This document shows positions 1-64,000 of a stretch of DNA of 64,000 nt, one piece after another. Location: NCBI GenBank assembly GCA_963665765.1, contig OY762464.1, forward strand, positions 2,601,958-2,665,957. Direction: 5' to 3'. The stretch is from Acidimicrobiia bacterium. Its GTDB lineage: Bacteria; Actinomycetota; Acidimicrobiia; Spongiisociales; ZC4RG35. Positions within the stretch are counted from its first letter, which is position 1. Each line of letters begins with the position of its first letter. The position numbers and the translations under genes were made by a program. A model generated the notes under the pieces. That model was not told where the DNA came from. It was given only the letters and a program-made list of their open reading frames with translations, and did no database searches.

Positions 1-2254
1 GGCGGTGGCGTCTCGACTGGCCGAATTGTCGTCCGCCGGTGAGCAGCTTCACTCCGAGGAGAGGAGGAGGGAAGCGCAACTGGCCGAACAGCAGAGGGCG
101 TTGGCCCGGTGGGGCAGGGAGATGGACCGGGTCAAGGCCGAGGTGGTGGAACAAAGGCGGGCTCTGCGGGCCGCCGAGGCCCGGGCTGCTTCGGCCCGGG
201 CGACGATGGCGGAGGCGCAGGGAAAGCGGGAAGCCGCCCGGCGCACCTTGAATCCGGGTGATTCCGACCGCCGGAAGCGATTGGAGTCGCTCACCGGCTG
301 GGCGGGATGGGTCTCCGAGATTCTCCAAGCGCCCCCGGAGTTGGCCGCCGCGGTGGAGGCCGGGCTGGAGGGATGGGCTGAGGCGGCGGCCTTTGAGGGT
401 CCGGTGGCCCTGGGCAACGCGTTGGAAAGGCTGGGAAAGATCCCCGAGGAACAGGGACCGGTGTCGATGGTGAGCGCCCGTTTTCCCGGGGTGGCCGACC
501 TTCCGGCTCGGACCGTGGCCGCCTCGGGCAGCCGGGTGACGCCCTTGGTGGATCTGGTGACCGATGGTGAACAGTTCGCTTTGGCCGCTCGCCTGCTGGG
601 TGATGTGGTCCTGGTGGAGAACTGGAGAAGCGGTTGGGAGGTGGTGGGAAGTCATCCGCGCCTGCGGGCGGTGACCCGACAGGGAGATCTGATCACATTG
701 CGCGGGATTTCCCGGGGTGGGCGGAACCGTCTGCCCGATCTGGTGGCGGCCAACGCCGAGGCCGAAGCGGCGACCGTGGCTTTCCGGTCCCTCCGCATCA
801 AGGTGAAGAGCCTGCGGGCCGCGGCGGAGTCACTGGACGAGAGTCGCGAGAAGCAGTTCAGCAGTCTGCAACTCGGTCGTCAGAAAATGCTGGAATCCCA
901 ACGGGAGGTCGAACGGATCGCGGCGCGTCGCCGGGAGATCGACCACGAAAAGGGCCGTTTGAGAAGGCGTCTGGAATCTTTGATGCAGGCCGAAGCCGCC
1001 CGGGCGCGGCGTTTGGCCGAGTTGGAAGACCATATCACCCGACTGGAAGGCCGGTCGGCGACGCCCGATGAGTCGGACAGGCTTGCCCGACGGTTGGAAG
1101 AGACCTCCCGCGCCCGGGCGGCGGCCGAGGAGGAGTACCGGTCCGGGAGCGCGGCGCTCACCGGACTGGCGGAGCGCCGCCGGCTGGAAAGAGCCAGATA
1201 CGAGCAGTTGGCGGTGGAGGTGGCGGAGATGTCGCGGCTTTCCGACGGCTTTTCGGCAGGATGGTCGGAGGAGGTGTCGGAGATTGCCGCCGCGGCGCTA
1301 CGGCTGATGGCGACCCATCGCGCCTCGTTGGTCGAGCTGGACCGGGCTTCCCGACGGCGCGCTCGGGCCCTGGGGGAGGAGGCCACCGAAGCGAGGAGGG
1401 AAATCAGCCGCTCCGATCAGCAGGAGCGGGAGGCCACCGGTCATTTGGAGACGCTGATCTCCGAGATTTCCCGTCTGGAAGCCCATCGTCAAACCACCGT
1501 GGAAGCACTGTGGGAGATGGGCGCCGATCCTGCCCAGGCGGTCGGCGCGCCCCGGCCCGAGATCAGTGATCCAACGGCGGCCCTGGCCTCGGGGGTGGCC
1601 GAATTGGAGCGGATGAGGCCCATCAATCCCTATGCCGCCGCCGACCTCGCCGCCCTGGAGGAAGAGTTGTCGAAACTGTGCGACCAGCGGGATGACATCG
1701 TGGGGACCGATCGACGCCTGGGAAAAGTGATCTCCGAATTGGAGAAGGAAGCCACCGAGCGGTATCTGGCCACCTTCCGGGAGACCGCCAGAGCATTCGA
1801 GCAGGCCTTCGGGCAGGTGTTTCCCGGGGGGCGGGGGAGGCTTCGCATCGTTGATCCGGCGGATCCGCTCGGCTCGGGAGTGGAGATCCATGCTCGACCG
1901 CAGGGCAAGCGGGTGTCTCGGCTGAGCCTGTTGTCGGGAGGGGAACGGGCACTGGGCGCTCTGGCTTTTCTGTTCGCTCTGATGAGAACGCGGCCCTCTC
2001 CCTTCTATCTGCTGGATGAGATGGACGCCAGCCTGGACGCGGCCAACCTGTATCGGGTGTTGCAGGTGGTCCGCCAACTTCGCTCCCATGCCCAAATCCT
2101 GATCATCACCCATCAACCGCAGACCGCCGAGTTCGCCGAGGTGCTGTATGGGGTCACCATGCCGCCGGGAGGAACCACCCAGGTGGTCTCCCGCCGCATG
2201 GAACGAACCGAGGCTCCGGTCGAGGCATTCCCGGCCCAGGGCCGCTCCGCGTAG
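1..2254 (+). CDS. smc: Chromosome segregation protein SMC, C-terminal portion (5' end lies outside the window)
   Basis: Long coiled-coil region followed by the ABC signature/Walker B block LSGGERALGALAFLFAL...FYLLDEMDASLD and a D-loop/H-loop (ILIITHQ). The ORF is open at the window start. Confidence 0.85.
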   Translation, partial: AVASRLAELSSAGEQLHSEERRREAQLAEQQRALARWGREMDRVKAEVVEQRRALRAAEARAASARATMAEAQGKREAARRTLNPGDSDRRKRLESLTGWAGWVSEILQAPPELAAAVEAGLEGWAEAAAFEGPVALGNALERLGKIPEEQGPVSMVSARFPGVADLPARTVAASGSRVTPLVDLVTDGEQFALAARLLGDVVLVENWRSGWEVVGSHPRLRAVTRQGDLITLRGISRGGRNRLPDLVAANAEAEAATVAFRSLRIKVKSLRAAAESLDESREKQFSSLQLGRQKMLESQREVERIAARRREIDHEKGRLRRRLESLMQAEAARARRLAELEDHITRLEGRSATPDESDRLARRLEETSRARAAAEEEYRSGSAALTGLAERRRLERARYEQLAVEVAEMSRLSDGFSAGWSEEVSEIAAAALRLMATHRASLVELDRASRRRARALGEEATEARREISRSDQQEREATGHLETLISEISRLEAHRQTTVEALWEMGADPAQAVGAPRPEISDPTAALASGVAELERMRPINPYAAADLAALEEELSKLCDQRDDIVGTDRRLGKVISELEKEATERYLATFRETARAFEQAFGQVFPGGRGRLRIVDPADPLGSGVEIHARPQGKRVSRLSLLSGGERALGALAFLFALMRTRPSPFYLLDEMDASLDAANLYRVLQVVRQLRSHAQILIITHQPQTAEFAEVLYGVTMPPGGTTQVVSRRMERTEAPVEAFPAQGRSA

Positions 2255-2305
2255 GAGCAAGGTGGGTTGCTATCGGGCCGGTGAGCCTGCCCGTGGGTCT
2301 TCGGG

Positions 2306-4105
2306 GTGGTCGCAAGGGTGGGTGTCACAGGCGCTCGGTATTCTGAAAGTGTCCCGCAGAAGGCGTTGGCTACGGGTGGAGCGATGGAAATAGCAATGGA
2401 ATCGGTGGGCAGGGTGCTGGGCACCGATGAGTCGACCCCTCTGGCCTTTTGGGTAGGGGTGGCCGAGGATCAGCATCTGCAACTTGACGACATCGTGGCG
2501 GTTGATCGGATCCTGCCGACCGGAGAGATCATTTCGATCTTTGGAGTGGTCGGGCAGATGCGCGCCCGCTATGAGGGCGCCCGGTTCGACTCGGATGTGT
2601 TCTTGATCGCCTCGGGGATTCTGCCGGCCGACGTGTCGGAGGCAGCGCAGGTTCAGGTAACGCGGATCGTGCCGGAAACCTTCGTTCCGCCCTTGCCGGG
2701 GTCCGAGGTGCGTCGGGCGGTCGGCGACGAACGGGACGCCGCCCTTGACATGACCGAGGTGGAACGAAAGTTGCCGGCCGGCCTGACCCGGGACGGACGG
2801 CAGGCGGTCATGCTCGACCTCGATTTCCTGGACGGCACCAAGGGCGCCCATGTCAATATCTCAGGAATCTCGGGGGTCGCCACCAAAACCAGTTACGCAA
2901 CGTTCCTGCTCTACTCCCTGTTCAATTCGGGTGTGCTGGGCGCCGCCGCGGCCAATACCAAGGCCCTCATCTTCAACGTCAAGGGCGAAGACCTGCTCTT
3001 CTTGGACCATCCCAACAACCGCCTGGACGAAGAACAGCGGTCACACTACGCAACGTTGGGACTGCAGGCCGCGCCCTTCCGGTCACTTCGGATCCTTGCT
3101 CCACCACGCATCGGCGACCCCAATGGCACACCCCATACCGGCGCTCGGGTTACCGGTGTTCGCCCCATGTACTGGACGGTTGCCCAGTTCTGCCGGCAAG
3201 GGCTATTGCCCTTTTTGTTCGCCGACGCCGAAGACGAACGACAGCAGTACACGATCGTGGTGCATTCGGTCGCCGCCCAGTTGGAACGCCACGCCAAGAA
3301 TTTCAACCCTTCTGACGGTGCGGTCCGTATCGACGGCCGGACGGCCCGCACGTTTTCCCAGCTGGTCGAGATCATCTGCGACAAGCTCCTCCCCGAAGAC
3401 CCCGACACTCCCCCCGACCCCCTGTGGACCGGACGATCGGTCCACACCGGGACGATCAGGGCGTTCGTGCGCCGGCTCTCATCGTCCGAGCGCCACGTTG
3501 CCCATCTGATCAGGGCCGATATCGACAACGCCGAAACCCATGCTCTGGACCTCGACTCCCAGCAGGTCACGGTGGTCGACCTGCACCTGCTCCACGACCG
3601 AGCGAAGCGGTTTGTGGTTGGGGTGGTGCTCCGACAAGCGTTTGAGGCCAAGGAACAATCCGGTACGGCCGAGCCCCTGCAATTCGTGGTGCTCGACGAA
3701 TTGAACAAATACGCCCCGCGGGCGTCGTCGAGCCCCATCAAGGAAATTCTGCTGGATGTGGCCGAGCGGGGTCGCAGCCTGGGAGTCATTCTGATCGGCG
3801 CCCAGCAGACCGCCAGCGAAGTGGAACGGCGGATCGTTTCCAATTCGGCGGTGCGGGTGGTGGGTCGGTTGGATACCGCCGAGGCCGGACGCGAGCAGTA
3901 TGGTTTCTTGCCCGCCGCCCAACGCCAACGGGCCACGATCCTCAAACCCGGCGCCATGTTCGTCTCCCAGCCGCGCCTTCCGGTGCCGGTGCTGGTCGAG
4001 TTTCCTTTTCCGGCATGGGCCACCCGGTTCGCCGAAGCCGATCTGGACGGAGGGATCGGCGGGCGGGGCGGTCAGCCTGACGACCCATGGGATGGTCTGA
4101 TTTGA
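2306..4105 (+). CDS. herA: HerA/FtsK-class (DUF87-like) ATPase; true start may be the internal Met near 2384
   Basis: Walker B hhhhDE (FVVLDELNKYAP) and an arginine-finger/sensor block (RSLGVILIGAQQTASEV) typical of HerA/VirB4/FtsK ATPases. P-loop region GISGVATKTS is deviant. Sits first in an operon with sbcD-sbcC and a NurA-like gene. Confidence 0.65.
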   Translation: MVARVGVTGARYSESVPQKALATGGAMEIAMESVGRVLGTDESTPLAFWVGVAEDQHLQLDDIVAVDRILPTGEIISIFGVVGQMRARYEGARFDSDVFLIASGILPADVSEAAQVQVTRIVPETFVPPLPGSEVRRAVGDERDAALDMTEVERKLPAGLTRDGRQAVMLDLDFLDGTKGAHVNISGISGVATKTSYATFLLYSLFNSGVLGAAAANTKALIFNVKGEDLLFLDHPNNRLDEEQRSHYATLGLQAAPFRSLRILAPPRIGDPNGTPHTGARVTGVRPMYWTVAQFCRQGLLPFLFADAEDERQQYTIVVHSVAAQLERHAKNFNPSDGAVRIDGRTARTFSQLVEIICDKLLPEDPDTPPDPLWTGRSVHTGTIRAFVRRLSSSERHVAHLIRADIDNAETHALDLDSQQVTVVDLHLLHDRAKRFVVGVVLRQAFEAKEQSGTAEPLQFVVLDELNKYAPRASSSPIKEILLDVAERGRSLGVILIGAQQTASEVERRIVSNSAVRVVGRLDTAEAGREQYGFLPAAQRQRATILKPGAMFVSQPRLPVPVLVEFPFPAWATRFAEADLDGGIGGRGGQPDDPWDGLI

Positions 4106-4116
4106 GGCCGGCTTAA

Positions 4117-5280
4117 GTGAGGCTGCTTCACACTTCCGACTGGCATGTCGGAAAAGCCATCCGAGGGATTTCCCGGGCGGATGAGCATCGGGCGGTACTG
4201 GCGGAGGTCGCCCTGATCGCCGAGCAGGAAGAGGTTGATCTGGTGATCGTCGCCGGTGATGTGTTCGACTCGTCGGCGCCCACCGCCGAAGCAGAAGAAA
4301 TTGTTTATCAGGCTCTCCTCAACCTCTCCGAGACCGGAGCCGAGGTGGCGATGATCGCCGGCAATCATGACAATCCCCGCCGGTTGCGGGCGATTACGCC
4401 CCTTTTGCGGCTCGGGCGGGTGCATGTGGTTGCCGAGCCAACCCGACCCGACGACGGGGGCGTCCTCCCATTGAGAGCTCGTAGCGACCGAAGCGAGATT
4501 CGTCTGGCGATGCTCCCCTTCGTATCCAAGCGCGGCATCGTGCGCGCCAAAGACCTCATTGGCAACCAAGCCTTCGAGCACGCCCAGCAGTACAGCGAGC
4601 GTATGCGCCTGCTGATTGCGGCGCTGTGCGATTCGTTCCGGGGTGACACCGTCAACCTGCTCACCGCCCACACTTTCGTGCTGGGTGGCGCGATGGGAGG
4701 CGGCGAACGACCGGCCCACCTGGTTGAAGAATATGCCGTTATGGCACAGTCCTTCCCGGTGGCGACCATGAGCTACGGGGCGCTCGGTCATCTCCACCGG
4801 CCCCAACGGGTCGGACCGGCGCTCTATTACTGCGGTTCTCCGCTGCAACTTGACTTCGGCGAAACCGATCAGACCAAACAAGTCAATATCGTCACCTTGG
4901 AACCGGGCCTACCAGCCGATGTCCAAGCCGCGCTGCTCACCTCGGGGCGGCCGCTTCGGACACTGAGCGGGACGCTCGACGAACTTGCCTCGATGAGCAC
5001 CCAAGACGATGCCTGGCTGAGGGTGGTCGTGAAAGGTCCGGGCCGGGCAGACCTGGCTCGGACTGTGCGCCAAGTACTCGGCCCCGGCGTGGTCGACGTA
5101 CGGGTGGAATCACCCCAAACGGCCGGCAGGCAACGGCGATTCGATCATCGCAGCCACTCGCCACAAGAGTTGTTCGGTGAGTATCTCACGCACCAGAATG
5201 TCAAAGACACCCGGGTCAGTGACCTGTTCGGTGAGCTGTTGGACGTCCACGGCGACGGGCCGGCGGGACGGCAGTCATGA
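4117..5280 (+). CDS. sbcD: DNA double-strand-break repair nuclease SbcD/Mre11 (calcineurin-like phosphoesterase)
   Basis: N-terminal LHTSDWHVGK and VIVAGDVFD, IAGNHD metallophosphatase motifs. Immediately upstream of, and overlapping (ATGA), the Rad50/SbcC gene. Confidence 0.85.
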   Translation: MRLLHTSDWHVGKAIRGISRADEHRAVLAEVALIAEQEEVDLVIVAGDVFDSSAPTAEAEEIVYQALLNLSETGAEVAMIAGNHDNPRRLRAITPLLRLGRVHVVAEPTRPDDGGVLPLRARSDRSEIRLAMLPFVSKRGIVRAKDLIGNQAFEHAQQYSERMRLLIAALCDSFRGDTVNLLTAHTFVLGGAMGGGERPAHLVEEYAVMAQSFPVATMSYGALGHLHRPQRVGPALYYCGSPLQLDFGETDQTKQVNIVTLEPGLPADVQAALLTSGRPLRTLSGTLDELASMSTQDDAWLRVVVKGPGRADLARTVRQVLGPGVVDVRVESPQTAGRQRRFDHRSHSPQELFGEYLTHQNVKDTRVSDLFGELLDVHGDGPAGRQS

Positions 5281-8144
5281 GACCCTTGCAACTATCTATC
5301 AAGGGCTTTGGGGCCTTCCGAGAGCCGACCCACATCGACTTCACCGACATCGACCTGGTAGCGCTGGTGGGCCCCACCGGTTCGGGCAAATCAACCATCA
5401 TCGACGCCATCACCTTCGCGCTGTACGGCACGGTCGCCCGCTACGAAGACAACCGCTTGGTGGCGCCGGCGATCAACCAAACCAGCACCGAGGCTCGGGT
5501 GGCCCTCGACTTCGAGCTCAACCAACAGGTCTACACGGCCGTCCGGGTGGTGCGCCGCACCACCGGCGGTGGGGCAACCACCCGGGAGGCGCGTCTGGAA
5601 CAAGCAGAGCGGGTTCTGGCGGGTGACGCCGCGTCGATGTCGAAAGAGGTTGAGGAGCGGTTGGGACTGAAGGTTGGGCAGTTCAATCGGACGGTGGTGC
5701 TTCCCCAGGGCAAGTTCGCGGCCTTTCTCCACGACAAGCCCGGCGACCGACAAACCACTCTGGTTCGGTTGCTCGGTCTGCAACTGTATCGGCGGATAGG
5801 CCAAGAGGCGCGAAGCAGAAAAGCGAAAGCCGGCAACCATGCCGACGCCCTCCGGTCCGAACATGCCAAAGCAGCCAGGGAGTTGACCGACGAACAGAGG
5901 GTGGGACTGGAGGGCCGCATAGCCGCCCTGGCCGCCGCATCCGAACGGTGGCGCCGCGACCGCGCCCAAATCATGGCTCTCGAAGCCGAAACCGGCGACC
6001 TCAAAGATCGTATCGGGTCGCTGGACGAGAGGATCGATCGCATGAGGGAGATGGCGGCGCCCGCCGACCTGGACGACTTGGCCGATCAGATCACCACCGC
6101 CGAACAGTCTCAGTCAGAGGCAGAGGCACTGCGTTCTGAGTGGAGCGTGATTCGAAGACTGGCGGACCATGCCCTCAAGTCCGGTCCCGACCCCGTCGCC
6201 GTGCAACTGGAACTGAGCATCCACACCGAACTGGCGGAACGAGCCCGGGCTCATCAGATGATCGCCCGGAAACTCTCCGAGTCGATAGCCAAGTACCGGT
6301 CCGCCTCCGGCGAAGCCGATCGAGTCAGAGAAACGCAAGAGGAACTGAAGCGGTGTGTGGAGGAAAACAGAAAGATCGAGGCAGACGCTCGCGCGGCCCG
6401 CGACGCCCAAGTCACAGTTGCGCAAATCGAGGGTTGGGAAAGGTTGCATAACCGTCACCAGGCGGCGGTTGAGAAAGCGTCCGTCATCGATCAAGCCGTC
6501 CGATCCGTCGAGGAGGCGCTGCCGTCGCGGCGCGCGGCCTGCCAAGATACTGCATCAACCGCCGCGGCGACTTCGGCGCGGGTGGCAGATCTTCAGCTCC
6601 GAGCCGGGGTCCTCGGACACCTCGACCTGCTGGAAGTGGGCCAGGACTGCCCGCTGTGTTTGCAGGAAGTATCCCGGTTGCCGGCGCACGACTTCCAAGA
6701 CGCTGATCTCCGCCGGGCCAAGGAACAAAAGGACCTCGCCCAGGCCGCGGCCGCCGCTGCCCAAGAGGCATACAACCAGGCGGTCGTCGAGTTGAAGGGC
6801 CGGCAGGCGGCCGCTTCCTCAGCTCGTTTGGCCGCCCAAAACTGCCAATCCGATGTTGCTTCCCTTCCACCGGCCGAGCAACTCGACGCCCTTTTGGCAG
6901 AAGCGCAGCAGTTGGCCGAGGCCGCGGTCTTGGCAGAAAACGCCACCCAAAAAGCTGAGATCGCCGCTCGGCGGCACCTGTCTTCCCCGGCCTATGCCGA
7001 GGCGCTGGGCACCGAGAAACAAGCCTTTGAACAACAGACCCTCCTCATTGTCGAAGAGCGCACTCTTGAAAAGCAACTGGCGTCCTTGCGGGTCAAAGTA
7101 GATGCTATCCCCGGAGAGGAAGAACTGCGCGCCCGATTGGCGGAGGCCAACCGCTTACGCGCTGAACTGGACGAAGCTGATTCCCAACTACAGAACGCCG
7201 AAGCCCGGCACAAACATGCCGCCGACCAGCTTGGCAAAATGAACAAACGGCGCCAACAGGCGACCGCGCTGCTCAATGCTGCCCGCGATCGAGTGGCGCC
7301 ATTCGGGCCGCCTCCCATCGACCCATCCGATCTGGTGGCTGCCTGGGCAACCCTGACCGATTGGGCCGATGAGCAAACCCGGGCCGCCCGGGTGGAACGG
7401 CGATCCGTCATGGAGAGAAGGTCCGAGCAGGAGAAGCGACGAGCCGGGTTGGCCGAGAGCCTCAGGTCCCTGTGCCATGAGGTGGTGGGCCCAACCGATC
7501 CCCTCGCCGACCCCGAGGAACTCGGCCGTCTGCTGACCGATAATCTGGCTGCCACCAAGACCGAACTCACCCACTTCGACCGACGCATGGTTGAGCTCAA
7601 GGACCTGGAAAAGCGCATCGAAGCGCGGGACGAACAGGCCCGGGTTGCCCACCATCTCGGCCGGTTGCTGCGCACCGACGGCTTCGAGAGATGGCTGATG
7701 GAAACCGCACTCCATCGGTTGGTGGAACAGGCGACCAAGCAACTCTTCGAACTTTCCAACGGTCAGTACTCCCTGGAACTCCATGGAGGCGACTTTTTTG
7801 TCCGAGACCACACCAACGCCGACGAGTTGCGCCGCGCCCGAACGCTGTCAGGTGGCGAGACCTTCCTCGCCTCCCTTTCTCTGGCTCTGGCGCTGGCCGA
7901 CGCCACCGCCGAGATGTCCACCGGAGTGGTTCCGGCCATGGAGTCGATCTTCTTGGACGAAGGATTCGGAACACTCGACCGGCACACCCTCGAAACGGTT
8001 GCCACCGCGGTTGAGGAACTGGGCGCCGGCGGCCGGCTGGTCGGAATAGTCACTCACATCCGGGAACTAGCCGACCGCATGCCGGTGCGACTGGAACTAA
8101 CCAAGACCGGCGGGTCGGCAACGGTCGAACGGATCGATATTTGA
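5277..8144 (+). CDS. sbcC: SbcC/Rad50-family ATPase
   Basis: N-terminal Walker A VGPTGSGKSTIIDAITFALYG, long coiled coil with a central CPLC zinc hook, C-terminal signature LSGGETFLASLSLALAL and Walker B IFLDEGFGTLD. Confidence 0.85.
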   Translation: MRPLQLSIKGFGAFREPTHIDFTDIDLVALVGPTGSGKSTIIDAITFALYGTVARYEDNRLVAPAINQTSTEARVALDFELNQQVYTAVRVVRRTTGGGATTREARLEQAERVLAGDAASMSKEVEERLGLKVGQFNRTVVLPQGKFAAFLHDKPGDRQTTLVRLLGLQLYRRIGQEARSRKAKAGNHADALRSEHAKAARELTDEQRVGLEGRIAALAAASERWRRDRAQIMALEAETGDLKDRIGSLDERIDRMREMAAPADLDDLADQITTAEQSQSEAEALRSEWSVIRRLADHALKSGPDPVAVQLELSIHTELAERARAHQMIARKLSESIAKYRSASGEADRVRETQEELKRCVEENRKIEADARAARDAQVTVAQIEGWERLHNRHQAAVEKASVIDQAVRSVEEALPSRRAACQDTASTAAATSARVADLQLRAGVLGHLDLLEVGQDCPLCLQEVSRLPAHDFQDADLRRAKEQKDLAQAAAAAAQEAYNQAVVELKGRQAAASSARLAAQNCQSDVASLPPAEQLDALLAEAQQLAEAAVLAENATQKAEIAARRHLSSPAYAEALGTEKQAFEQQTLLIVEERTLEKQLASLRVKVDAIPGEEELRARLAEANRLRAELDEADSQLQNAEARHKHAADQLGKMNKRRQQATALLNAARDRVAPFGPPPIDPSDLVAAWATLTDWADEQTRAARVERRSVMERRSEQEKRRAGLAESLRSLCHEVVGPTDPLADPEELGRLLTDNLAATKTELTHFDRRMVELKDLEKRIEARDEQARVAHHLGRLLRTDGFERWLMETALHRLVEQATKQLFELSNGQYSLELHGGDFFVRDHTNADELRRARTLSGGETFLASLSLALALADATAEMSTGVVPAMESIFLDEGFGTLDRHTLETVATAVEELGAGGRLVGIVTHIRELADRMPVRLELTKTGGSATVERIDI

Positions 8145-9091
8145 TGCATTTCAGCGTGGAGTCGTGGGCGCCTCAATACGGAGCTTCGATCACCTCACCG
8201 TCTGCCGAAGACGCCGACCATCAAGTTGATGTCACTGTCGAGCGGCCGCTCCACGATTGGGCCCCGATCGACACGGGGCCGGTCACCATTCCCGATGAGA
8301 TCGTCTTTATCGATGGGATCCAGCGCATCGATGCCCGAATCTGGATCCACCACGACGGCATCCCCATACCGGCCGTTTGCGCCTCCTTAGCGGCCGGGGC
8401 CGTGGTCTGTTGGCCGGACGGAGCGGTGACCGAAGGCGTGCGGATCGCCCGGGCGTTGATCGCGCCGGCCTCCTCGATCGCCACTCCGATTATCACGCGG
8501 CACGCTACCTACGAAATGACCCCCGCCCGGGATGCGACTCCCGAAGCTGCCTATCTGACGATTCACAGCATCCGTCAAGAGCTTGAGACCAGTGTCGCTC
8601 GTTCGATAAATCACGACCTCATCGTATTCGACGGTCCACTGCGGGGACATCACCCCCAGTTCGGGGTGGGCTATGTCAAGACCCACCACAAGATCTACCT
8701 GCCGCAGCAATTGCAGCCGCTGCTCGGCAGCCTCAACGAGGGACAACGAACCCCCATCTTTTTTCTCTCCAGTGGCCCGAGCGGCGCTCGCTGGTCCTGG
8801 TATCTGCGCCTGCCCGGCCCGGCAGTTCACCCTTTGGCCGGGATCGTGCGGCTCGAACTACCCGGTACGGGAAGCGCCGCGGTCGCCGCCCGACGCGCCG
8901 CCTTGGTAAGTTCCAGTCTGCCTCGCTATGCCAGTGAACCCCACAAGGAACCCCGAGCGCCGCAGAACCTATATCCCATTGCCGGCCTCGAGCAACAACT
9001 TAGCCGACGACTCGGGGATCCGTTGCTTTTGGAACGGGCCCTGCGAGTTGCGGCGACACCTCAAAGTCAAAGAACCCGGATCGGATTGTAA
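8141..9091 (+). CDS. Putative NurA-like 5'-3' nuclease (hypothetical; assignment by operon context and DG motifs)
   Basis: Start overlaps the sbcC stop (ATGA). Contains FIDGIQ and LIVFDGPL motifs resembling NurA DGS/DG(S/T)L motifs. Position after rad50 matches the archaeal herA-mre11-rad50-nurA order. Confidence 0.4.
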   Translation: MMHFSVESWAPQYGASITSPSAEDADHQVDVTVERPLHDWAPIDTGPVTIPDEIVFIDGIQRIDARIWIHHDGIPIPAVCASLAAGAVVCWPDGAVTEGVRIARALIAPASSIATPIITRHATYEMTPARDATPEAAYLTIHSIRQELETSVARSINHDLIVFDGPLRGHHPQFGVGYVKTHHKIYLPQQLQPLLGSLNEGQRTPIFFLSSGPSGARWSWYLRLPGPAVHPLAGIVRLELPGTGSAAVAARRAALVSSSLPRYASEPHKEPRAPQNLYPIAGLEQQLSRRLGDPLLLERALRVAATPQSQRTRIGL

Positions 9092-9111
9092 ATGGGTAAG
9101 ATCCAGAGAAG

Positions 9112-9726
9112 GTGATGGCCATGACTGACACCGTGAAGAATGGGAAGGCCGGATTGTATTCCGTCGGCCATTCGAGTCATCCGTTCGAACGCTTTTTAGA
9201 GCTCCTCAGCGAATATGAGATCGAGGTTGTAGCGGATGTGCGCACCTCTCCCTATTCGAGATACAGTCCCCAGTTCGACCAACGAGATCTCCGATACGGC
9301 TTGAGGGAAGTGGGTTTGCACTACATGTTTCTGGGGAAGACGCTGGGAGGCCGTCCTGAGGGGGATCGATTCTATGACTCAGAAGGGCACATTTCTTATG
9401 GTCGGGTAGCTAAAACCGATTGGTTCCGATTGGGACTGAATCGGCTCCGTGAAGGGGGCGCCAAGTTCCGGACAGCCATGCTATGCAGCGAAGAAGACCC
9501 AAAAGATTGTCATCGCTTTCTTCTCGTCACACGTGCTCTCCACACGGTTGGTGAGAAGGTTTCCCACATTCGCGGCGATGGCTCTCTCCAGAGCAGTAGA
9601 GACATCTCCGCATTTGATCCTGAGCACAGGGTGTTCTCTCTATTCGGGGAGGAGGTGAAGAGTTCATGGAGATCTACACGATCGGCTTTACCAAGAAGGC
9701 CGCTGAGGACTTCTTCGCGCTCTTGA
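9112..9726 (+). CDS. DUF488 family protein (paralog 1)
   Basis: YSVGHSSHPFERFLELL...VVADVRTSPYSRYSPQF...CSEEDPKDCHRFLL matches the DUF488 (YeaO-like) pattern. Local GC ~50%, much lower than the flanks. Confidence 0.55.
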   Translation: MMAMTDTVKNGKAGLYSVGHSSHPFERFLELLSEYEIEVVADVRTSPYSRYSPQFDQRDLRYGLREVGLHYMFLGKTLGGRPEGDRFYDSEGHISYGRVAKTDWFRLGLNRLREGGAKFRTAMLCSEEDPKDCHRFLLVTRALHTVGEKVSHIRGDGSLQSSRDISAFDPEHRVFSLFGEEVKSSWRSTRSALPRRPLRTSSRS

Positions 9727-10103
9727 AACAAAATGGCATCCGGCGGCTGGTGGACGTGCGGGTCAGCCCTTCCTCACATTTGGCCGGCTTCGCCAGGCGA
9801 CGTCACCTTGTCTATTTTCTCAGAGATTTGGTGGGCGCAGACTATGTTCATGAGCCGATATTGGCGCCCACCGAAGAACTTCTCAAGTCTTATCGCAACC
9901 GGGAAATAACTTGGGCCGAATACGAGGAAGCCTTCTTGGAACTCCTATCTCAACGCAGGGTCGACAATAAGATTTCGACTGACCTGTTCGCTCTAAGAAC
10001 AGTTCTCTTGTGCAGCGAACCAACCCCTGAGTTCTGCCATCGGCGGCTGGTGATAGATCATCTCGCCCGGCATTGGGGTGATGTGCAAGCTGTTCATTTG
10101 TGA
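9666..10103 (+). CDS. DUF488 family protein (paralog 2)
   Basis: MEIYTIGFTKK...LVDVRVSPSS...LLCSEPTPEFCHRRLV, same family as the upstream gene. Overlaps it by ~60 bp. Confidence 0.55.
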   Translation: MEIYTIGFTKKAAEDFFALLKQNGIRRLVDVRVSPSSHLAGFARRRHLVYFLRDLVGADYVHEPILAPTEELLKSYRNREITWAEYEEAFLELLSQRRVDNKISTDLFALRTVLLCSEPTPEFCHRRLVIDHLARHWGDVQAVHL

Positions 10104-10116
10104 AAAGTGATGTATT

Positions 10117-10818
10117 GTGCGGATCGTTATAAATCATCTGACTCGCATGGAAAAGCCTTATGTGTGCGTGGCGGGAATTCGCTCGGATGGGTTGCATGTC
10201 CGTCCCGTGCTTGAAAGTGGCCGGCTGGGACGTGATCTACTCTGCAGCAGGGGCGGCCCTTTCGCCCTGGGAGCCGTCGTAGACCTTGGTAGCGCACGCC
10301 CACGTCCGGTTGTGCCCGAAGTGGAAGATGTTGTCTGTTCACTATCACGGGTTCGATCGGAGCAAATGTTGAAGGGTGTTACCTTCGGGAACCTCCTGAA
10401 AAGGTCGGCGAAAGCCTCCCTTAGCGAGATCTTTGGTGATGATCTCCTTCGTATGAGCCGAACCGCGACGGCAGTTCCCAAAGGAGCAGGCATCGCTTCT
10501 CTCGGAGTCCTCCAAGTGCGTGGCCGGGTGTCGCTCTTTTCCACTTTATCGTTTGAGAAACCTCAGATAAGATGCACCTTTGCTGACCAGGGTCTTGGTG
10601 AACTATCACTCAAAGTAACCGACCTCCGACTTTGGGAGGTAGATCATAAAACTCCGGTACTATCCCGACTCAAAGCTCTTGAAAGCCGCCTCAGCGACTG
10701 TCTGGTTGCGGTCGGGCTCGGAAGAGCTTATCGTGTTCCCACCTATCCGGGGAGTTGGCACTGGCTTCAGATCAACAACATTTATCCGCTTGAGGACCCG
10801 CTCTGGGCTAGAGAGTGA
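10117..10818 (+). CDS. Hypothetical protein, third gene of the low-GC DUF488 module
   Basis: 233-aa ORF, no motif I recognise, same strand, 13 bp after the second DUF488 gene. Confidence 0.45.
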   Translation: MRIVINHLTRMEKPYVCVAGIRSDGLHVRPVLESGRLGRDLLCSRGGPFALGAVVDLGSARPRPVVPEVEDVVCSLSRVRSEQMLKGVTFGNLLKRSAKASLSEIFGDDLLRMSRTATAVPKGAGIASLGVLQVRGRVSLFSTLSFEKPQIRCTFADQGLGELSLKVTDLRLWEVDHKTPVLSRLKALESRLSDCLVAVGLGRAYRVPTYPGSWHWLQINNIYPLEDPLWARE

Positions 10819-10893
10819 GAACACTACGTGGGCAGCCGGTTGGAGGGGAAGGAAGCCACCGCGGAGGTCTCTGGACTGTGAAGTACGAATAGA

Positions 10894-11874
10894 ATGCCGC
10901 GGGTGGGTTGGCTGAATAGCTGGCGGAAGAGCCGTGGCTCTTCTGGCCCGAAAATATCAAGGGTTCAGGCTGATCCGGCCGTCTCCGCCTTGGCCAAGAC
11001 CCGGGAAGCCTTGTGGGGGGTGCTCCGGTCCATAGCAGGGGGCGACCGTCCGGATCAAGACTTCTGGGACGGATTGGAAGAAGCGTTGGTAGCATCCGAC
11101 ATGGGAGTGGATATCTCCGCCGAGGTGGTGGCGGCGGTACGCATGGGAAAGCCCGGAGACCGAGCCGGAGCGCGGCGTCTGTTGGCCGGGGAGATACGGG
11201 CGCTGTTCGGCGCCGGGCATCGAAACCCGGCGTGGTCAGGTGTCCCGTCTCCGGACTTGGTAGTGGTGATGGTGGTGGGCGTCAACGGAGCGGGGAAGAC
11301 CACCACTGCGGCCAAGATCGCCCACCTGCTGGTCTCCCGCGGTCAGCGGTGTCTCTTGGGCGCGGCGGATACCTATCGGCCCGCCGCGCAACGTCAGCTG
11401 CAAATCTGGACGGAGTCGATCGGGGCGGACATGGTGGGTGGTAGGGAAGGCGCCGATCCGGCGTCCGTGGCCCGCGACGCCTGGTCGGCGGCACAGAGTC
11501 GAGGTCACCAGGTGGTGGTGATCGACACGGCGGGCCGGTTGCATTCCAAGACGCATTTGATGAGCCAGTTGCAAAAGATCAAACGGGTGCTGGTCAAAGC
11601 GGCGGGAAAGGTGGATGAGGTGCTCTTGGTGCTGGACGCGTCGACCGGCCAGAACGGTTTGGCCCAGGCCCGGGAGTTCTGTGACCGGGTGGGAGTGACC
11701 GGGGTGGTGCTCACCAAACTGGACGGAACCGCCCGGGGGGGCGTGGCCGTGGCTGTGGAGCGGAGTCTGGGAGTTCCCATTAAGCTTGTGGGGACCGGTG
11801 AGACGCTTTCGGATCTGGCCCCGTTCTCCGCGGAGAAATTCGTGCAGGCCCTGCTGGGGGAGGAGTCCTCATGA
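10894..11874 (+). CDS. ftsY: Signal recognition particle receptor FtsY
   Basis: SRP GTPase motifs VGVNGAGKTTTAAKIA, VVIDTAGRLH, LTKLDGTARGG. Confidence 0.85.
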   Translation: MPRVGWLNSWRKSRGSSGPKISRVQADPAVSALAKTREALWGVLRSIAGGDRPDQDFWDGLEEALVASDMGVDISAEVVAAVRMGKPGDRAGARRLLAGEIRALFGAGHRNPAWSGVPSPDLVVVMVVGVNGAGKTTTAAKIAHLLVSRGQRCLLGAADTYRPAAQRQLQIWTESIGADMVGGREGADPASVARDAWSAAQSRGHQVVVIDTAGRLHSKTHLMSQLQKIKRVLVKAAGKVDEVLLVLDASTGQNGLAQAREFCDRVGVTGVVLTKLDGTARGGVAVAVERSLGVPIKLVGTGETLSDLAPFSAEKFVQALLGEESS

Positions 11875-12275
11875 TCGGGGATGAGGCCTTGGTGGAAAGA
11901 GCCCGTCGGGCCGCGCTCAACTCCTACTCACCCTATTCGCGGTTCAGGGTGGGCGCCGCCCTCCTGACCGGCGAGGGGGAGGTCCACACCGGCGCCAACG
12001 TGGAGAACGCCGCCTACCCGGTCTCCAACTGTGCGGAGGTCACGGCAGTCAACACGGCGGTTGCCTCGGGAGTCAGAAGCATCGAAACCGTGGCGGTGGT
12101 GTGCCTCGAGGCGGTTTCGATCGACGACTCCTACCCGTGCGGACGTTGCCGGCAGGTGATGAACGAATTCGGGGTGCAGAGGGTGCTGGTGGCGGCGGGT
12201 GAGGGTCCACACCGGGTGCATGCCCTCGCCGAGTTGCTGCCCTATGGGTTTTCGGGCGAGTCCCTGCCGACCTAG
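11871..12275 (+). CDS. cdd: Cytidine deaminase
   Basis: CAEVTAV...PCGRCRQVMNEF zinc-binding CDA motifs, ~134 aa. Confidence 0.8.
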   Translation: MIGDEALVERARRAALNSYSPYSRFRVGAALLTGEGEVHTGANVENAAYPVSNCAEVTAVNTAVASGVRSIETVAVVCLEAVSIDDSYPCGRCRQVMNEFGVQRVLVAAGEGPHRVHALAELLPYGFSGESLPT

Positions 12276-12343
12276 GAACCGGCGGGGGTAAAGAAGGGCC
12301 AACCGAAGGGGGTAGAATTAGGTGGGTCATCGCCCCATGGCAG

Positions 12344-13651
12344 GTGATAAACCCGGCGGAAGGAATCCCCATGATCGACATGCGTCCTCTCTCGGAGGCG
12401 GATCCCCGCACGGCCGGTCTGATCCGTCGCGACGTTGAGCGCCAGAACAGCCACATTCACCTGATTGCTTCCGAGAACTTCGCTTCCCCGGCGGTTATGG
12501 CCGCCTCGGGCTCGATCTTCACCAACAAGTACGCCGAAGGGTATCCGGGACGCCGGTACTACGAGGGCTGTGGGGTGGTGGACGAACTCGAGACTCTGGC
12601 CATAGAGCGAGCGAAGACGCTGTTCGGCGCCGAGGCCGCCAATGTGCAGCCCCATTCGGGCGCCCAGGCCAACATGAGCGTATATTTTTCGCTGTTGAAA
12701 CCGGGAGACCGGGTGCTGGGCATGAGGCTTGACCAGGGTGGGCATCTCACGCACGGCTCGCCGGTCAATTTCTCGGGTCTCTATTACGACTTCGTTGCCT
12801 ACGGGGTGGATCCCGGCACCGAGCAGATCGATATGGACCAGGTGAGAGCATTGGCTCGCCAACATCGTCCCCGAATACTTCTGGCGGGATACTCTGCCTA
12901 TTCCCGGCATCTTGACTATGAAGGGTTCCGGGAGATCGCAGATGAAGTGGGTTCGGTTTTCATGGTGGACGCCGCTCACTTCATCGGGCTGGTGGCCGGC
13001 CGGGCGTATCCCAATCCGGTTGCCTGGGCCGACATTGTCACCGGCACCACCCACAAGGCCTTGCGTGGCCCGCGCGGCGGTTTGGCCCTGGCCAGAGAGG
13101 AATACTCCGGGGCCATCAACAAGGCGGTCTTCCCCAACACCCAGGGTGGGCCGATCATCAACCAGGTGGCCGCCAAAGCGGTGTGCTTTCTGGAGGCATC
13201 CACGCCCGAGTTTCATTCCTACGCCACCCAAATAATTCGCAACGCCGCGGCCATGGCCGACGCCGTGCAGGAATCCGGCGCCCGGGTGGTGTCGGGCGGC
13301 ACTGACAATCACCTGTTTTTGATCGACCTGCGGTCGATCGACGAGGACCTCACCGGCCGGGTGGCCGCCCGTCTGCTGGACGGGTTGGGCATAACGCTCA
13401 ACTTCAACACCATTCCCTTCGATCCCCGCCCTCCCTACCGGGCGTCGGGTCTTCGCATCGGAACCCCCGCCATGACATCTCAGGGCATGACCGAACCCCA
13501 GGCTCAGCAGATAGGTTCTCTGATTGTCAAGGCCCTCCGGGAACGTCACGAACCATCGGTGTTGGGGGACGTGGCCGGCCAAGTTGCGGAGCTGGCTGCT
13601 TCCTTCCCGCCTTACCCGCGCGGTTTTCGAGGATACGGCGATTCCGTATAA
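12344..13651 (+). CDS. glyA: Serine hydroxymethyltransferase
   Basis: LIASENFASPAVMAA...TNKYAEGYPGRRYY...VTGTTHKALRGPRGG (PLP-lysine region). Alternative start at 12371. Confidence 0.9.
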   Translation: MINPAEGIPMIDMRPLSEADPRTAGLIRRDVERQNSHIHLIASENFASPAVMAASGSIFTNKYAEGYPGRRYYEGCGVVDELETLAIERAKTLFGAEAANVQPHSGAQANMSVYFSLLKPGDRVLGMRLDQGGHLTHGSPVNFSGLYYDFVAYGVDPGTEQIDMDQVRALARQHRPRILLAGYSAYSRHLDYEGFREIADEVGSVFMVDAAHFIGLVAGRAYPNPVAWADIVTGTTHKALRGPRGGLALAREEYSGAINKAVFPNTQGGPIINQVAAKAVCFLEASTPEFHSYATQIIRNAAAMADAVQESGARVVSGGTDNHLFLIDLRSIDEDLTGRVAARLLDGLGITLNFNTIPFDPRPPYRASGLRIGTPAMTSQGMTEPQAQQIGSLIVKALRERHEPSVLGDVAGQVAELAASFPPYPRGFRGYGDSV

Positions 13652-13686
13652 CCTTTGACTTTGGTGACCGGAACACAGGAGAGGAC

Positions 13687-14058
13687 TTGGACGTAGAGGC
13701 AATAGTCGGACGTCGCCTGGCGGGGCGGGCGCTGCTTATCGCGCCCTTGGCCGGAGTGGTCTCTTGGGCGATCTGGAGCGCCGCCGCCGGTGGATGGGCT
13801 ATGGCGGGGGCTCTGGTGGCGGCGGGATCCTTCGCGGCCACCGGGTGGGCATTATCCTTGGCCGCTCGCCGTTCTCCCCTCACCCTGGGGGCGGTGGCTT
13901 TTGGGGGTTTTGTGGTCCGGCTGGTGATTATCACCCTGATGGTTTGGGGGGCGGTGTCTGTGTGGGACGCCCATCTGTACGGGATGTTCCTGGGGGTGGG
14001 GGCCTCCTGGTTGGGAGCCTTGATCGCTGAGTCCCGCCGACAGGTGGCGGCCCGATGA
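13687..14058 (+). CDS. Small membrane protein upstream of atpB (AtpI-like, tentative)
   Basis: 123 aa, 3-4 predicted TM helices, directly precedes and overlaps the atpB start. Confidence 0.4.
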   Translation: MDVEAIVGRRLAGRALLIAPLAGVVSWAIWSAAAGGWAMAGALVAAGSFAATGWALSLAARRSPLTLGAVAFGGFVVRLVIITLMVWGAVSVWDAHLYGMFLGVGASWLGALIAESRRQVAAR

Positions 14059-14825
14059 GTCTTCCGGTGCTCGCCCAGGTGGTGGAGGTCCCAAGCAACG
14101 TCAACCACCTGTTCGACTGGCCGGAGGTGTTGCCCCTGGGGATAAACCGGGTGGTGCTGCTCATGTTCCTGGCCACCCTGGCCACCTTCCTGTTCCTGTA
14201 TCTGCCGGTGCGCAAAGCGCGGGTGGTTCCCACCAAAATGGGATTGGTGGTGGAGACCATGGTGGATTTCGTCCGCAACGGCATTGCCCGCGACACCATC
14301 GGGTCGCAGTCAGCCAACTACGAATGGCTGCTGATTCCCATGTTCTTTTGGCTGCTGTTCCTCAATCTCCTGGAAGTCATTCCTCTGGTCAACTTTCCGG
14401 TGACCTCCCGCATGGCCATCCCGGCTTTCTTGGCCGCCCTGGTGTGGGTGGTTTTTGTGTTCGTGGGGCTGAAAAAGCACGGATTGAACTACATCCGCCA
14501 CTCGTTGATTCCGCCGGGGGTTCCCAAGGCGCTATTGATCCTGGTGATCCCCATCGAATTGATCTCGACCTTTCTGATCCGCCCGGTCAGCCTGGCGGTT
14601 CGGTTGTTCGCCAACATGATCGCCGGTCACATCATGCTCACCGTATTCTTTTTGACCTCCGCCTCCTACTTCGTGCTGGAACCGAAGGCGGTGGCGTTCG
14701 TGGTGCCCCTGGCATTTGCCATCGTGATCACCGGATTCGAGATTTTTGTGGGGGTGCTGCAGGCCTTTATTTTTACCTTGTTGACCGCTGTCTACATTGA
14801 AAGCTCCATATATGTGGAGCATTGA
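14055..14825 (+). CDS. atpB: ATP synthase F0 subunit a
   Basis: LAVRLFANMIAGHIML conserved Arg motif, multiple TM helices. Confidence 0.9.
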   Translation: MSLPVLAQVVEVPSNVNHLFDWPEVLPLGINRVVLLMFLATLATFLFLYLPVRKARVVPTKMGLVVETMVDFVRNGIARDTIGSQSANYEWLLIPMFFWLLFLNLLEVIPLVNFPVTSRMAIPAFLAALVWVVFVFVGLKKHGLNYIRHSLIPPGVPKALLILVIPIELISTFLIRPVSLAVRLFANMIAGHIMLTVFFLTSASYFVLEPKAVAFVVPLAFAIVITGFEIFVGVLQAFIFTLLTAVYIESSIYVEH

Positions 14826-14842
14826 ACCCGAGCTCCGAGTAA

Positions 14843-15638
<796 letters not shown>

Positions 15639-15642
<4 letters not shown>

Positions 15643-16178
15643 GTCAGGTCACCGACGGCTACGCAGACGCTCTTTTCGGTCTGGCTTCGGCGGAATCCCA
15701 GCTTGATCGGGTGGAGAGAGAACTCTATGGTCTTGCCCGGGCAGTGGAGGGTTCTCCCGATTTGACCGACGCTCTCTCCGATCCGCTTCTGCCGCCGGAT
15801 CGCCGCTGGGCCTTGATGTCGGAACTGCTGGATGATCGGGCCTCACCGGTGACCGGGGAGGCGATCCGTCTGCTGATTCGCATGGGCAAATTATCGGATT
15901 TGGTGGCGATTGCCGACCGGCTCGCCGAAAAGGTCGCCCTGGTACGAGGTCGCAAGATAGCCGAAGTGCGCTCGGCCGTGTCGATGTCTCCGGAGACCAT
16001 CCGTCGTCTGGAGAAGGTCCTGTCCAAAGTGGTCGGCCACCCGGTGGAGGCAAGAGCGGTGATCGACCCACAAGTTCTGGGGGGAGTGGTGGCCCGGGTG
16101 GGGGATTTGGTGGTGGACGGAACGGTCCGCTCCCGAATGAACCAGGTACGCGCCCTGTTGGCTGATGTTGGAAGCTAA
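15639..16178 (+). CDS. atpH: ATP synthase F1 subunit delta
   Basis: OSCP-like ~179 aa, position between atpF and atpA. Confidence 0.8.
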
Positions 16179-16188
16179 GGAGTAGCCA

Positions 16189-17706
16189 ATGGCTGAGATG
16201 ACAATCACCGCCCAAGACATAACCGAGGCGCTCCGAAAGGCCTTGGAGGAGTGGAGTCCCTCTCTCGCTCGGGAGACCGTCGGTCATGTCTCCGCAATCG
16301 CCGACGGAGTGGCCCGTGTGAAGGGCCTTCCCCGGGCCATGTCTTCGGAGCTCTTGGAATTCGAGGGCGGCCTGCTGGGAGTGGTGCTCGACTTGGAGGA
16401 GGAGTCGATCGGCGTGGTAATGATGGGAGAATCAAACCATGTGGAGGAGGGAGATCCGGTACGCCAGACCAACCGGGTGCTGCAGATCGGAGTGGGAGAC
16501 GAGCTGTTGGGACGGGTGATCGATCCGTTGGGCAACCCCATCGACGGTAAGGGGCCGATCAACACCACTGCCCGTCGCCGTCTGGAAGTGCAGGCGCCCA
16601 CGGTGGTGGAGCGGCAGCCGGTCCATGAGCCGATGCAGACCGGCATCAAAGCTATCGACGCCATGACCCCGGTGGGACGAGGACAGCGGGAACTGATCAT
16701 CGGCGACCGCCAGACCGGGAAAACCGCCCTGGTGGTTGACACGATCATCAATCAGCGGGAGACGGGCGTCAAATGCGTGTATGTGGCGGTGGGCCAGAAA
16801 GCTTCCACCGTGGCCGAGGTGGTGGAGTCCCTCAAGGAGCACGGCGCCATGGACTACACGGTGGTGGTGAACGCCTCTGCCGCGGCGCCCCCGGCTCTTC
16901 AGATGTATGCGCCTTATGCAGGGTCGGCGATCGGCCAATACTGGATGTACAACGGCGAACACGCCTTGGTCATCTTCGACGACCTCTCCAAGCAGGCGGT
17001 GGCCTATCGGGAAATCGCTCTGTTGTTGCGACGTCCGCCCGGCCGGGAGGCCTATCCGGGGGATGTGTTCTATCTGCACAGCCGGTTGCTGGAGCGTTGC
17101 GCGAAACTCTCCTCCGAACTGGGAGGGGGCTCTATGACGGGGCTTCCGATCGTGGAAACCAAGGCAGGAGATGTCTCGGCGTTCATTCCCACCAATGTGA
17201 TCTCCATAACTGACGGGCAGATCTATCTTGAGACCGACCTTTTCTACTCGGGGGTCCGTCCGGCTATCAATGCCGGTATCTCGGTGTCCCGGGTGGGAGG
17301 CGCCGCCCAGTTGAAGGCCATGAAGAAGGTGGCGGGCACTATCCGGATCAACCTCGCTCAATTCCGGGAACTGGAGGCGTTCGCCCAATTCGGGTCGGAA
17401 CTGGACGCCGTTTCGCAGGCGCAGCTTGAGAGAGGCGCCCGGGTGGTGGAGGTTCTCAAACAGCCACAGTTCCGTCCTTCGGCGGTGGACGAGCAGGTTG
17501 TTTCTCTGTACGCCGTCACCCAAGGGTTTATGGACGGCATCCCGGTGGCGGACATTTCCCGATTTGAGAGAGAACTGGCCGGGCACATGCGCCGTCGCCA
17601 TGGGCATCTGCTGCGCGGCATTGTCGAAACCGGGGACCTTCCCGAGGTTGAAATTCTCGAAGCGGCGATAGGGGAGTTCGCCGGAGCTTTTCGCTCGGGA
17701 GACTGA
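16189..17706 (+). CDS. atpA: ATP synthase F1 subunit alpha
   Basis: [18 protein letters not shown] Walker A and [13 protein letters not shown] motifs. Confidence 0.95.
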
Positions 17707-17716
17707 GGGACCTTCT

Positions 17717-20048
<2,332 letters not shown>

Positions 20049-20050
20049 CC

Positions 20051-20383
20051 GTGGCTCGCCCTTTCAATGTTGATGTGGTTTCTCCGGAAGGGACTCTTTG
20101 GTCGGGCGATGCCAAGTTCCTGGTGGCTCGCACCACCGAGGGCGAGATCGGAATCCTGGCCGGCCACGAGCCGTTGATGGCCGCCCTGTCCGCCGGGGCA
20201 GTGCTGATCGAACACGATGAAGACCAGCGGACCACCATCGCGGTTCACGGAGGTTTCATGCAAGTGGTGGAGAACCGGGTCACCCTCCTCACCGACCGTG
20301 CCCGGATCACCGCCGGGGACCGGTCCGAGGCCATTGAAGAGGCCCGTCGACTGGCCGAAGGGGATGCGTCGGAATTCGATTGA
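20051..20383 (+). CDS. atpC: ATP synthase F1 subunit epsilon
   Basis: 110 aa, FNVDVVSPEG...GILAGHEPL pattern, last gene of the operon. Confidence 0.85.
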   Translation: MARPFNVDVVSPEGTLWSGDAKFLVARTTEGEIGILAGHEPLMAALSAGAVLIEHDEDQRTTIAVHGGFMQVVENRVTLLTDRARITAGDRSEAIEEARRLAEGDASEFD

Positions 20384-20650
20384 CGCTCGACGACCGGGGG
20401 TAAAATGCCGACTCGAGGCTTTTCGGCCGTAGGTTGGCAAAAATGGTCCGATCCCGGAAGTTGACTTTGTCCACCGACCGACACATACTGACAGTAGTGG
20501 GTCAGTTTGGAGCAACTTGAACGGACACTGCAACAAGGTGAAGGGTGATCGGGGCATGGAATATTTGAAAGCCAAACTGCGATTGGCCGCCTAAAAAGCG
20601 GACAAGTAACGTTAGTATTACCGTTATCTAGAGGACGGAAGGAGCCACCG

Positions 20651-20875
20651 ATGCCGCTACCGCGACGGCCCGGGGATCTCAACCAGCGGGCCAAGATGAT
20701 CGTAGACCTGGCCACTGGGGAGACCACCCAGGAGGAGATCGACAAGCTACCTCCGATGGGTCGGGAGATTTCTGCGCAGGCTCGTAACGCTTCCCTTTCG
20801 CCGGAGCGGCGGCGGGAGATTTCTGCTTTGGCTCGTGCTGCTAAGGCCAAGAAACGGGCTAGTCTGGCAACATAA
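20651..20875 (+). CDS. Small hypothetical protein (74 aa, basic C-terminus)
   Basis: ORF with an upstream GGAAGGAG RBS. A palindrome TAACGttagtattaCCGTTA lies 30 bp upstream. Followed by a 10-bp-stem GC hairpin. No recognisable domain. Confidence 0.3.
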   Translation: MPLPRRPGDLNQRAKMIVDLATGETTQEEIDKLPPMGREISAQARNASLSPERRREISALARAAKAKKRASLAT

Positions 20876-20940
20876 AAGGATTCCTCGGGTAGCGGTCGAG
20901 GAGTAGGCCCCGTACGCTGTCGGGGTCCGATCACGAGAAA

Positions 20941-20980
20941 GGGGCCGACCGGCGGGCTGTTCGTTCGGTAGGTCGGCCCC
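20941..20980 (+). terminator. GC-rich hairpin (10-bp perfect stem GGGGCCGACC/GGTCGGCCCC, 20-nt loop) downstream of the small ORF; no U-tract
   Basis: Seen directly in the sequence; terminator function is inferred. Confidence 0.3.
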
Positions 20981-21336
20981 GGACTCAATCCTAGATGTGT
21001 AGTTCCAAGGGTTCAGTGGTCGTAGGCGATGAGGGAGCGGGCTGGTCCTGGTTGAGGGCTTTCTCGAAAGCTTGGCTGCGGTAGCCTTTGTCGGGATGAT
21101 GGTCTGTCCCTGTCGGGCCACTCGTGCGTGGTGGATCATTTCCAAAGCGGTGGTGCGTTCGTCTGTTTTGGCGCCTGCTACTGCCCAGGTGATGGGTAGA
21201 CCCGATGGGGTAGTGATGAGGTGGAGACGCAGTCCCCAAAAGTATCTGGAGTGGGAGGCGCTATACCCGCTTTTCGGCCCATCCTGCCAGTTCAGAGCGT
21301 TGTTGGATCGGTGACCGGACGCTGTGGACCGCCAAG

Positions 21337-21738
21337 GTGTTCATGGACGATCTGGCGTCGCGCCTTGCCCATCCCGTGCAGTTGACCACTGACGGACTCA
21401 AAGCCTACGTGGAGGCCGTGGACGAGGCGTTCGGCGACATGGTTGACCATCGCATCCTGCGCAAAATCTATGACGGAGGGGCCACGGCCCGCACTGGTTA
21501 CATCAAGCGCCAGAACCTAACTCTGCGGATGAGCAACCGCCGCTACGCCCGGTCCACCAACGCTTTCTCGAAGAAGCTGGAGAACCATGCCCATGCTGTG
21601 TCGTTGCACTTCATGGCGTACAATTTTGTGCGCACTCACCGTTCGCTGGGCAGGGGCGGTACTCCGGCGATGGCGGTGGGATTGGTGGACAGGCCGTGGA
21701 CGCACCAGGGCATCATCAACCTCGTGGACTCAAACTGA
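21337..21738 (+). pseudogene. IS1-family transposase C-terminal fragment (remnant)
   Basis: RQNLTLRMSNRRYARSTNAFSKKLENHAHAVSLHFMAYNFVRTH parallels the IS1 InsB C-terminus ([41 protein letters not shown]). The N-terminal DDE part is missing and upstream frames are broken. Confidence 0.5.
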
Positions 21739-22281
21739 CCCACTACCGGTTGCCTCATCAGCGCCCCGGCGGAGCTTGTCTAACGTGGAGTTGTACGGAG
21801 CGGTCTCGCGTTCAGCGAGAGCTAGCGCTCGGTCACTGTCGTTTTCGGCTTTGCGTTTCTCAATGTCAGCGATTTGCTTTTCGTCCGCTTTGGCTTGTTT
21901 CTCGCGTTCGGCTTGCTCTCGTGCCTCGGCATCGTTGTCCATACTTTTATCACTTTCGTGTAAGTGGAGACATCATGCTATCACTGCCGTCGTGCCCGCT
22001 GTGCCCACTCGATCAGATCATCACCCATGGAAGCATTTTACCCAAGGGGTATGACAATATCCCCGGTCGTCTACAGGCTTGGGTAATTAGGTATGTAATT
22101 CCCAAACCAAACGTCGGCGACCGTCCCGGACAAGATCTCATCGAGGCGGGCCGGAACAAAAGGAGCGATTTTCCAAGCCGCGCACCGGGGCGCGGGTTTT
22201 CGCGACCAACCCGGATTAGGTGCGGCGGGGGCGGGGAACCCTTTTAGGGGACCGTTGAGACTGCAAAAACTGCCACCTCGG

Positions 22282-23256
22282 TTATCGGGATAGGCAGACC
22301 CTGCCCATCACTTTCCGGTCGGCCAGGTAGGCGAGACCGGTCGGGGCTTGCTCGAAGGGATAGACCTGGTCGACGTGGGGACGGATCAGGCCCTGCTCAA
22401 CCCATTGTTGGAGTTGAGCGAGATTGGCTCGGTTTTGTTCGGGGAAGTGTTCCACGAAGGCGCCCCAGAACACCCCCACCGCCGAGGCCGATTTCAGCAG
22501 AGCCAGGTTAAGAGGAAGTTTCGGAATCTTCCCGGCGGCGAATCCCACCACCAGTAAACGCCCGTTCCAGCCCAGTGATCGGAAAGCCGGTTCGGTGGCC
22601 GCGCCTCCCACCGGATCGTAGACCACATCGGCGCCCCGGCCGTCGGTGAAGTCGCGTATCACGGAGCGCAGGTCGTCGCGGTCGTAGCGGATGGCCAGAT
22701 CCGCTCCCTTCTCCAGCACGAACCGGGCTTTTCGGTCCGAGGACACAGCCGCCGCCACCCGGCAGCCCAGTTGCTTGGCGATCTGCACGGCGGCGATACC
22801 CACTCCTCCGGCCGCTCCGAGCACCACCACTGTCTCGCCCGCCGACAAACCGGCCCGGTCAACCAGAGCATGGTAGGAGGTGCCATAGGCGGTCATGAAA
22901 ACCGCCGCCTCCACGTCGGTCAAACTGGGTGGGGCCGGGGCCGTCCGAGAAGCATCCGACACCACCATCTCGGCAAAACATCCCATTCCGGCGAAGACCA
23001 TCACCCGATCCCCCACCCTGACGGAACTCACGTCCGGCCCCACCTCGGTGACGGTTCCCGCTCCCTCGAACCCGGGAACGAAAGGCAGGTCGGGCTTCAC
23101 TTGATAGAGGCCCGACACCATGAGGATGTCGGCGAAGTTGAGACCCGCCCCGCCCAAGGCAATTTTGACCTGTCGCGGCCCTGGAACGGGATCGGGAACC
23201 TCTTCGGTTCTTAATCCGGACGGCCCGGTCCAGTCGGTGCACACCACGGCTTTCAC
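22282..23256 (-). CDS. qor: NADPH:quinone oxidoreductase / zinc-type alcohol dehydrogenase-like (MDR family)
   Basis: MKAVV...GPEVL...EVPDPVPGPRQVKIAL N-terminus, GAAGGVGIAAVQIAK Rossmann motif. Confidence 0.8.
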   Translation of the reverse strand: MKAVVCTDWTGPSGLRTEEVPDPVPGPRQVKIALGGAGLNFADILMVSGLYQVKPDLPFVPGFEGAGTVTEVGPDVSSVRVGDRVMVFAGMGCFAEMVVSDASRTAPAPPSLTDVEAAVFMTAYGTSYHALVDRAGLSAGETVVVLGAAGGVGIAAVQIAKQLGCRVAAAVSSDRKARFVLEKGADLAIRYDRDDLRSVIRDFTDGRGADVVYDPVGGAATEPAFRSLGWNGRLLVVGFAAGKIPKLPLNLALLKSASAVGVFWGAFVEHFPEQNRANLAQLQQWVEQGLIRPHVDQVYPFEQAPTGLAYLADRKVMGRVCLSR

Positions 23257-23336
23257 AATCGGATAGATTACTGCGTCGGCGCCGGGTTCGCCCCGCTTGG
23301 AGACAATCCCGGTAACGCCACGCGGTCCCCGGCGTC

Positions 23337-24194
23337 TTGATGATAGAAGGCGGGTTTAGAAGGAATATGAGCATACCCCCGGATGCTTCCGGAGACATTC
23401 TCAGGGCAATAGCCAGATCTTACCGAGAGGAACTTGGCCCGGCGAGGGCCGAGCAGTTGGTGAACCGGGCGATGGCTCGGTCCAGTGCCCGCTTTTCCCG
23501 ATCCACCGCGATGAGGGTGTTGGCGCCCAGCCTTGCGCTGGCCGTCTCCCTGTTGGCGGTGGGGTGGTTCGCTCTAGTGGACGATGGCGGTCCCCCGGTT
23601 GCAGACTCCGATCCTCCGGCGCCGGTGGCCTCCTCTCCGCTTCCGAGCGACTCGACAGACGAACCAGTCTTCTCTCCGGTGGTCTCCATTCCCACCCACG
23701 AGCTGGAAGAGGCTTTGGACCTCATCGACCAGCAGAAAGAGTTGGAAGCCGCGGAAGTGGTGGTGCGAGCCCTTTCCACGTTTGTTACGCCGGTGAACGT
23801 TGAGAATCGGGACGAAGTCGCTTTGCCGCCCTCCACCGCCGACGTTGAAACCGAGCAGAGTTCGCCTCCGACTTATTCGGTCACGGGCGGGGTTCCGCCG
23901 GAGCAAGGTACCTTTCCGCCGGAGCAGGGCACCTTTCCGGAGGGTGACGCCGCTTCGGAGCCCGCCGAATCTGGGACAGAGACGACAACCGGGCAAACCG
24001 ATCCGCCACCGCCCGTCATCGAATCTCCGCCCACTATCACGGAACTCGGTCAGGCTCTGAAGGTGGAGGTGGAGGAACTGCTGTCCGCCGATCCCCAGGA
24101 CTTGGCGGAGGCAGCCGAAAAGGCGCGGAACGCGGCCACCCCGATTCTGGAGTACGGGAGTGAGCCGAGTATTCTTCTGCCGCCCGACCAATGA
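23337..24194 (+). CDS. Pro-rich single-pass membrane protein upstream of the ECF sigma (possible anti-sigma-like, hypothetical)
   Basis: ~60-aa cytoplasmic N-terminus, one TM helix (LAPSLALAVSLLAVGWFALV), Pro/Glu-rich extracytoplasmic tail with a PPEQGTF tandem repeat. Confidence 0.45.
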   Translation: MMIEGGFRRNMSIPPDASGDILRAIARSYREELGPARAEQLVNRAMARSSARFSRSTAMRVLAPSLALAVSLLAVGWFALVDDGGPPVADSDPPAPVASSPLPSDSTDEPVFSPVVSIPTHELEEALDLIDQQKELEAAEVVVRALSTFVTPVNVENRDEVALPPSTADVETEQSSPPTYSVTGGVPPEQGTFPPEQGTFPEGDAASEPAESGTETTTGQTDPPPPVIESPPTITELGQALKVEVEELLSADPQDLAEAAEKARNAATPILEYGSEPSILLPPDQ

Positions 24195-24326
24195 TCCAAG
24201 CGACCCTGCCGACTGCCGGTATCCAACCGATACCAGCCGCTATCTGAAACGTTCTCTTTCCAGATAGACTTCGGCATCGCGGCCCTTACCCAGACACCAG
24301 ACGCCCCGGCAATAACTTAAAGTTCA

Positions 24327-25313
24327 ATGCTGCCCACGGATTCCCCTGCATGGCCCCCTTCCCTTACTGAGGCCACCGCCGCGCGGGACGGGGACCAGGA
24401 TGCCCTAGCATCCATTCTCGTCCAGGGACTGCCTCGGCTGGTGGCGTTCTATCGCGGCCAGGGTTTGAACCTGTCCGATGCCGAGGACGTGGCGAGCGAT
24501 GCCTGCGAATCGATCATCCGTTCCATCGGACGTCTGAGGTCTCCACAGGCTTTTGAAGCATGGTTTTGGAGGGTGGCCCGTTCCAAATTCCATGACTACC
24601 TGCGCAGGCGCCACCGGCCGCTGCCCGCCCCCGAGATTGAGACGACCCATTCGCTCCCCGATGAACACACCTTGGACCAAGAGGACTTTCAAACGGTCCG
24701 CGCCGCCTACGGAAGACTTGGCGCACAAGACCGGGAGTTGCTCTGGTTGCGGGAAGTGGAAGGTCTGTCCTATGCGGCGATCGGAAGTCGCCTGTTCAAG
24801 CGGGAGGGTTCGGTGAGAGTGGCGATGCTGCGCGCTCGCCGTCGATTGGAGAAACTGATCGAGGAGGAGAGAGAAAAGCCCTATGCGGAGCCGCGCTACC
24901 GAACCCCTTCCGTTCTGTTCACCGAAGCCCAGGATGCCTGCTGTTCGCAGATGGCTGCCGCGTTGTTGCGAACCATGGCGACGGGATCGGTGAGGGTGTT
25001 CAATGGGGGGTTGGCTCCCGCCGCGGCGGTGGACCCCGGGACCGTGCAGGTACTGGCTGAACGGGGCATAGACATCGGTGGGGCGCGTCCGGTCCGGTTG
25101 AACAAAGGCATGGTGGAGGCAGCCGAGGTGGTGGTGTATTTCGGCGGGGAGCAATTGCCGATCACGGCCGATAAGCGTTACCTGAGGTGGCAGATCCCCT
25201 CGCCTGAGGGAGAGGGGCTGGAGGGAATGAGAAGAGCGTTTGATGAAATAGAACGGCGAGTTTGGGAATTAATGGTCCTTTTGGAGATAAAACCTCGCCG
25301 GATAAACCCTTGA
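24327..25313 (+). CDS. ECF (group 4) sigma factor fused to a C-terminal degenerate ArsC/LMW-PTP-like domain
   Basis: Sigma70 region 2 (LSDAEDVASDACESIIRSIGRL...FEAWFWRVARSKFHDY) and region 4 (LWLREVEGLSYAAIGSRLFKREGSVRVAMLRARRRL). The C-terminal ~130 aa align to Bacillus ArsC / LMW-PTP (FTEAQDACCSQMAAALL vs FLCTGNSCRSQMAEGW; ERGIDIGGARPVRL vs EVGIDISNQTSDII). The catalytic Cys and Arg are replaced. Confidence 0.75.
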   Translation: MLPTDSPAWPPSLTEATAARDGDQDALASILVQGLPRLVAFYRGQGLNLSDAEDVASDACESIIRSIGRLRSPQAFEAWFWRVARSKFHDYLRRRHRPLPAPEIETTHSLPDEHTLDQEDFQTVRAAYGRLGAQDRELLWLREVEGLSYAAIGSRLFKREGSVRVAMLRARRRLEKLIEEEREKPYAEPRYRTPSVLFTEAQDACCSQMAAALLRTMATGSVRVFNGGLAPAAAVDPGTVQVLAERGIDIGGARPVRLNKGMVEAAEVVVYFGGEQLPITADKRYLRWQIPSPEGEGLEGMRRAFDEIERRVWELMVLLEIKPRRINP

Positions 25314-25388
25314 ATTTGAAAAAAGGGGTTCCCCATTTAGGGTTTCTGTTGCATAATGAATGGCGGGTGCGTTTTATGAAGAATCACC

Positions 25389-26402
25389 TTGAGCGACCAC
25401 TCCGAGGCGGGGCTAAGGATGGTTGCAAGAAAACGCGCCGGAGCCAGAAAGGATCTAGGAGTGCGACTCACCAATGAAATAACGGATGAGCGGGGCCGAC
25501 TTACCTCCGATCTGGTAGCTCAGTACCTATCCGCCATCAGCCAGACCGATCTGCTCGATGCTCAGCAGGAGGTGGAGTTGGCACAGTTGATGGAGCGAGG
25601 TCGCCAGGCGAAGGGCATGTTGGAAGAAGGCGAGTTTGAGACCTTGGCGGACAAAAGGATTTTGGACAGGCGGAGGCGTCGGGGGGCGGACGCCAAGAAT
25701 CAGTTTGTCCAAGCCAATCTGCGCTTGGTGGTGCACAACGCTCGGCGCTATCAGGGAGTCCGGGGTATCGATTTTCTGGATCTGGTTCAGGAAGGAAACC
25801 TGGGTCTGATCCGGGCCGTGGAAAAATTCGACTGGCGCAAGGGTTTCAAGTTCTCCACCTACGCCACTTGGTGGATCAAACAGGCCATAACCCGCGCCAT
25901 TGCCGACAAGTCTCGCACCGTGCGTATCCCGGCTCATCTTCACGACACCTTGGCCAAGGTTCGATTGGCCCAAGGGATTCTCAAAGGAAAGCTGGGTCGC
26001 ATGCCCGAGCCCGACGAGATCTCGCAGGAGACGGGTATCCGCATCGATCATGTGGAACAGGCGCTGGTGCTGTCCGACACGGTCTCTTTGGAGGAGCCGG
26101 TGGGAGAGGACGGAGCGCAGCGGGGAGACTTCATTGAGGACGGCGACGCCGAGAATCCCGAAGCCATCGCCGAGGCGACCAGTGTGGCCATCGCCATGCG
26201 CAATTCCATCAGAAAACTACCGGATCGTGAGCGCAAGATCATGGAATTGCGGTATGGATTGGATGACGGGATTCCCAAGGGTCTGGATGAGATCGGCAGC
26301 CACTTCCAGTTGACCCGGGAAAGGATTCGCCAGTTGGAGAAACTAGCCTTGTGCAGGCTGAGACACCCCTCCTACGGGATCCGGCAACAGGACTTGATAT
26401 AG
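25389..26402 (+). CDS. RNA polymerase sigma-70 family factor (RpoD/group-2-like)
   Basis: Regions 1.2-4 present: DLVAQYLSAI, NLRLVVHNARRYQ, IDFLDLVQEGNLGLIRAVEKFD, STYATWWIKQAITRAIAD, LTRERIRQLEKLAL. No long region 1.1. Confidence 0.85.
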   Translation: MSDHSEAGLRMVARKRAGARKDLGVRLTNEITDERGRLTSDLVAQYLSAISQTDLLDAQQEVELAQLMERGRQAKGMLEEGEFETLADKRILDRRRRRGADAKNQFVQANLRLVVHNARRYQGVRGIDFLDLVQEGNLGLIRAVEKFDWRKGFKFSTYATWWIKQAITRAIADKSRTVRIPAHLHDTLAKVRLAQGILKGKLGRMPEPDEISQETGIRIDHVEQALVLSDTVSLEEPVGEDGAQRGDFIEDGDAENPEAIAEATSVAIAMRNSIRKLPDRERKIMELRYGLDDGIPKGLDEIGSHFQLTRERIRQLEKLALCRLRHPSYGIRQQDLI

Positions 26403-26464
26403 GAAAATTTCCGCCGGTCGTCTGCTAGTGTCCTGATCTCAAAGGGGTTTAACCGAGTGATTTT

Positions 26465-27832
26465 GTGAGACACCGTCGGACCGTGCAAGGCTTTCCGTTC
26501 AGGCTGGCGCTGGCCGGTCTTGCGCTGGTCGGGACGGCTCTTTTTATGGTCCTTCCGGCTTTGGGTCAGTCGTCGGAGACGGTGGGTACCCGGTTGCGAT
26601 ACCAGAACGAGGAGGGAAACCGGGTGCCGGTGGGGGGGGCGAGTCTGTCCGTGTCCACCCTGGATGGGATCGAAATCGGATCGGGGGTCACCGACGCCGA
26701 CGGAGCGTTTTCCACGCCGGTTCCCGGGCCCGCCGTGTATGCGGTGACCATCGATATCGGTACCCTCCCGCCGGGAATCCGGTTGCGTGAGCCGGACCGG
26801 ATCACGGTGGAGGTGGAGGTGCTGGAAGGCCGGGATGGGCGAGCCATTTTCTCCTTGACCAGCGGGGCGGTGGAGATGGTCGAAGAGAGTGGGGGGATAT
26901 CTCTTCGGCGGGTGGCGCAACTCACCACCGAGGGAATCAAACTGGGATTGTTCCTCGGCATGGCCGCCATCGGGCTTTCGTTGGTATTCGGAACCACCGG
27001 CCTGGTCAACTTCGCCCACGGCGAGATGGTTACCTGGGGAATGCTCTCGGCCTATTTCTTCAATTACTTCGGCTTGGCCGGAGCGTTCGGTTTCATGGCC
27101 GGCTGGTGGCCGCCGTTGGGGGACGGGGTCAATCTGATTCTGGCGGCGGTGTTGGCGGTGTTGATCGGGGGGTTGACCGGGTATTTGATGGACCGGTGGA
27201 TTTTTCGACCCCTACGTACCCGGGGCGTGAGCCTCATCGCCCAGATGGTGGTGACCATCGGGCTTTCGATCCTGGCCCGCTATGTTTTCCTTTTCATATT
27301 CGGAGGGAATCTGAGGTTCTTCAGGGACTACTCCGCCCAAAGCGCCCTGCAGATCTGGATAATCGAGATCACTCCCAAGGACCTGATCACCGTGGTGCTC
27401 TCGGTTCTGATCCTGCTGGGTGTGGGGTTGTTCCTGCAGCGGACCCAAACCGGCAAGGCCATGCGGGCGGTGGCGGACAATCGTGATCTGGCTGAATCTT
27501 CGGGCATCAATGTCCAAGGGGTGATCCGCACCGTCTGGATCGGGGCCGGCGCCCTGGCCGGGCTGGGTGGGGTGTTCATCGGGTTGGCCGAGCAACTGAG
27601 TTGGCTGATCGGGTTCCGGATGCTGCTTTTGATCTTCGCCGGGGTGGTGCTGGGCGGGCTCGGCACGGCCTACGGAGCTTTGCTGGGATGTCTTCTGGTG
27701 GGGATCGGCATTCAACTCTCCACTCTGTTCATCCCGGTGGAACTGAAAAACATCGGTGCCCTGGTGGTGCTGGCTTTGGTGCTGGTAGTGCGTCCCCAGG
27801 GCATTTTGGGCAGGAGGGAGCGGTTCGGGTAG
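26465..27832 (+). CDS. livH: Branched-chain amino acid ABC transporter permease LivH with a ~150-aa N-terminal signal/periplasmic extension
   Basis: C-terminal 300 aa carries LivH motifs (FGTTGLVNFAHGEM...). The N-terminus has a signal/TM segment plus a beta-rich ~130-aa domain not normally present. Confidence 0.8.
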   Translation: MRHRRTVQGFPFRLALAGLALVGTALFMVLPALGQSSETVGTRLRYQNEEGNRVPVGGASLSVSTLDGIEIGSGVTDADGAFSTPVPGPAVYAVTIDIGTLPPGIRLREPDRITVEVEVLEGRDGRAIFSLTSGAVEMVEESGGISLRRVAQLTTEGIKLGLFLGMAAIGLSLVFGTTGLVNFAHGEMVTWGMLSAYFFNYFGLAGAFGFMAGWWPPLGDGVNLILAAVLAVLIGGLTGYLMDRWIFRPLRTRGVSLIAQMVVTIGLSILARYVFLFIFGGNLRFFRDYSAQSALQIWIIEITPKDLITVVLSVLILLGVGLFLQRTQTGKAMRAVADNRDLAESSGINVQGVIRTVWIGAGALAGLGGVFIGLAEQLSWLIGFRMLLLIFAGVVLGGLGTAYGALLGCLLVGIGIQLSTLFIPVELKNIGALVVLALVLVVRPQGILGRRERFG

Positions 27833-27834
27833 CT

Positions 27835-28845
27835 ATGACGGTGGCAGCGATCGACTGGGGTTTCATCCTGATCCAGACGGTGGAGACGTCGTTGGGTCTG
27901 GAGGCGGCGGTGTATGCCTTGGCGGCGGTGGGTTTGAATATCCACTTCGGTTACGCGGGGTTGCTGAACTTCGGACAGGTGGGTTTTGTGGCCGCCGGGG
28001 CCTATGGGATGGGATTGTCCGTGACCTTGTGGAACCTCAACCCGTTCTTGGCGGTGCTGGTGGGCATGGGTTTTGCCACCGCCTTCGCCCTCATCCTGGG
28101 ACTCCCCACTCTCCGTCTGAGAGGCGACTACCTGGCGATCGTCACCATCGCGGCCGCCGAGATTATTCGTCTGCTGGCTCGCTCCACCACTCTGGGCGAC
28201 ATCACCCGAGGCGCGGAGGGTCTCCATGCCTTCATCGGACCCTTCCGGGAGTTGAATCCCTTCGATCCCGGCGTCGAGTACGGGGTCGGACCTTTTCAGG
28301 TGGGCGGCAACCAGTTTTTCGCCATCGTGCTGGGATGGGGAGTGACGGCGGTGGCCCTGGTGGTTATCTGGCAGTTGATGAGAAGTCCCTGGGGCAGAGT
28401 GGTGAAGGCCATCCGGGAAGACGAGGACGCGGCTCGAGCGCTGGGTAAGAACGCCTATTGGTACAAGCTGCAGGCTTTGATCCTGGGTGGAGTGATCGGG
28501 GGATTGGCCGGCATGGTGCAGGCGGTGGGGAAAGCCACCATCCAGCCCGATTCGTTCGTTCCCGCCTACACGTTCTTCTTTTGGACAGTGCTGATCCTGG
28601 GTGGAGTGGGGCGCATCTGGTCGCCGGTGGTGGGCGCCATGGTCTTTTGGGCCATGCTTACCTTCTTCCAGGGAACCCTGGCGGCTTTGGTCAATGAGGG
28701 ATGGATCCCCACCGCTTTGATGGACCCGACTCAGGTCAACCAGATCCGGTTCATGCTGGTGGGGGTGGGATTGGCGTTGCTGATGGTCTTTCGACCACAG
28801 GGAATCTTTGGGTCACGAGAGGAGATGATGCTGGATGTCCGGTAA
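27835..28845 (+). CDS. livM: Branched-chain amino acid ABC transporter permease LivM
   Basis: LNFGQVGFVAAGAYG...LRLRGDYLAIVTIAAAEII motifs. ATG 27835 chosen over the overlapping upstream start at 27601. Confidence 0.85.
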   Translation: MTVAAIDWGFILIQTVETSLGLEAAVYALAAVGLNIHFGYAGLLNFGQVGFVAAGAYGMGLSVTLWNLNPFLAVLVGMGFATAFALILGLPTLRLRGDYLAIVTIAAAEIIRLLARSTTLGDITRGAEGLHAFIGPFRELNPFDPGVEYGVGPFQVGGNQFFAIVLGWGVTAVALVVIWQLMRSPWGRVVKAIREDEDAARALGKNAYWYKLQALILGGVIGGLAGMVQAVGKATIQPDSFVPAYTFFFWTVLILGGVGRIWSPVVGAMVFWAMLTFFQGTLAALVNEGWIPTALMDPTQVNQIRFMLVGVGLALLMVFRPQGIFGSREEMMLDVR

Positions 28846-29692
28846 CCACCGCTCCGATGGGGGGCATCCTCTCGCCGATGTGGAGCAGGTCCCCGGCGTG
28901 GCCAAGCCCGACCCGATCCTGGTGGTCGAAAACATGCGCCGGGCCTTTGGGGGTTTGGTGGCGGTCGACGTGGACCATTTGGAGATCCAGCGGGGGATCA
29001 TCACCGCCTTGATCGGACCCAACGGCGCCGGTAAGACCACCTTCTTCAACCTGCTGACCGGGTTCGACAGTCCCGACGCGGGATCGGTGATGTTCGATGG
29101 AAAGGACGTTCAGCGCCTGAATTCGCACCGACGGGCGCAGGCGGGGATGGTGCGGACTTTCCAGCTCACCAAAGCGTTGACCAAACTGTCCGTGTTGGAG
29201 AACATGAAGCTGGGCGCCAAGGGCCAGGTCGGCGAACGCTTCCTGCCGTCGCTGTTGCCACCCCTTTGGAGGTCCCAGGAGAAGGTTATCGAGGAGCGGG
29301 CCCACCAACTGTTGGAGCGGTTCAGCCTCCATCACATGGCGGAGGAGTATTCGGGGACTCTGTCAGGAGGCCAGCGCAAGCTGTTGGAGATGGCCAGAGC
29401 CCTGATGGCCGCCCCGGCGGTGGTTATGTTGGACGAGCCGGTGGCCGGTGTCAATCCTGCTCTGACCCAGTCGCTGCTGGAGCATGTCAAGCGGCTCCCC
29501 GATGAAGGCGTTACGGTGATTTTCGTGGAGCATGATATGGATGTGGTGTGGGATATCTCCGACTGGGTGGTGGTCATAGCCGAAGGGGCGGTGATTGCCG
29601 AAGGTGTTCCCGAATCGATCGGGAAAAATCGGGCGGTGATCGATGCCTATCTGGGATCGGGCCAGGATGTCCTCGAATCCGAGGAGGTATAG
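28835..29692 (+). CDS. livG: Branched-chain amino acid ABC transporter ATP-binding protein LivG
   Basis: GPNGAGKTTFFNLLTG Walker A, LSGGQRKLLEMARAL signature, VMLDEPVAG Walker B. Confidence 0.85.
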   Translation: MSGNHRSDGGHPLADVEQVPGVAKPDPILVVENMRRAFGGLVAVDVDHLEIQRGIITALIGPNGAGKTTFFNLLTGFDSPDAGSVMFDGKDVQRLNSHRRAQAGMVRTFQLTKALTKLSVLENMKLGAKGQVGERFLPSLLPPLWRSQEKVIEERAHQLLERFSLHHMAEEYSGTLSGGQRKLLEMARALMAAPAVVMLDEPVAGVNPALTQSLLEHVKRLPDEGVTVIFVEHDMDVVWDISDWVVVIAEGAVIAEGVPESIGKNRAVIDAYLGSGQDVLESEEV

Positions 29693-29696
29693 GCCG

Positions 29697-30443
29697 GTGA
29701 GCGGAGATAACAGTTCGGGACGCCCGCTGGTGGAGTTGCGCCACCTGGTGGCGGGCTACCTGCCGGGGGTGGACATTCTCAAGCAAGTTGACCTGACCCT
29801 CTACCCGGGGGAGATGATCGGAATCATCGGTCCCAATGGCGCCGGCAAATCAACCTTGCTGAAGGCGCTGTTCGGACTCTTGGATGTCCGTTCGGGAGAG
29901 GTGATCTACAAGGGAGAATCCATCAAGGGGCTGCGGGCTTACGAGTTGGTTGCCAAAGGGGTGGGATACGTGCCCCAGCTCAACAACGTGTTCGCGGCGC
30001 TCACGGTGATGGAGAACCTGGAGATGGGGGTGTACCTGCAGCCGGACAAAACCGCCGAGCGTCTGGAGAGGGTGGTGGAGTTCTTTCCCAGGTTGGGGGA
30101 GCGTCTCGGGCAGCGAGCGGGGCTTCTTTCGGGAGGGGAGCGGCAGATGTTGGCGATGGGCCGGGCTCTGATGATGAATCCGCAGGTGTTGTTGCTGGAC
30201 GAGCCCTCGGCGGGGCTCTCTCCGGTTCTGCAAGATCAGGTATTTGCCCGGACCGGAGACATCAACCGCTCCGGGGTGGCGGTGATCATGGTGGAGCAGA
30301 ACGCCCGGCGGTGCCTGCAGATCTGCCACCGGGGCTATGTGCTGGACCACGGGCGCAACGCCTACACCGGCACCGGGCAGAGTCTGCTGAGTGATCCGAA
30401 AGTGATCGAACTCTACTTGGGGACCTTGGCCCGGGGCGGCTAA
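29697..30443 (+). CDS. livF: Branched-chain amino acid ABC transporter ATP-binding protein LivF
   Basis: GPNGAGKSTLLKALFG, LSGGERQMLAMGRAL, LLLDEPSAGL. GTG 29697 is preceded by a GAGGAGG RBS. Confidence 0.85.
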   Translation: MSGDNSSGRPLVELRHLVAGYLPGVDILKQVDLTLYPGEMIGIIGPNGAGKSTLLKALFGLLDVRSGEVIYKGESIKGLRAYELVAKGVGYVPQLNNVFAALTVMENLEMGVYLQPDKTAERLERVVEFFPRLGERLGQRAGLLSGGERQMLAMGRALMMNPQVLLLDEPSAGLSPVLQDQVFARTGDINRSGVAVIMVEQNARRCLQICHRGYVLDHGRNAYTGTGQSLLSDPKVIELYLGTLARGG

Positions 30444-30502
30444 ACAGGCTAAGGTTTCGGACAATAGATGGGTTCTGCCGTCCCTTGGGTGCCACCCGCC
30501 AA

Positions 30503-30718
30503 CTATTGAGATAGCCACTCTTCCCGTGAGATGTCGGCTCGGTTGAGAAGATCTCTGAGAATGTCCACACGCACCTCTCCGGGGTTTGGGATGCGAAGGG
30601 TTCTCTGACCCTTTCTCATAAAAGGATGATGCGTTCCCGTTTCGGGTCCGGACCAACCGTTTTTCCGCAGGCGCTTGATCAGGTCTCTTTGGCTGATCGG
30701 GGTCAGCCGCAAGCTCAT
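30503..30718 (-). CDS. hicA: Type II toxin HicA (mRNA interferase)
   Basis: 71 aa. LIKRLRKNGWSGPETGTHHPFMRKGQ...RIPNPGE matches the HicA dsRBD-like family (GSHH...F..P pattern). 4-bp overlap with the upstream gene. Confidence 0.75.
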   Translation of the reverse strand: MSLRLTPISQRDLIKRLRKNGWSGPETGTHHPFMRKGQRTLRIPNPGEVRVDILRDLLNRADISREEWLSQ

Positions 30719-31083
30719 GCCATCGCGTACGCGAGATTTATGTGTTCCATTTTGGGGATGTCATTATCACGGTTGGATAGCTTCAAGTCCAGCCATTCAG
30801 TTAACACCGATTCCAGTTCCACCAGAGCATCATTGCGTGTTTCTCCAAACCCCCATGCTCCGTCTACTCCGGCAATGGAAGCGATGAACCCAACGGGGTC
30901 TTGGATAGGACGACAGATCGCATGGAACATGGCGATCCTTATCCACCTTTTAGCCAACTCTTCGGATGAAGGGCTTGAGACATTGTCGTTAGTTAAGACA
31001 TGCTCTGGTACCTCGGGGCGAAGCACTCGAGTCTTTTCTGTGTTCCCTGGCCAAACATGCGGGCTGTAGGTTAGCAAGGTCAT
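30715..31083 (-). CDS. hicB: HicB-family antitoxin-like protein
   Basis: C-terminal DPVGFIASIAGVDGAWGFGETRNDALVELESVLTEWLDL matches the HicB/UPF0150 core (..PGC.TQGDT.EEAL.N..EA..L.LE). No obvious RHH/HTH domain. Confidence 0.55.
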   Translation of the reverse strand: MTLLTYSPHVWPGNTEKTRVLRPEVPEHVLTNDNVSSPSSEELAKRWIRIAMFHAICRPIQDPVGFIASIAGVDGAWGFGETRNDALVELESVLTEWLDLKLSNRDNDIPKMEHINLAYAMA

Positions 31084-31328
31084 ATATCCTCCTCCGGCAC
31101 TGAAATGGACATCACGTTGGTTGATTCGAACATGTAGACCGGGCGACCTAGAGGGTCCTGCTGACCTTCCATGCGAAATATGTTGGTTAATGCCAGTTTC
31201 ACACGCAACAGAGTTCCATCATCAAGAAGATAACTCATCCAAGGCTCCTCGCCTTCAGCGCGGAACCCGAGTTCAACGGCATCAATCATCTCGCCGTTGG
31301 GAGATCTAATCTTCCGTTTCCTTTCCAT
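31080..31328 (-). CDS. Small hypothetical protein (82 aa), translationally coupled upstream of hicB-hicA
   Basis: ATG at 31328 is preceded by a strong AAAGGAG RBS (31346-31340). The stop overlaps the hicB start by 4 bp. No recognisable family. GC ~50%. Confidence 0.45.
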   Translation of the reverse strand: MERKRKIRSPNGEMIDAVELGFRAEGEEPWMSYLLDDGTLLRVKLALTNIFRMEGQQDPLGRPVYMFESTNVMSISVPEEDI

Positions 31329-31427
31329 GGTGGTAAACACTCCTTTGACCCGCTTAACTGTTCGAACCAGGTGGGGACCGGGTAAAACCGGCCCCCACCT
31401 GGTCATTTTGGTTAGTTTCGTTTGACT

Positions 31428-33944
31428 CTATCCACCCGCAAAGACGTACTCGTCGAGGGATGAGTCGGGTCGGTCGCCGCCGTTGTAGGTGGCGATGCGG
31501 AAGCTGGCTGCGGCGGGTTCGCCGGCGTCTACGAATTCGTAGGGTCCGCCTACTCCGTCGTAGTCGGGGTCGCCGCCGTTTTCGATGATGTCTTTGCAGT
31601 CGGCGAAGCTGGTGCACTTGGTGCCGCCGCGGGTGACGTCGTTGATCTCGGTTCCGATGTCCACCGGGTTGTCGCTGTTGGCGGCCAACGCGGCCAGGGC
31701 CACGATCACGATGGCGTCGTAGGTCTCGGCGCCGTAGGCGTACACCTCGGACAGGCCGCCTTCGTAGGCGCCGTCCAGTCGGGCGGTGAAGTCGGAGATG
31801 GAACTGAGATCCACCGAGGGTTCGGTGCCGCGCATGCCTGTGATGATGGAGGGATCGGAAAGCTCGGCGCCGATACCGCCGATGTTTCCGTCAACTCCGT
31901 ACACGTTGGTGGCGGACGTTGCGCCGATGTTCCGTTCGTGCATGGTCACCAATATGGTGGCCGATTCTTGGAACCCGATCACCACTACCGCGTCGGGGGA
32001 GGCGTCTGCCAACTGGTCGACCTCGGCGTCGAAGTTGTCGGTGCCGGGGGCGTAGGCGATGAACGGATCCACCGTGCCGCCCTGGCTCTCGAAGTTTTCC
32101 TTGAACGAGTCGGCCAGACCCTGCCCGTAGGACTCCTGTCGGTAGATCACCCCGGCGATCTCGTTGCCTTCCGACGCCACCAGGTCGGCCAGGACCTTGC
32201 CCTGCAACAAGTCGGAGGGGGCGGTGCGGAAATACAGGCCGTTGTCGTCGTAGGTGGTGAAGTCGGGGGAAGTGTTGGCCGGGGAGAAGTGGATCACGTT
32301 GTTGCCGGTGATCTTGTCGATCACCAGCTTGGAAACAGCCGAGCTGGCGGCTCCGATGATGGCGTCCACGTCCAAGGCCAGCAGCCGGTCGACCTCGGGG
32401 TTGGCGATGTCCTGGTTGGTGTCGCCGGAGTCTCCCTCATGCAACACCACATCGTTGCCCAACACACCTCCCGCCGAATTGATATCGGCAATCGCCAACC
32501 GGGCGCCCGCCACCTCCGGCGGACCCAAGAAAGCCAAATCACCGGTAACCGGCAACAACGTACCAATCACCAACTGACCGGTGGCCATTTCCGTCATGGC
32601 TGCGCCGTCGTCACCGGACCCGCCGGCGAAGACATATTCATCCAACTCCGGGTCGGGTCGGTCGCCGCCGTTGTAGGTGGCGATGCGGAAGCTGGCTGCG
32701 GCGGGTTCGCCGGCGTCTACGAATTCGTAGGGTCCGCCTACTCCGTCGTAGTCGGGGTCGCCGCCGTTTTCGATGATGTCTTTGCAGTCGGCGAAGCTGG
32801 TGCACTTGGTGCCGCCGCGGGTGACGTCGTTGATCTCGGTTCCGATGTCCACCGGGTTGTCGCTGTTGGCGGCCAACGCGGCCAGGGCCACGATCACGAT
32901 GGCGTCGTAGGTCTCGGCGCCGTAGGCGTACACCTCGGACAGGCCGCCTTCGTAGGCGCCGTCCAGTCGGGCGGTGAAGTCGGAGATGGAACTGAGATCC
33001 ACCGAGGGTTCGGTGCCGCGCATGCCTGTGATGATGGAGGGATCGGAAAGCTCGGCGCCGATACCGCCGATGTTTCCGTCAACTCCGTACACGTTGGTGG
33101 CGGACGTTGCGCCGATGTTCCGTTCGTGCATGGTCACCAATATGGTGGCCGATTCTTGGAACCCGATCACCACTACCGCGTCGGGGGAGGCGTCTGCCAA
33201 CTGGTCGACCTCGGCGTCGAAGTTGTCGGTGCCGGGGGCGTAGGCGATGAACGGATCCACCGTGCCGCCCTGGCTCTCGAAGTTTTCCTTGAACGAGTCG
33301 GCCAGACCCTGCCCGTAGGACTCCTGTCGGTAGATCACCCCGGCGATCTCGTTGCCTTCCGACGCCACCAGGTCGGCCAGGACCTTGCCCTGCAACAAGT
33401 CGGAGGGGGCGGTGCGGAAATACAGGCCGTTGTCGTCGTAGGTGGTGAAGTCGGGGGAAGTGTTGGCCGGGGAGAAGTGGATCACGTTGTTGCCGGTGAT
33501 CTTGTCGATCACCAGCTTGGAAACAGCCGAGCTGGCGGCTCCGATGATGGCGTCCACGTCCAAGGCCAGCAGCCGGTCGACCTCGGGGTTGGCGATGTCC
33601 TGGTTGGTGTCGCCGGAGTCTCCCTCATGCAACACCACATCGTTGCCCAACACACCTCCCGCCGAATTGATATCGGCAATCGCCAACCGGGCGCCCGCCA
33701 CCTCCGGCGGACCCAAGAAAGCCAAATCACCGGTAACCGGCAACAACGTACCAATCACCAACTGACCGTCTGTCATACCCATGTCATCGGGGGTGTCATC
33801 GGGGGCCGCGGTGGTGGCGGGAGTCTGGGTGGTGGGAGTCGCTTCCGTCACTTCGGTCGCTTCGTCGTCTCCGCAGGCGGTCGCCACCAACGCCATGATT
33901 GCCATGATGGCCACCAGCCTGAGATAACTCTTGGTTCTATTCAT
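31428..33944 (-). CDS. Lipoprotein ABC substrate-binding protein, Leu/Ile/Val-binding (LivJ/K-like, PBP type I), internally duplicated into two nearly identical SBP domains
   Basis: Lipobox LVATAC after MNRTKSYLRLVAIMAIMA. The body is LivJ-like (GTLLPVTGDLAFLGPPEVAGARLAIADINSAGGVLG...). The whole ~372-aa domain occurs twice, with DNA identity 100% over 1117 bp. RBS AAGGAAGG before ATG 33944. Confidence 0.85.
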   Translation of the reverse strand: MNRTKSYLRLVAIMAIMALVATACGDDEATEVTEATPTTQTPATTAAPDDTPDDMGMTDGQLVIGTLLPVTGDLAFLGPPEVAGARLAIADINSAGGVLGNDVVLHEGDSGDTNQDIANPEVDRLLALDVDAIIGAASSAVSKLVIDKITGNNVIHFSPANTSPDFTTYDDNGLYFRTAPSDLLQGKVLADLVASEGNEIAGVIYRQESYGQGLADSFKENFESQGGTVDPFIAYAPGTDNFDAEVDQLADASPDAVVVIGFQESATILVTMHERNIGATSATNVYGVDGNIGGIGAELSDPSIITGMRGTEPSVDLSSISDFTARLDGAYEGGLSEVYAYGAETYDAIVIVALAALAANSDNPVDIGTEINDVTRGGTKCTSFADCKDIIENGGDPDYDGVGGPYEFVDAGEPAAASFRIATYNGGDRPDPELDEYVFAGGSGDDGAAMTEMATGQLVIGTLLPVTGDLAFLGPPEVAGARLAIADINSAGGVLGNDVVLHEGDSGDTNQDIANPEVDRLLALDVDAIIGAASSAVSKLVIDKITGNNVIHFSPANTSPDFTTYDDNGLYFRTAPSDLLQGKVLADLVASEGNEIAGVIYRQESYGQGLADSFKENFESQGGTVDPFIAYAPGTDNFDAEVDQLADASPDAVVVIGFQESATILVTMHERNIGATSATNVYGVDGNIGGIGAELSDPSIITGMRGTEPSVDLSSISDFTARLDGAYEGGLSEVYAYGAETYDAIVIVALAALAANSDNPVDIGTEINDVTRGGTKCTSFADCKDIIENGGDPDYDGVGGPYEFVDAGEPAAASFRIATYNGGDRPDSSLDEYVFAGG
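31464..32580. repeat. Copy A of a 1117-bp perfect direct repeat (period 1188 bp) inside the SBP gene
   Basis: Identical to 32652-33768. Duplicated six-frame ORFs at a fixed +1188 offset (31706/32894, 31786/32974, 32254/33442, 32321/33509) confirm it. Confidence 0.9.
32652..33768. repeat. Copy B of the 1117-bp perfect direct repeat
   Basis: See copy A. The 71-bp junction (32581-32651) and the outer flanks are homologous but diverged. Confidence 0.9.
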
Positions 33945-33984
33945 CACTTTGCGCCCTTCCTTTTCTATCACAAACAGTGTGATG

Positions 33985-33998
33985 TCTTGCGTCACGGA
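33985..33998. promoter_or_regulatory. 14-bp perfect palindrome GTTTACAAGTAAAC in the SBP gene 5' region (candidate operator); additional TCACA-N5-TGTGA inverted repeat nearby
   Basis: Seen directly in the sequence, ~45 bp upstream of the SBP start codon on the transcribed strand. Confidence 0.3.
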
Positions 33999-34085
33999 GT
34001 TTACAAGTAAACCAACCGCAATTGTAGGCCGGTCCCCCACCGCCGGAGCCCGGATATGCCCGGCGGCATAACCAGGTACGGGTGT

Positions 34086-35819
34086 CTATCTGATCAGGGC
34101 CACCACCGCGCCGGCCGCCACCGAGTCTCCTGCTTCGATGCGCAGCTCCACCACGTTGCCCTCCTTGCCGGCCGTCACCGCGTTCTCCATCTTCATGGCC
34201 TCCAGCACGCAGACGGTGTCCCGGGCGCCCACCCGGTCGCCCACCTTCACGTTCACCTTCACGATGGTGCCCTGCATGGGAGCGGTGACCGCTCCGTCAG
34301 TGGCCACGGCGGGCTCTTTGACGGGTTTGGACGGGCGTCGGCGTACCTTGGGTCGGGTGTCCTGGCCGATATCGGGCTCCCAGTAGGAGACCACGAACCG
34401 TCTGCCCCCGATCTCAACGGTCATGTCCTGGCGAACGACGCTTTCCTCTTCGGGCAGTGAGGCGGCCACCTCCGGGTCGGCGGGAGACAGGAGGAACTCG
34501 TTCTCCAGCCAACCGGTGTGATGGCGGGCGGAGATGAAAGCCGGATGATCGAGCACCGCACGGTGCACCGGGATCGTGGTGGGGATTCCGGTGATCTCAT
34601 ACTCGTGCAGCGCCCGCTTCGCCCGGTTGATAGCCTGCGTGCGGGTGGGTCCCCACACCACCAGCTTGGCCAGCAGATTGTCGTAGAAGCGAGGGATGGT
34701 GACGCCCGCGCTCACCCAACCGTCCACCCGCACCCCCGGTCCGGACGGTTCCCGGTAGGTGACTATCCGGCCCGGGGTGGGCAGGTAGTCTCGGTGGGGA
34801 TCCTCGGCATTGATGCGCATCTCGATGGCGTGCCCGTCCGCTCGCAGGCCAATGGCCGAGGTGGGACGTCCGGCGGCGATTCGCAACTGTTCTCGGACCA
34901 GGTCCACCCCGGTCACCATCTCGGTGACCGTGTGTTCGACCTGAAGCCGCGTGTTCATCTCCAGAAAATAGAAGGATCCCGACGGGTCGGCCAAAAATTC
35001 CACTGTTCCGGCGTTGCGATAATCGCAGGTGCGGGCGATCCTCAGGGCGGCGTCTCCCAGTTCCCGGCTCTGGGTGAGGTTCATGATCACCGAGGGGGCC
35101 TCTTCGATGAGCTTTTGGTGCCGCCGCTGCACCGAGCAGTCCCGTTCTCCCAGGTACACGTAGTTGTGGTGGTCGTCCACCAGGATCTGCGCTTCGATGT
35201 GATGGACGCCGGTCAGTTTTTTCTCCAGATAGACCTGCGGACTGCTGAAGTAGGCGTCCGCCTCCCGTTGGGCGGAGGCCAGGGCTTCTTCGATCTCCGA
35301 AGGGTGACTCACCGTTCTCATGCCGCGTCCTCCGCCGGCATGGGACGCCTTGATCAACACCGGATAGCCGAGTTGGCCGGCCGCCTCCCTTATCTCTTGG
35401 GAGTCTTGCAGGGGGGATTCGGTTCCCGGCACCACCGGCACTCCGGCCTCGATCGCTATCCGGCGGGAAGCCACCTTGTCTCCCATGGCGGCGATGGCGG
35501 CCGGGGGGGGTCCCACCCAGATCAGTCCCTGGTCGATGACCGCTTGGGCGAAGTCGGCGTTCTCCGACAAAAAACCGTAGCCGGGATGGATAGCCTCGGC
35601 GCCGGTCTCCCGGGCGACCTTGAGAATCCGCTCCGCATTGAGGTAGGACTGCCCGGCGGGAGCAGGTCCGATGTTCCAGGATTGGTCCGCCAACTGGGTG
35701 TGATAGGCGTCCCGGTCCGGTTCGGAATACACCGCGATGGTCCGCAGGCCCATTTCCCGGGCGGTGCGGATGATCCTGACCGCGATCTCGCCGCGGTTGG
35801 CGACCAGCACCGATTTCAC
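34086..35819 (-). CDS. accA: Acetyl/propionyl-CoA carboxylase alpha subunit (biotin carboxylase + BCCP domains)
   Basis: MKSVLVANRGEIAVRIIRTAREMG N-terminus, ATP-grasp core, C-terminal biotinyl motif CVLEAMKMEN. Confidence 0.9.
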   Translation of the reverse strand: MKSVLVANRGEIAVRIIRTAREMGLRTIAVYSEPDRDAYHTQLADQSWNIGPAPAGQSYLNAERILKVARETGAEAIHPGYGFLSENADFAQAVIDQGLIWVGPPPAAIAAMGDKVASRRIAIEAGVPVVPGTESPLQDSQEIREAAGQLGYPVLIKASHAGGGRGMRTVSHPSEIEEALASAQREADAYFSSPQVYLEKKLTGVHHIEAQILVDDHHNYVYLGERDCSVQRRHQKLIEEAPSVIMNLTQSRELGDAALRIARTCDYRNAGTVEFLADPSGSFYFLEMNTRLQVEHTVTEMVTGVDLVREQLRIAAGRPTSAIGLRADGHAIEMRINAEDPHRDYLPTPGRIVTYREPSGPGVRVDGWVSAGVTIPRFYDNLLAKLVVWGPTRTQAINRAKRALHEYEITGIPTTIPVHRAVLDHPAFISARHHTGWLENEFLLSPADPEVAASLPEEESVVRQDMTVEIGGRRFVVSYWEPDIGQDTRPKVRRRPSKPVKEPAVATDGAVTAPMQGTIVKVNVKVGDRVGARDTVCVLEAMKMENAVTAGKEGNVVELRIEAGDSVAAGAVVALIR

Positions 35820-37363
35820 AATGGAATGTTTCCGTGTTTTTTGCTCGGCAGGGCTTCTCGTTTGGTGCGGAGCATCTCCAAAGCGGCGATGAGTCGGGGC
35901 CGGGTTTGGCGGGGCTCGATCACCGAATCCACCAGGCCGAGTTCGGCGGCCTTGTAGGGATTGTTGAACTCGGACTCGTATTCCCCTATCAGGTCGAGTC
36001 GCCGCCGGTTCGGGTCCTCGGCGGCGGCGATTTCCCGGCGGAAGATCACGTTCACCGCTCCCGAGGCGCCCATCACCGCGATCTCCGCCGATGGCCAGGC
36101 GAAGACCACATCGGCTCGGATCCCGCGGGCGTTCATCACCAGATAGGCCCCACCGTAGGCCTTGCGGGTGATCACCGAAACTCGGGGAACCGTGGCTTCG
36201 CAGTAGGCGTAGAGCAACTTGGCGCCGTGACGGATGATTCCCTGGTGCTCCTGATCGACTCCGGGCAACACCCCGGGGACATCCACGAAAGTCACCAGCG
36301 GGATGTTGAAGGCGTCACAGAACCTAACGAACCGCGCCCCCTTCTGGGCGGCGTCGATGTCCAGAGTTCCGGCCAGAACCGCCGGCTGGTTGGCTACCAC
36401 TCCCACCGTGTGGCCGTCCAGACGTCCCAATCCCACCAGCAGGTTGCGCGCCCAGTACTGATGCACCTGGAAGAATTCGCCGTCATCGAGGACCGTTTCG
36501 ATCAGGGTGGTCATGTCGTAGGGTTGGTTCGATGAGTCGGGAATGATCTGGTCCAACAGGTCGTCGGTGCGGGTGGGAGAGTCGACGGGAGTGAAGTAGG
36601 CAGGCAGTTCGAGGTTGTTCTGGGGGAGAAAAGAGAGGAGATACCGGACCCCGTCGAGGGCGAGCGCATCTTCGCTGAAGACGAAATGCACCACCCCCGA
36701 GGTGGAAGCGTGCACCATCGCCCCTCCCAACTCCTCGAAGGTGACCTCCTCGCCGGTCACCGCTCTGATCACGTCGGGGCCGGTGATGAAGAGGTGGCTG
36801 GTCTCGCTCACCTGGATCACGAAGTCGGTGAGAGCCGGAGAGTAGACCGCGCCGCCGGCGCAGGGTCCCATGATCACCGAGATCTGCGGTATGACCCCCG
36901 AGGCGCGGACGTTCCGCTCGAAAATCCTTCCGTAACCGTCGAGCGACGCCACCCCTTCCTGGATGCGGGCGCCGCCCGAGTCCTTGAGCCCGATCAGGGG
37001 AGCGCCGGACTGCATCGCCATATCGGTTATCTTGCAGATCTTGTCGGCCACCGCCACGCCCAGGCTGCCCCCGAAGGTGGTGAAGTCTTCGGCGAACACG
37101 AACACGGTCCGCCCATCAATCTTTCCCCATCCGGTCACCACCGCGTCCCCCAGCGGCCTTCGGTTCTCCACCCCGAACCCGCGCCCGGAATGACGGACGA
37201 AGGCGTCGACCTCACAGAAGGTGTCCTGATCCAGCAGGTGGGCGATCCGCTCGCGAGCGGTCAGCTTGCCCCGTTCATGCTGGCGGTCGATAGAGCGGCG
37301 GTCGACGGTCACCGCCTGGTGCCGCATCCGGCGCAGTTTTTCTATTCGTTGTTCAGTGCCCAA
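35816..37363 (-). CDS. pccB: Acyl-CoA carboxylase carboxyltransferase beta subunit (propionyl-CoA carboxylase beta-like)
   Basis: 515 aa with crotonase-fold carboxyltransferase N- and C-domains (RIEKLRRMRHQA..., GGARIQEG..., VITRKAYGGAYLVM). Overlaps accA by 4 bp. Confidence 0.9.
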   Translation of the reverse strand: MGTEQRIEKLRRMRHQAVTVDRRSIDRQHERGKLTARERIAHLLDQDTFCEVDAFVRHSGRGFGVENRRPLGDAVVTGWGKIDGRTVFVFAEDFTTFGGSLGVAVADKICKITDMAMQSGAPLIGLKDSGGARIQEGVASLDGYGRIFERNVRASGVIPQISVIMGPCAGGAVYSPALTDFVIQVSETSHLFITGPDVIRAVTGEEVTFEELGGAMVHASTSGVVHFVFSEDALALDGVRYLLSFLPQNNLELPAYFTPVDSPTRTDDLLDQIIPDSSNQPYDMTTLIETVLDDGEFFQVHQYWARNLLVGLGRLDGHTVGVVANQPAVLAGTLDIDAAQKGARFVRFCDAFNIPLVTFVDVPGVLPGVDQEHQGIIRHGAKLLYAYCEATVPRVSVITRKAYGGAYLVMNARGIRADVVFAWPSAEIAVMGASGAVNVIFRREIAAAEDPNRRRLDLIGEYESEFNNPYKAAELGLVDSVIEPRQTRPRLIAALEMLRTKREALPSKKHGNIPL

Positions 37364-37393
37364 CCGTTACCTCTCGGATAAGCTTTCTGGTAC

Positions 37394-38104
37394 TTGGACT
37401 TGAGGTTTACCTCTTTGGCTACACCGTATTGGGTCATCCGGCTGTCCGCGACAGCTTCCACGCAGGACGACGCCCGCCGAGCATACCGGGGAAGGCCGGT
37501 GGTGGTGGTCGCCGACCGTCAGGAGCAGGGTAGAGGAAGACGGGGAAGGAAGTGGATCAGCGCTCCCGGGGCGGTGGCGGTTTCGGTGGCATGCGAACCC
37601 CGGTGGCCCAAGGATCGGTGGGGCCTGCTCCCGTTGATGGCGGGCTGGTATGCGGCGGTGGCGCTGGGCGGACAGGTGGCACTGAAATGGCCCAATGATC
37701 TGCTGGTGGGAGAGGACAAGGTGGGGGGAATTCTGGTGGAGGGGCGAGGGTCGGTGGTGGTGGCGGGATGCGGGTTGAACCTGTGGTGGCCGGATCCCCC
37801 TCCGGGAATGGCCGGTTTGGATGGCGTTGCGCCGGGATCCGCCCGGCGAGAGGAGATCGCCCATGCTTGGGCCGGGGGTTTTCTGGAGTCCGCATTGGAT
37901 CCGGCCGGCGGCGGTTTTTCGCTCGACGACTACCGACGCCGCTGTGTGACGGTCGGCCATAGGGTGGGTTGGGGCGAGGGCCGGGTCGGACGGGCAGTGG
38001 ATATCGACCCTCAGGGAGCTTTGGTGGTGGAGGATGCCCGGGGACGCAGCCGGCTGCGCTCCGAAGAGGTGTTTCACGTCCCAAGATCCGATCGGGAGAA
38101 CTAA
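37394..38104 (+). CDS. birA: Biotin--[acetyl-CoA-carboxylase] ligase
   Basis: QEQGRGRRGRKWISAPG motif (GRGRRGRxW), divergent from the accA/pccB operon. Confidence 0.75.
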   Translation: MDLRFTSLATPYWVIRLSATASTQDDARRAYRGRPVVVVADRQEQGRGRRGRKWISAPGAVAVSVACEPRWPKDRWGLLPLMAGWYAAVALGGQVALKWPNDLLVGEDKVGGILVEGRGSVVVAGCGLNLWWPDPPPGMAGLDGVAPGSARREEIAHAWAGGFLESALDPAGGGFSLDDYRRRCVTVGHRVGWGEGRVGRAVDIDPQGALVVEDARGRSRLRSEEVFHVPRSDREN

Positions 38105-38871
38105 CCGGTTTCCACGATCCGGGGGGTGGGGAGGGCGGCGGCGAAAAACTCCGCCAGCCGGACGAGGGCGTCGTGGGCGGCCCGCTCGTCGTAGTTGGCA
38201 TGGTTTTCGTCTACGAATCCGTGGCCGACTCCCTGGTAGAGCAGCCACTGCCCGCTCGGGTTGCGATCCTGCGCGGAGTCCACCGAAGCGGGGGGAATGA
38301 GGTCGTCATCGGCGGCGTAGATGCCCAACACCGGTCCGCTCAGGCGCTTCAGTTGTCCGAGGGCCGGATACCGCCGGTGTTCATCGCCTTCGAGCGGACC
38401 GTACAACACGGCCGCCGGTCCCACCCATCTCCGCAGGGAGGCGGCCAACCAGGCCAGCCGGCCACCCGATCCGACTCCCAGTACGCCCATCGGTTCGGCC
38501 AGCACCCAATCGAGGTCTTCGTCGGAAAGGAAGCGATGGGTGTCGTCCAATTGCGCCAGGACGTCGGTGTCGGTATCGGTGGGTCCTGTTCCCTTTTCGA
38601 AACGACCCGGGCGGCGGGGCGCCAGATTCAGCGCCAGAGCCACCATTCCTCGTCGGGCCAAAAAGCGGCACACACCCTTGAGGTGGGAGGAGGTCGGACC
38701 TTCATCCGTGAGGATCAGCACCACCGGGAAACAACCCACCGCGTCGGGTCGCGCCAGGTAGTCGGACCGGTAGGAACTCCCGGCCGGGGTGGAGTATGTA
38801 CCGTACATGACGGGGTAAGTACCCTCGTGGGGCAGGACCGCCAAAGCTTGCTCTCCTGGGGTCGATGGCAA
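38101..38871 (-). CDS. Dienelactone hydrolase family protein
   Basis: Alpha/beta hydrolase with DLH-family layout (…LGVGSGGRLAWLAAS… nucleophile elbow, C-terminal GVGHGF His). Confidence 0.7.
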   Translation of the reverse strand: MPSTPGEQALAVLPHEGTYPVMYGTYSTPAGSSYRSDYLARPDAVGCFPVVLILTDEGPTSSHLKGVCRFLARRGMVALALNLAPRRPGRFEKGTGPTDTDTDVLAQLDDTHRFLSDEDLDWVLAEPMGVLGVGSGGRLAWLAASLRRWVGPAAVLYGPLEGDEHRRYPALGQLKRLSGPVLGIYAADDDLIPPASVDSAQDRNPSGQWLLYQGVGHGFVDENHANYDERAAHDALVRLAEFFAAALPTPRIVETG

Positions 38872-38968
38872 TTGGCAAGGCTAGCACTCCCACGTTCGGC
38901 TATTTTCACAACATGGCGATGGAGTCACCTATCTGTTTTTTGACAAGGAAAAGTCCCGGGGAACTGCC

Positions 38969-39874
38969 ATGATTCGCCGGGCGGTGGTCACGGGCGGGGC
39001 GGGGTTTGTGGGAACGCATCTGTGCGAGGCCCTGGCCGGAAGAGGTTGGGAAGTGGTGGCGCTCGACGACTTCTCCGCCGGGGGACGGTCGAGGACGGAG
39101 CGAGGCCGCCCCGGGGGGATCGAGACGGTGGAGGTGGACATCACCGATCCGGGCCTTGGCGCGGTGATGATGGGGGTCGGGCCGCAGGTGGTGTTCCATC
39201 TGGCGGCGGTGTCTTCGGTGCCCCTTTGCCAAATGGATCCCCGAAGATGCGTGGAAGTGAACGTGGAGGGAACCGCTCGGGTAGTGGATGCCGCCCGTCG
39301 TAGCGGGGCCGGCCGGCTGGTGAATGTCTCCTCTCTGGCCGCCCATGGGATTCCATCCCACGGGGCCCGCCCTTCCTATGGGATGAGCAAGCGGGCTGCT
39401 GAGGACTTGGTGAGCCGGAGGGCGTCGGCGGCGGGAATCCGATGGGTGACTCTTCGGCCCGCCAACATCTATGGACCGCACCAATACGCGGACGGGGAGT
39501 CGGCGGTGGTGGCCACTTGGTTGAGGGCCATGGCGAGCGGCGAACCTCTGTTTTTGGATGGCGACGGTCGGCAGACGCGGGATTTTGTCTACGTCACGGA
39601 CGCGGTGGAAGCCATGATCCTGGCTTCCGACCGGGCGGACGGCTTGACGCTCGACCTGGGCGGAGGAGTCGAGACGTCTCTTCTGGCCCTGCTGGAAACG
39701 ATGCGGGAGGTCACCGGTTGGGAGGGTGCCGTCCGACCACGGTCGGCCAGGGCGGGAGACATCCGCCGCTCGGTGACCGATCCCCGACCCGCCCGCGCGG
39801 CGCTCGGTTGGAAAGCCCACACCGACCTGGTAACCGGACTCGAAAAGACCTGGGAGTGGATCAATACCCGCTAA
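38969..39874 (+). CDS. NAD-dependent epimerase/dehydratase family protein (GalE-like)
   Basis: VVTGGAGFVGTHLCEAL Rossmann motif, YGMSKRAAE catalytic YxxxK. Confidence 0.8.
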   Translation: MIRRAVVTGGAGFVGTHLCEALAGRGWEVVALDDFSAGGRSRTERGRPGGIETVEVDITDPGLGAVMMGVGPQVVFHLAAVSSVPLCQMDPRRCVEVNVEGTARVVDAARRSGAGRLVNVSSLAAHGIPSHGARPSYGMSKRAAEDLVSRRASAAGIRWVTLRPANIYGPHQYADGESAVVATWLRAMASGEPLFLDGDGRQTRDFVYVTDAVEAMILASDRADGLTLDLGGGVETSLLALLETMREVTGWEGAVRPRSARAGDIRRSVTDPRPARAALGWKAHTDLVTGLEKTWEWINTR

Positions 39875-39904
39875 CCAACCCGGGAAGGCGCCCGACTGCT
39901 GTTG

Positions 39905-40454
39905 GGGCTTGAGCTAGGGCCTGTTCACGCTTCGTGGGGTGTCGTGGATGAGGGCGAAGGTGATGAATGCGAGGAACATGATGTCGAGTTTGTCAAAAGC
40001 GGGAGAAGATCCTTCGGTAGCCTTTCAGCCGTCGGAACAGCCGCTTGATCCGGTTGCGGGTCTGTACACTTCCTGGTCGTATTCCCAAGGGTCGAGACGA
40101 GTGATTTTGGGAGGAACCACCGGGATGTAGCCCAGGTCCAGGGCCAACTGGCGGGTTTCGTCGCCTTCGTAGGCGCGGTCCATCACCAAATCGCGTTTTT
40201 TGTGACTGTGCTCCCAGGCTTTGGAGCAGTCGGCGTCCCTGTGGGGCGTCGTGGGCTTGGCCGGGCGAAAGACGAAACGCTACTGCGGTGCGATCATCCG
40301 CGGCAACCATATGAATCTTGGTGGTCCACCCACCCCGCGACTTCCCGATCGATTGGGATCCCCCTTTTTCAGGGCTCCGGTACCGTCGGGATGCACCTTC
40401 ACAACAGTGCTGTCCACCGACACCGTTTAGTGTGCCGGTCCGGGTCGTGAACAT
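39905..40454 (-). pseudogene. IS5-family (IS427-group-like) transposase remnant, frameshifted
   Basis: GKSRGGWTTKIHMVAADDRTAVAFRLSPGQAHDAP and RIKRLFRRLKGYRRIFSRF...DKLDIMFLAFITFALIHDTP match the DDE_Tnp_1 C-terminal half. The middle is out of frame and the N-terminal half is absent. Confidence 0.5.
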
Positions 40455-40553
40455 GGCCCGGGTCCCTCCCCACAGTTGGCGCCTTTACGCATTTTGCGAA
40501 AGACAGCGGAAAATACGCAATTAGCCGGATTTTTGTTCGTATAATGCACGAGA

Positions 40554-42566
40554 ATGCTACCGATGAGATCCCGGCACTATGACCGTCGATTATTGGAGGT
40601 CGGTCTCCGTCGGTTTCGCAGCTTTCCGGTGGTGGTGCTGGAGGGTCCCCGTACTGTGGGCAAGTCCACGCTGCTACGTGAGATTGCCCAACGCTTGTCT
40701 GCTGACATAGTTGACCTTGACGATCCTACTGTCAGGGACCAAGTCAAGGCGGATCCAAACCAGTACCTGGCTGGGCAGCGTCCGGTTCTTATAGACGAAT
40801 ACCTTCGCCTCCAACTCCTTGATCACATCAAGGCCCAACTGAACAGGGAGGGTTCTCCCGGTCAGTTCATACTGACCGGATCAGCCGGCCGCCAGGCAAA
40901 CCGGAAAGAGCTGAAGGCACTGGTTGGTCGGTTGTCCGAAATAGAAGTCCTCCCACTTTCCCAGATGGAGATAGAAGGTTTGGGGGAGAACTTTGTCGTG
41001 TCGGTATTCGGGGGCATGGAGGGTGTGATGTCCTGGGGTCGTTCCCGAACGACCCGCGAAGATTACGTCGAAAGAGTGTTGGCCGGTGGGTTTCCCCGTG
41101 TTCTGTTGAACGAGGACACTGCCGACCGTTTCCGGATCTTCAACAACTACATCGAACAGTCCCTTAGTTACGGGCTCGCCGCTGTCCGGAACGTACGTCA
41201 GCCCGAGGATGTGCAGAGGCTGTTGTTCCGGTTAGGGGCGCAGACAGGGCAGCTTCTCAACATTGCCAAGGCTGCTCGGGACATCGGGATTGCCGAGCGA
41301 ACCGCTGAGAACCACACCCGCCTGCTGGAGTGGCTCTTTTTCATCTTTCGTCTACCTGCCTGGAAGAAGACGGACAGAGGTCCTGTGGCACGACCAAAGT
41401 TGCATCTGGTCGATTCGGGTGTGGGCGGGCGCCTCCTTCGACTTACATCCGAGAGGGTTATGAGCCCTGATCCCTTGTTCCAATCCTTATTCGGAAACCT
41501 GGTCGAAACGTTCGTGGTGGGCGAGATTCGCAAGGCAATCGGATGGCTGAACGAACCATATCAGTTGGGGTACTGGCGGACGCGTCAGGGTATTGAGGTA
41601 GACCTCGTGGTGGAACGCCTTGACGATCAGGCAGTGGTCGGCATGGAGGTCAAATCGGCCTCTGGATTGTCAAGGGACGATTGGAAAGGTCTTGTCCGTC
41701 TGCGCACGGAGCTAGGGAGTCGCTTCCATGCCGGGATCGTGTTCTACACCGGAGACATGCCTTATGAAATAGATGAACGAATCTACGCTGTGCCGATCGA
41801 TAAGCTGTGGCGCGGTGAGCCCGAGACCCCCGATCGACCGCAGGCTATGGCCCCGAGCATATTGACTGCCGACGGTGACCCCCTCTCTCCGACAGTGCGG
41901 GCGGCAGCCGATGAGATGCTGGAGAGGCTGGCATTCGGTGGGGCTGCATGGTGGGAGCTGGCGATCGTCCCCTCGTCGAATGTGTCCTTCAGTGACTTCT
42001 ATTCGTCAGAAGGGGTAATGGGCGAGCTGGCCAAGGTGGTAGAGAACTCCCTTCGACTCGATCGTGGATACGGGCTGGGTAATGGCATTGACTTTCAACC
42101 AGTGGGACAATGTGTTTCTCTGATCGAAGAAGGCACTCGCGGCGTCCTCATTGACCCTCTCGGAACGATGGTGGCCATAGCAGGAAGCACCTTCTTTCGG
42201 GATCCCCGCTACCAACACAGCAGTTCGGTGACGTTTGTCGATCACTTGGCGTTGGGGGAGTGGGCGCTGGAGTTTGCTCGATTCTCCTATCGCGTCTTGT
42301 TACCCCAAGGGCAGGGATTGTCTTGGACCTTTTGGTCACGGGGCCGGTCTCTAAGGGAGGGACAACCACCACTGCAAATCCGGCCCCTCAATAGACAGGC
42401 GGTGGTGGATAACCCTCCCCATCGCGGGATCCCTCTGACGGGCGATCCGGAGGTCGATGCTTTCTATTTGATTTCCTCCTTTTATGAATGGTTCGGGATC
42501 CCGGCTGCAACCCTTGCCGAAGCGAAAGAAAACCGTGTCTCGGCCGAGGAAATCCTAAGGGCATGA
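40554..42566 (+). CDS. AAA_14/DUF4143-family ATPase with an uncharacterised ~250-aa C-terminal extension
   Basis: Walker A VVLEGPRTVGKSTLL, Walker B PVLIDEYLRL, DUF4143-like region YWRTRQGIEVDLVVE...GMEVKSASGL. Typical family members are ~400 aa; this ORF is 670 aa. Confidence 0.7.
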   Translation: MLPMRSRHYDRRLLEVGLRRFRSFPVVVLEGPRTVGKSTLLREIAQRLSADIVDLDDPTVRDQVKADPNQYLAGQRPVLIDEYLRLQLLDHIKAQLNREGSPGQFILTGSAGRQANRKELKALVGRLSEIEVLPLSQMEIEGLGENFVVSVFGGMEGVMSWGRSRTTREDYVERVLAGGFPRVLLNEDTADRFRIFNNYIEQSLSYGLAAVRNVRQPEDVQRLLFRLGAQTGQLLNIAKAARDIGIAERTAENHTRLLEWLFFIFRLPAWKKTDRGPVARPKLHLVDSGVGGRLLRLTSERVMSPDPLFQSLFGNLVETFVVGEIRKAIGWLNEPYQLGYWRTRQGIEVDLVVERLDDQAVVGMEVKSASGLSRDDWKGLVRLRTELGSRFHAGIVFYTGDMPYEIDERIYAVPIDKLWRGEPETPDRPQAMAPSILTADGDPLSPTVRAAADEMLERLAFGGAAWWELAIVPSSNVSFSDFYSSEGVMGELAKVVENSLRLDRGYGLGNGIDFQPVGQCVSLIEEGTRGVLIDPLGTMVAIAGSTFFRDPRYQHSSSVTFVDHLALGEWALEFARFSYRVLLPQGQGLSWTFWSRGRSLREGQPPLQIRPLNRQAVVDNPPHRGIPLTGDPEVDAFYLISSFYEWFGIPAATLAEAKENRVSAEEILRA

Positions 42567-42991
42567 GAACACCCAATCTCCACGACGAAACCGCTCGGCG
42601 GTTTGGGCGAAAGGCCTCCCCAAGGCGAGCCCCCGCCACCATTGACATCAGGGAGTCAGGAGTCACTGGACCGGGGGTACCCCCCACAGCGTGAACAGGC
42701 CCCAGTAGGCAATAGGGTTCGTGAAAAATAGAGTGGTCGCCCGGTTGACTTTGTCACAGCGAAGATACATATTGATGGAGTCGAACACCTCTCCCGGCCC
42801 GATCCGACGTCGTTGGGGCCGGCCCAGAGGTCACAATTCTTGGGATCGCGAAATCCCGCTTGGTAGCGCGGATCCGCGTCTCACACCCCGCCGACCACGA
42901 AAACCGCTACCGTCAACCACCCGAACAAACAACCGATTACTCAAACTTATCGGCACACCCCTCGTCGAGTAGGATGTCCGCAAAAATGGTA

Positions 42992-43015
42992 CTGGTTTAG
43001 GTTGACCTAAACCAG
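42992..43015 (-). terminator. Intrinsic terminator-like hairpin (CTGGTTTAGG-ttga-CCTAAACCAG) followed by a U-run on the minus strand
   Basis: 10-bp perfect stem, 4-nt loop, 15 bp past the stop of the minus-strand protease gene. Plus-strand CAAAAAT at 42981-42987 gives UUUUU after the stem on the minus strand. Confidence 0.55.
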
Positions 43016-43029
43016 ATCACCAGTCTGAC

Positions 43030-43986
43030 TTAGTTCGTTGGTGGCGGATTGGGGGAGTCAGCGATCGGCGGCATCACTGGTGTCTGGTGAAGGATAAAAG
43101 CCTTACCTTCGTGATTCTCGATGATCTTTATCGCGTTTGTGCCACTGAGGGTGTGCATAGTCGTGTGGTGAATGCTTAGAACGACATCTTGGAGTTCGTT
43201 GTCGTCTTCAAGACGTTCGACAACGATGCCCTTGTTTCCTGCCTGCTCTCGGTTGATTCCTTGCGAATGGGAGAGGTGAGTATTGAAATCGTTGAACCAC
43301 TCAGCGGCTTTCTTCGCCTTTTCCTGGTCGTCTTTGAGCATCCACGTTGATAACCATCGTTCCACAAGAGACTCGGCCAATTGTTGGTGAGCCTCACATT
43401 CAGCAAGGAGAGAAGTTCCGTATTGTCCCAGAATGGGAGTCCACACGGCGAGGGCTGAAATGTCCTTTTTGATTTCTTCCTGTGCCCTCGCGAATTGTTG
43501 AAAAATGGCTTGGGTTGGTACGTAACGTATTATGCCGCCGGATTGTTGAGGGATCTGCGGATCAGTTGGCCCCAGTTGGGAGTGCTCTCCCATAACGATC
43601 TTGTCGCACCCCAATGCCAACATGGTGCCAGCCGACATGGAAGCAATCGGCACAAATGCCCGGATCTCTCCAGTGAATTTGGCTCTCAGGTACTCGACGA
43701 TCCGGCAGGCTGTCTCTGCTTCGCCTCCTGGCAAGTGCAATATCAGATCAATACCCCTATCGTACTCCAATCCCCTGACGGTCTCCATGAATCCTTGGAT
43801 GTCTGCAAGTGTGATCGCAGTTTGGGGGTCGGGGTTTTGTAACCACGCGCTGTAATAGATAATGACAGGTCGTTTAGTAAGGCGATACAAATTGCTGAGG
43901 TATTTACGACGCACGCCGTCAAAATCTGGGCTTTGTCCTGGATCCGATTCGTTGAGTTCGTTAAGAATCTCACCCCAAGAAGGCAT
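43030..43986 (-). CDS. SDH/S49-family ClpP-fold serine protease (serine dehydrogenase proteinase-like)
   Basis: LILHLPGGEAETACRIVEYL...IASMSAGTMLALGCDKIVMGEHSQLGPTDPQI matches the S49/SDH ClpP-like pattern. GC ~50%. Confidence 0.65.
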   Translation of the reverse strand: MPSWGEILNELNESDPGQSPDFDGVRRKYLSNLYRLTKRPVIIYYSAWLQNPDPQTAITLADIQGFMETVRGLEYDRGIDLILHLPGGEAETACRIVEYLRAKFTGEIRAFVPIASMSAGTMLALGCDKIVMGEHSQLGPTDPQIPQQSGGIIRYVPTQAIFQQFARAQEEIKKDISALAVWTPILGQYGTSLLAECEAHQQLAESLVERWLSTWMLKDDQEKAKKAAEWFNDFNTHLSHSQGINREQAGNKGIVVERLEDDNELQDVVLSIHHTTMHTLSGTNAIKIIENHEGKAFILHQTPVMPPIADSPNPPPTN

Positions 43987-43989
43987 GCT

Positions 43990-44400
43990 TCAGCGGACGG
44001 GGTTGGCGTCGGTGGCGTAGCTGGTCACCATTATGGCGGGAGCAGGAAGTCTTTCAGGCACGGTTTTCCTAATACGCTTCCAGAAAGTCATAACCTCAGC
44101 CACTCCTGGTTCCTTTAGAGCCCTTTCAAGCAAATGCTCATGCTCTCTCTGCGTCTCATTCAGATTCGGGACAGTTTCTCTTCCTGAGCTCTCCTCTCCG
44201 TGTTGTTGCGCACGCGAGACGGTTGTCGGTGCCATGGATCGTCCTTTCGAAGTGTTACATCCTACACCAGAGTATATGTACGGGGCTGGGACGTTCGCGG
44301 TGAGGCAGGGGTCATTGTTCGTATTGCCAACTGTGCTCGGGACAAACTGAACCGCTACTCGAAGAATGGGGTCGGCTTCCTCTAAGCGGGGTTCGACCAT
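43990..44400 (-). CDS. Hypothetical protein co-transcribed upstream of the SDH protease
   Basis: 136-aa ORF, 3 bp before the protease start, same low GC. No recognisable domain. Confidence 0.35.
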   Translation of the reverse strand: MVEPRLEEADPILRVAVQFVPSTVGNTNNDPCLTANVPAPYIYSGVGCNTSKGRSMAPTTVSRAQQHGEESSGRETVPNLNETQREHEHLLERALKEPGVAEVMTFWKRIRKTVPERLPAPAIMVTSYATDANPVR

Positions 44401-44625
44401 GAGACACCTCTCTGGTTGGGGGAGTTCGGGGCTAAGCCCCTAGGTGGCTGCTGATCTATGTGGAATTCCACGTCGAAATAGCGTCTTTTTTCACAATCCG
44501 CTACTACCAAATGCCTGCCAGTGCGCTCTCTTGGCACAATCAACCCGTATCGTCTGCCAGGGTGTGTGGCGGGCCGGGTGAGATCGAGACCCCCCAACCT
44601 GCCGGAGGGGCGGATCGGCGGACGG

Positions 44626-45330
44626 TTAGCGGAATAAGTCTTCCGACGCTCCGCGGATCAAATCGCCGGCGGTGCCTTCGCCTGCCGGGAGCGACAGGCC
44701 CCGGATGATCGCCACCGGGATTGACCGGGCCTTGCCCTTGACCAGATCGGCGGCGGCGGCGATCTCATCGGCCACCGCGATCTCGGTCACTTCCAAGATG
44801 CGGTTGTGATCGTCGGGCTTTCCCCGCAGGTCCGAAATTGGCTTGAATCCCGCCACCCCGATCGCCACGTCGGTCAATCCGCGGCGGAAGGGGCGCCCGA
44901 AGGTATCGGTGATCACCACCGCCGCCTCCACCCCGAAGCGCTGCATCAATCGGAAGCGAATCCGCCGGGCGGAACGGTCCGGGTCCAGAGGCAGGAGCAC
45001 CGCCCGGCAGGGACCCGCATTGGAGCGGTCCACTCCCGCATTGGCGCAGATAAACCCGTGCCTGGTCTCGGTGATCACCAGATCGCCTCTGCGCCGCAGG
45101 ATGGCGACCGTCTCGGCTTCCACCAGATGCCGATGGCTGTGGGGACCGTCATCTTCCAGTTCCACTATCCTGCCCTCCGCTTTGGAGACCACCTTGTGGG
45201 TGACCACCACTACATCGCCGGACTGCAGACCCATCTCCGAATCCGCCAGGGCGTCGCCCAGCAGGAGAGCCAGGTCATCCCCGGCGGCTATTTCCGGTAG
45301 CCCGGTGACCGGATGGATGGTGATCGTCAT
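44626..45330 (-). CDS. cofE: Coenzyme F420-0:L-glutamate ligase (stand-alone CofE, no nitroreductase-like FbiB C-domain)
   Basis: GDVVVVTHKVVSKAEGR...ICANAGVDRSN...VVITDTFGRPFRRG motifs. ATGA overlap with the cofD stop. Confidence 0.8.
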   Translation of the reverse strand: MTITIHPVTGLPEIAAGDDLALLLGDALADSEMGLQSGDVVVVTHKVVSKAEGRIVELEDDGPHSHRHLVEAETVAILRRRGDLVITETRHGFICANAGVDRSNAGPCRAVLLPLDPDRSARRIRFRLMQRFGVEAAVVITDTFGRPFRRGLTDVAIGVAGFKPISDLRGKPDDHNRILEVTEIAVADEIAAAADLVKGKARSIPVAIIRGLSLPAGEGTAGDLIRGASEDLFR

Positions 45331-46328
45331 ATCCGCTCCAATAGCCAGGTCGCCAGTCGGGCCGCGGCGGCCGGCTGGGCGATCCTGGTGTTGGTGGCCC
45401 ACCCTTCCAGGCCTATGTCTTTCAGAAGGGCGAGATCACCGGCGTCGCTTTGGTCCACCACCAGGCTCGAGAGTAGACCCTGGTAGGCGTGGGCAACTCC
45501 CGGGTTTCCCGCTGGCATGCCGAGCCCGGCCATCACTTCGGCGGCCGGGCCTTTCAGAGCCTGGCCGCCGAACAGGGGACTCACCGCGATCACCCGGGGG
45601 GCGGCTTCCAGGGCCGAGCGGATACCCGGAACCGCCAGGATCGGCCAGATGGATAGAGGAGGGTTGGAGGGGGCGATGATCACCGCCCGGGCGCCTTGAA
45701 TGGCTTCTACCACCCCGGGAGCGGGGCAAGTGAGATCCGCTCCGTCAAACCGGAGGCGGGTGATTTCATCCCGGTGCTGTCTTCGCACGAAATAGTCCTG
45801 AAAGTCGAGCCACTTTCCCGAGGCGGTGCGCAGCTTGGTGCGCAGCGGCTGATCGGTGACCGGAAGCACCTTGGCTCTCACCCCGAAGGCGGCGGCTATC
45901 TGGGCGGTAATCGAGCTGAGTGACTGACCTTCTCGAAGCTGCCGAGTCCGGAAGAGGTTGAGAGCCAGATCGGCGTCTCCCAGTTGAAAGGTGGTGTCTA
46001 CGGGAAACCGTGACAGGGCGGCCATCACCCGCCATGTTTCGCCGGCCCGTCCCCAACCTTGCGGCCCTTCCTCTTCGGCCAGTGTGTAGACCACCGTATC
46101 CAAATCGGGAGAGACGAAGACTCCGTACACCCAGTCGTCGTCTCCGGTGTTCACGACCACCGTGGTGTCGCATCCCTCGATCCGGGCGAATCCCCGCGCC
46201 AGCCGCGCTCCTCCCACTCCTCCGGATAGAAGCACCACTTGGGGATGGTCAGATGATGTATTCATATGGTGGATGGTTCTTCCTAGCATTGTCGCTTGTT
46301 GATGGAAAGCACAACTTCCTCTTCGCAA
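45327..46328 (-). CDS. cofD: 2-phospho-L-lactate transferase
   Basis: VVLLSGGVGGARLARG N-terminal glycine motif and CofD/UPF0052 layout. Confidence 0.85.
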   Translation of the reverse strand: MRRGSCAFHQQATMLGRTIHHMNTSSDHPQVVLLSGGVGGARLARGFARIEGCDTTVVVNTGDDDWVYGVFVSPDLDTVVYTLAEEEGPQGWGRAGETWRVMAALSRFPVDTTFQLGDADLALNLFRTRQLREGQSLSSITAQIAAAFGVRAKVLPVTDQPLRTKLRTASGKWLDFQDYFVRRQHRDEITRLRFDGADLTCPAPGVVEAIQGARAVIIAPSNPPLSIWPILAVPGIRSALEAAPRVIAVSPLFGGQALKGPAAEVMAGLGMPAGNPGVAHAYQGLLSSLVVDQSDAGDLALLKDIGLEGWATNTRIAQPAAAARLATWLLERI

Positions 46329-49067
46329 CCCGTCGTACGGACCGTTCGCACTCCGGGAATTGCGGTAGTGATAATGGCGGAAGGGGAGGAATTCCGCTCA
46401 GCGGTCGAAGGGGTGGGCGAACAGGATCCGGACACCTGGTTAATAGTGGTCGGCCCCGACTCGCGGTCCAAGCGGAGCGCCGAGGAGGCGGGTCTGACCC
46501 ACCGGTCGACCTTCGAGGAGGCGATCAAGGCGATCCCGGCCGACATTGACTATGTGTGGGTCCTGTCGGGCGGGGCCCGGCCGGAGCCGGGGGCGCTCAC
46601 TGCCTTGTGGCAGGTGGCTCTGAACCACCAGGCTTCCCTGGTGGGATCGAAGATACTGGCGACCGAGAACCGGGAGCGGCTTTTGTCGGTGGGAAGCGCC
46701 ACCGATCTGTTTGGGGTCTCTTCCTCGGGGTTGGACGAGTCGGAACTGGACTTCGCCCAGTACGACGTGATCCGCGAGGTTTCGAGTCTCTCCACCGTGT
46801 CCATGCTGGCCCGACGCCGGTTGTGGGCGGTGCTGGCCGGATTCGACGAATCCCTTCCTCCCATCTCGGCGGGTCTGGACTTTTGCCAGCGTGTCCGGTT
46901 GGCGGGAGGGAGGGTGGTGGTGGCGCCTTCCTCTCGGGTGCTGTATCCCTCCGATCGTTTTCCGCGCTCCGAAACCTGGAGAGAGCGGGCGGGGCGCATG
47001 CGGGCCATGTTCAAGGTCTACCGGCTGATGACCCTGATCTGGGCGATTCCCCTTGACATCGCTATCAATGTGCTGGAGGGAATGTACAGCCTGGTGCTGG
47101 GCAGACCGGGCCGTTTGGCCGGCTTCCTGGCCGCCCTGGTGTGGAGTTTCGGGAGACTTCCCTCCACCATCTCGGCTCGGATACGCACCCAAAAGACGCG
47201 GGGGGTCGGCGACGAGGATCTGTTCCGCTACCAGATGTCGGGTTCGGTGATCCTGCGGGACATGGGTTACGAGATCGGAGGGAGGATAGGGGAGGCCGGT
47301 CCCGGGGAGAAGATCTGGACCGCCGCCCTCTCCTCCCGGCTCAGGGGGGGCGCCCCGTTCGGTGTCCTTTTGGCTTTGCTCTACACGGCGGCGGCCTCTC
47401 GGAGTCTGTGGATCGGAGGGTTGCCCGCCGGCGGTTTTTCGTTCTCTCCCGGAGACGACCCGGTGGGGGTGTTGTCCGCCTACGCCGGGGGATGGAACGA
47501 CGTGGGGCTGGGAACCCCCCTTCCCCCCCATCCGGCGGCGGTTATGGCGTCCGGCGTCCATTGGCTGCTGCTGGAGTGGTCCGGATCTCAACTGCTCCTA
47601 ACCGCCCTGGCCCTCTGGGCGGGTCTGGTGGGATCGTCCCGGCTGTTCCGCAGTGCGGGTATCGCCGCCGGGCCGTCATACCTGGGAGCGGTGGTATATC
47701 TGCTGGGTTCCGCGTCCGCCATGGTGGTTTCGCAGGGTTATTGGCCGATGGTGGTCGCTCTGGGCGCCCTTCCCTGGCCGGTGGTGGCCGCGGTGCGACC
47801 GTGGCCAAACGGCCGACGGCACCGCATCGGAGATCTGGCCATGATCTGCCTGGCCACCGCGGTGCTGGCGGCGGCCGCTCCGGTGGCGGCGGCCGTTCCG
47901 GCGGTGGTGATCATTCTGGGGTGGATGGCGGGAGTGGGATGGTCTCTCTGGTCGATAGCCAGGGCGTTGATCGGGGGAGTGATCGGACTGTCGACGGTGG
48001 GCGCCTATCTGTGGGCCAATGCCTCAGATGTCTGGTCGAACGGTCCCTCGTGGTCGTTGCCGGTGGAATGGGTGGTCTGGGCGGTGGTGGGGGCGGCCGG
48101 CATCCTGGCTCTGCTGTTCGGCGGGGCTCGTCTGCGAAGCGCCGCCGGTTTGGGGCTGGCGTTGTCGGGCGTGGGTCTGTGGGTGGGACAGGCGCTTTCC
48201 TGGGAGGTGGCGGTGGGGGGAGCAGCGCTGGCGGCGGTGGGATCGGGAATGACGGCATCGGCGGCGGTGGGATCGGTGGGTCGCCAGAGTAAAGGGCTGA
48301 GGAGGCTGGGAGGAACGGCGGCGCTTTTGTGCGGGGTGGTGGTATTGGGGTTGGGAGCATCGGTGCTGGAAGGCGGAAGGGCGGGGCTTCCTGAGGATCA
48401 GTGGAGCGGCCGGCTGGACTTTGCCTCCAGTCTGTCCGATCCACGGGCGGGGAGCCGCATCTTGCTGATAGGTGCCGACGGCGCCCTGCCGGGAATGGAG
48501 AGACAGGGAGAGGGATACTCCTACCGATTGCTGAAGGCCGGACCTCCCACTCTGGAACAAGCCTGGCTGGCGCCCCGGGCAGTGGGCGATTTGGCGTTGG
48601 CCGACGTTCTGTCCAAGATGACCGCCTCGGGGACGCTGCGACCGGGCGAGTTGCTGGCGCCTTTCGGGGTGCGATGGGTGGTCGTGGACCAGGAAACCGG
48701 GTTCTCGGAGAACTTCACCGCCCAACTCGACCTCCGCATCCTGGCTGCCACGGAGGACACGGTGGTTTATGAAAACCTGATGGCTCGTCCGCGGTCGGAC
48801 GGCCCCTACGTGGGCGCCTGGGAGTCGGTGGGGCCCGCCCGGGTGCAGGGGCCCCAATTCCAAGGCAGGATCCGGATCGGAGACAATGCCCATTCCCGGT
48901 GGGATCCGGAATGGTCCCAGCATTCGTGGTGGAACACCATCTCCGGCACCCAGGGGACTGGTTATTTCACTCCGTACCCGATGGGGCGGGCGCTGGGTTG
49001 GTGGAGCGCGGTGGCGCTGATTGTCCTGACCGGTCTGGTCTGGTGGGGCCGGGGTGCTTTCCGATGA
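46296..49067 (+). CDS. Family-2 glycosyltransferase domain fused to a large polytopic membrane domain (923 aa)
   Basis: N-terminal GT-A-like region (VVIMAEG...YVWVLSGGARPEPGAL...). The rest holds >15 predicted TM helices rich in G/A/L/W. Confidence 0.6.
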   Translation: MLMESTTSSSQPVVRTVRTPGIAVVIMAEGEEFRSAVEGVGEQDPDTWLIVVGPDSRSKRSAEEAGLTHRSTFEEAIKAIPADIDYVWVLSGGARPEPGALTALWQVALNHQASLVGSKILATENRERLLSVGSATDLFGVSSSGLDESELDFAQYDVIREVSSLSTVSMLARRRLWAVLAGFDESLPPISAGLDFCQRVRLAGGRVVVAPSSRVLYPSDRFPRSETWRERAGRMRAMFKVYRLMTLIWAIPLDIAINVLEGMYSLVLGRPGRLAGFLAALVWSFGRLPSTISARIRTQKTRGVGDEDLFRYQMSGSVILRDMGYEIGGRIGEAGPGEKIWTAALSSRLRGGAPFGVLLALLYTAAASRSLWIGGLPAGGFSFSPGDDPVGVLSAYAGGWNDVGLGTPLPPHPAAVMASGVHWLLLEWSGSQLLLTALALWAGLVGSSRLFRSAGIAAGPSYLGAVVYLLGSASAMVVSQGYWPMVVALGALPWPVVAAVRPWPNGRRHRIGDLAMICLATAVLAAAAPVAAAVPAVVIILGWMAGVGWSLWSIARALIGGVIGLSTVGAYLWANASDVWSNGPSWSLPVEWVVWAVVGAAGILALLFGGARLRSAAGLGLALSGVGLWVGQALSWEVAVGGAALAAVGSGMTASAAVGSVGRQSKGLRRLGGTAALLCGVVVLGLGASVLEGGRAGLPEDQWSGRLDFASSLSDPRAGSRILLIGADGALPGMERQGEGYSYRLLKAGPPTLEQAWLAPRAVGDLALADVLSKMTASGTLRPGELLAPFGVRWVVVDQETGFSENFTAQLDLRILAATEDTVVYENLMARPRSDGPYVGAWESVGPARVQGPQFQGRIRIGDNAHSRWDPEWSQHSWWNTISGTQGTGYFTPYPMGRALGWWSAVALIVLTGLVWWGRGAFR

Positions 49068-50368
49068 GAGGGGTCTCGATCGGGGTATTGGGTGTGCTGG
49101 TGGGAGTTTTGACCTGGGCGGTCAACGCCGGAACCCCGACCACTTCTGCCGCCCCCCCGACCCGGTCGGACTCCGCCCGGGAGAGAGCCGATCATCTGAT
49201 CTGTCCCTTGGCCGAGTTCATCCGCTCCGATACCCAGATCGCGCTTTTGGCTGGGCGGGGAGGATCGGTGGACCTGCAGCGTGTGTCGGGAGGCGAGTGG
49301 TCGTCCTACCGGAAGGTCGACCTGGGAGATGCCGGAGGTTGGATCGGCGGCGTCCCGTCGGGTTCGGGTGTGCTGATGGCGGAGAGCGGCGCCGGATGGT
49401 CGGGAGCGGGGATGGTGAACACCGCTCCCGGGTCGAAATCCACCTGGATGTGCGGGGAGTCGTCTGACATGCTGATGGCTCTGGGTGGTTCCACCCTGGA
49501 GGAGGATCATCTCGATCTGATCCTCTACAACCCCTATATCTGGGACTCCACATCGCGGGTGGCGATCATCAGTGAGCTGGGCGAAGACACCCCGGCGGGG
49601 CTCCGGGAAGTCTATGTGCCGGCGGGGAAGACGGTGAAAGTGAGTCTGGACGAGCCGCTCCGGCTGCGCAGATTCTTGGGCGTCCACGTCGAATCCTCTC
49701 CCGGGAGGGTGGCGTTTTTGCTGCAGCAGGCCGGAAACCAGGAGACGGCGATCATCGAAGGAAGTATTCCCCATACCGAGTGGTGGCTGCCGATCCCCGA
49801 CCTGGAACAGACAGAAACCCACCTGCTGGTAGCGTCCCCATCCGACGCTCCCTCCTCCTACCGTCTGGATCTGATGACCGAAACGGGGCCTGTCTATGGT
49901 TTCGTAGAGGATGATTTGCTTCCCGGCCAACTGATTGCGGTCCCCCTCTCCGACCTGCCCGCCGACGTCACCGGAATACGGGTTTCGGGCACTGTGGGTT
50001 TGGTGGCCGCTTTACGGATGGAGTCCGATGGGCTGCTGGCGATCGGTCCCGGCGCCTCGGGGACTTCCCGACGTTGGTTCCTGCCGGGGGCGGGCGGCGA
50101 CGGGAAGAGCCGCAACCTGGCTTGGTTGCTCAATCCCTCGGTCCTGCCGGTTTCGGCCACGGTATCAGCCGTCGCCGAGGGCGCCTTTTCGCTCCAGATC
50201 ACCATCGCCCCCGAATCGGTGCTGGCCTTCGACCTGGACCTGCTCAGCGGGCTGGCGGAGAATCTCCCCGGTTACCTGGTGGAGGCTGAAGAGGAGATCG
50301 CCGTGGTACGGACCTCTCAAACAGAGGATGGCGCCGCTTCCTATTCGGCCGGCGCACCGGTGGATTGA
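49064..50368 (+). CDS. Secreted/exported hypothetical protein
   Basis: ATGA overlap with the preceding gene. Signal peptide MRGVSIGVLGVLVGVLTWAVNAG. No recognised catalytic motif. Confidence 0.5.
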   Translation: MRGVSIGVLGVLVGVLTWAVNAGTPTTSAAPPTRSDSARERADHLICPLAEFIRSDTQIALLAGRGGSVDLQRVSGGEWSSYRKVDLGDAGGWIGGVPSGSGVLMAESGAGWSGAGMVNTAPGSKSTWMCGESSDMLMALGGSTLEEDHLDLILYNPYIWDSTSRVAIISELGEDTPAGLREVYVPAGKTVKVSLDEPLRLRRFLGVHVESSPGRVAFLLQQAGNQETAIIEGSIPHTEWWLPIPDLEQTETHLLVASPSDAPSSYRLDLMTETGPVYGFVEDDLLPGQLIAVPLSDLPADVTGIRVSGTVGLVAALRMESDGLLAIGPGASGTSRRWFLPGAGGDGKSRNLAWLLNPSVLPVSATVSAVAEGAFSLQITIAPESVLAFDLDLLSGLAENLPGYLVEAEEEIAVVRTSQTEDGAASYSAGAPVD

Positions 50369-51966
50369 TGACTGTCGCCTCCCCCTGGTACTCCCACCGC
50401 CTCTTGGGGCTGGGAGAGCGGAAGGAAGCGATCCGGCGGTGGGAAGCGGGCGAGCTGGTGGAAAGACTGTGGGCCCGCGATGCGTCTTTGTGGGGAACAG
50501 GAGCGTCTGGCGCGGACCGGTGGCTGGGGTGGCTCGATCTTCCCCGGACCATGCACCCCCAGTTGGAGGGAATCGCTCAGATGGCCGAGGAGGTGGCTTC
50601 CGAGGGAATAGAAGACGTGGTTCTGATGGGCATGGGGGGATCCAGTCTGGCGCCGGAAATGTTCTTCTCCGTCTTCGGCGCCGCTCCGGGCCGCCCCCGA
50701 CTTTGGGTGCTCGATTCCACCCATCCGGAAGCGGTGGCCTCTCTGAGGAACCGCATAGACCCATCCCGCGCCTTTTTCGTGGTTTCCTCCAAATCGGGGA
50801 CCACGGTCGAGACACTGTCGTTCTATCGATACTTTTGGGCCGAGTGTCTCGGCGAAGCAGCACGGTTCGCGGCCATCACCGACCGAGGTACCCCCTTGGA
50901 CGGCCTGGCTCGGGAAAAGGGCTTCCGATCGGTGTTCAACGCCCCCGCCGATGTGGGGGGTCGATTCTCGGCGTTCAGTGTGTTCGGGCTGGTGCCCGCC
51001 GCTCTGATCGGGGTGGATCTGCCTACCCTGCTCTCCCGAGCCGAAGAGATGGCCCGGCGCGGGCGCCGCGGGCCATCCGAAAATCCGGCGGTGGGTCTGG
51101 GCTTGACATGGGGATCGGCGGCGGTGGCCGGGAAGGACAAGCTCACTCTCCACACCTCGGAAAGCCTGTCCGCCTTCGTGTCCTGGATGGAGCAATTGGT
51201 GGCCGAAAGCCTCGGCAAGAACGGTCGGGGAATAGTGCCGGTGGGTGGAGAGCCGATCCTGCCGTCCGGCGCATATGGCACCGATCGGGTGGTGTCGGTC
51301 TGGCAGGTGAAGGGCGATCCCCCGGTGGGTGCGCCGGGCTGGGGAGACATTCGCATCGAGTTGGCCGATCGGTTGGATCTGGGCGCCGAGCTGTTTCGAG
51401 CCGAGCTGGGGGTGGCGGCGGCGGGCGAAGTGCTGGGAGTAAACCCTTTTGATCAGCCCGACGTGGAGGAAGCCAAACGCTTGGCGTCGAAGGCGATGAG
51501 CCGTCCGGGCACCTCGGCCCAAGCCCATCTGGCGGCTGCCCAATCAGCTCATGCCCAGGAGACGATCGCCCGGTTGGTGGGGGAGTTGCAGCCCGGCGAT
51601 TATCTGGGGGTGCAGGCCTACTTGCCCCCCGATCCCGAGATCGAAAACGCGATAGGCAAGTTCAGGCGCCGGGTCACCGAGATGAGCGGCGCGCCCACCA
51701 CCTTCGGATACGGCCCGAGATACCTGCATTCCACCGGGCAGGCGCACAAGGGCGGACCTGCGGGTGGGGTGTTCATTCAGATAGTGGACGAACCGCACCT
51801 GGACATCAGGGTCCCGGGGGTCGAATACGGCTTCTCCAAACTGATCTCGGCTCAGGCGGAGGGTGACTACTTTGCCCTTCGGAAAGCGGGCCGTCGGATT
51901 GCTCGAATCAGCGTGGGCTCGGACAGATTAGGGGGTTTGCAGGCAATAGTGGAGGCTTTGGCGTGA
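50365..51966 (+). CDS. pgi: Glucose-6-phosphate isomerase
   Basis: VLMGMGGSSLAPEMF and ADVGGRFSAFSVFGLVPAAL match the PGI signatures. Confidence 0.8.
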   Translation: MMTVASPWYSHRLLGLGERKEAIRRWEAGELVERLWARDASLWGTGASGADRWLGWLDLPRTMHPQLEGIAQMAEEVASEGIEDVVLMGMGGSSLAPEMFFSVFGAAPGRPRLWVLDSTHPEAVASLRNRIDPSRAFFVVSSKSGTTVETLSFYRYFWAECLGEAARFAAITDRGTPLDGLAREKGFRSVFNAPADVGGRFSAFSVFGLVPAALIGVDLPTLLSRAEEMARRGRRGPSENPAVGLGLTWGSAAVAGKDKLTLHTSESLSAFVSWMEQLVAESLGKNGRGIVPVGGEPILPSGAYGTDRVVSVWQVKGDPPVGAPGWGDIRIELADRLDLGAELFRAELGVAAAGEVLGVNPFDQPDVEEAKRLASKAMSRPGTSAQAHLAAAQSAHAQETIARLVGELQPGDYLGVQAYLPPDPEIENAIGKFRRRVTEMSGAPTTFGYGPRYLHSTGQAHKGGPAGGVFIQIVDEPHLDIRVPGVEYGFSKLISAQAEGDYFALRKAGRRIARISVGSDRLGGLQAIVEALA

Positions 51967-52263
51967 AAACCGGAAGAAAAAGTGAAACGAAGACGTTAAT
52001 AGTAAGTCATACTTAAGCACAGGCAATGAGAGAAGGCGAAGGCCCCAAGTGAGAGAGGAGAGGATTTGAAGCATTCCGTAGCACCGACAACCGGATCGTC
52101 GTTTGCGCATGCCCGGTCGATCCTGTCCCCCGGCCATGCCACGTTTCCCGCTCCCGGCATGGTGTGGAGATTTTTGCAGATAAGAGAACGGTCACCGTAA
52201 GCCAATGATCTGACCAGCAGACAGTTCATCGCTTGCGGAGCCGCCGGAAGGCGGCTCTTTGTT

Positions 52264-52638
52264 TTGGAGACAAGGAAAATGAATCAAGAAAATCGACTTG
52301 AGATATTGAGAGACACCCTGGAAAGCCGGGGCGCCTGCTACGGCACCGGCGACACCCACAGCTTCTTCACCAATGGGAGCGAGGCGGTCCGGGTGGCTCA
52401 GATGATCTGTGCCTCCTGTCCTCTGGACGTCCGGTCGGCTTGTCTCGAATACGCCCTCACCACCGGCATGGAATACGGGGTGTGGGGAGGTATCTTCTTC
52501 TGGGACAGCCAAGCCTATTACCGCAAGAGACCCCCGGGCCGTCCCCGCGCCGATGAGGCCTCCCTGCCGGTGGAAGCTTCGAAAGCAGAGCTCTGGGACC
52601 TGGTGCACAAGCTGTCACCCATGGAAAAGAGCGCCTGA
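52264..52638 (+). CDS. whiB: WhiB-family [4Fe-4S] transcription regulator
   Basis: Four Cys in the WhiB arrangement (CYGTGD...MICASCPLDVRSACLEYAL) and the GVWGG turn. AT-rich promoter region upstream. Confidence 0.8.
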   Translation: METRKMNQENRLEILRDTLESRGACYGTGDTHSFFTNGSEAVRVAQMICASCPLDVRSACLEYALTTGMEYGVWGGIFFWDSQAYYRKRPPGRPRADEASLPVEASKAELWDLVHKLSPMEKSA

Positions 52639-52670
52639 TCCGCCGAAGTCGTAATATGAGAGTCAACGAG

Positions 52671-52743
52671 GGGCGTTTAGCTCAGATGGAAGAGCGCTTC
52701 CCTTACAAGGAAGAGGTCGGCGGTTCGATTCCGTCAACGCCCA
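52671..52743 (+). tRNA. tRNA-Val (anticodon TAC)
   Basis: Manual fold: acceptor GGGCGTT/AACGCCC (7 bp), D-arm GCTC-AGATGGA-GAGC, anticodon arm CTTCC-CTTACAA-GGAAG, variable AGGTC, T-arm GGCGG-TTCGATT-CCGTC, discriminator A. No encoded CCA. Confidence 0.85.
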
Positions 52744-53100
52744 CACCGAGGAGTCTGCGATTTATGACGCTGATAGGCTGTTTTTCCCATTTGGGTTGGT
52801 TTTGGGGGTTTTTGACCGTTTCGGAGGGGGCTGTGGCCTAGCCGGGGGGCTGTTTGGTGGTTGTCGGGACGAGGTTCCCCCGGTTTGGCGGACTGTTTTG
52901 GTTGGTTGTTCATGCCACCAGTTTTTGGTGTTGGTGGCGGTAGTTTACGGGGCTTTGGTAGTTGTTGGGTGAGTGTCCGGCAACGGGATATATAGCAGTG
53001 AACTCAAGGTTCATGGTGAAGGAACTGCCGAGGAGTTCCCGAATCGCCAGCGACAGCCCAGCCTGTCCATCTGCTCACCAAGAAACCTCATGGCGGCAAT

Positions 53101-54621
53101 GTGTGCTATTCTGGCGGTATGTCAATGACCATTGAGGTCGCCAACGTCGGCCCGATCCGGCACGCTCAACTGTCCCTTGGCAACCTAAATGTGCTGATCG
53201 GCACAAATGACACTGGTAAGACCTTTTTTGCAACGGTAGTCCATCGCCTATTGGCAGCGAGCACCGACGCATACTTCCCCGACACGGAGCCAGCGGACTA
53301 TATCCCCAAGAACATACACGATTATGTCAGGGAATTCAAAACCACTTCACGGCGAAGTGGAGGCCAAGACAGTGAGAGGGAACTTGTCATTGACGATGAG
53401 ATGCGGACATGGGCGAATGGAATAAACGAATCCACACTCCAGCGGTTCGGTAAAGCCGCACGCCGTGGGATTTCTTACGCGTATGGTGCGCCTACAGAAC
53501 GTCTCCTGCGGCAACCGCTTCTATATTCGAGGCACGAGTCGTACATGTTCATAAAGAACCTCGAACCGCGATGGAGTGTCAGAATAAAGATGGATGGTGA
53601 TAACGAAGCCGACGATTATGTTTGCGTATCCCGCCCGAACCCCGACACTTGGTTGCGTGATGTCTTCAATCCTGCCCTTATCCAGCGGCTGTCTGCACAT
53701 TACGAATTCTTCCAGTCAAAGAATAAGAACAATGAAGTTGATCCCATTCAAGACATCGAAGAGCTATGCCAGTACATACTGTACATGACAGGAGATGTAG
53801 CCTTGTTTCGTCAGTGGCCAAAGGAATGTCTTCATCTTCCCTCTGAGCGCGGCGGCATTATGCAGAGTTACCGCGGAATCACAAGCGCAGCATTGCGGAA
53901 GAGCGCCTTCGCCGGAATTGAGCCTGTCGAAATCGAACCCCTTGACGGTACCTCTAGAGATTTTTTGTCCTTCGTCGTTTCGTCTGGAAGTGAAAAGCCT
54001 CGGTTGACTTCAGATAAGAGCTATGCAAACTGGGCAAAGAACCTTGAAAAGAATCTAAGAGCAAAGATTGAACTTCTCAAAAACCCAAGTGGTCTAGACC
54101 GCATTGTAGCGACCACGCCGGAGGGCCAATTCGAACTCAATCAAACTTCGTCAATGATCTCCGAAGTCTCGCCATTCGTACTTGCGTTAAAGCATCGGTT
54201 GGGAACTCGAGACTATCTCACGATCGACGAGCCAGAGGCACACCTGCATCCGGAAATGCAAATCGAGATCGCTAAATGCTTGGTGGATCTGGCTTCAAAG
54301 GGTTTGACGATCACATTCACAACTCACTCCAATTATTTCGTTGAACAAATAAGCAATGGGATACGCAGCAGTGAACTTGAGACTCATGGCGAGGAGGAGT
54401 TGCCGCCGATTCCTCGAATTGATCCTGAAAATGTTCGCGCGCTCCTATTTGTCCGCGATGACAATGGCTGCGCCGCTATTGACGCTACGGGTGACAGTAT
54501 TGACCCGATAAAGGAAGAAACCTTCACTAAGGCTGCTCGCGCTCAATATGAGCAATCGGTTCCGCTCATTAATCGACTACTCGAGCGAGTCAACGCGACG
54601 GGCGAAGTGGCCGATCAATAG
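53101..54621 (+). CDS. AAA_21/ABC-type (SMC-like) ATPase, first gene of a two-gene defense-like module
   Basis: Walker A LIGTNDTGKTFF near the N-terminus. Distant Walker B/D-loop LTIDEPEAHLHPEMQ and H-loop ITFTTHSNYF, with a ~340-aa insert between them, as in abortive-infection ATPases (Septu PtuA, PARIS AriA, AbiLi). GC ~50%. Confidence 0.7.
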   Translation: MCYSGGMSMTIEVANVGPIRHAQLSLGNLNVLIGTNDTGKTFFATVVHRLLAASTDAYFPDTEPADYIPKNIHDYVREFKTTSRRSGGQDSERELVIDDEMRTWANGINESTLQRFGKAARRGISYAYGAPTERLLRQPLLYSRHESYMFIKNLEPRWSVRIKMDGDNEADDYVCVSRPNPDTWLRDVFNPALIQRLSAHYEFFQSKNKNNEVDPIQDIEELCQYILYMTGDVALFRQWPKECLHLPSERGGIMQSYRGITSAALRKSAFAGIEPVEIEPLDGTSRDFLSFVVSSGSEKPRLTSDKSYANWAKNLEKNLRAKIELLKNPSGLDRIVATTPEGQFELNQTSSMISEVSPFVLALKHRLGTRDYLTIDEPEAHLHPEMQIEIAKCLVDLASKGLTITFTTHSNYFVEQISNGIRSSELETHGEEELPPIPRIDPENVRALLFVRDDNGCAAIDATGDSIDPIKEETFTKAARAQYEQSVPLINRLLERVNATGEVADQ

Positions 54622-54627
54622 GTCGCG

Positions 54628-55212
54628 ATGGACACCCTGGGTTCACCATATATGAAGCCCTGTGGTCACGATTGCCAAATTTGCCGGTTTCATAAGGCAT
54701 TGGTTGATGCAGGAGCCCAATTCAGTTATTCTGACACACTACGTGAGGCCGAGTGTTCATTTACAGTTAGCACCCCCGCATACCCTTGCTGTGTAACCAA
54801 ACTCAAGGTGGATACAGATTACGCGACGTATAGACAGAGGGTGGATCCGCCGGGCCTCACAAAAATGTGCGACTTTGTGGTGGCCTTTTCAACATGCAAA
54901 GGTGCAAGATATAGTGCCATCGAGTTGAAATCGCGAGAGCCATATCTGGAGGATGCAGCGGAACAACTGAAAGAAGGACTTCATCTGATTGTAAATCACC
55001 TGGTTGACGGTCCCCTTAGGCCTGTGCTGCGGGCATACCTTGTCGTGGGTGTGATGACCACGAGGTTGATAGATATTACTCGTACTGAAGGCAGATTGAA
55101 TGTAGATGGCAGGCTCGTCCAAATTGAACTCGTTGAGTGCCTTGAATCGCTGGAAGGCTCGCCAAGTCGTGGGGAGGGTGGTGGTCCGAGGGTTCAAAGA
55201 AGCGGGTTGTGA
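54628..55212 (+). CDS. Small partner protein with N-terminal Cys cluster and a possible PD-(D/E)xK-like nuclease motif
   Basis: 6 bp after the ATPase gene. C12-x3-C16-x2-C19 cluster. CDFVVAF...YSAIELKSR resembles the D...(E)xK core of restriction-endonuclease-fold nucleases. This is inference only. Confidence 0.45.
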   Translation: MDTLGSPYMKPCGHDCQICRFHKALVDAGAQFSYSDTLREAECSFTVSTPAYPCCVTKLKVDTDYATYRQRVDPPGLTKMCDFVVAFSTCKGARYSAIELKSREPYLEDAAEQLKEGLHLIVNHLVDGPLRPVLRAYLVVGVMTTRLIDITRTEGRLNVDGRLVQIELVECLESLEGSPSRGEGGGPRVQRSGL

Positions 55213-55316
55213 CCGGGGGGTATTGAGGACTGGAGATTCCATTCCGACCCATGGATGAGGCGTAGGCAACGTTTCGTGCCAGTCCGGACGCTGCTCTGCG
55301 AGACCGTCCCGAACCG

Positions 55317-55598
55317 GTGTTGTTGGACGAGTGGCAAATAGTGCCCGAGGTGCTGGCCGCGGTGAAACGGGCGGTGGATTCCGACCGTCGTCCGGGACGA
55401 TTCCTCATAACGGGTTCCAACCGAAGGGACACATCTGATCGGTTCTGGGCGGGGACCGGGCGGGTAGTGATGGTCTACATGCAACCTTTGACAGTGGCGG
55501 AAATGCTGTGCCGCCCGAGTGGTGGGTTTGTGGATCGGGTGGTTTCGGGTGATGCGCTTACCGCCGCGGCCGGTCGAGTGTTGGATCGCGGCACGTAA
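55317..55598 (+). pseudogene. Fragment of an AAA_14/DUF4143-type ATPase gene (Walker B region only)
   Basis: LLDEWQIVPEVLAAVKRAVDSDRRPGRFLITGSN parallels the Walker-B/FILTGS block of the 40554-42566 protein. Only ~90 aa remain. Confidence 0.4.
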
Positions 55599-55718
55599 CT
55601 GTTCATATGCAACATATGTTATTCCCGCTCTCACGCGGGACACACTTCCCATATCACGCGCGTCCACCACCAGAAAGCACCGGCAGAGATTCGGACCAGC
55701 GGGGTATATTCAGAGGTT

Positions 55719-56006
55719 GTGGCAGTTGCGCCCGAGTTCCTGGGAATGAAGTTCGGGGTGGCTTACGAAAAGGACACGGAGTCCCACATCCGCATTATCT
55801 ACTGGGACTGGGCCGCCCAGAACTGTCAGCCCAGAACTGTCAGCCAATATGGGATAAACAGCCGGGCTGTTATAGAGGGATGGCTGCCGCAGCTTGGCAT
55901 GTGGGCAATCAACGACTGGGTAGAAGCACACCAGCCCGAATTGCAACAAGCCTGGGAAGACAGCCGGATGGGAAGAGTCCCCGCCTTGATCGAACCACTG
56001 GAATAG
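55719..56006 (+). pseudogene. DUF4160-like gene fragment containing a 13-bp tandem duplication
   Basis: C-terminal AINDWVEAHQPELQQAWEDSR resembles the DUF4160 tail (…EW...H.EEL..NW). CCCAGAACTGTCAG occurs twice in tandem (55811-55843). Confidence 0.3.
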
Positions 56007-56198
56007 AACCAGGTGAACCCGCCCCCGGGACACCAGGAACTGGCCGGTGGGCACTTTCAGTGATCGCCGACAGTTTGTCTTCCCCACTCACCGGCCGGTC
56101 CAGGCCAAAGGTTTGAGGTTGCGCGGACCGATAACCCTGCCATCAACCCTGCTGCTGCCCTTAGGGACGCCGTGGAAATGGAGGCTCAAGTCGGGCGG

Positions 56199-56797
56199 TC
56201 AGCGTCTCCATAAAGCGCCGGAAGTGCGGTAGCCAGCGCTCGAGTCTGCTCGGGTCCACGAGTCCGAGCAGTACAAAGAGTTCCGTCCTTTTTGGTACCC
56301 GCCTTTGCGGAAGGATGCGGTGGCATGTTTCAACGCTTGGATCACCTCCTCTTTGCGACGCTCCTCAAGTCCCTGAACAGGTAGCAGTCGATCCGGATTC
56401 AGGTCGGGAAAGTAATCTCGCAGGGCGCTGTGATCTGCAATCAGCCACGTTTCCATGCATGTGGCCATTAGTTGAGCCTGGTCATCTGAAGCCTGCCTTG
56501 GTCGTGTCCATTTGTCGTTCGCGACCAAATGCTGCCATGCGCCGGAGGAACTCGGCGGCTGATGTTGAGTTTGAACGATGGCCTCGCTATCGACCAAAGG
56601 ATGGGGTAACCATCCCCCTCCCGGAGCGCTGTCCTAAAGTTCCGGTAAGCGCGGGTCTCGGGGGCCGCAGGCGACCACCTTTGGCAGTCGCCCGACAAAG
56701 CCTGCTTGGACGAGCAGATCCCGAAAACCTCTGCGCAATTGGCTCTTGAGTGCGGCTCGGTGCCCCCGCCTCCTTCCGCATACAATACGACATTCAC
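56199..56797 (-). pseudogene. DUF4276 (RloB/AbiLii-like) gene disrupted by frameshifts
   Basis: N-terminal piece MNVVLYAEGGGGTE (TOPRIM-like VEGxTE) in one frame (56468-56797). C-terminal piece with the METWLIADHSALRDYF (E.WLLAD..AL) hallmark in another frame (56199-56597). A third frame carries the middle. Confidence 0.45.
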
Positions 56798-58047
56798 CAG
56801 CGAGTGCCGCCTATTTGTCCAGTGGTCCAGAGCTCACCCAGTCGGTATTCTTCTAGCCATCTGCTTAGACCGTCCTGGCTAAAACGCTCCATCCGTGTGC
56901 ATCCATTGTGATTCTCGAACACCACGATCGCCTCTGGTGTTTCAGATAGGGCGTCGACCAGAATGTCAGAGTGGGTGGTTACAACGACCTGCATACGTTC
57001 GCTGGCCGCAATCAGGTGCTTCGCCAGGCCCGCCACAATATCGGGGTGCAGTCCGAGTTCGGGCTCCTCGATGCAGAGCACCGGCAAGGCATTGGGGTTG
57101 TACAGCATGGTCAGGAGACACAGATAGCGAATGGCCCCATCCGACAGCCTGGTCGCGGGAATCGAACGCCGTCCGCTTTCGGTAAAGAAGATCTGAACCG
57201 ACCCACCGCCGATTACAACTTCATAGCTCGTGAAGCCTTCGTAGAGTTCCCGTAGACCATTGATGACCTGCTGTTTAGCCTCGGGAAAAGCACCCATCTG
57301 ATTGAGAACCAACCCGAGGTTGGAAAAGTCCTCTTCGAGGCGATCCGAACGCCCATCAGCAGGTTGCGATCGGCGCAGTGGAGCACCTCGGCCGAACGCC
57401 CACCCGTCGTATATCTGGATCGAGTTGTAGACGCTGGCCAGCAACGCCAGGTGGGGATAGTCAAACGGTGACCGGAGCTGCTGAAGAATCGACTGATTTG
57501 TCACATCGGGATAGGAACGCCGCGTGAGAGGCCCTGCCGGAGCATGAACGGAGCCCAACCGTACCCATCTGAGACCTGGCCCCGGGCGCAACGGCGGACG
57601 ATCCTCAGGGGAACCCGACAAGACGTCATCCTCAGACCGAGCGCGAATCTTTGCCTCCCTCGAATCCAGACAAGACTCATACAGAAGCGTGTCGGGCTGC
57701 AATGTGACCAGCTCTTTGGTCGGCCACAGTTCGGAGTCAACTGTGCGAAAGGAAATTTGATGGCCAAGTTGCATGCCAGCCGGGGAAACAACCATGTCGA
57801 GCTGCGGTGCCCCGGTCACCTCGCTCTCCCATAACCAACTTCTTGGTCCCCCACCGCGACGGACAACATCCTGAAGCTCGGTCGGAATGCTGCGTATCAA
57901 CCTGAAGACATCAAAAAGGTTGGACTTCCCAGAAGCGTTCGGCCCGATGAGCACATTGAGCATCCCCAGATGCACGGGTGAGGTCTCGGGACCAAATGAA
58001 AGCAACCCTCTTGGCCTGATCGTCTGGATCAAAGGCTGATTGAGCAT
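56794..58047 (-). CDS. AAA_21 ABC-type ATPase (AbiLi-like abortive-infection ATPase)
   Basis: Walker A LIGPNASGKSNLFDV, Walker B/D-loop LCIEEPELGLHPD, H-loop VVVTTHSD. Stop overlaps the start of the DUF4276 remnant. Confidence 0.75.
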   Translation of the reverse strand: MLNQPLIQTIRPRGLLSFGPETSPVHLGMLNVLIGPNASGKSNLFDVFRLIRSIPTELQDVVRRGGGPRSWLWESEVTGAPQLDMVVSPAGMQLGHQISFRTVDSELWPTKELVTLQPDTLLYESCLDSREAKIRARSEDDVLSGSPEDRPPLRPGPGLRWVRLGSVHAPAGPLTRRSYPDVTNQSILQQLRSPFDYPHLALLASVYNSIQIYDGWAFGRGAPLRRSQPADGRSDRLEEDFSNLGLVLNQMGAFPEAKQQVINGLRELYEGFTSYEVVIGGGSVQIFFTESGRRSIPATRLSDGAIRYLCLLTMLYNPNALPVLCIEEPELGLHPDIVAGLAKHLIAASERMQVVVTTHSDILVDALSETPEAIVVFENHNGCTRMERFSQDGLSRWLEEYRLGELWTTGQIGGTRW

Positions 58048-58266
58048 AGATCCCCGGTGGGTGACTGACGTCCCGCTCAGTATAAGCTCTCAATTGTCAG
58101 GGGGTGGAGATTGGGCCGGCGACTGTGCTTATATTCACATAACGCCAAATGCCGAGGCGATAGACAAGCTTAGATGACACTATTAAAAGCGGTCTTGCCT
58201 GTCAATAGGTGTGCCGCCTGGGTGAGTATTCTCCCCAAATTACGGGTGGGAGTTCCTAAAAGAGCG

Positions 58267-58731
58267 TCAGTTTCTGCAAAGCTTTAGGCGCAAGAGACGC
58301 CTGTGTTTTTCGGTCAGTGCTTCCCTTTTGGAGGACGCGTAGATCTTGCCGCGGGGCATGTCGATCAACTCCTTTTTGCTGAAATCGACCCTCAAATCTA
58401 CGTCGTAGGAATAAAGTAGCCTGGCACCGCTTATTTGCGCCAAGGCTAGGATGTGCCAATCGTCAGATCGAATGCGCCTATCTTCGGCTAACTTCGTTGT
58501 GAGTTCGTTGACTCTGTGGTCATCCTCGTTCCGGACTAGACCCGCGTTGATGGCTGCCGAAAGCCACTTGCGCATGGCATTGCCGCAATCCCAATACTCC
58601 TTCCGAAGCTTTTGACCACCCAGCACAACTTTGATCTTCCCATCTTCAACCTGGCTCAGGAAGAACTTTCCGGCAGTACCCACGTCCTTGAATAAGTCCT
58701 TGACGACATTCGCATCAACGATTGCGCACAT
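58267..58731 (-). CDS. PIN-like domain protein (putative nuclease partner)
   Basis: N-terminus MCAIVDANVV (PIN strand-1 Asp) with downstream acidic residues (…QVEDGK…, …NEDDH…, …SYDVDLRVDF…). 3 bp after the upstream ATPase gene. Confidence 0.45.
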   Translation of the reverse strand: MCAIVDANVVKDLFKDVGTAGKFFLSQVEDGKIKVVLGGQKLRKEYWDCGNAMRKWLSAAINAGLVRNEDDHRVNELTTKLAEDRRIRSDDWHILALAQISGARLLYSYDVDLRVDFSKKELIDMPRGKIYASSKREALTEKHRRLLRLKLCRN

Positions 58732-58734
58732 GGC

Positions 58735-60150
58735 TCAGGCGGACATGGAACGCCGCAACTCCTTCATGAAGAACTTGCGGTACCCCGCAGGGGCACCGTC
58801 GATGTTCCCCAGACGGTCCACGCTGATGGAATGGACCTGTACGGCTTGTTCCTCTCGCTTGAAGTACAGAATCGACACGTCTCGTGGCCGCAGACCCACC
58901 GAATTGTCTCGGACAGCCATCCTTACTCGGTCGATGATAAAGTCGCTGTGAGTCTCCACCACAAGTTGCCGACTGGCATTCCGCCTACGCCTAGAACCTG
59001 CGATCTCGCTGAGAAGGCTTCCGAGAGCGGCCGACGCTTTCGGATGCAGATGGACCTCGGGTTGCTGCAGTAGCACCAGCCGCCGACCGTCATGGCGCAG
59101 GAGCTCGGTGATGAGCGGAAGCACCTGACTCACCCCGTAGCCCATATCGACCAGATTGCGCATAGGACCCTTACGCTGTTTACCGGATTTTCGTAGGCGA
59201 ATCTGGAACGGAGCACTCTCGACCTTGCCGAGCCGACGTATCTCAATCTCGGTGAAAAGGCCAGCCTGTCTACCGAACTCCTGAATCCGGGTCTTGAGCG
59301 AGTCCCACTCTTTTGGTTCCCGCAGGGCCAACTGGGCGAGGTACATCGGCACATAGTCGCCCTCGGGATCCGGGGTGGTCCGAGCCGGATCGTAAGTTCG
59401 CTTAGGCTGCGAACGTACCGGAGCACTGGCGAACACCCCTCCGACACCCATGCCACCCCCTACGACACGAGGCCTTGTGCGCGCATACTTGAGGTGTTTT
59501 TCGATCTCAGACAAATCTTCAAATGAGATGGGGGGTGAACCCTTGATCGGCTTGAACCATTCTTCTAATGCCAAGTTGGTCTGACGTTCGGTGTCGAGCG
59601 CCCGTCTGAGAACCCACATTGGGGAATCAACCATAGGCAATCTATTGCTGTCGCGTCCTGGGAGATGAGGGAGATAACCATCTCGGGCGTCCGCCCAAGC
59701 TCCACGGGGACCGCCGTAGATGATGTGGGGCCCATCATCTTCACTGAACCTTTGCTCAACCCAAAACTGACCTTGTGAAACCCGACGGCGTGTGGGAACC
59801 GGTGCCGACAGATAATCAGTGAAGTCAACGTGTGTCGCCATCGCAGAAGCCTTTGCGGCGCCTTTCCGGATAGCCAACTCCATGACCGCGCCGAACTGCT
59901 CGGGTGGCCCACCCCTCGCGCCACTGCGATGGATGATCTCACTAAAGCTGCCCAGATCATAGGGAGGCTCTTTGAAATCCGGTACACGATTGAGGTACGC
60001 AATATCGACCATGGCACGGAGCATTGCCAAAAGCGAGGTCTTGCCAGTGTTGTTATCTCCGACAAGTAAAGTCAATGGTGCCAAGCGGGCGGTCTGCGAA
60101 CCAGCAAAGCAACGGTAGTTGCGGACCGTAATGCTCTTGATTATCTCCAA
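58735..60150 (-). CDS. AAA_15/AAA_21 ABC-type ATPase (DUF3696-like C-terminus), paired with the PIN-like protein
   Basis: Walker A LLVGDNNTGKTSLL, Walker B LVLLQQPEVHLHPKA, H-loop LVVETHSDF, long insert between the A and B motifs. Confidence 0.75.
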   Translation of the reverse strand: MEIIKSITVRNYRCFAGSQTARLAPLTLLVGDNNTGKTSLLAMLRAMVDIAYLNRVPDFKEPPYDLGSFSEIIHRSGARGGPPEQFGAVMELAIRKGAAKASAMATHVDFTDYLSAPVPTRRRVSQGQFWVEQRFSEDDGPHIIYGGPRGAWADARDGYLPHLPGRDSNRLPMVDSPMWVLRRALDTERQTNLALEEWFKPIKGSPPISFEDLSEIEKHLKYARTRPRVVGGGMGVGGVFASAPVRSQPKRTYDPARTTPDPEGDYVPMYLAQLALREPKEWDSLKTRIQEFGRQAGLFTEIEIRRLGKVESAPFQIRLRKSGKQRKGPMRNLVDMGYGVSQVLPLITELLRHDGRRLVLLQQPEVHLHPKASAALGSLLSEIAGSRRRRNASRQLVVETHSDFIIDRVRMAVRDNSVGLRPRDVSILYFKREEQAVQVHSISVDRLGNIDGAPAGYRKFFMKELRRSMSA

Positions 60151-60696
60151 TATGCAGCCTTTCCCGTGCTGGCCCCTTGGAGAAAGAGGCTACTCGCCCA
60201 CCGTGCCGAAGCCAGTCGGAATTGGTTGCTATGCGCTATTTGTCCCCACGGAAGGCTGGCGGGGCATACGCCGCCTCGGTGGAGGGAAAGGCCACCGTCA
60301 ATACCCAGAAGTGCCCACGGCGACCGTCAGGGTCGTAACATCCCCTGGCATCTGATTTCCCAAGAATAGCCCTATCAGGGATCGGGCGGTCGGTCGCAAC
60401 GCCGATGGGGTGGGATGGTTACAAAGACGCCTTGACGGGCAAGGTTCACGCAGGGCCTTATAGGCTAGGAACTCAGTCGGTGTCACGGCTAAGACCCAGA
60501 CGTTGTTCTTCCACCGTGGTGTCGATTCCCCGGGCTCGCTTCCACGCCAGTCTCCGTTCGAGATTCCTGGTGGTGGGTAGTCCAGCTCTAATAAGCTGCT
60601 GTTTAGCTCGCCGCGCCCGCGTCACAGCCTCTTCCATTGTCAGGACTTCCTCCGGCGGGGGTAAGACTTCTGCAGACTCCATAGCCAACTCTCCCT

Positions 60697-61105
60697 CTAC
60701 TCATTGTACCGGGGGCTGCCTTCGGGATCGGTCAGGATACATTGTCGCTCGCGAGCGAGGAACCGTTTCAGGCAGCGGATGATGTCCTTTTTGGAGAGGT
60801 CTTCGGTGGTGCGCCGAGCGACGTAGTCGATGGTGGCTGGTGGAATCGTATTCGGACTATGGCTACCCGGTATAGCGCCGCGTTGGCTTGTCGGTATCCG
60901 CCTCTGTAGAGGCAATGCCGGTTGGTCTGTCCTGATGAGGCTGGAATCGGACAGGTACCGCGCGGAGTTTGACGAATGCGGCCTCAGAACGGATCCGTTG
61001 GGGGTTGTCGCCGAACACGATGAGAAGCTCTGCTACGGAGTCGGCTCCGATGTCGTAACCGTCTCGTAGTGTTGGGGAGGCTTGGGCGGTGAGGTCATCG
61101 AGCAC
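60697..61105 (-). mobile_element. IS110-family transposase remnant (Transposase_20 region, frameshifted)
   Basis: LRDGYDIGADSVAELLIVFGDNPQRIRSEAAFVKLRAVPVRFQ matches the IS110 C-domain pattern (L.sIPGiG..tAa.Lla.iGD..rF.s...l.ayaGlaP). The adjacent frame carries …DIIRCLKRFLARE. Confidence 0.4.
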
Positions 61106-61136
61106 GGCATCATGGGAGCGGATCTCGGTGTCGAGG

Positions 61137-61290
61137 TGGAGCCTGGTTCGAGACCGCGGTCAATCAGGTCCTGGCGTCGCCAGTTGTAGATGGTCTGGTC
61201 TGACACTCCAAGGTCCTTCGACTGAGATGCAACTGACCTGCCGGTTGCCAGCAGATCCAGGGGCCTGCGACGGAACTCGGGTGGACATTT
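61137..61290 (-). mobile_element. IS3-family OrfA (HTH) remnant
   Basis: EFRRRPLDLLATGRSVASQSKDLGVSDQTIYNWRRQ matches the IS3/IS911 OrfA helix-turn-helix. Confidence 0.45.
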
Positions 61291-61803
61291 CGATACGGCA
61301 TGAAGACCCTCCTTTTCGGGGTCGGTCACACCGTCAATTCGAATAACCCGACTCCACCAAAGTGGGGGCACACCTAACCCTCCAAAAACCCGGGGGTGAT
61401 TCACGCGCATCCCCCTGACCAGGCAAAACACAAACCACCCGCCAAATTCGGGTCCGAGTTAGAAAAACTCCGGGCGAACTGGCCGTTCACCCAGCGAGTG
61501 AACCTACTCGGATGATTCAGGTTCCGTTAGGAAGCGATGGTAATAGTGGCATTGGGGGTGTTCATGTTCGCCTATGTGGTCGCAAGGATGGCACAGTGGC
61601 TTACCCGAGGTTGAACGGAGATTCGAAACCAGCGGTCGAGCCTCCGGATGGAGCTTTCATCGCGGTTAGCGCCAGCCTCTCCCATGCCTACCGCTCCCAG
61701 ATTGGTGGGGCGGTCCTGAAAAACAACTAGGCGCTGTGAGTCGGCCGTTCAGAGAGGCCGTCTCGTCATGGGGGTGTGGAAGAGTGGAAGATTGGTTTAA
61801 ATG

Positions 61804-61833
61804 GAAGGAGGCTCCTTGAGGGGAGCCTCCTTC
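61804..61833 (-). terminator. Hairpin (12-bp perfect stem GAAGGAGGCTCC/GGAGCCTCCTTC, 6-nt loop) just downstream of the SLH-protein gene stop
   Basis: Seen directly in the sequence; only a weak flanking A/T run. Confidence 0.4.
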
Positions 61834-61856
61834 TGATAGTCGAAACGTTTTTCTGT

Positions 61857-64000
61857 TTACGAAGCTTCTGTTGCAACGCGGAAGATGCTGGAACCGTCGT
61901 CGTAGGACACGACCACGATGTTGGCCTGAGTCGTCGGTTGTTCATCAAGGTTGGCACCGATCAGCTTCTCGAACGCGGCCACACCGTCGACTACCTTGTT
62001 ACCTGCAGTTGTATCCGTGTCCAGGAAGACGTCGTCCGAGTCGTAGCTGTACAACAAGCCGTCGATCAGGAACCGGTCCTCGTCACCATAGACCATATCT
62101 ATGTCAGCGGCGGGGTTGGAGCTGTCGTCCGGAGCATTTTCCACCGCCAGCACCGAGGTGGCCGTAACGGTTGGGGCACCAGTGAGGTCCTCGCCGTCGG
62201 AATCCTGGATTGCTGTGTAGGTCACCCCTACCTCGCCGCCCAAGGCCGCTTGGACAACCGTAGCACGCCAACTGGCTATGCCTCTGCTGCTGATCGTCCG
62301 ACGGGCGGGATCGTCATCATCTGCGATGGTGATCAAGACCGAGTTGCCCTTGCCGGCGGGGTTGCCGTACTGGTCGTAGAACGTCACCGTGGCACGGATG
62401 GTCACCTCGTTCTTGCTGTTCCTAAGAGCGTAGTCAGGAGTACTGCCCTCACCCTTACCCGTAGATGCCCGAGAGATAGCGACGTCGTCGGCGTTGGTGG
62501 TGGCTACGGCCGAAGCCAGCGTCGGATTGGAGTCCGTCCACACGATCGTCGCTGTCACACTCTCAGATGGATCACTCGCATCGGTGGTATCAGCTTCTCC
62601 AACAGTTCCGTCGCCGTTCGCATCGGCACTGAACTCAACCGTGTCGGTCCTGTCAACATCGGTAGCGCCCTTGGTCGACTTCGGACCACTAGTGGTGTAG
62701 GTCACCTGACCGTCGTCATCGGTCTTCATCTTTGCAGGCCCCGGATGGAGGGTATTTGCACCCTGCATCACGGTCAGACTGACTTCCACGCCAGCCTTGG
62801 CCACCGGCTCACCGTCACCGTCTACCAACTGCGCGGTGAGAGTGACATCGTCACCGGAATCAATGTCCACCGTGTTGCCATCAGTGGAGTTCTTGCTGAT
62901 GTCGGTCGTGACCTTCAGGTTCACAGCATCGGTGGTGGAAGACAACGTGACAGACACATGGGGGGACGTGTCAACATCGAAGTCGTTCTCGTCGGCGTCG
63001 GCATCGCCCATCCACGCATAGTACGTGTTCATCTTCCCGTCTTCGACGGTACCTTCCTCGTAGATGTTGCCCGAAGCGTCGGTCAGCGACTCGTCATCGG
63101 TCCACGCACACTCATCAGCCTCTTCGCAGCCGCCGTCCTCGTCGAACTCACCAACCGTGTCGCTGTCGAAGGTCTTGACGGACACATCAATCATCGGAGC
63201 GAAGCTGTCATCCCGATACGACACAGCAACAGTGGGACTGAAGTCACCGAAGTCCCAGGTTTCGGAAGCCTGGATCGTCACACCGGCCGGACGTGCGTTG
63301 GAATGATCCAACACACCAGCCATGAACTCAGCCATGACAGCCCGGGTGATCGAAATATCCGGAGCATAAGACGTATCGTTGATACCCGAAACAACACCCA
63401 ACTCCCACAACGCGGTGATCGCGTCATACGCTTCCTTGGTCGAACTCTTCAAGTCGGTGAACGGAGACTCCACCTTCTTGGTCTCGTCCACATCAGTGTC
63501 GTCGTCGTCCTCGGCAGGTTTCACATCTTCGGGGGTATACCCGAACACAGTGTCGCTGTCCTCGGCCATCGGGTCCATTTTGTCCATCAACCTGGCAACG
63601 AACAACGCCATGTGACCACGTCTCACCGCATCGCCAGGCGAATAAGTAGTCGCCGAGGTGCCCTGGGTGATCTCCAGATCGGCCAACTGATTGATGGCGG
63701 TCTGCGAATCGTCGGACAAATCACCGATGTCGGTGAAACCCGCATCATCAGGATCGGAAGCCATGTCAATGCCCACCAGACCAGCCAGACGGGTCAAAAA
63801 CAGGGCCATCTGCTCACGGGTGACCGACATCAACGGCGAATAAGTAGTCGCCGAGGTGCCCTTCGTCACTCCATAGTAGGCAATACAGTCGATGTCACCA
63901 GCGTTGGTATGACCTGCGGGAACATCGGTGAAGTCCGACGAACCCACACCCACGCACGCATCGAACGTAGCCTTATAGTCCATCTTCGGGTCGTCATCAG
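61857..64000 (-). CDS. Large secreted surface protein with three N-terminal SLH (S-layer homology) repeats and Ig-like/beta-rich C-terminal region; partial, N-terminus beyond the window end
   Basis: Repeated FTDV...A(I/Y)..L...GI..G.......P....TR.QMA.FL.R SLH motifs. The ORF stays open to the window edge. Acidic Thr/Asp/Val-rich C-terminal half. Confidence 0.7.
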   Translation of the reverse strand, partial: DDDPKMDYKATFDACVGVGSSDFTDVPAGHTNAGDIDCIAYYGVTKGTSATTYSPLMSVTREQMALFLTRLAGLVGIDMASDPDDAGFTDIGDLSDDSQTAINQLADLEITQGTSATTYSPGDAVRRGHMALFVARLMDKMDPMAEDSDTVFGYTPEDVKPAEDDDDTDVDETKKVESPFTDLKSSTKEAYDAITALWELGVVSGINDTSYAPDISITRAVMAEFMAGVLDHSNARPAGVTIQASETWDFGDFSPTVAVSYRDDSFAPMIDVSVKTFDSDTVGEFDEDGGCEEADECAWTDDESLTDASGNIYEEGTVEDGKMNTYYAWMGDADADENDFDVDTSPHVSVTLSSTTDAVNLKVTTDISKNSTDGNTVDIDSGDDVTLTAQLVDGDGEPVAKAGVEVSLTVMQGANTLHPGPAKMKTDDDGQVTYTTSGPKSTKGATDVDRTDTVEFSADANGDGTVGEADTTDASDPSESVTATIVWTDSNPTLASAVATTNADDVAISRASTGKGEGSTPDYALRNSKNEVTIRATVTFYDQYGNPAGKGNSVLITIADDDDPARRTISSRGIASWRATVVQAALGGEVGVTYTAIQDSDGEDLTGAPTVTATSVLAVENAPDDSSNPAADIDMVYGDEDRFLIDGLLYSYDSDDVFLDTDTTAGNKVVDGVAAFEKLIGANLDEQPTTQANIVVVSYDDGSSIFRVATEAS

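Follow-up and report, generated by a model that had tools for sequence, protein, structure and literature searches.

In the window, a 64-kb stretch of DNA from an Acidimicrobiia bacterium, a single gene encodes a LivJ-type substrate-binding lipoprotein with two identical ligand-binding domains. Judged from sequence patterns in this gene and its orthologues, it is an old duplication under concerted evolution by intragenic gene conversion, and tail orthology, a shared homogenisation boundary, an alignable junction and in-phase copy differences indicate that the duplication predates the species splits. To the explanation as a whole, in which an ancestral in-frame duplication, identity maintained by conversion and two equivalent receptors on one anchor are combined, we assign a probability of about 0.82.

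The two-domain gene, its product and the adjoining importer

Base-by-base comparison at an offset of 1188 showed that positions 31464-32580 and 32652-33768 form a single unbroken identical run of 1117 nt, which bears out the first-pass annotation of two 100% identical copies in frame within one ORF. Both copies lie inside a single minus-strand ORF, and since the period of 1188 equals 396 codons, the repeat is in frame. A stretch of 64 kb is too short for a 1117-nt in-frame repeat to have arisen by chance. Because the gene is on the minus strand, the copy at 32652-33768 encodes the N-terminal domain. The features of the locus are as follows, with the evidence in brackets.

31428-33944, minus strand: gene for the two-domain LivJ-type substrate-binding lipoprotein, 838 aa (ORF list, translation, Pfam, homologue N-termini)
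33873-33944, minus strand: signal peptide MNRTKSYLRLVAIMAIMALVATAC, ending in a lipobox-like LVATA-C with Cys24 (translation)
33769-33872, minus strand: Thr/Pro/Asp-rich tether of about 35 aa from the anchor to domain 1, outside the repeat (translation; pLDDT below 50)
32652-33768, minus strand: repeat copy, binding domain 1 (N-terminal), GQLVIG...GGDRPD (exact-run and unit-level comparison)
32581-32651, minus strand: junction, made up of the diverged tail of domain 1, PELDEYVFAGG (32619-32651), and the acidic linker SGDDGAAMTEMAT
31464-32580, minus strand: repeat copy, binding domain 2 (C-terminal) (exact run; PDB sequence matches)
31428-31463, minus strand: diverged tail of domain 2, SSLDEYVFAGG, with the stop codon (tail comparisons)
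31428-31430, minus strand: stop codon TAG
about 26465-27832, plus strand: BPD_transp_2 permease 1, start uncertain (Pfam)
about 27601-28845, plus strand: BPD_transp_2 permease 2, start uncertain (Pfam)
28835-29692, plus strand: LivG-like ATPase (Pfam)
29643-30443, plus strand: LivF-like ATPase (Pfam)
34086-35819, minus strand: biotin carboxylase/BCCP subunit (Pfam, NCBIfam, synteny)
35816-37363, minus strand: mmdA/PccB-like carboxyltransferase (Pfam, NCBIfam, synteny)

General repeat tools describe this repeat poorly. Tandem Repeats Finder returned nothing, its longest period of 500 being too short for a period of 1188 nt, and a general repeat search, which works from a 300-nt reference copy, under-reported the repeat as a 300-nt family at 96%. 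Flanks described earlier as homologous but diverged proved to be so on the C-terminal side only: of the 33 nt that make up the last 11 codons of each unit (32619-32651 and 31431-31463), 14 are different, chiefly at third codon positions, while on the other side the tether 5' of copy 1 and the linker 5' of copy 2 resemble each other at the random level. A promoter scan found no sigma-70-like site. Two terminator-like matches, at 33729-33762 and 32541-32574, are weak GT-rich hairpins inside the coding repeat copies, and they come as a pair simply because the repeat has two copies. Codon usage is G/T-rich over roughly the first 60 nt of both copies, and the idea that this marks a repeat-specific DNA element was rejected, since single-domain orthologues have the same.

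Homologue N-termini make ATG 33944 the likely start, which gives the 838-aa product, rather than the GTG at 34040 of the mechanical ORF. The N-terminus reads MNRTKSYLRLVAIMAIMALVATA-C, a signal sequence that we take to end in a lipobox under a PROSITE-type rule, and Cys24, the predicted lipidation site, is invariant in alignments of 10 and of 21 double homologues, as is Gly25. Pfam assigned two stretches each to Peripla_BP_6 (232 bits, cut-off 31.7, 2e-68) and ANF_receptor (174 bits), and the nearest solved relatives in a PDB sequence comparison are Leu/Ile/Val-binding proteins (4n0q 9e-22, 4gnr 8e-18, 3ipc 2e-15, LivK 1usg 6e-13, LivJ 1z15 7e-12). None of the curated NCBIfam cut-offs was reached, and no specific ligand is assigned in this way; the best match, to the high-affinity BCAA binding protein, scored 73 bits where the cut-off is 477. 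At the protein level the two domains of the window are identical at 372 of 372 residues and, together with the translation and the two Pfam stretches, this confirms the lipoprotein described earlier, whose two type-I (LivJ-like) domains are complete and identical. An extra Cys-x5-Cys segment lies close to the C-terminus. A full-length AF2 model built from 21 sequences (pLDDT 65.4, pTM 0.42) repeats an alternating strand/helix pattern twice, at moderate confidence only, and it is too poor for domain-domain contacts to be read from it.

The protein ends after domain 2 and the permeases are encoded by separate convergent genes, so that it is indeed a free double binding protein with no permease fusion, as first annotated. 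The importer block at 26465-30443 on the plus strand is convergent with the double gene on the minus strand, and this livHMGF-type operon is presumed to be the translocator that the double binding protein serves. The same arrangement of binding-protein gene and livHMGF is kept in all orthologous loci, at the Ilumatobacter doubles and at the permuted-protein locus described below. The carboxylase genes at 34086-37363 on the minus strand are conserved upstream neighbours and are given for context only.

Double and single forms at one locus

The two-domain gene occurs in the same synteny in at least nine other Acidimicrobiia genomes, chromosome-level long-read MAGs among them. A search of relatives for single- versus double-domain orthologues, as the first-pass annotation had suggested, found both forms at the same locus: four sister species have a single-domain gene there, and synteny is identical around the double loci L001-L003 and the single loci L004-L007. 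In a species tree built from flanking genes the double state is scattered. Recombination between the repeats could delete one copy, and such a deletion is the probable origin of the single-domain gene in the four sister species; the choice between loss and never having had the second domain turns on where a short NJ tree is rooted.

The two-domain architecture is found in about 27 database proteins, which fall into three clades; identity between the halves is 96-100% in two of the clades and 70% in the third, and one relative has five tandem domains. To call a free double binding protein unusual was therefore fair, but overstated. Two more distant lineages have doubles of their own, one homogenised and the other with 70% identical halves, and their junctions differ from that of the window clade; tandem doubles have at least two origins and probably three. 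An exact-sequence look-up of the window protein in a public collection found no record of it, and a scan of metagenome contigs found single-domain relatives only, at no more than 72% identity. Short-read assembly breaks or collapses such genes, so that counts of the architecture are probably too low.

The two-domain state might have no adaptive value and be a neutral or slightly deleterious duplication persisting by chance, a reading with which the four single-domain sister species agree. We consider it unlikely, since the double has been kept in at least 10 genomes despite core divergence of up to ~20%, both halves remain intact ORFs, and doubles with different junctions arose in two other lineages. 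Perfect 1.1-kb direct repeats are moreover substrates for RecA-dependent repeat deletion, and the double has persisted in spite of this.

Homogenisation of the halves

Across 10 genomes, the two copies of the 1143-nt unit are 93.5-100% identical within a genome, against 78-96% (median 86%) between genomes. In a domain tree each half groups with the other half from its own genome; junctions and tails, in contrast, group by position. Since synonymous sites are identical too, selection at the protein level is excluded as the cause. The window junction can be aligned with the junctions of L001, L002, L003 and L081, and over 42-nt segments the second tail of the window is 93% identical to the second tail of L002 and 67% identical to its own first tail. 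Three genomes show positional orthology in the last 11 codons as well, and the boundary of homogenisation, at unit position 1110, is shared by L002 and L093 and is also that of the window.

The genomes form a series, from 0 differences between copies in those fully homogenised to 35 and 74 in the mosaic ones. L081 has 74 sites at which copy 1 and copy 2 differ. At 27 of these L096 retains the difference in the same phase, and at none in the opposite phase; the other sites have been homogenised in runs, with 17 now in the copy-1 state and 30 in the copy-2 state. Strains of one species group are variously T/T, T/F or F/F at a single site, and strain-specific substitutions occur in both halves. 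A copy-specific patch, TRGGxxC with F-[K/Q] versus T-K, occurs only in the lineages of L003 and L081/L096 and was rejected as a general sign of subfunctionalisation. Binding-domain GC3 gave no consistent signal of GC-biased conversion, with the window at 0.85, single-domain genes at 0.83-0.86, and L001 and L003 at 0.71-0.72; L002 alone is odd. Several of the double-gene contigs are complete chromosomes or bear names in long-read style, while L093-L095 (3 of the 10 assemblies) are short-read scaffolds in which copy differences could have collapsed. The two-copy state of the window itself rests on its orthologues.

We propose that the ancestor had a LivJ-type gene convergent to livHMGF, and that in the ancestor of an Acidimicrobiia species group the whole mature domain, ~381 codons, was duplicated in frame and in tandem. 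The product is a chain, presumably lipid-anchored, that consists of signal peptide and lipobox, a tether of ~35 aa, domain 1, an acidic linker of 13 aa and domain 2. The two 1.1-kb copies would then have been retained for a long time and repeatedly homogenised through homologous recombination between them, mainly by non-reciprocal gene conversion in tracts that range from tens of nucleotides to the whole unit, possibly with a contribution from unequal sister-chromatid exchange. New mutations would either vanish or reach both halves, and in the window the latest conversion would have taken in all but the final 11 codons.

Homogenisation could instead have proceeded mainly through unequal sister-chromatid exchange, with copy number cycling from 2 to 3 and back to 2. 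Tandem in-frame repeats permit such cycling, crossovers in the core would preserve the observed internal place of tail 1 and terminal place of tail 2, and the single-domain orthologues and the five-domain relative show that copies can be lost and arrays can expand. Nevertheless, no three-domain relative was found among the top matches of the window clade, and the many short alternating tracts of L096, which run in both directions, are better fitted by short conversion tracts. Sequence alone separates conversion from unequal-crossover cycles incompletely, and we regard cycling as the main process as distinctly unlikely.

Three options had been left open by the first-pass annotation, and of these we select gene conversion, because junction and synteny are shared in at least nine genomes, halves pair by genome and two genomes have mosaic tracts. 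A very recent duplication in the window lineage, too young to have diverged, would account for 0 differences over 1117 nt, but it is very improbable: the final 11 codons of the units have diverged, each tail is closer to its positional equivalent in L002 than to its own partner, genomes with cores 11-20% apart have the junction in common, L081 and L096 share copy-specific differences in phase, and the double state is spread over the flanking-gene species tree. We likewise give hardly any credence to an assembly artefact, whether a single-copy gene expanded or diverged halves falsely homogenised by assembler or polisher; perfect 1.1-kb identity is what an assembly-graph loop traversed twice would produce, the exact window protein is absent from the public collection and some relatives come from short-read scaffolds, but the junction contains unique sequence of its own as well as a diverged tail, independent assemblies, chromosome-level MAGs and long-read-style contigs among them, repeat the architecture, junction and boundary, and the 3-6.5% divergence between halves in L096 and L081 means that assemblers resolve real differences.

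Known systems, permuted relatives and significance

The systems of LivJ and LivK (E. coli; cluster-B type I proteins of HAAT importers; 1z15, 1usg, 4n0q, 4gnr) share the Pfam families of the window protein and likewise adjoin two BPD_transp_2 permeases and LivG/LivF-type ATPases, and segments of 4n0q align with the window motifs around SPANTSP, YFRT and SYGQG. Known proteins of this type have one domain per polypeptide, whereas the window protein has two identical domains, a lipid anchor and the additional Cys-x5-Cys segment. Each domain would independently bind the same amino-acid-like ligand and dock on the LivHM permease, and two equivalent receptors on one anchored polypeptide may raise the number of receptors present locally and the rate of capture. 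Searches of the open-access literature found no account of LivJ-type double binding proteins.

GlnPQ offers another close comparison, with two binding domains in one polypeptide, a short linker and presumed competition for one translocator. Its domains are of the small type II class of amino-acid-binding domains, whereas those of the window are type I (LivJ class) and identical, with permeases encoded separately, and the arrangement would presumably not broaden specificity. In Lactococcus lactis, the tandem substrate-binding domains of GlnPQ behave independently; they are covalently joined to the transmembrane domain and have different specificities and affinities (PMC8025302). Concerted evolution by gene conversion has been described in bacteria for duplicated genes and repeats of Mycobacterium tuberculosis (PMC12046097), and in-frame repeat recombination for Helicobacter cagY (PMC2194252). 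The present case resembles these in its greater similarity within than between genomes, its mosaic tracts and its in-frame products. Unlike them, its unit is a whole 381-codon ligand-binding domain in one transporter gene, exactly two copies are kept across species, and a context of antigenic variation is not evident.

Three forms of the binding-protein gene convergent to livFGMH occur in Acidimicrobiia: the canonical single, the tandem double and a widespread permuted form. The last is a large family of circularly permuted LivJ-type proteins in the same kind of locus, in which old residues ~222-382 are followed by a linker and old residues 1-~230, and which is closest (55-62%) to the subfamily that holds the Ilumatobacter doubles, not to the window clade. 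No description of natural permuted LivJ-type proteins was found in the open-access literature. In the permutation-by-duplication model of circular permutation (PMC3320104), a tandem duplicate is the intermediate, and the window gene has the architecture required of it; that the permuted family descends from such a double is something we infer. Since gene conversion would keep both halves of a double fully functional, truncation at both ends could give a working permuted protein. Tandem double LivJ-type genes may thus be living intermediates of natural circular permutation, with the permuted family coming from an Ilumatobacter-type double, a proposal that we hold only tentatively.

Multi-domain binding proteins are understood almost solely from GlnPQ, in which the permease is fused to two unlike domains. 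Matched one- and two-domain lipoprotein alleles at the same locus in sister species make the value of a second identical receptor directly testable. The gene is also a clean bacterial case of intragenic concerted evolution over a whole 1.1-kb domain, and the series of genomes from homogenised to mosaic lets the length and direction of conversion tracts be read. Finally, the coexistence of the double and a large permuted family at equivalent loci in one class gives a rare view of permutation by duplication.

Layout of the two-domain gene and its surroundings

Base-by-base comparison at an offset of 1188 nt bore out the first-pass annotation's claim of exact 1117-bp in-frame tandem copies, period 1188, within one ORF: positions 31464-32580 and 32652-33768 match over 1117 nt without any mismatch, the period corresponds to 396 codons and a single minus-strand ORF holds both copies. 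A few tens of bases beyond this run, on both sides, the match is no better than random. The flanks had also been described as homologous but diverged, which holds for the tails (the last 11 codons of each unit, with 14 of 33 nt differing, mostly at third codon positions) and not for the sequences upstream of the two copies, between which offset and unit comparisons detected no relatedness. The mechanical start of the ORF is GTG 34040, and a start equivalent to ATG 33944 is present in all close homologues (M-x-x-T-K-R-Y-L-K-L...), giving a product of 838 aa in which Pfam places Peripla_BP_6 twice and ANF_receptor twice.

Protein layout, from N- to C-terminus
Signal peptide: Cys24 in a lipobox-like LVATA-C, read from the translation
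Tether: ~35 aa after the signal peptide, Thr/Pro/Asp-rich
Domain 1: GQLVIG...GGDRPD
Tail 1: PELDEYVFAGG, between domain 1 and the linker
Interdomain linker: SGDDGAAMTEMAT
Domain 2: same sequence as domain 1
Tail 2: SSLDEYVFAGG, then the stop codon

Genes around the double gene
26465-30443, plus: two BPD_transp_2 permeases, a LivG-type ATPase and a LivF-type ATPase, downstream and convergent
30715-31083, minus: HicB-like (UPF0150) gene, between livF and the binding-protein gene
31080-31406, minus: 108-aa ORF without a family match, adjoining the HicB-like gene
31428-33944, minus: the double gene
Upstream of the double gene, minus: biotin carboxylase/BCCP subunit and mmdA/PccB-like carboxyltransferase

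The HicB-like gene and the 108-aa ORF look like a toxin-antitoxin-type insertion; among the syntenic loci only the window and L002, its sister species, have them, and the other loci have neither. About 25 nt past the double gene's stop codon lies a GC-rich inverted repeat (31366-31403, ACCAGGTGGGGGCCGG...CCGGTCCCCACCTGGT), which overlaps the 108-aa ORF at its annotated start. No T-run follows it on the minus strand, and it is possibly a transcription terminator or attenuator. On the plus strand, the ORF at 24327-25313 joins sigma-70 regions 2 and 4 to a C-terminal low-molecular-weight phosphotyrosine phosphatase domain, and a second sigma factor gene (25389-26402) adjoins it, a pairing kept in the syntenic loci.

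An old duplication and probable ongoing gene conversion

Recent duplication, ongoing gene conversion and assembly artefact had all been proposed for the perfect repeat. The DNA-level evidence from ten genomes favors gene conversion over the other two, and the feature is real; the best explanation is that a domain was duplicated in frame long ago and that conversion still keeps the copies homogeneous. Loci L001, L002 and L003, from other species, each carry their own perfect repeat (1140, 1116 and 949 nt, with periods of 1182, 1185 and 1188). When the 1143-nt unit (LVIG...AGG) was compared copy against copy, the differing nucleotides numbered 0 in L092, 1 in L094, 2 in L001, 3 in L095, 7 in L003, 8 in L002, 13 in L093, 14 in the window, 35 in L096 and 74 in L081, while copy 1 is 78-96% identical between genomes (median 86%). 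Since identity within a genome covers synonymous sites, selection on the protein cannot explain it.

Recent duplication is ruled out by the junction, the tails and the phased sites. The junction is alignable across genomes, tail 2 of the window is 93% identical to tail 2 of L002 versus 67% to its own tail 1 (42-nt segment), and the window, L002 and L093 have in common an identity boundary at unit position 1110. Read together, these sequences indicate that the duplication is old despite its near-identical copies. At the 74 sites that differ between the copies of L081, the related L096 keeps the same phase at 27 and the opposite phase at 0; at 17 both of its copies have taken the copy-1 state and at 30 the copy-2 state, in alternating runs. 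This is the footprint to be expected when short conversion tracts run both ways between copies that have persisted for a long time. In one species group, strains are T/T, T/F and F/F at one site, and substitutions specific to a strain occur in both of its halves. An assembly artefact is likewise rejected on the DNA-level evidence from these genomes, with the caveat that L093-L095 are short-read scaffolds and that the window's copy number is supported by its orthologues rather than by its own reads.

Copy-specific differences persist across several genomes (L003, L081, L096, P0009, P0013, P0014, P0016) in a sole patch at unit nt ~942-1004, next to a conserved Cys-x5-Cys; it reads TRGG-T-K-C in copy 1 and TRGG-F-K/Q-C in copy 2. 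Single-domain orthologues carry T/A-K, so the F state in copy 2 is derived; the difference may be under weak selection, or conversion may simply have a cold spot here. The binding domains of the L002 double gene (6195-8502) have a third-position GC of 0.575, against 0.75-0.84 in its flanking genes and 0.71-0.86 in other doubles and singles. Against the window, L002 has the highest protein identity (90%) and the lowest nucleotide identity (80%).

Relatives and history of the double proteins

A search of 5.8 billion proteins returned numerous single-domain relatives (identity up to ~80%) and three groups of two-domain homologues. The first comprises ~20 proteins of 828-851 aa, 86-90% identical to the window protein, on contigs of up to 3.1 Mb; the second, from Ilumatobacter, has ~50% identity and the third 36%. 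Within a protein, the halves share 96-100% identity in the first and second groups and 70% in the third. Among GTDB species representatives, the double gene is found in three further species (L001-L003, two of them chromosome-level or Mb-scale MAGs) and a single-domain gene in four (L004-L007), so that both forms exist in the same synteny, a comparison that the first-pass annotation had suggested. The gene order orf304, orf293, carboxyltransferase, biotin carboxylase, binding protein, convergent livF-G-M-H and sigma factor is common to the window and all seven of L001-L007.

In a neighbor-joining tree built on 2512 columns from six flanking proteins, L001 pairs with L003 and the window with L002, and the single-domain clade L004-L007 joins the latter pair with 92% bootstrap. 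Given the shared junction, one duplication is the simplest history, followed either by one collapse to a single copy or, should the tree be rooted on the single-domain branch, by no collapse. Recombination between perfect direct repeats is expected to produce such a collapse.

The Ilumatobacter doubles have their own perfect repeats (1183 and 1141 nt) in genes that likewise face livFGMH, and their unit boundary differs because the repeat extends into the N-terminal linker. The domain tree places the halves of the third group together by position, not by genome. As many single-domain proteins separate the three groups in this tree, the doubles likely have at least two independent origins, and probably three.

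In L049, a distant Acidimicrobiia locus of the third group, two single-domain genes (3947-5251 and 5977-7221) and a two-domain gene (7315-9771) all adjoin ABC ATPase genes, and the family is therefore prone to local amplification. By analogy with the near-identical P0090/P0092, the halves of this double would be about 70% identical. HMMER against 1.84 billion representatives found P0125, a protein of 1943 aa with an N-terminal membrane anchor and five near-identical tandem LivJ-type domains, 34-38% identical to the window domain by blastp (41% in the HMMER table), which points to homogenisation of this kind in an array of more copies. Its third domain is more diverged than the other four.

Proposed function and a possible link to circular permutation

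By fold the double protein belongs to the LivJ-type family, and its gene context places it with HAAT-type importers. Among solved structures, its best sequence matches are Leu/Ile/Val-binding proteins (4n0q, 4gnr, 3ipc, LivK, LivJ). It reaches no curated NCBIfam cut-off, so nothing narrower than an amino-acid-like ligand is proposed. AlphaFold gave a weak model of the full-length protein (pLDDT 65, pTM 0.42), in which two units have the same secondary-structure pattern; confidence is low in the tether (residues 1-58) and over residues 404-455, which take in the end of domain 1 and the linker. The tandem domains of GlnPQ are largely independent in action (PMC8025302), and by analogy each anchored chain may present two equivalent receptors competing for one LivHM docking site. 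Identical domains would increase receptor number or capture rate, not substrate range. The window protein does not count as a GlnPQ-type system: no permease is fused to it, its fold class is a different one and its two domains are identical. Bacteria provide well-known cases of concerted evolution by gene conversion (PMC12046097, PMC2194252), and no description of LivJ-type double binding proteins was found in the searchable literature; the double is a variant on known themes, tandem binding domains and concerted evolution.

About 24 of the best 150 representative clusters are circularly permuted (P0143, P0146 and P0361 among them), with canonical residues ~222-382 followed by a linker of 25-35 aa and then residues 1-~220/240; their N-terminus is that of a genuine lipoprotein, and they share one C-terminal end. 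This family is large in Acidimicrobiia, including Iamia and the named species Actinospongicola halichondriae, whose protein P0361 is encoded on a 4.08-Mb record (locus L097, 7001-8344) convergent to livF-G-M-H, as the double gene is. The AF2 model of P0361 is confident (pLDDT 84, pTM 0.82), and its PDB matches all span only ~230-255 columns (TMq 0.39-0.47), indicating that no solved structure has the permuted residue order. The nearest relatives of the permuted proteins (55-62%) are in the subfamily that holds the Ilumatobacter doubles. The permutation-by-duplication model requires a tandem double as intermediate (PMC3320104), and it is plausible that the permuted family descended from a double. 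The window double is a possible, and interesting, link to natural circular permutation.

Follow-up and report, generated by a model that had tools for sequence, protein, structure and literature searches.

A probable, partly decayed anti-phage defence island with three ATPase-nuclease gene pairs beyond tRNA-Val in an Acidimicrobiia genome

Described systems that couple an ABC ATPase to a nuclease

Several described systems place a nuclease under the control of an OLD-type ABC ATPase. In Septu (PtuA/PtuB), PARIS (AriA/AriB), Gabija (GajA) and the OLD nucleases, the effectors are HNH or Toprim enzymes, and these systems offer a mechanistic template in which ATPase oligomers sequester or activate the nuclease. 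PD-T4-4 (Vassallo et al. 2022), a two-gene system described as "ATPase, nuclease", belongs to a class that combines a PD-(D/E)xK nuclease with a P-loop NTPase, and it protects against T4. Payne et al. 2024 described HEC-01, an ABC ATPase with a DUF4276/TOPRIM effector, and HEC-03, an ABC ATPase with a VapC-like PIN protein. HEC-01 gave no defence in the sole published assay, while HEC-02 (ATPase and NERD) and HEC-03 (ATPase and PIN) do defend, each requiring both of its genes (bioRxiv 10.1101/2024.01.29.577857). Finally, in Menshen (NsnA-NsnB-NsnC; Millman 2022), the DUF3696 of NsnB has been modelled as clamping a PIN-like domain (PMC12065111).

The locus and its surroundings

The window considered here is a 64,000-nt stretch of contig OY762464.1. 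We consider it probable (about 80%) that an anti-phage defence island, specific to this lineage, gained by horizontal transfer and by now partly decayed, occupies its portion between about 52.85 and 61.85 kb. The island reads as three modules, independent of one another but alike in architecture, each made up of an ATPase gene and a gene for a small nuclease. A previous sequence-only reading had proposed three such pairs, and all three lie where it had placed them. The features are as follows.

52671-52744, + strand: tRNA-Val(tac), called by ARAGORN; the conserved GT-DUF5719-PGI-WhiB-tRNA block ends with it, and synteny breaks here
52757-52848, no strand: ancestral G/T-rich spacer 3' of the tRNA, aligned at 72% identity over 94 nt with what follows the tRNA in relative L006 (E = 3e-8)
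53101-54621, + strand: pair 1 ATPase (AAA_15/21; Pfam AAA_15 4e-17, AAA_21 2e-13)
54628-55212, + strand: pair 1 putative effector, a 194-aa Cys-rich PD-(D/E)xK-fold nuclease
55317-55598, + strand: AAA_14 (DUF4143-type) ATPase fragment (Pfam AAA_14 2.1e-9, profile positions 67-129 of 129)
55719-56006, + strand: DUF4160-like gene fragment (Pfam DUF4160 E = 0.006, under the cut-off)
56161-56797, - strand: HEC-01B (DUF4276/TOPRIM effector) pseudogene, read in three frames
56794-58047, - strand: HEC-01A ABC ATPase (PADLOC PDLC04177 E = 7.5e-128; Pfam AAA_21 2.7e-31)
58267-58731, - strand: pair 3 putative effector, a stand-alone PIN-domain protein of 154 aa (465 homologs, many with PF01850)
58735-60150, - strand: pair 3 ATPase (AAA_15/21), Menshen NsnB-like (PADLOC NsnB 2e-41; Pfam AAA_15 4e-21)
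about 60712-61144, - strand: IS110-family transposase remnant, found by tblastn with IS110 transposases of L002
61033-61431, - strand: IS3-type OrfA remnant at the distal island edge (Pfam HTH_Tnp_1 3.2e-6 at about 61141-61284)

The GC content is 0.64-0.67 between 46 and 51.7 kb, and the mean of the whole window is about 0.61. Pair 1 (53.2-55.2 kb) is the sole stretch in which it falls to 0.48-0.51, and beyond 55.2 kb, up to the end of the window, it is mildly low, at 0.51-0.61. The proposed drop from about 67% to about 50% after the tRNA consequently describes the first 2 kb and not the remainder. At third codon positions, GC reaches 0.73-0.78 in core genes and 0.70 in the SLH protein gene, against around 0.63 for pairs 2 and 3 and 0.48-0.54 for pair 1.

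Insertion at the tRNA itself was not borne out. Given that the spacer at 52757-52848 is homologous to L006, the island junction must lie more than 100 nt beyond the tRNA, the first 100 nt or so being ancestral; the island has no integrase, and the direct repeat of the tRNA-Val 3' end that had been expected near 61.4-61.8 kb as an att site is absent from the whole window. The marks of decay that had been proposed are present. The IS110 remnant (33-62% identity, E down to 1e-25) matches only transposase residues of about 205-348, in the C-terminal part, and is split over several reading frames, and the IS3 remnant accompanies it at the far edge. Between the pairs, the AAA_14 fragment holds only the C-terminal half of its domain and is only 28% identical to an intact paralog at 40554-42566, and the DUF4160-like fragment, a weak match, contains, at 55815-55842, two perfect tandem copies of a 14-nt sequence.

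The upstream block from GT to tRNA-Val is kept in 12 related Acidimicrobiia genomes, and the 11 of them whose contig extends as far as the tRNA are all syntenic over at least 6 kb upstream. None of these 11 carries the island genes 3' of tRNA-Val; the site is instead followed by ordinary genes that vary between genomes, and a conserved housekeeping context, which would have counted against an island, was not found. The compared relatives are just 68-76% identical at the protein level, so ordinary rearrangement could account for part of the downstream loss of synteny. The expectation that at an empty site the SLH gene would come straight after tRNA-Val finds a weak echo in one relative (L012), in which an SLH protein gene (44% identical) does follow the tRNA, but on the opposite strand.

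Pair 1: an ATPase with a Cys-rich nuclease

The pair 1 ATPase, whose true start is probably the ATG at 53119, appears canonical in the family alignment, with Walker A GTNDTGKT, Walker B LTIDEPEAHLHP and the H-loop TTHS. Its best PADLOC matches are PD-T4-4_A (4.8e-24) and PDC-M47A (6e-21), and an hhalign comparison with genuine PD-T4-4_A gave a probability of 99.3% (E = 8e-21) over 142 columns. The partner has D62, D82, E99-x-K101 and Q113 as predicted catalytic residues and conserves C12-x3-C16-x2-C19, C43, C55, C81 and C171. Its family is rare, with some 60 clusters in a set of 1.8 billion proteins, and the gene invariably lies 5-8 nt 3' of the ATPase gene; the two genes occur together in 7 of 7 contexts and co-diverge. 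Type I R-M, CBASS-like and Bil genes are found next to pair 1 homologs, and a copy that is 85-88% identical, with a broken ATPase, is present in L002.

The nearest systems are PD-T4-4 and the PADLOC candidate PDC-M47. PD-T4-4 shares the order and sizes of the genes (an ATPase of about 480-500 aa followed, after 1-8 nt, by a nuclease of about 195-210 aa), and the nucleases of the two families can be aligned along K(M/S)CD(F/L)...(E/D)xKS...QL. Among 36 members of the pair 1 partner family, 10 match the PDC-M47B model and 4 match PD-T4-4_B; the hhalign probability against genuine PD-T4-4 sequences is 58%, with catalytic motifs aligned, and the nuclease of the window alone falls below significance against PD-T4-4_B (E = 0.048). 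These values point weakly to a very distant relative of PD-T4-4/PDC-M47. The differences are considerable: the ATPases can be aligned only over the N-terminal 70 aa and the C-terminal 140 aa or so, PD-T4-4_B lacks the N-terminal Cys cluster whereas the pair 1 family has seven conserved cysteines, and pair 1 occurs in Actinomycetota-type metagenomic genomes while PD-T4-4 is found in enterobacterial ICEs and small plasmids. The suggestion that this pair matches no named system therefore needs qualification, as both genes point to PD-T4-4/PDC-M47, the nuclease weakly, even if PADLOC would leave the pair uncalled.

Pair 2: HEC-01 with a broken effector

The second pair, previously read as an AbiLi-like ATPase with a frameshifted DUF4276 gene, is HEC-01. 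Residues 6-417 of HEC-01A cover profile positions 4-393 of 393 in PADLOC, and the gene is apparently intact, its stop codon overlapping the start of HEC-01B, an arrangement also found in HEC-01. HEC-01B is broken by two frameshifts, near 56597-56611 and 56283-56291. Its fragments score 98.6 and 15.9 bits in PADLOC, and the frame-corrected protein covers profile positions 1-199 of 202 with 155.5 bits (E = 3e-46), so that both HEC-01 models are matched over their whole length when the frames are restored. As it stands, the effector is predicted to be inactive and the pair dead.

Pair 3: an NsnB-like ATPase with a stand-alone PIN protein

The third pair, at 58267-60150, is an AAA_15/21 ATPase with a PIN-like protein, as had been proposed; the frameshifted DUF4276 gene and the Cys-cluster/PD-ExK partner had been guessed equally well. 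Besides NsnB, the ATPase matches PDC-M55A (1e-31) and the HEC-03 ATPase model (1.3e-22) in PADLOC. It has a conserved C-terminal tail with a weak DUF3696 match (Pfam 3.6e-4) and a non-canonical Walker B, LLQQPEVHLHP, in which QQ is present in 20 of 21 family members. The PIN protein keeps the acidic set D6, E45, D91, D110 and D116 in the family alignment and looks catalytically competent. Its only PDB profile matches are VapC, the protein itself matches no PADLOC model, and no member of its family matches any PIN model of PADLOC v2 at an E of 1 or better. In every one of 67 metagenomic loci the PIN gene adjoins the ATPase gene, and no conserved third gene was found across 34 loci. Neighbours of the homologs include genes for a helicase/MmeI-type methylase, DUF499, an MTES_1575 REase and a DNA methylase, and the module is sometimes embedded within R-M operons.

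HEC-03 has the same architecture and gene order, and pair 3 homologs likewise sit inside helicase/methylase/DUF499 operons, although the HEC-03 model is further from the ATPase than are NsnB and PDC-M55A. Menshen is closer in its ATPase: NsnB is the top PADLOC match, both proteins have a DUF3696-like C-terminal tail and a degenerate Walker B (EN in NsnB, QQ in pair 3), and in both systems a gene for a PIN-fold partner lies immediately downstream. Nevertheless, the Menshen sensor NsnA (DUF262/ParB) was found neither in the window nor in the 34 homologous loci, and while NsnC carries a distinct effector domain C-terminal to an inactive PIN, the pair 3 partner is a bare PIN that keeps D-E-D-D-type acidic residues.

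The three ATPases and competing explanations

By their sequences, the three ATPases are classed as OLD-type ABC ATPases. They are only distantly related, resembling each other in Walker A and the C-terminal ABC motifs only (E = 1e-6 to 1e-8), and their top PADLOC scores are with the defence ATPases PD-T4-4_A, HEC-01A and NsnB. All three also match the AriA, PtuA, GajA and Old models (1e-9 to 1e-30), a likeness confined to the ABC core motifs, and the intact effectors of the window are of the PD-(D/E)xK and PIN types rather than HNH or Toprim. These defence-ATPase matches, together with the absence of the genes from this site in 11 relatives, support the defence-island reading.

It is very improbable that these are instead housekeeping proteins (ABC-transporter, RecF/RecN/SMC-type or NucS-type repair ATPases) in a normal chromosomal context. 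Weak NCBIfam matches to GlnQ, CbiO, FtsE and RecF exist, transporter ATPases are the only PDB sequence matches of the pair 1 ATPase, and Pfam NucS_C is found in 4 of 36 members of the pair 1 partner family, at an E of 0.009 or weaker. However, the NCBIfam matches are far too weak for the curated cut-offs (one, for instance, scores 21.6 bits where 379 are required) and span the Walker and signature motifs only, permease and substrate-binding genes are absent, and the family is extremely rare and patchy and missing at this locus in every relative that reaches the tRNA. Transporter or recombination subunits, which had been named as a possible refutation, are thus not what the profiles favour.

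Two other explanations deserve more weight, although we regard both as unlikely. The pairs could be selfish, toxin-antitoxin-like addiction modules in which a nuclease toxin and an ATPase antidote act through post-segregational killing, with no anti-phage role; AAA_21 bears the annotation "putative AbiEii toxin, Type IV TA system", the PIN protein resembles VapC toxins, and the genes are tightly coupled in modules that hop between loci. Nevertheless, the tested kin PD-T4-4, HEC-02, HEC-03, Septu and PARIS protect against phages, and the modules are found in R-M/Hma-like operons and alongside genes of CBASS and R-M systems, not on plasmids; moreover, a toxin-antitoxin module and abortive-infection defence are not mutually exclusive. 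Just as doubtful is that the whole region is non-functional debris, left by an integrative element that has degraded or by a pile-up of transposons, with the intact-looking pairs silent or inactive too. The two frameshifts of HEC-01B, the gene fragments and IS remnants, the lack of an integrase and att site and the broken ATPase of the L002 copy fit such decay, but the open reading frames of pairs 1 and 3 are full-length and align end to end with their homologs, keep all catalytic and Walker motifs and preserve their junctions at 3-6 nt.

Possible mechanism and significance

As for the defence-island reading, the sequences show the genes present, their homologies, their strict pairing, their absence from this site in relatives, the decay and the composition. 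That the modules defend, what triggers them, what they cut and that the partners form complexes we infer from comparison with Septu, PARIS, Gabija and the Menshen model. The OLD-type ABC ATPase would sense or regulate and the small nuclease would execute. ATPase oligomers may restrain the nuclease, in module 3 probably via the conserved C-terminal DUF3696-like tail, until a phage-derived cue alters the ATPase in nucleotide state or in conformation and sets the nuclease free or activates it. The PD-(D/E)xK enzyme would then cut DNA, and the PIN enzyme RNA, halting the infection. The QQ in the Walker B motif of the module 3 ATPase points to a switch that binds ATP but hydrolyses it poorly.

Counting against this reading, neither the pair 1 nor the pair 3 module was found in the phages, plasmids and viral contigs searched. 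Both pairs are intact and come from uncatalogued families, and they could be tested.

Position, Composition and Borders of the Island

The DNA that follows tRNA-Val is a real, though partly decayed, defence island, as the sequence-only reading had proposed, and every ORF named in that reading was recovered where it had been placed. The features of interest are as follows.

40554-42566, plus strand: intact 670-aa AAA_14+DUF4143 ATPase gene, in a second low-GC patch
43030-43986, minus strand: ClpP-like SDH-type serine protease gene, in the same patch
52671-52744, plus strand: tRNA-Val(tac), found by ARAGORN, the sole tRNA in the window
53101-54621, plus strand: pair 1, AAA_15/21 ATPase gene
54628-55212, plus strand: pair 1, gene for the 194-aa partner
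56161-56797, minus strand: pair 2, HEC-01B (DUF4276/TOPRIM) gene
56794-58047, minus strand: pair 2, HEC-01A ATPase gene
58267-58731, minus strand: pair 3, gene for the 154-aa PIN protein
58735-60150, minus strand: pair 3, NsnB-like ATPase gene
60712-61144: IS110 transposase remnant, C-terminal part alone and frame-broken
within 61033-61431: IS3-type HTH remnant
61857-63983: SLH-domain protein gene, after both IS remnants

When genomes were scanned with the PGI-like protein encoded upstream of tRNA-Val, 13 related Acidimicrobiia MAGs (68-76% identity) came up. The genes preceding the tRNA, which encode a glycosyltransferase (GT), DUF5719, the PGI-like protein and WhiB, form a GT-DUF5719-PGI-WhiB-tRNA-Val(tac) block that is kept in each of the 12 relatives with a contig extending this far. 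The possibility that relatives hold the island genes in a conserved housekeeping context failed, as none of these genes follows tRNA-Val in the 11 relatives for which downstream sequence is available (tblastn, E ≤ 1e-5, up to 9 kb), and the slot holds differing ordinary genes (NIF3, SDR, MMPL, PspC/LiaF, ABC/FtsX, Fic). Given the conserved upstream block and the missing island genes, tRNA-Val is a synteny break, and the content of the island is particular to this lineage. The predicted empty site, with tRNA-Val directly before the SLH gene, is echoed only weakly, because the 44%-identical SLH homolog that follows tRNA-Val in L012, another relative, sits on the opposite strand.

The GC content is 0.64-0.67 over 46-51.7 kb, and the drop described after tRNA-Val to 0.48-0.51 is restricted to 53.2-55.2 kb; beyond that stretch the values are 0.51-0.61 up to the window end, and the whole-window mean is about 0.61. 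The gene classes are split better by GC3, which is 0.73-0.78 in the upstream core genes, 0.48-0.54 in pair 1, about 0.63 in pairs 2 and 3, and 0.70 in the SLH gene.

The further claim of integration at the tRNA was not borne out. There is no integrase ORF in the window, the tRNA 3' end is not repeated anywhere in it (searched as a 24-mer and a 16-mer with at most 3 mismatches), and none of the repeats, direct or inverted, between 52 and 64 kb is relevant for an att site. Moreover, positions 52757-52848 share 72% identity with the spacer that follows the tRNA in a relative (L006), so that about 100 nt past the tRNA are ancestral. Classical integrase-mediated insertion at the tRNA is therefore disfavoured. 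The far border could lie past the window end only if the SLH gene is part of the island.

Several smaller observations concern the island and its surroundings. The spacer directly 3' of the tRNA (52745-52960) is strongly G/T-rich and A-poor, with an AT skew of about -0.2 to -0.25, and could be a terminator or regulatory element. A promoter/terminator scan gave signals that were not enriched relative to shuffles. The SLH gene contains a perfect 28-nt direct repeat (63637-63664 and 63835-63862) with a spacing of 198 nt, or 66 codons, as would be expected if a protein repeat had recently been duplicated. The DUF4160-like fragment carries a perfect 14-nt tandem duplication (GCCCAGAACTGTCA, twice) at 55815-55842; since 14 is not divisible by 3, its copies lie in different frames, and the duplication is likely an inactivating slip. 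Outside the island, the second low-GC patch (40554-43986; GC 0.54-0.58 over 40-44 kb) lies just ahead of the F420 genes cofE and cofD and may be another small acquired insert. The AAA_14 fragment in the island is not a recent copy of the 40.5-kb gene, the identity being only 28%.

Pair 2 and Its Relation to HEC-01

The 417-aa ATPase of pair 2 matches PADLOC HEC-01A (PDLC04177) over its full length (E = 7.5e-128). Its DUF4276/TOPRIM neighbour had been described as frameshifted, and a three-frame reading locates two shifts, near 56600 and near 56285. The frame-corrected product covers profile positions 1-199 of 202 of HEC-01B with 155.5 bits (E = 3.2e-46), compared with 98.6 and 15.9 bits for the fragments. 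Thus, pair 2 shares the ATPase of HEC-01 but lacks an intact HEC-01B effector, and is a pseudogenised, dead HEC-01. HEC-01 itself gave no defence in the assay of Payne et al. (bioRxiv 10.1101/2024.01.29.577857).

Pair 3, an ATPase with a PIN Partner

The 154-aa partner in pair 3 has 465 homologs among protein clusters, many of them with PF01850, and at least 414 relatives in JGI metagenomes; none was found in phage, plasmid or IMG/VR collections. The family conserves a set of acidic residues (D6, E45, D91, D110, D116), and its profile has VapC as its sole, weak match in the PDB. For the ATPase, the top PADLOC matches are Menshen NsnB (2e-41), then PDC-M55A and the HEC-03 ATPase model (1.3e-22), and Pfam DUF3696 is near threshold (3.6e-4, 21.2 bits vs a cut-off of 22). 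Its C-terminal tail is strongly conserved (alignment A7), Walker A is intact, and the Walker B sequence is hhhhQQPE in all but one of the 21 family members, which suggests that the protein may act as a binding switch and not as a hydrolytic motor. The two genes belong together: wherever a metagenomic locus includes enough DNA upstream (67 of 67), the ATPase gene ends 6-69 nt ahead of the PIN gene on the same strand, and in the window the gap is 3 nt.

Two named systems resemble this pair, each in a different part. With Menshen it shares the NsnB-type ABC ATPase with a DUF3696 tail, but in Menshen the ParB-DUF262 sensor NsnA lies upstream of NsnB, and we found no such gene: ORFs of 60150-60800 gave no Pfam match, and no third gene family is conserved beside the pair in 34 homologous loci. 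A canonical three-gene Menshen can therefore be set aside. The partners differ as well, since NsnC combines an inactive PIN with a C-terminal effector, whereas the partner here is a bare PIN that keeps its acidic residues. In the Menshen study, the NsnB tails clamp an inactive PIN, devoid of catalytic residues and fused to a separate effector (PMC12065111). The second system, HEC-03, is a validated ATPase+PIN system in which both genes are required (bioRxiv 10.1101/2024.01.29.577857). Pair 3 has the same two-gene operon of ABC ATPase and PIN, but its PIN shows no homology to that of HEC-03: 0 of 29 family members match HEC-03 or other PIN models of PADLOC at E ≤ 1.

HEC-03 was found through an operon "embedding" signal, and homologs of pair 3 show the same signal, lying between a helicase and an MmeI-type methylase or beside DUF499, an MTES_1575 REase-helicase or a DNA methylase. 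For instance, in one locus (L126, 25-8459) the homolog sits between a helicase gene and a gene for a 1334-aa MmeI/Eco57I-type methyltransferase, and in two others (L091 and L102) it is next to DUF499 ATPase genes. These operons are Hma-like or Type ISP-like, with an embedded pair-3 module. In L091, a second ATPase paralog directly follows the PIN gene.

Overall, pair 3 belongs to an uncatalogued family that combines a HEC-03-like architecture with a Menshen-like ATPase. This family may be the ancestor of the NsnB-NsnC core of Menshen, or its free-standing sister.

Pair 1, an ATPase with a Cysteine-Rich Partner

The ATPase of pair 1 has canonical motifs (Walker A GTNDTGKT, Walker B LTIDEPEAHLHP, H-loop TTHS). 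Its homologs begin with MS(L/I)xI(E/D)V, which indicates ATG 53119 as the true start. PDB sequence searches with the ATPases gave nothing beyond chance or core-motif matches, and the same holds for the partner profile. A 40-nt direct repeat of 78% identity, upstream of the ATPase gene (52980-53019) and within its 3' third (54353-54392), may be due to chance or be a recombination scar.

The 194-aa partner has no Pfam, NCBIfam or PADLOC match at E ≤ 0.01 and was found in neither phage, plasmid nor IMG/VR collections. Its family is very small, with 9 clusters among 5.8 billion. Searching 1.84 billion with the full profile gave 60 representatives, each a short protein that stands alone. An AF2 model from 9 sequences was unusable (pLDDT 46), and the model was rebuilt with a 36-sequence alignment, reaching a pLDDT of 88.6 and a pTM of 0.85. 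In that alignment, D62, D82, E99, Q113 and C43 are invariant and K101 and C81 nearly so. The partner has the alpha/beta core of restriction-endonuclease-like proteins and the catalytic motif D...(D/E)xK, and is therefore a divergent member of the PD-(D/E)xK fold; Foldseek of the model against PDB and BFVD gave no significant match.

All seven cysteines (C12-x3-C16-x2-C19, C43, C55, C81, C171) occur together in 23 of the 36 members. C55 is also missing from the two members in which the N-terminal triad is genuinely absent, and this joint loss hints at a four-Cys metal site. C12/C16/C19/C55 could thus form a first candidate site, and C43/C81/C171, beside the catalytic D82, a second. One or two such Cys-ligated metal centres could make the nuclease activity metal- or redox-dependent. 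A Radical-SAM reading of C-x3-C-x2-C is out, given the length of about 175 aa, the PD-(D/E)xK fold and the absence of a Pfam Radical_SAM match.

The two genes are co-directional in the window, ATPase first, with a 6-nt gap, and in all 7 contexts with upstream DNA the partner follows a 477-512-aa AAA_15/21 ATPase by 5-8 nt, even among homologs that are only about 29-31% identical. The proteins also co-diverge, with ATPase identities of 60% and 36% corresponding to partner identities of 57% and 29%. In other genomes, the homologs lie near Type I R-M genes, a CBASS-like cluster that has IS110 copies, Bil genes and RES toxin genes. In L002 (3512-7690, 10809-18108), an 85%-identical nuclease lies beside a CBASS-like cluster (Cap17-like, QueC, SMODS, Ogg-HhH) with at least five IS110/ISL3 transposase genes nearby, and the ATPase is split into two ORFs. 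In two related genomes, L001 (17291-20221) and L003 (15464-16609), BilA/BilB-like genes, an HTH_3-Peptidase_M78 regulator and a HEPN_RES_NTD1+RES toxin pair lie near the homologs, which suggests a larger variable defence region.

The nearest catalogued systems are PD-T4-4, which has the same arrangement of two adjacent co-directional genes, ATPase first, and PDC-M47. The best PADLOC matches of the ATPase are PD-T4-4_A (4.8e-24, in two stretches only) and PDC-M47A (6e-21); a genuine PD-T4-4, the E. albertii plasmid copy, scores 2e-258 over the full length of A and 5e-107 for B. With hhalign, the ATPase family aligns with PD-T4-4_A at a probability of 99.3% (E = 8e-21) over 142 of about 500 columns, compared with 98.1% (E = 7e-14) over 104 columns for the control, the unrelated OLD-ABC family of the pair-3 ATPase. 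Independently, the best matches of the partner family are PDC-M47B, hit by 10 of the 36 members, and PD-T4-4_B, hit by 4 (best 1.6e-3), and the partner from the window matches PD-T4-4_B at E = 0.048 in the catalytic segment. Against a 5-sequence PD-T4-4_B profile, the partner family gives an hhalign probability of 57.8% (E = 1e-4, 73 columns) with the catalytic motifs K(M/S)CD(F/L), (E/D)xKS and QL aligned, but PD-T4-4_B has no Cys cluster. We conclude that pair 1 is probably a very distant, Cys-rich sister of PD-T4-4/PDC-M47, and we do not file it as a member. By analogy, it may function as they do.

Proposed Mechanism and Alternatives

In a bolder joint reading, to which we would give a probability of about 30%, pair 3 stands for a widespread family of defence systems that is not yet catalogued, and pair 1 for a rare effector subfamily combining a minimal PD-(D/E)xK nuclease with Cys-ligated metal centres. 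The mechanism is modelled on Septu, PARIS, Gabija and Menshen (PMC12065111). An ATPase oligomer would keep its nuclease inactive until a phage cue shifts the state of the ATPase, and the nuclease would then be freed or activated, the PD-(D/E)xK enzyme targeting DNA and the PIN enzyme RNA. On the bolder reading, a hydrolysis-impaired, ATP-binding QQ ATPase in pair 3 would clamp an active PIN RNase through its DUF3696-like tail, without a dedicated DNA sensor.

It is possible that the pairs are pure toxin-antitoxin modules, although such a role and defence are compatible and one does not exclude the other. The decay seen in pair 2 might be thought to extend to the whole region, but this is contradicted by pairs 1 and 3, in which the motifs are intact and the ORFs full length. 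Housekeeping roles for the ATPases are excluded, because the scores against housekeeping models are far below their cut-offs, the island genes are missing from relatives and the family is rare.

Significance

Islands of defence genes are familiar, as are pairs of an ABC ATPase and a nuclease, so that the island itself is ordinary; what is new here is pairs 1 and 3, two intact experimental candidates that PADLOC v2 missed. Pair 1 offers a very rare, Cys-rich candidate PD-(D/E)xK effector, for which the homologs collected suffice to build a model with confidence. Pair 3, common among bacteria of the environment, lies between HEC-03 and Menshen and possibly links two named systems. Its NsnB-like ATPase has a degenerate Walker B and its lone PIN looks active, a combination that makes it directly testable whether the inactive-PIN adaptor of Menshen arose from a PIN effector. 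The island as a whole documents the gain and decay of defence genes in uncultured Acidimicrobiia that have been little studied.

Follow-up and report, generated by a model that had tools for sequence, protein, structure and literature searches.

What kind of system do the two adjoining genes in a low-GC island of this Acidimicrobiia genome encode, and is it a new one? An initial annotation of the window, the 64,000-nucleotide stretch of contig OY762464.1 analysed here, had described a module of an ATPase and a small cysteine-cluster protein and had put it forward as a candidate undescribed system. We think it fairly probable that the two genes form one operon, acquired horizontally, which belongs as a divergent member to the anti-phage class that joins an OLD-type ABC ATPase to a small PD-(D/E)xK nuclease (PD-T4-4, PDC-M47, WonAB). 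On the best reading, the family is a rare branch of the PD-T4-4/WonAB class that occurs mostly in Acidimicrobiia; what is new here is the branch itself, with its divergent ATPase inserts and cysteine-rich nuclease, and the kind of system is not.

Translation bears out the two reading frames first reported. The stop codon of the ATPase gene is separated from the start codon of its partner by 6 bp (TAG-gtcgcg-ATG), and both genes lie on the forward strand (Table 1). Promoter and terminator scans returned sites no more frequently than in shuffled sequence and none between the two genes, which is compatible with an operon and otherwise uninformative. The true start of the ATPase is probably one of the two ATG codons rather than the GTG that opens the frame, since alignments with orthologues begin at residue 7 of the 506-aa frame; the database gene call for an identical protein (P0096) is 498 aa long, and position 53125 is preceded, at a distance of 7 nt, by a GGCGG.

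Table 1 Features of the two-gene module and of the island to its left. ATPase residues are counted from ATG 53119; conservation in the nuclease refers to 46 sequences.
Feature	Coordinates	Strand	Remarks
tRNA-Val(TAC)	52671..52744	+	ARAGORN; Rfam tRNA 71.4 bits
Relic, ~65 nt, similar to the 3' region of the ATPase gene itself (NGIYSSELKVHGEG...)	52980..53044	+	Direct repeat D1
OLD-type ABC ATPase gene	53119..54621	+	500 aa from ATG 53119; 498 aa from 53125; frame opens at GTG 53101 (506 aa)
Walker A / P-loop GTNDTGKT	53200..53223	+	Translation; G-x-N-x-T-G-K-(T/S) kept in the 5 orthologues that have the N terminus
ABC-signature-like SSMIS (S344-x-M346-x-S348)	54148..54162	+	Translation; S344, M346 and S348 invariant across 6 orthologues
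Walker B and D-loop IDEPEAHLHP	54223..54252	+	Translation; I369, D370, E371, P372, E373, H375, L376, H377 and P378 invariant across 6 orthologues
H-loop TTHS	54319..54330	+	Translation; H403 and S404 invariant across 6 orthologues
Small PD-(D/E)xK-fold nuclease gene, 194 aa	54628..55212	+	Proposed effector; residues 172–194 a non-conserved, low-confidence tail
C12-x3-C16-x2-C19 triad	54661..54684	+	With C55, proposed metal site
C43	54754..54756	+	Other conserved cysteine
C55	54790..54792	+	Partner of the triad in the proposed metal site
D62, acidic residue just past core strand beta-1	54811..54813	+	Invariant, 46/46
C81-D82, 'D' of PD-(D/E)xK, start of core strand beta-2	54868..54873	+	D82 46/46, C81 45/46; model strand 83–88; aligns with C90-D91 of PD-T4-4_B
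E99-L-K101, '(D/E)xK' in core strand beta-3	54922..54930	+	E99 46/46, K101 45/46; model strand 93–101; aligns with D108-Q-K110 of PD-T4-4_B
Q113, helix after the ExK strand	54964..54966	+	45/46; model helix 107–123; aligns with Q122 of PD-T4-4_B
C171	55138..55140	+	Other conserved cysteine

The ATPase contains the Walker A, Walker B/D-loop and H-loop motifs that had been picked out at the start, with 336 residues from the Walker A lysine to the Walker B aspartate, against an early estimate of about 340. These motifs are invariant in six orthologues of 33–60% identity; full-length orthologues align at 32–59% identity. The SSMIS segment, judged by its position, would be the ABC signature motif. 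Pfam matches are confined to AAA_15 (4e-17) and AAA_21 (2e-13), with no TOPRIM domain. Together with the conserved motifs, they support the assignment to OLD/AAA_15/AAA_21-type ABC ATPases with a long insert, in keeping with the AAA_21-type layout noted initially, and the combination of located, invariant motifs without TOPRIM is that of the ATPases in the ABC ATPase and small restriction-endonuclease class. We propose that this protein is the sensor or regulator subunit.

The partner carries the CxxxCxxC cluster and the D…ELK segment from which a nuclease core had been suspected. An AF2 model whose input included diverse sequences from an exhaustive profile search (pLDDT 88.8) supersedes an unusable one derived from 9 close homologues only (pLDDT 46.3), and has an alpha-beta-beta-beta-alpha-beta core with the D at beta-2 and the (D/E)xK in beta-3, the arrangement that defines the PD-(D/E)xK superfamily. 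On this model, and on an alignment of the window protein with 45 relatives reaching down to 22% identity, the small protein is a restriction-endonuclease fold with an intact predicted active site of D62, D82, E99-x-K101 and Q113, the last of which probably belongs to it. It is thus a small stand-alone PD-(D/E)xK protein with conserved catalytic residues, as are the partners in this class. The invariance of the motifs in both proteins across such divergent homologues places them beyond chance.

The structural neighbours of the nuclease are DNA nucleases: Can1/Can2, type II and type IIS restriction enzymes, and NucS. At the sequence level, a search of the PDB with the nuclease profile matched only EndoMS and NucS (catalytic domain, E = 5.4e-4), and one with the single sequence gave noise only (a neurotrophic factor and viral fusion proteins). 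In Actinomycetota, to which the host belongs, NucS acts in mismatch repair, and the pair could on these grounds be housekeeping DNA repair machinery in which a NucS/EndoMS-like nuclease and an ABC ATPase cooperate in the manner of SbcCD- or RecF/RecN-type complexes. The likeness to NucS/EndoMS (PDB 5gke, 2vld) is however limited to the catalytic core: that enzyme is a two-domain, PCNA/beta-clamp-binding mismatch endonuclease with neither an ATPase partner nor a Cys cluster, and the window ATPase has no coiled coil such as repair ABC ATPases possess, and falls among the defence ATPases of OLD type. The family is also extremely rare and patchy, with 9 close homologues of the small protein among 5.8 billion sequences and 60 representatives found by the exhaustive profile search among 1.84 billion. 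Module GC is 10–22 points under that of the flanks in 6 of 10 loci, and each locus examined has different flanking genes. Owing to this rarity, patchiness and GC content, we reject a NucS-like repair role as highly improbable.

Nor does the effector belong to the families first used for comparison. As had been suspected, it is neither an HNH nor a TOPRIM protein, its modelled fold and structural neighbours being those of PD-(D/E)xK enzymes, and the fold check that had been called for revealed no known PtuB- or AriB-type fold. Models for HNH, PtuB, AriB, TOPRIM and DUF4435 matched neither the nuclease nor any of its 45 relatives (Pfam and PADLOC; PtuB and HNH also in NCBIfam). Septu (PtuA with the HNH protein PtuB) and PARIS (AriA with the TOPRIM protein AriB) share with the window pair an OLD-family ABC ATPase sensor and a separately encoded small nuclease, but the window effector is not of the HNH or TOPRIM/DUF4435 type. 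The ATPase profile matches solved PtuA, GajA and OLD chains around Walker B; the ATPase itself scores 21.2 bits with the NCBIfam PtuA model (cut-off 500) and 2.9e-9 with that of PADLOC, over about 44 residues only, and its AriA matches stem from generic AAA_15/AAA_21-like PADLOC models. Membership of Septu was rejected on the low PtuA scores, the absence of HNH/PtuB and the PD-(D/E)xK fold of the partner, and that of PARIS on the absence of AriB/TOPRIM/DUF4435 and the same fold; AbiLi was considered and likewise rejected. HEC-02, a validated two-gene defence system, does combine an ABC ATPase with a nuclease of the PD-(D/E)xK superfamily (10.1101/2024.01.29.577857), but its effector is a NERD protein, and the NERD/HEC-02B models match none of the small-protein family members. 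Septu, PARIS and AbiLi had been named as the nearest comparators; both genes point instead to the PD-T4-4/PDC-M47 group.

For the ATPase, the top PADLOC matches are PD-T4-4_A (4.8e-24) and PDC-M47A (6e-21), with HEC-02A at 1.9e-15. The match to the PD-T4-4_A model (PDLC04033) falls in two partial stretches, one placing residues 342–422 on profile positions 298–378 of 460, and so differs from the full-length match expected of a true PD-T4-4_A, which aligns end to end at 2e-258. Profile–profile comparison with true PD-T4-4_A gives 99.4% probability (hhalign, E = 1.8e-21), pairing columns 287–423 with 288–424, and the two proteins are co-linear in the region of the signature, Walker B and H-loop motifs (133 columns); the other two ABC ATPases of the window reach ~1e-7 in the same comparison. 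The likeness is confined to Walker A and ~135 columns around Walker B, the inserts being unaligned. These alignments make a strong case for remote homology between the ATPase and PD-T4-4_A.

The signal from the nuclease is fainter. Its PADLOC match to PD-T4-4_B has E = 0.048 (11.3 bits, residues 68–125 only) and falls short of the model, which a true PD-T4-4_B matches at 5e-107. PDC-M47B is the PADLOC model most often matched by the family, with 11 of 46 members against 4 of 46 for PD-T4-4_B; the window protein itself gives no PDC-M47B match at E ≤ 0.1. An alignment of the nuclease family (A2) compared with that of true PD-T4-4_B yields E = 1.1e-4 and a probability of 56.5% (hhalign), which rose no higher when second-tier sequences were added to the profile (53.7%). 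The two proteins have in common the motif series ...LD ... CD-hhh ... (E/D)xKS ... QL, of which CD, (E/D)xKS and QL are in register in this alignment, down to an unusual Cys ahead of the catalytic Asp and a Ser that follows the Lys. In a test with eight sequences, the A2 HMM matched both true PD-T4-4_B proteins at ~4e-4 and an unrelated control at 0.3. An intermediate from another locus, L016B, matches A2 at 1.6e-14 and PDC-M47B at 5e-7, and true PD-T4-4_B matches PDC-M47B at 6.5e-6. These comparisons link the nuclease family weakly but consistently to PD-T4-4_B and PDC-M47B; remote homology of the window nuclease with PD-T4-4_B appears plausible but not secure.

An OLD-type ABC ATPase could instead have recruited an unrelated PD-(D/E)xK nuclease, in which case the likeness to PD-T4-4 and WonAB would be convergent and the pair a separate type of system. 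The marginal PADLOC match of the nuclease, its hhalign probability of 54–56%, the absence of any large PD-T4-4_B-like family from the exhaustive profile search and a Cys-rich N-terminal part without counterpart in PD-T4-4_B all speak for such an independent invention. We regard it as improbable: each gene separately points to the same known pair, four catalytic-core motifs are in exact register with PD-T4-4_B, intermediate sequences bridge the families, and the alignment of the ATPase with PD-T4-4_A pairs matching coordinates and is far better than that of the other OLD-type ATPases of the window.

Small PD-(D/E)xK nucleases paired with an ABC ATPase have already been described, among them PD-T4-4 (PMC9519451) and WonAB with other 'OLD-ABC ATPase + novel REase' operons (PMC12137116), so the label 'undescribed' is unsupported. 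PDC-M47 is a PADLOC phage-defence candidate pair with A and B genes. PD-T4-4 of E. coli ECOR58 (Vassallo et al. 2022, PMC9519451) consists of two co-directional, nearly abutting genes, A then B, for an ATPase of ~460–480 aa and a nuclease of ~200–210 aa, and adjacency on one strand with A upstream of B is found in the window, in the related loci and in true PD-T4-4 plasmid loci alike. The window pair differs from it in scoring below threshold with both models (4.8e-24 and 0.048, against 2e-258 for A and 5e-107 for B), in the cysteines of its nuclease and in its hosts, which have high-GC genomes of the Acidimicrobiia type, whereas PD-T4-4 resides on plasmids and ICEs of Enterobacterales. From PDC-M47, compared through the PADLOC models, it differs in that all matches are partial and weak. 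WonAB likewise has an ABC ATPase with all catalytic motifs and a small PD-(D/E)xK variant, but WonB is smaller (16 kDa) and the system occurs mainly in Gram-negative bacteria. Its authors class WonAB and PD-T4-4 as operons of one kind (PMC12137116), and it is through this statement only that a relationship between WonAB and the window pair may be drawn.

The co-occurrence that had been suggested as a check is complete: gene B directly follows gene A in 14 of 14 loci examined besides the window, the ATPase lying directly upstream in 10 found from the small-protein side and the small gene directly downstream in 4 found from the ATPase side. Similarities between loci for the A and B proteins correlate with r = 0.92; the ATPase and the nuclease co-diverge. 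At several loci the neighbours of the cassette are housekeeping, not defence, genes. Elsewhere the surroundings speak for defence: in L016 the pair lies between genes for DUF499 and DUF1156, and in L015 it adjoins a pair of DUF4276 and ATPase genes.

WonAB and PD-T4-4 suggest how such a pair may work. The ATPase would dimerise and hold the nuclease in a complex, a phage cue would lead to ATP binding and hydrolysis that license the nuclease, and the nuclease would then cut nucleic acid, whereupon phage production stops. For the window pair, the defence function, complex formation and substrate are all drawn from these relatives, WonAB and PD-T4-4 being the only members of the class known to protect against phage. 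Defence by WonAB needs both ATPase and nuclease residues and is an abortive infection through translation arrest in which genomic DNA is not degraded; WonB is toxic when overproduced (PMC12137116). We put the chance that the window nuclease acts on RNA (tRNA or rRNA, as proposed for WonAB), in an abortive, translation-blocking manner, at a little short of even, and DNA cleavage at about one in three. Direct immunity through an ATP-dependent, restriction-like nuclease that cuts phage DNA, in place of abortive RNA targeting, would suit the DNA nucleases among the structural neighbours, and many PD-(D/E)xK nuclease–NTPase systems degrade DNA in vitro (10.1101/2025.07.10.664194). EcPD-T4-4, among the closest tested relatives, forms a complex but cleaved 0 of 11 DNA substrates in that study, WonB toxicity spares genomic DNA and stops translation, and no methyltransferase or other self-protection gene is linked to the pair in any locus examined; such immunity seems rather unlikely.

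The pair could also be a toxin–antitoxin-like addiction module, with the nuclease as toxin and the ATPase as antitoxin, that stabilises the island and is not primarily phage-sensing. It is small, tightly linked, low in GC and horizontally moving, the Pfam label of AAA_21 is putative AbiEii toxin or type IV TA domain, and WonB is toxic in excess. The toxicity of WonAB, however, requires the ATPase and is not neutralised by it, which rules out simple sequestration, and the cassette often stands alone among housekeeping genes, with no element to stabilise; we give this reading little credence. Anti-phage defence by a nuclease under ATPase control stays the preferred account of the pair.

Specific to this branch are the cysteines C12/C16/C19, C43, C55 and C171 of the nuclease, none of which has an equivalent in PD-T4-4_B. 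The triad is kept in almost all family members that have the N terminus, and in three of them (P0050, P0056 and P0066) the triad and C55 are missing together. Judged from this pattern, the cysteines are most likely ligands of a structural metal centre (Zn or an Fe-S cluster), by which the helix and hairpin of the N terminus would be braced against the core of the nuclease. The Fe-S 'iron-staple' nuclease type (Cas4, AddB, Dna2) was rejected: its four-Cys cluster, with a single Cys ahead of the core and C-x2-C-x5-C behind it, is not what is found here. That the set goes beyond a structural Zn site and is a redox- or Fe-S-based switch gating the nuclease is a long shot. Such a switch would supplement the control by the ATPase with a second signal, for instance oxidative state, iron status or a redox change brought on by phage, a regulatory principle so far undescribed for ABC-ATPase/nuclease defence pairs, and an Fe-S or redox centre would offer a convenient spectroscopic handle on nuclease activation. 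In a weaker version of the same idea, the family may have been independently invented and not be a relative of PD-T4-4.

ABC ATPase and small nuclease pairs are among the commonest yet least understood anti-phage architectures, and WonAB is the sole relative with in vivo mechanistic data. The window family falls outside Pfam, NCBIfam and PADLOC thresholds, and current detectors thus miss whole branches; the alignments obtained here can be converted into detection models, and the invariant active site and the extra Cys cluster are clear mutational targets. The class is hereby extended to the Acidimicrobiia, high-GC Actinomycetota whose characterised defence systems are few. The gain is incremental and not conceptual: a new branch with a new accessory feature.

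At the left edge of the low-GC island that bears the module is tRNA-Val(TAC), probably an integration hotspot. Just downstream of it the GC content drops from ~0.64 to 0.49–0.52; a second copy of the tRNA 3' end (att site) was sought within the 64-kb window and none was found. In an Rfam scan of the island the tRNA is the sole match, which leaves no retron-type ncRNA. Neighbouring the module in the window are other ATPase-based defence pairs, a HEC-01 pair and a third ATPase pair, and the HEC-01B gene that adjoins it is frameshifted, which indicates that parts of the island are decaying. Upstream of the ATPase gene lies a short relic that matches the gene's own 3' region with 73% identity over 67 nt (blastn, E = 4e-6) and, in translation, its residues 413–429 with 13 of 20 residues identical (tblastn, E = 3e-4 in a small search space); it looks like the remnant of an earlier, related ATPase gene.

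At the start of the module is an intact ABC ATPase gene, joined through TAG-gtcgcg-ATG to the reading frame of a small protein. Every motif that the initial annotation had named in the two proteins is found on translation (see table), with 336 residues between the Walker A lysine and the Walker B aspartate. The true start of the ATPase is probably 53119 or 53125, because alignments with orthologues start only at residue 7 of the listed frame, the database gene call for an identical protein (P0096) is 498 aa, and GGCGG lies 7 nt 5′ of the ATG at 53125.

Positions along the window of the features of the pair and its neighbours
Feature	Position	Strand	Remark
ATPase ORF	53101-54621	+	506 aa from GTG (ORF list)
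Walker A GTNDTGKT	53200-53223	+	translation
Walker B/D-loop IDEPEAHLHP	54223-54252	+	translation
H-loop TTHS	54319-54330	+	translation
Small-protein ORF	54628-55212	+	194 aa (ORF list)
Small-protein cysteine cluster CGHDCQIC	54661-54684	+	translation
Small-protein CD	54868-54873	+	translation
Small-protein ELK	54922-54930	+	translation
HEC-01 pair	56199-58047	-	adjoins module
HEC-01A	56794-58047	-	E = 7.5e-128
Third ABC-ATPase pair	58267-60150	-	471-aa ATPase with AAA_15, AAA_21 and DUF3696 tail

Taken alone, the small protein matches nothing in Pfam or NCBIfam and, by sequence, nothing meaningful in the PDB; it has no close solved relative by PDB sequence and profile comparison, and no name in any sequence source consulted for homologues or clusters. 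Its family is rare: nine homologues were found among 5.8 billion sequences, and 60 members emerged when 1.84 billion cluster representatives were searched exhaustively with a profile. Invariant in an alignment of 46 sequences, reaching down to 22% identity, are D62, D82 and E99, and K101, Q113 and C81 each occur in 45 of them. The AlphaFold2 model built from this alignment (pLDDT 88.8, pTM 0.84) has the order α(17–27), hairpin, β(55–60), β(83–88), β(93–101), α(107–123), β(132–140), with D82 opening the second core strand, E99-x-K101 on the third and Q113 on the next helix. Independently of the model, the sequence profile matches the EndoMS/NucS catalytic domain (E = 5.4e-4). Owing to this topology, the conserved catalytic residues and the EndoMS/NucS match, the PD-(D/E)xK core first suggested as a possibility is confirmed, with its active site intact.

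Seven cysteines are conserved in the small nuclease (C12, C16, C19, C43, C55, C81 and C171). In three divergent homologues (P0050, P0056 and P0066) the N-terminal region is present, the C12/C16/C19 triad is absent and C55 is replaced too; this joint loss points to a single site formed by the triad and C55. The cysteines are putative metal ligands, whether for Zn or Fe–S, in a pattern that differs from the Cas4/AddB ‘iron staple’ arrangement.

Pfam detects AAA_15 and AAA_21 in the ATPase and nothing else, and no NCBIfam score is near any cut-off. The top matches among 5,027 PADLOC models are the ATPases of two ATPase–nuclease pairs, PD-T4-4_A (4.8e-24) and PDC-M47A (6e-21), with AriA, NsnB, HEC-02A, Old, GajA and PtuA ranking lower; no match extends beyond the Walker A end and the stretch from signature to H-loop. 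Six orthologues (33–60% identity) share an invariant signature-like S344-x-M346-x-S348, I369-DEPE-x-HLHP378 and H403-S404, as well as a conserved C-terminal extension of ~95 residues. The nearest solved structures, OLD, PtuA and GajA, match only in the surroundings of Walker B. In a profile comparison, the ATPase family and PD-T4-4_A align across 133 columns at almost the same coordinates (287–423 with 288–424), with a probability of 99.4% and E = 1.8e-21, against ~1e-7 for the two other ABC ATPases of the window.

Immediately 5′ of the small gene in every locus reached from small-protein homologues (L001/L002, L003 and L006–L012) is an AAA_15/AAA_21 ATPase gene, cut by the contig end in L010 and split by a frameshift in L011. 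These ATPases are full-length orthologues of that in the window (E ≤ 1e-80 where complete), and the outer flanks of the loci hold unrelated housekeeping genes. From the ATPase side, the downstream gene encodes a small-protein family member in L013 and L014 (E = 8e-45 and 2e-49) and a more distant relative in the second-tier ATPase loci L015 and L016 (2e-7 and 1.6e-14). The initial proposal of a linked two-gene module was thus right: the genes are adjacent in all loci examined, and their linkage is obligate. Normalised similarities of the two proteins correlate (r = 0.92 over 45 locus pairs), a scan found no promoter-like or terminator-like site between the genes, and module GC lies below that of the flanks by 10–22 points in six of ten loci and by 5–9 points in three, equalling it in L013. 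The pair is a co-inherited operon that moves horizontally. Flanks are GC-rich in most loci, L009, like the window, has a WhiB gene, both genome-collection matches are Acidimicrobiia MAGs, and Poribacteria MAGs occur among the second-tier ATPase relatives. Some 2.5 kb downstream of the pair in L012 (4652–6196) are a second AAA_21 ATPase gene and then one for a DUF3226 protein, which may be a further ATPase and effector module.

PD-T4-4, isolated in PMC9519451, protects E. coli and consists of an ‘ATPase, nuclease’ pair; it is counted among PD-(D/E)xK nuclease–NTPase systems (10.1101/2025.07.10.664194). WonAB of V. cholerae combines an ABC ATPase with a small PD-(D/E)xK variant (PMC12137116); its authors class it with PD-T4-4 and with operons described by Krishnan et al. 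2020 as ‘OLD-ABC ATPase + novel REase’. The PD-T4-4 effector is called an HNH nuclease in one preprint (10.64898/2026.07.10.737580) and PD-(D/E)xK in PMC12137116 and 10.1101/2025.07.10.664194; the latter is favoured by the alignment of true PD-T4-4_B, in which D57, C90-D91, D108-x-K110 and Q122 are invariant and no HNH-like motif is found.

The window nuclease itself matches the PADLOC model PD-T4-4_B at E = 0.048, and among the 46 family sequences 11 match PDC-M47B and 4 PD-T4-4_B. Alignment of the family with 14 PD-T4-4_B sequences by hhalign (E = 1.1e-4, 56% probability, 91 columns) is in exact register, pairing C81-D82 with C90-D91, E99-x-K101-S with D108-x-K110-S and Q113-L with Q122-L. 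PD-T4-4_B shares the cysteine before the catalytic aspartate but lacks the remaining conserved cysteines. In an 8-sequence test, the family HMM scored both true PD-T4-4_B proteins at ~4e-4 and an unrelated control at 0.3. Bridging the families is L016B, the small-gene product of L016 (1.6e-14 to the window family, 5e-7 to PDC-M47B), and true PD-T4-4_B matches PDC-M47B at 6.5e-6. The nuclease link to the PD-T4-4/PDC-M47/WonAB group is weak but coherent, and we conclude from these profiles that the pair and these systems probably belong to a single superfamily of ATPase–nuclease pairs, in which the pair forms a distant branch.

Two true PD-T4-4 operons, on E. albertii and K. pneumoniae plasmids, score 2e-258 and 4.5e-233 for their A genes and 5e-107 and 3.6e-93 for their B genes; both window genes fail the family-level thresholds, and the pair is therefore not filed as PD-T4-4. 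Septu and PARIS were rejected, the effector being neither HNH nor TOPRIM, respectively. Of the initial interpretation, module, fold and linkage stand, but the label ‘undescribed system’ does not, because PD-T4-4 and WonAB had already placed the architecture in the literature; the pair is a branch of it, not a new type of system. A detection model and testing are worthwhile mainly because the nuclease is rich in cysteines and the hosts are actinobacterial.

By analogy, an ATPase dimer would hold the nuclease, and a phage cue would lead to ATP-dependent activation that releases or licenses cleavage. Mutating the ATPase motifs or the nuclease lysine abolishes WonAB defence, WonB toxicity depends on active WonA, and WonAB makes infection abortive, with translation arrested while the genomic DNA stays intact (PMC12137116). 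Purified EcPD-T4-4 forms higher-order complexes and cleaved 0 of 11 DNA substrates (10.1101/2025.07.10.664194). Owing to this WonAB phenotype and the inactivity of EcPD-T4-4 on DNA, we lean towards an RNA target (tRNA or rRNA) with an abortive outcome, tentatively and at a little under even chances; direct DNA degradation by the pair, which those observations oppose, is held to be somewhat less likely, although the structural neighbours of the small nuclease are DNA nucleases.

The neighbourhood of the pair is rich in defence genes, in the window (the HEC-01 pair and the third ATPase pair) and in L015 and L016. In L015 (4978–7485) the pair's neighbour is, as in the window, a pair of DUF4276 and AAA_21 ATPase genes. 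In L016 (1–7581) one flank of the pair consists of DUF499, DUF7680 and DUF4365 genes and the opposite flank of a DUF1156 gene; DUF499 and DUF1156 are the domains of the ATPase and methylase of the Hma systems (10.1101/2024.01.29.577857), and the surroundings look like a system of that type.

GC is 0.49–0.52 across the pair against ~0.64 upstream, and a tRNA-Val gene, right behind a WhiB gene, ends at 52744; the pair therefore opens a low-GC, tRNA-adjacent island within a high-GC actinobacterial genome. A search for repeats of the tRNA-Val 3′ end elsewhere in the window came up empty. GC of ~0.57–0.59 persists to the window end, so the island probably extends beyond 64000. On the + strand, 75–140 bp 5′ of the ATPase start, ~65 nt (52980–53044) are 73% identical to 54353–54419 in the ATPase 3′ region; their translation reads NGIYSSELKVHGEGTAEEFP, compared with NGIRSSELETHGEEELP for ATPase residues 413–429. 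The segment looks as if left over from a related, earlier ATPase gene; if so, one cassette may have replaced another at this tRNA-Val hotspot. On its + strand the spacer between tRNA-Val and this segment (52745–52980) shows a striking G+T richness, as in ggttggttttgggggtttttgacc and ggttggttgttcatgcc...ggtgttggtggcggtag; it lacks ORF support, and Rfam gives no match.

Between the pair and HEC-01 is a 93-aa ORF (55317–55598, + strand) whose match to AAA_14 is confined to the C-terminal half (profile 67–129 of 129, E = 2e-9); lying between the two defence pairs, it appears to be a pseudogene or a fragment of a gene, and the rest of 55200–56200 holds only short, overlapping ORFs. The DUF4276 gene HEC-01B is frameshifted, with profile positions 1–64 in ORF 56468–56797 and 69–171 in ORF 56199–56597 (both − strand), and probably represents either a pseudogene or an error in the assembly. 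The ATPase of the third pair has NsnB (2e-41) and PDC-M55A (1.2e-31) as top PADLOC matches, and the 154-aa protein directly downstream has no Pfam or PADLOC match; this may be another uncharacterised module of ATPase and small effector. Further along is an ORF (61033–61431, − strand) with a transposase-type helix-turn-helix (HTH_Tnp_1, 3e-6).

Follow-up and report, generated by a model that had tools for sequence, protein, structure and literature searches.

Does an ABC ATPase gene that runs almost directly into a gene for a small protein, as found in the 64,000-nucleotide stretch of DNA analyzed here (the window), encode an immunity module, and if so, of what kind? ABC-ATPase-gated nucleases make up one of the major classes of bacterial immunity, with PARIS, Septu, Gabija, Menshen and HEC-01 to HEC-04 among them. 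The original prediction was of a 471-aa ATPase followed 3 bp later by a 154-aa PIN-like protein, and the ORF list of the window bears out both reading frames, their coordinates and the gap. The ATPase gene (58735..60150, 471 aa, TTG start), assigned to a DUF3696/NsnB-like clade, precedes the gene for the PIN-domain protein (58267..58731, 154 aa, ATG start), a predicted metal-dependent ribonuclease effector; these and all coordinates given below are on the minus strand. The two are separated by a 3 nt intergenic spacer (58732..58734), the junction reading TGA-GCC-ATG. A spacing of 3 nt is also the mode among related loci (35/77), nearly all of which fall between -16 and +23 nt, and the junction suggests that the PIN gene is likely translationally coupled to the ATPase gene. 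A scan for promoters and terminators gave nothing exceeding shuffled expectation.

As the original prediction had anticipated, the ATPase gives significant Pfam matches to AAA_15 (3.7e-21) and AAA_21 (1.5e-16), and a word-indexed search with the small ORF returned 465 homologues; given these matches and homologue numbers, the pair is far beyond chance. The match to DUF3696 (PF12476), which the original prediction had listed for checking, covers aa 421-456 and scores 21.2 bits (E 3.6e-4), below the cut-off of 22, and DUF3696 protein is the annotation of the nearest cultured relatives. Among PADLOC models, the best match was to NsnB (2e-41), followed by PDC-M55A (1.2e-31) and the HEC-03 ATPase (1.3e-22), with weaker matches to the AriA, GajA and PtuA models (1e-9 to 1e-22). 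An AF2 model of the protein (pLDDT 82, pTM 0.86) has an ABC head fold, for which Foldseek found Rad50/SMC heads as the best matches (E ~1e-11); the matches include SMC 5H68 and the retron-IA Septu-type ATPase. On sequence grounds, the ATPase thus belongs to the DUF3696 clade, along with the HEC-03 and PDC-M55 ATPases and NsnB of Menshen (NsnA-NsnB-NsnC), a system described by Millman et al. in 2022 and dissected in PMC12065111.

The nucleotide-binding motifs fit this assignment. Both the P-loop and the H-loop named in the original prediction were located. In the former (Walker A, GDNNTGKTS, aa 31-39; 60034..60060), G31, N33, G36, K37, T38 and S39 are kept in 74 or more of the 75 sequences aligned, and in the latter (ETHSD, aa 399-403; 58942..58956), E399 and H401 are invariant (79/79). 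The place of the Q-loop is taken by an Arg motif (APVRSQPKRTY, aa 243-253; 59392..59424), a hallmark of the DUF3696 clade, which aligns with GPLR..P.R.Y of the HEC-03 and PDC-M55 ATPases and whose P244, R246, P249, R251, T252 and Y253 are invariant in the family. The signature-like motif DMGYGVSQ (aa 335-342; 59125..59148) has GxG rather than SGG, with D335, G337, Y338, G339 and Q342 invariant in 79/79 sequences; its counterparts are DVGFGVSQ in HEC-03 and DVGHGLSQ in PDC-M55.

For the Walker B motif, the original prediction stood in part. The stretch is present (degenerate Walker B LVLLQQPEVHLHP, aa 358-370; 59041..59079), but the canonical Asp-Glu of ABC ATPases is absent and is replaced by Gln-Gln: within LLQQPEVHLHP (aa 360-370), Q362, Q363, P364 and E365 are invariant in all 79 family members compared. 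The residues aligned to this Gln-Gln are DE in the PD-T4-4-like ATPase of the window, EE in its HEC-01-like ATPase, and EQ in HEC-03 and PDC-M55. With both Walker B carboxylates replaced, and the lysine of the P-loop and the histidine of the H-loop retained, the protein is expected to bind ATP but to show slow hydrolysis or none. Alternatively, the catalytic base might be E365, from the invariant PE, in which case ATP hydrolysis would be retained. The invariant Gln-Gln is a naturally occurring form of the E-to-Q mutation classically used to block hydrolysis, and it could let ATP binding be tested directly against hydrolysis.

Conservation is unevenly distributed along the ATPase. Column conservation is 0.7-0.95 in the core and C-terminus, compared to 0.25-0.49, with indels, in a region we term Insert-1 (aa ~81-240; 59431..59910), which is beta-rich in the model, with low-confidence loops at 226-264. 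Because variation is concentrated in aa 81-240, Insert-1 is a candidate sensor surface. The C-terminal beta-hairpin and helix (aa 421-471; 58738..58890; conservation 0.74-0.81), modeled as strands at 425-444 and a helix at 455-470, are DUF3696-like and constitute a predicted partner-binding element; their GN..P..Y..FF..E motif is common to the HEC-03 and PDC-M55 ATPases.

The small protein had been called PIN-like from its opening residues, MCAIVDANVV, which were found at aa 1-10. Its own match to the PIN family in Pfam (PF01850) is sub-threshold (14.4 bits, E 0.061; cut-off 23.6), but 40/46 homologues match PF01850 at E <= 0.01, the best at 8.4e-8, and D6, E45, S89, D91, D110 and D116 do not vary among the homologues compared (75/75). 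The residues expected for the PIN superfamily metal site, four acidic ones (D-E-D-D) and a Ser, are therefore all present, and their positions could be placed on a structure model. Catalytic Asp 1 (D6; 58714..58716) lies at the end of strand 1 (residues 2-5 in the model) and aligns with the first Asp of Klebsiella pneumoniae VapC; the catalytic Glu (E45; 58597..58599), in helix 40-47, aligns with the invariant E-Y of the HEC-03 PINs. The S89-x-D91 motif (58459..58467) provides the conserved hydroxyl and catalytic Asp 2, with D91 at the N-terminus of helix 92-101, and is followed by an H93 (58453-58455) that is also invariant (75/75). Catalytic Asp 3 lies, with a further invariant Asp, in D110...D116-F117 (58384..58404), after strand 4 (104-107) and around helix 111-118, with D110, L113, D116 and F117 all invariant in 75/75. 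The family further has an invariant PRGK.Y motif and C152 in its C-terminal tail. The model is of moderate confidence (pLDDT 77.5; 58-69 over the last 30 residues) and has the PIN-superfamily fold, a three-layer alpha/beta/alpha arrangement with a parallel beta-sheet that is superposable on solved PIN domains. It is VapC-like, and its structural matches include Nob1, Utp24 and SMG6. We conclude that the PIN assignment is genuine and predict that the small protein is a catalytically competent VapC-like ribonuclease.

Other searches with the small protein were less informative. Direct sequence comparison with solved structures gave chance matches only (de novo TIM barrels), and a profile search of solved structures with the PIN family returned VapC alone, at E 0.13. 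Neither PADLOC nor NCBIfam gave a match to the protein, and the exact PIN sequence of the window had no record in an assembly index. By exhaustive profile search, the family comprises 1,876 representative clusters at 50% identity. The best 150 of these representatives are ~150-170 aa long and match end to end, and no second domain fused to the PIN was found among them.

The intact active site bears on whether the PIN-like protein might instead be catalytically inert, serving as an adaptor or to bind RNA in the manner of the inactive PIN (inPIN) of Menshen NsnC, with the true effector encoded elsewhere. The ATPase is NsnB-like, and all 35 NsnC N-terminal PIN-like families paired with NsnB-type ATPases have been reported to be catalytically dead (PMC12065111), which speaks for this possibility. 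The invariance of the four canonical acids, the Ser and the fifth Asp in 75/75 homologues, together with the lack of a fused second domain in the best 150 representatives and of a conserved third gene, makes it very improbable.

We asked how consistently the two genes occur together. The ATPase gene is directly upstream of the PIN gene in 79/80 related loci from at least 12 phyla, and the two genes recur together in hundreds of bacterial genomes. Neither outcome named in the original prediction as counting against it, a loss of the acidic PIN residues or homologs that never pair with an ATPase, was thus observed. The two proteins also co-evolve (mirror-tree r = 0.77, Mantel p = 0.001). No conserved third gene was found near the pair, the most frequent flanking gene being present at 11/78 loci. 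ORFs with the DUF262 motif (DGxQR) were absent directly upstream in the 80 loci and from positions 50000 to 64000 of the window, and DUF262 was not among the families of the nearest neighbors in the related loci.

These observations allow a comparison with Menshen, whose NsnB has a Q-to-R substitution at the Q-loop, GxG for SGG and a non-canonical Walker B, and in which an NsnB dimer is predicted to use its DUF3696 C-termini as a clamp on the PIN-like domain of NsnC (PMC12065111). The ATPase examined here is of the NsnB type in its Q-loop, signature and Walker B motifs and has a DUF3696-like C-terminal element, and its partner, encoded downstream, likewise has a PIN fold. In contrast to Menshen, the pair has no NsnA (ParB-DUF262) gene, and the partner is a stand-alone 154-aa PIN with all catalytic residues present, rather than an inactive PIN joined to a C-terminal nuclease as in NsnC. 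The ATPase and PIN also co-evolve as a fixed pair, whereas NsnC is domain-shuffled, as described for Menshen. Since NsnA is absent and the PIN is not inactivated, the pair is not Menshen. We also considered whether it might be a decayed remnant of the three-gene system that no longer has NsnA or the nuclease portion of NsnC, given that NsnB is the best PADLOC match of the ATPase and that pseudogenes and IS fragments are present in the surrounding island. This reading is effectively refuted: the two-gene layout is unbroken at 79/80 loci drawn from at least 12 phyla, motifs are strongly conserved in both proteins, these loci have no upstream gene with the DUF262 motif, and the PIN family is large (1,876 clusters at 50% identity); a remnant would not persist in this form.

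The closest precedent is HEC-03 (Hma-embedded candidate 3), an ABC ATPase and VapC-like PIN that protected Escherichia coli from phages, with both genes required (Payne et al. 2024, bioRxiv 10.1101/2024.01.29.577857). As in HEC-03, a DUF3696-clade ATPase with the Arg motif, the GxG signature and the C-terminal FF..E motif is followed by a VapC-like PIN of ~155-175 aa that retains the catalytic acids, and the genes overlap or nearly do so. The sequences themselves are divergent. The match of the window ATPase to the PADLOC model of the HEC-03 ATPase is confined to aa 275-457 (1.3e-22), whereas true HEC-03 ATPases match it at full length (aa 1-458) at 7e-134 and 4.5e-110, and identity between the window and HEC-03 ATPases is just 25-28%. 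The PADLOC HEC-03 PIN model detected 0/46 members of the PIN family at E <= 0.01, compared to ~2e-24 for true members, and none of these 46 had a PADLOC match to an HEC-03 or PDC-M55 partner. In HEC-03 PINs, the last catalytic Asp is followed by a Cys-rich insertion where the present family has its different C-terminal tail, the Walker B residues differ (EQ versus QQ), and an RNA ligase gene is downstream in two HEC-03 loci examined but in none of the present family. Thus, with only a partial PADLOC match for the ATPase and no match for the PIN, the pair has the architecture of HEC-03 and, as judged by these models, is not a sequence member of it. A specific relation between the PIN and the HEC-03 or PDC-M55 partners was not established: aligned by hhalign with the HEC-03 PIN profile, the PIN family profile gave weak similarity (E 0.008, probability 5%), as did alignments to single HEC-03 or PDC-M55 partners. 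Because the PIN is unseen by the HEC-03 model and profile similarity is weak, the suggested analogy to HEC-03 is limited to architecture and ATPase clade. The pair is an uncharacterized relative of HEC-03; its details are new, but it fits a known kind of system.

Beyond the DUF3696 clade, the combination of an ABC ATPase with a separate adjoining nuclease is shared with PARIS (AriA-AriB), Septu (PtuA-PtuB), HEC-01/HEC-02 and PD-T4-4. ATPase-gated nucleases have been shown experimentally for PARIS and Septu, the logic being that an oligomeric OLD-type ABC ATPase sequesters or gates the neighboring nuclease (PMC12065111). The effectors in this group have Toprim, HNH, NERD or DUF4276 folds rather than PIN, and the Arg and GxG motifs and degenerate Walker B are confined to the DUF3696 clade.

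Collectively, we think it fairly probable that the pair is a free-standing two-gene immunity module of the toxin type, most likely for abortive-infection defense, in which the ATPase gates a PIN RNase. Abortive infection, as originally predicted, is thus supported as the best reading, by the HEC-03 precedent, the conservation of the pair in 79/80 loci and its local setting in this window, beside two other defense-type pairs. We infer that the ATPase would oligomerize through its ABC head and, in a physical complex, its C-terminal hairpin and helix would keep the PIN inactive, while Insert-1 would sense an infection cue. A nucleotide-dependent conformational change might then free or activate the nuclease, which would cleave cellular and/or phage RNA such that growth stops. 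In such a scheme, the ATPase would be a nucleotide-dependent latch, not a motor. It is also conceivable, if rather doubtful, that ancestral DUF3696-ATPase systems used the PIN as effector, as here and in HEC-03, that Menshen later made it an adaptor for swappable nucleases, and that the present ATPase is by nature deficient in hydrolysis and gates its toxin by ATP binding and release alone. On this account, the interaction between NsnB and the inPIN of NsnC may have its free-standing counterpart, with catalysis intact, in the present pair, and the trigger could be, for example, a collapse of the nucleotide pool or disruption of the ATP-bound dimer by a phage protein. The active PIN here and the inactivated PIN of the related Menshen give a naturally occurring contrast through which the change from effector to adaptor could be studied.

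The VapC fold and D-E-D-D active site of the effector are shared with VapBC, raising the possibility that the pair is a toxin-antitoxin or addiction cassette that has no role specific to phage defense and is maintained as a selfish element or for stress response, with the PIN RNase as the toxin and the ATPase as its proteinaceous antidote. The pair is a free-standing cassette amid housekeeping genes in most genomes; the closest loci come from sponge-symbiont consortia, reported to be rich in toxin-antitoxin systems including VapC; and presence in 12 or more phyla at ~45% identity is consistent with horizontal transfer. We nevertheless consider this account unlikely. In contrast to type II VapBC, the small DNA-binding VapB is absent and a 471-aa ABC ATPase with a hypervariable insert, not a small labile antitoxin, is upstream in 79/80 loci; the lack of a VapB was likewise pointed out for HEC-03 by Payne et al. 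(bioRxiv 10.1101/2024.01.29.577857). HEC-03, equivalent in architecture, gave phage protection, and the PIN was absent from 72,556 plasmids, a common home of addiction modules. The distinction between toxin-antitoxin and abortive-infection systems is itself partly semantic. With respect to mobile elements, no relatives of the family were found in 2.9 million viral contigs, nor of the PIN in these plasmids, which had only distant DUF3696 ATPases; this absence sets the family apart from many mobile defense systems.

With 1,876 clusters at 50% identity, the family is a large uncatalogued branch, and, because its PIN is invisible to current PADLOC models, defense annotation pipelines will miss it. 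The genomic neighborhood gives little additional guidance. The nearest neighbors in related genomes are mostly housekeeping genes, with other AAA_15/21 ATPases at ~5/135 and two DNA methylases (raw counts), and a general defense-island association was not seen in these counts across the related loci. Guilt-by-association with defense is consequently weak for the family outside this window.

These neighbors also leave room for a role in housekeeping RNA processing or quality control, with the ATPase assisting a PIN endonuclease outside any conflict, and the PIN nucleases Nob1, Utp24 and SMG6, which are among the structural matches, act in RNA maturation. The neighbors differ from genome to genome, however, the distribution is patchy across phyla, and the ATPase clade is otherwise known from defense systems only. 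The local setting of the pair also argues against this role, which we regard as highly unlikely. The pair lies in a low-GC stretch (0.56 vs 0.62) after tRNA-Val, of which no 3' end repeat was found as an att site. In this island, it adjoins IS fragments and two other defense-type pairs, one PD-T4-4-like and the other HEC-01-like (7.5e-128).

The two genes lie on the minus strand exactly where the original prediction of an ATPase and PIN-like pair had placed them: an ATPase gene of 471 aa with a TTG start (58735-60150) is followed by the gene for a 154 aa protein (58267-58731), and the junction reads TGA-GCC-ATG, leaving a 3 nt spacer. Every motif cited for the two proteins was found; the stretch put forward as Walker B, LLQQPEVHLHP, was there as well, but the Asp-Glu of ABC ATPases is replaced by Gln-Gln. 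Overall, the observation was confirmed, and its interpretation as an ATPase plus a PIN protein was supported.

The small protein gave a sub-threshold match to Pfam PIN (E 0.061, 14.4 bits, cut-off 23.6) and no match in PADLOC or NCBIfam. A word-indexed search returned 465 homologues, and 40 of 46 diverse homologues matched PF01850 (best 8.4e-8), with one match each to PIN_3 and DUF4411. In an AlphaFold2 model built on the homologue alignment (pLDDT 77.5, pTM 0.73), strands and helices alternate in PIN-domain order. The sole match to the family profile among PDB sequences was Klebsiella pneumoniae VapC. Across 75 family members, D6, E45, S89, D91, H93, D110, D116 and C152 are invariant. The model places D6 at the end of strand 1, E45 in helix 40-47, D91 at the N-terminus of helix 92-101 and D110 just past strand 4, the positions that make up the D-E-D-D site in PIN domains; S89 is the conserved hydroxyl residue. 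Since these acidic residues are kept and occupy PIN-site positions, the objection that the protein might have lost them does not apply. We class it as a PIN domain whose active-site residues are intact, and as a predicted nuclease. Other conserved residues fall outside the canonical PIN site: C2 (58726-58728; 74/75), the invariant C152 three residues from the C-terminus (58276-58278; 75/75), H93 beside the catalytic D91 (75/75) and H143 (68/75). A disulfide, metal site or redox switch joining both termini is possible.

For the ATPase, Pfam matches to AAA_15 (3.7e-21) and AAA_21 (1.5e-16) agree with the identity first claimed, and the C-terminus scored 21.2 bits against DUF3696, near the threshold of 22. 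The best PADLOC matches, all partial, were NsnB, the ATPase of Menshen (2e-41), PDC-M55A (1.2e-31) and the HEC-03 ATPase model (1.3e-22). On plasmids, tblastn detected distant relatives only, with 25-39% identity across the C-terminal half and nearly always annotated as 'DUF3696 domain-containing protein'. Three of these were looked at closely: PADLOC assigns the Aeromonas and Rhodococcus loci to HEC-03 proper (ATPase 7e-134 and 4.5e-110, full length; PIN about 2e-24) and the Bacillus locus to PDC-M55. Alignment with HEC-03 and PDC-M55 ATPases revealed features common to the window ATPase and the clade, namely an Arg motif (PVRSQPKRTY) where the Q-loop would be, DxGxGxSQ substituting for the SGG signature, and a C-terminal GN..P..FF..E motif; NsnB has been described with the same motif deviations (PMC12065111). 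The AlphaFold2 model is an ABC head (pLDDT 82, pTM 0.86) with structural matches to a retron-IA Septu-type ATPase and to Rad50/SMC heads, including 5H68, the match reported for NsnB too. The window ATPase belongs to the DUF3696 clade. Hit tables for HEC-03 are easily misread: PADLOC-DB v2.0.0 (PDLC04147/PDLC04148) gives the name HEC-03A to the 159-residue PIN model and HEC-03B to the 458-residue ATPase model, the opposite of the preprint, in which the ATPase is HEC-03A and the PIN HEC-03B.

A GTDB scan with one genome per species gave 238 loci with a PIN relative, and the best 80 of the 238 were fetched. The pairing was observed in 79 of these 80, an ATPase homologue (42-74% identity) ending directly upstream of the PIN gene on the same strand; a contig end interrupts the sole exception. 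Spacing has a mode of 3 nt and is nearly always between -16 and +23 nt. ATPase and PIN pairwise identities correlate (r 0.77, Mantel p 0.001), and thus the co-occurring genes have been inherited and are diverging together. No third conserved gene was found, the top flanking gene cluster occurring in only 11 of 78 loci and the commonest such clusters reflecting Caldilineaceae synteny, and a scan for DGxQR, the signature motif of DUF262, detected no such gene directly upstream of the pair. The two genes are an obligate, self-contained unit with no component resembling NsnA, the ParB-DUF262 protein of Menshen. At three loci the ATPase match is split in two pieces: in a Ca. Poriferisodalis genome (L069:2502-4991) about 1.2 kb separates them, which points to an insertion, while the pattern in L019:3589-4966 and L041:3643-4982 suggests frameshifts. 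These would be cases of occasional ATPase decay with the PIN gene retained.

An exhaustive profile search yielded 1,876 PIN clusters at 50% identity, 1,299 of them with E <= 1e-10; nearly all of the best 150 representatives of the 1,876 are stand-alone proteins about 150-170 aa long. The 80 best loci span at least 12 phyla (Chloroflexota 28, Acidobacteriota 11, Pseudomonadota 9, Acidimicrobiia 8, Latescibacterota 6, Gemmatimonadota 5, and others), a mix of the sponge-microbiome type with names including Ca. Poriferisodalis and Ca. Spongiisociaceae. One (L040; MPMZ, bin75) comes from an Aplysina aerophoba symbiont bin, and another (L001; MPNA, bin76) is from that series of bins as well (PMC5649159). 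These 80 closest loci suggest habitat-wide horizontal spread; the whole family is far larger.

The dyad preceding the invariant PE.HLHP differs among the aligned ATPases. It is DE in the PD-T4-4-like and EE in the HEC-01-like ATPase of the window, EQ in the HEC-03 and PDC-M55 ATPases, EN in NsnB as reported (PMC12065111) and QQ in the family studied here, so that the Walker B carboxylates appear to have been lost progressively (DE/EE to EQ/EN to QQ). The striking QQ is invariant in 79/79 family ATPases, and the P-loop GxNxxGKTS and the H-loop ETHSD are invariant too. ABC ATPases with E-to-Q mutations bind ATP and form dimers without hydrolysis. Given this behavior and the invariant QQ, we infer that the family ATPase may be a nucleotide-binding latch rather than a motor, though the invariant E365 of the PE could conceivably serve as the catalytic base instead.

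HEC-03, an ABC ATPase with a VapC-like PIN whose two genes were both required to protect E. coli from phages (bioRxiv 10.1101/2024.01.29.577857), is the closest precedent by architecture and, via the ATPase, by evolution. However, the window ATPase matched its ATPase model only partially, none of 46 family PINs matched its PIN model, and comparison of the two PIN profiles showed only weak similarity (E 0.008, probability 5%, N-terminal half), which rules out membership by sequence, although HEC-03 PINs align with the family PIN at D6, the E45-Y46 pair, W56, D91 and D110. Menshen has an ATPase type and a PIN-fold partner in common with the pair, but it depends on NsnA, and none of its PIN-like domains, which are fused to other nucleases, is catalytically active (PMC12065111). 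Both features were tested and are absent here, where the PIN is predicted to be active. The domain shuffling reported for Menshen NsnC (PMC12065111) is likewise unlike the joint inheritance and divergence of the pair. VapBC was ruled out, there being no VapB. As all three assignments fail, we filed the pair as a separate family of the known type 'DUF3696-clade ABC ATPase plus PIN'; it is real, conserved and uncatalogued. What stands out is the invariant Gln-Gln in Walker B, a PIN predicted to be active in contrast to the dead one of Menshen, and the size of a family that present defence finders would overlook.

HEC-03 is described as a two-gene system (bioRxiv 10.1101/2024.01.29.577857), but two bona fide loci from different phyla carry an RNA ligase gene 3´ of the PIN gene on the same strand: L082:5277-5978 on an Aeromonas veronii plasmid (PF09414 at 2.2e-33, 3 nt past the PIN gene) and L083:5307-5906 on a Rhodococcus aetherivorans plasmid (annotated RNA ligase family protein). 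A linked RNA-repair enzyme would point to RNA as the target and perhaps to a recovery step; the ligase genes are circumstantial support for an RNA target of HEC-03, the sister family.

In AlphaFold3 models of Menshen, the PIN-like domain is clamped by two DUF3696 C-termini of the NsnB dimer, and PARIS and Septu are further precedents for an ATPase-held nuclease (PMC12065111). By analogy with these systems, we propose a complex in which an ATPase oligomer would keep the PIN nuclease inactive via the C-terminal hairpin and helix (aa 421-471; conservation 0.74-0.81). The trigger, an infection cue, might be sensed by the hypervariable Insert-1 (aa 81-240; conservation 0.25-0.49, with indels), a nucleotide-dependent change would release the PIN, and the freed nuclease would cut its presumed target, RNA, with growth arrest as the outcome.

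The pair sits in a low-GC stretch (52745-61500) that follows a WhiB gene (52264-52638) and tRNA-Val (52671-52744), where GC drops from 0.62 to 0.56, and that resembles a genomic island bordered by a tRNA gene, but a search for a direct repeat of the tRNA-Val end found none. It holds three ATPase pairs, the one studied here among them. The first, on the plus strand, comprises a 506 aa AAA_15/21 ATPase with a canonical DE Walker B (53101-54621; best PADLOC match PD-T4-4_A, 4.8e-24) and, 6 nt downstream, a 194 aa partner (54628-55212) with no Pfam match and a faint match to PD-T4-4_B (E 0.048). The second, on the minus strand, comprises a HEC-01A-like ATPase (56794-58047; PADLOC 7.5e-128, full length) and a DUF4276/HEC-01B Toprim partner (56199-56797) apparently split by a 1 nt frameshift near 56590-56600, beside CCCC/TTT runs. 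The ATPase stop codon lies within its N-terminal piece (ORF 56468-56797), and its C-terminal piece (56199-56597) aligns with positions 69-171 of the 202 in HEC-01B. The split reflects either a pseudogene or a faulty assembly. Also present are an AAA_14 gene fragment (55317-55598), an ORF weakly matching DUF4160 (55719-56006) and IS/transposase fragments (60473-61431; HTH_Tnp_1). With this content the stretch is a typical defence island, but the setting is not general across related loci: among the 135 nearest ORFs, the commonest encode short-chain dehydrogenases, alpha/beta hydrolases, GMC oxidoreductases and transporters, with about five AAA_15/21 ATPases and two DNA methylases. That neighbours are mostly not defence genes fits the main rival explanation, a plain toxin-antitoxin or addiction role. 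The family was also absent from IMG/VR viral contigs, and the PIN from the plasmids searched, so the putative defence role of the pair draws its support mainly from homology and architecture. Beyond the low-GC stretch, an exact 28 nt direct repeat (63637-63664 and 63835-63862, 198 nt apart) lies in the gene for a 708 aa S-layer-homology (SLH) protein (61857-63983, minus strand) and probably reflects repeated SLH domains.
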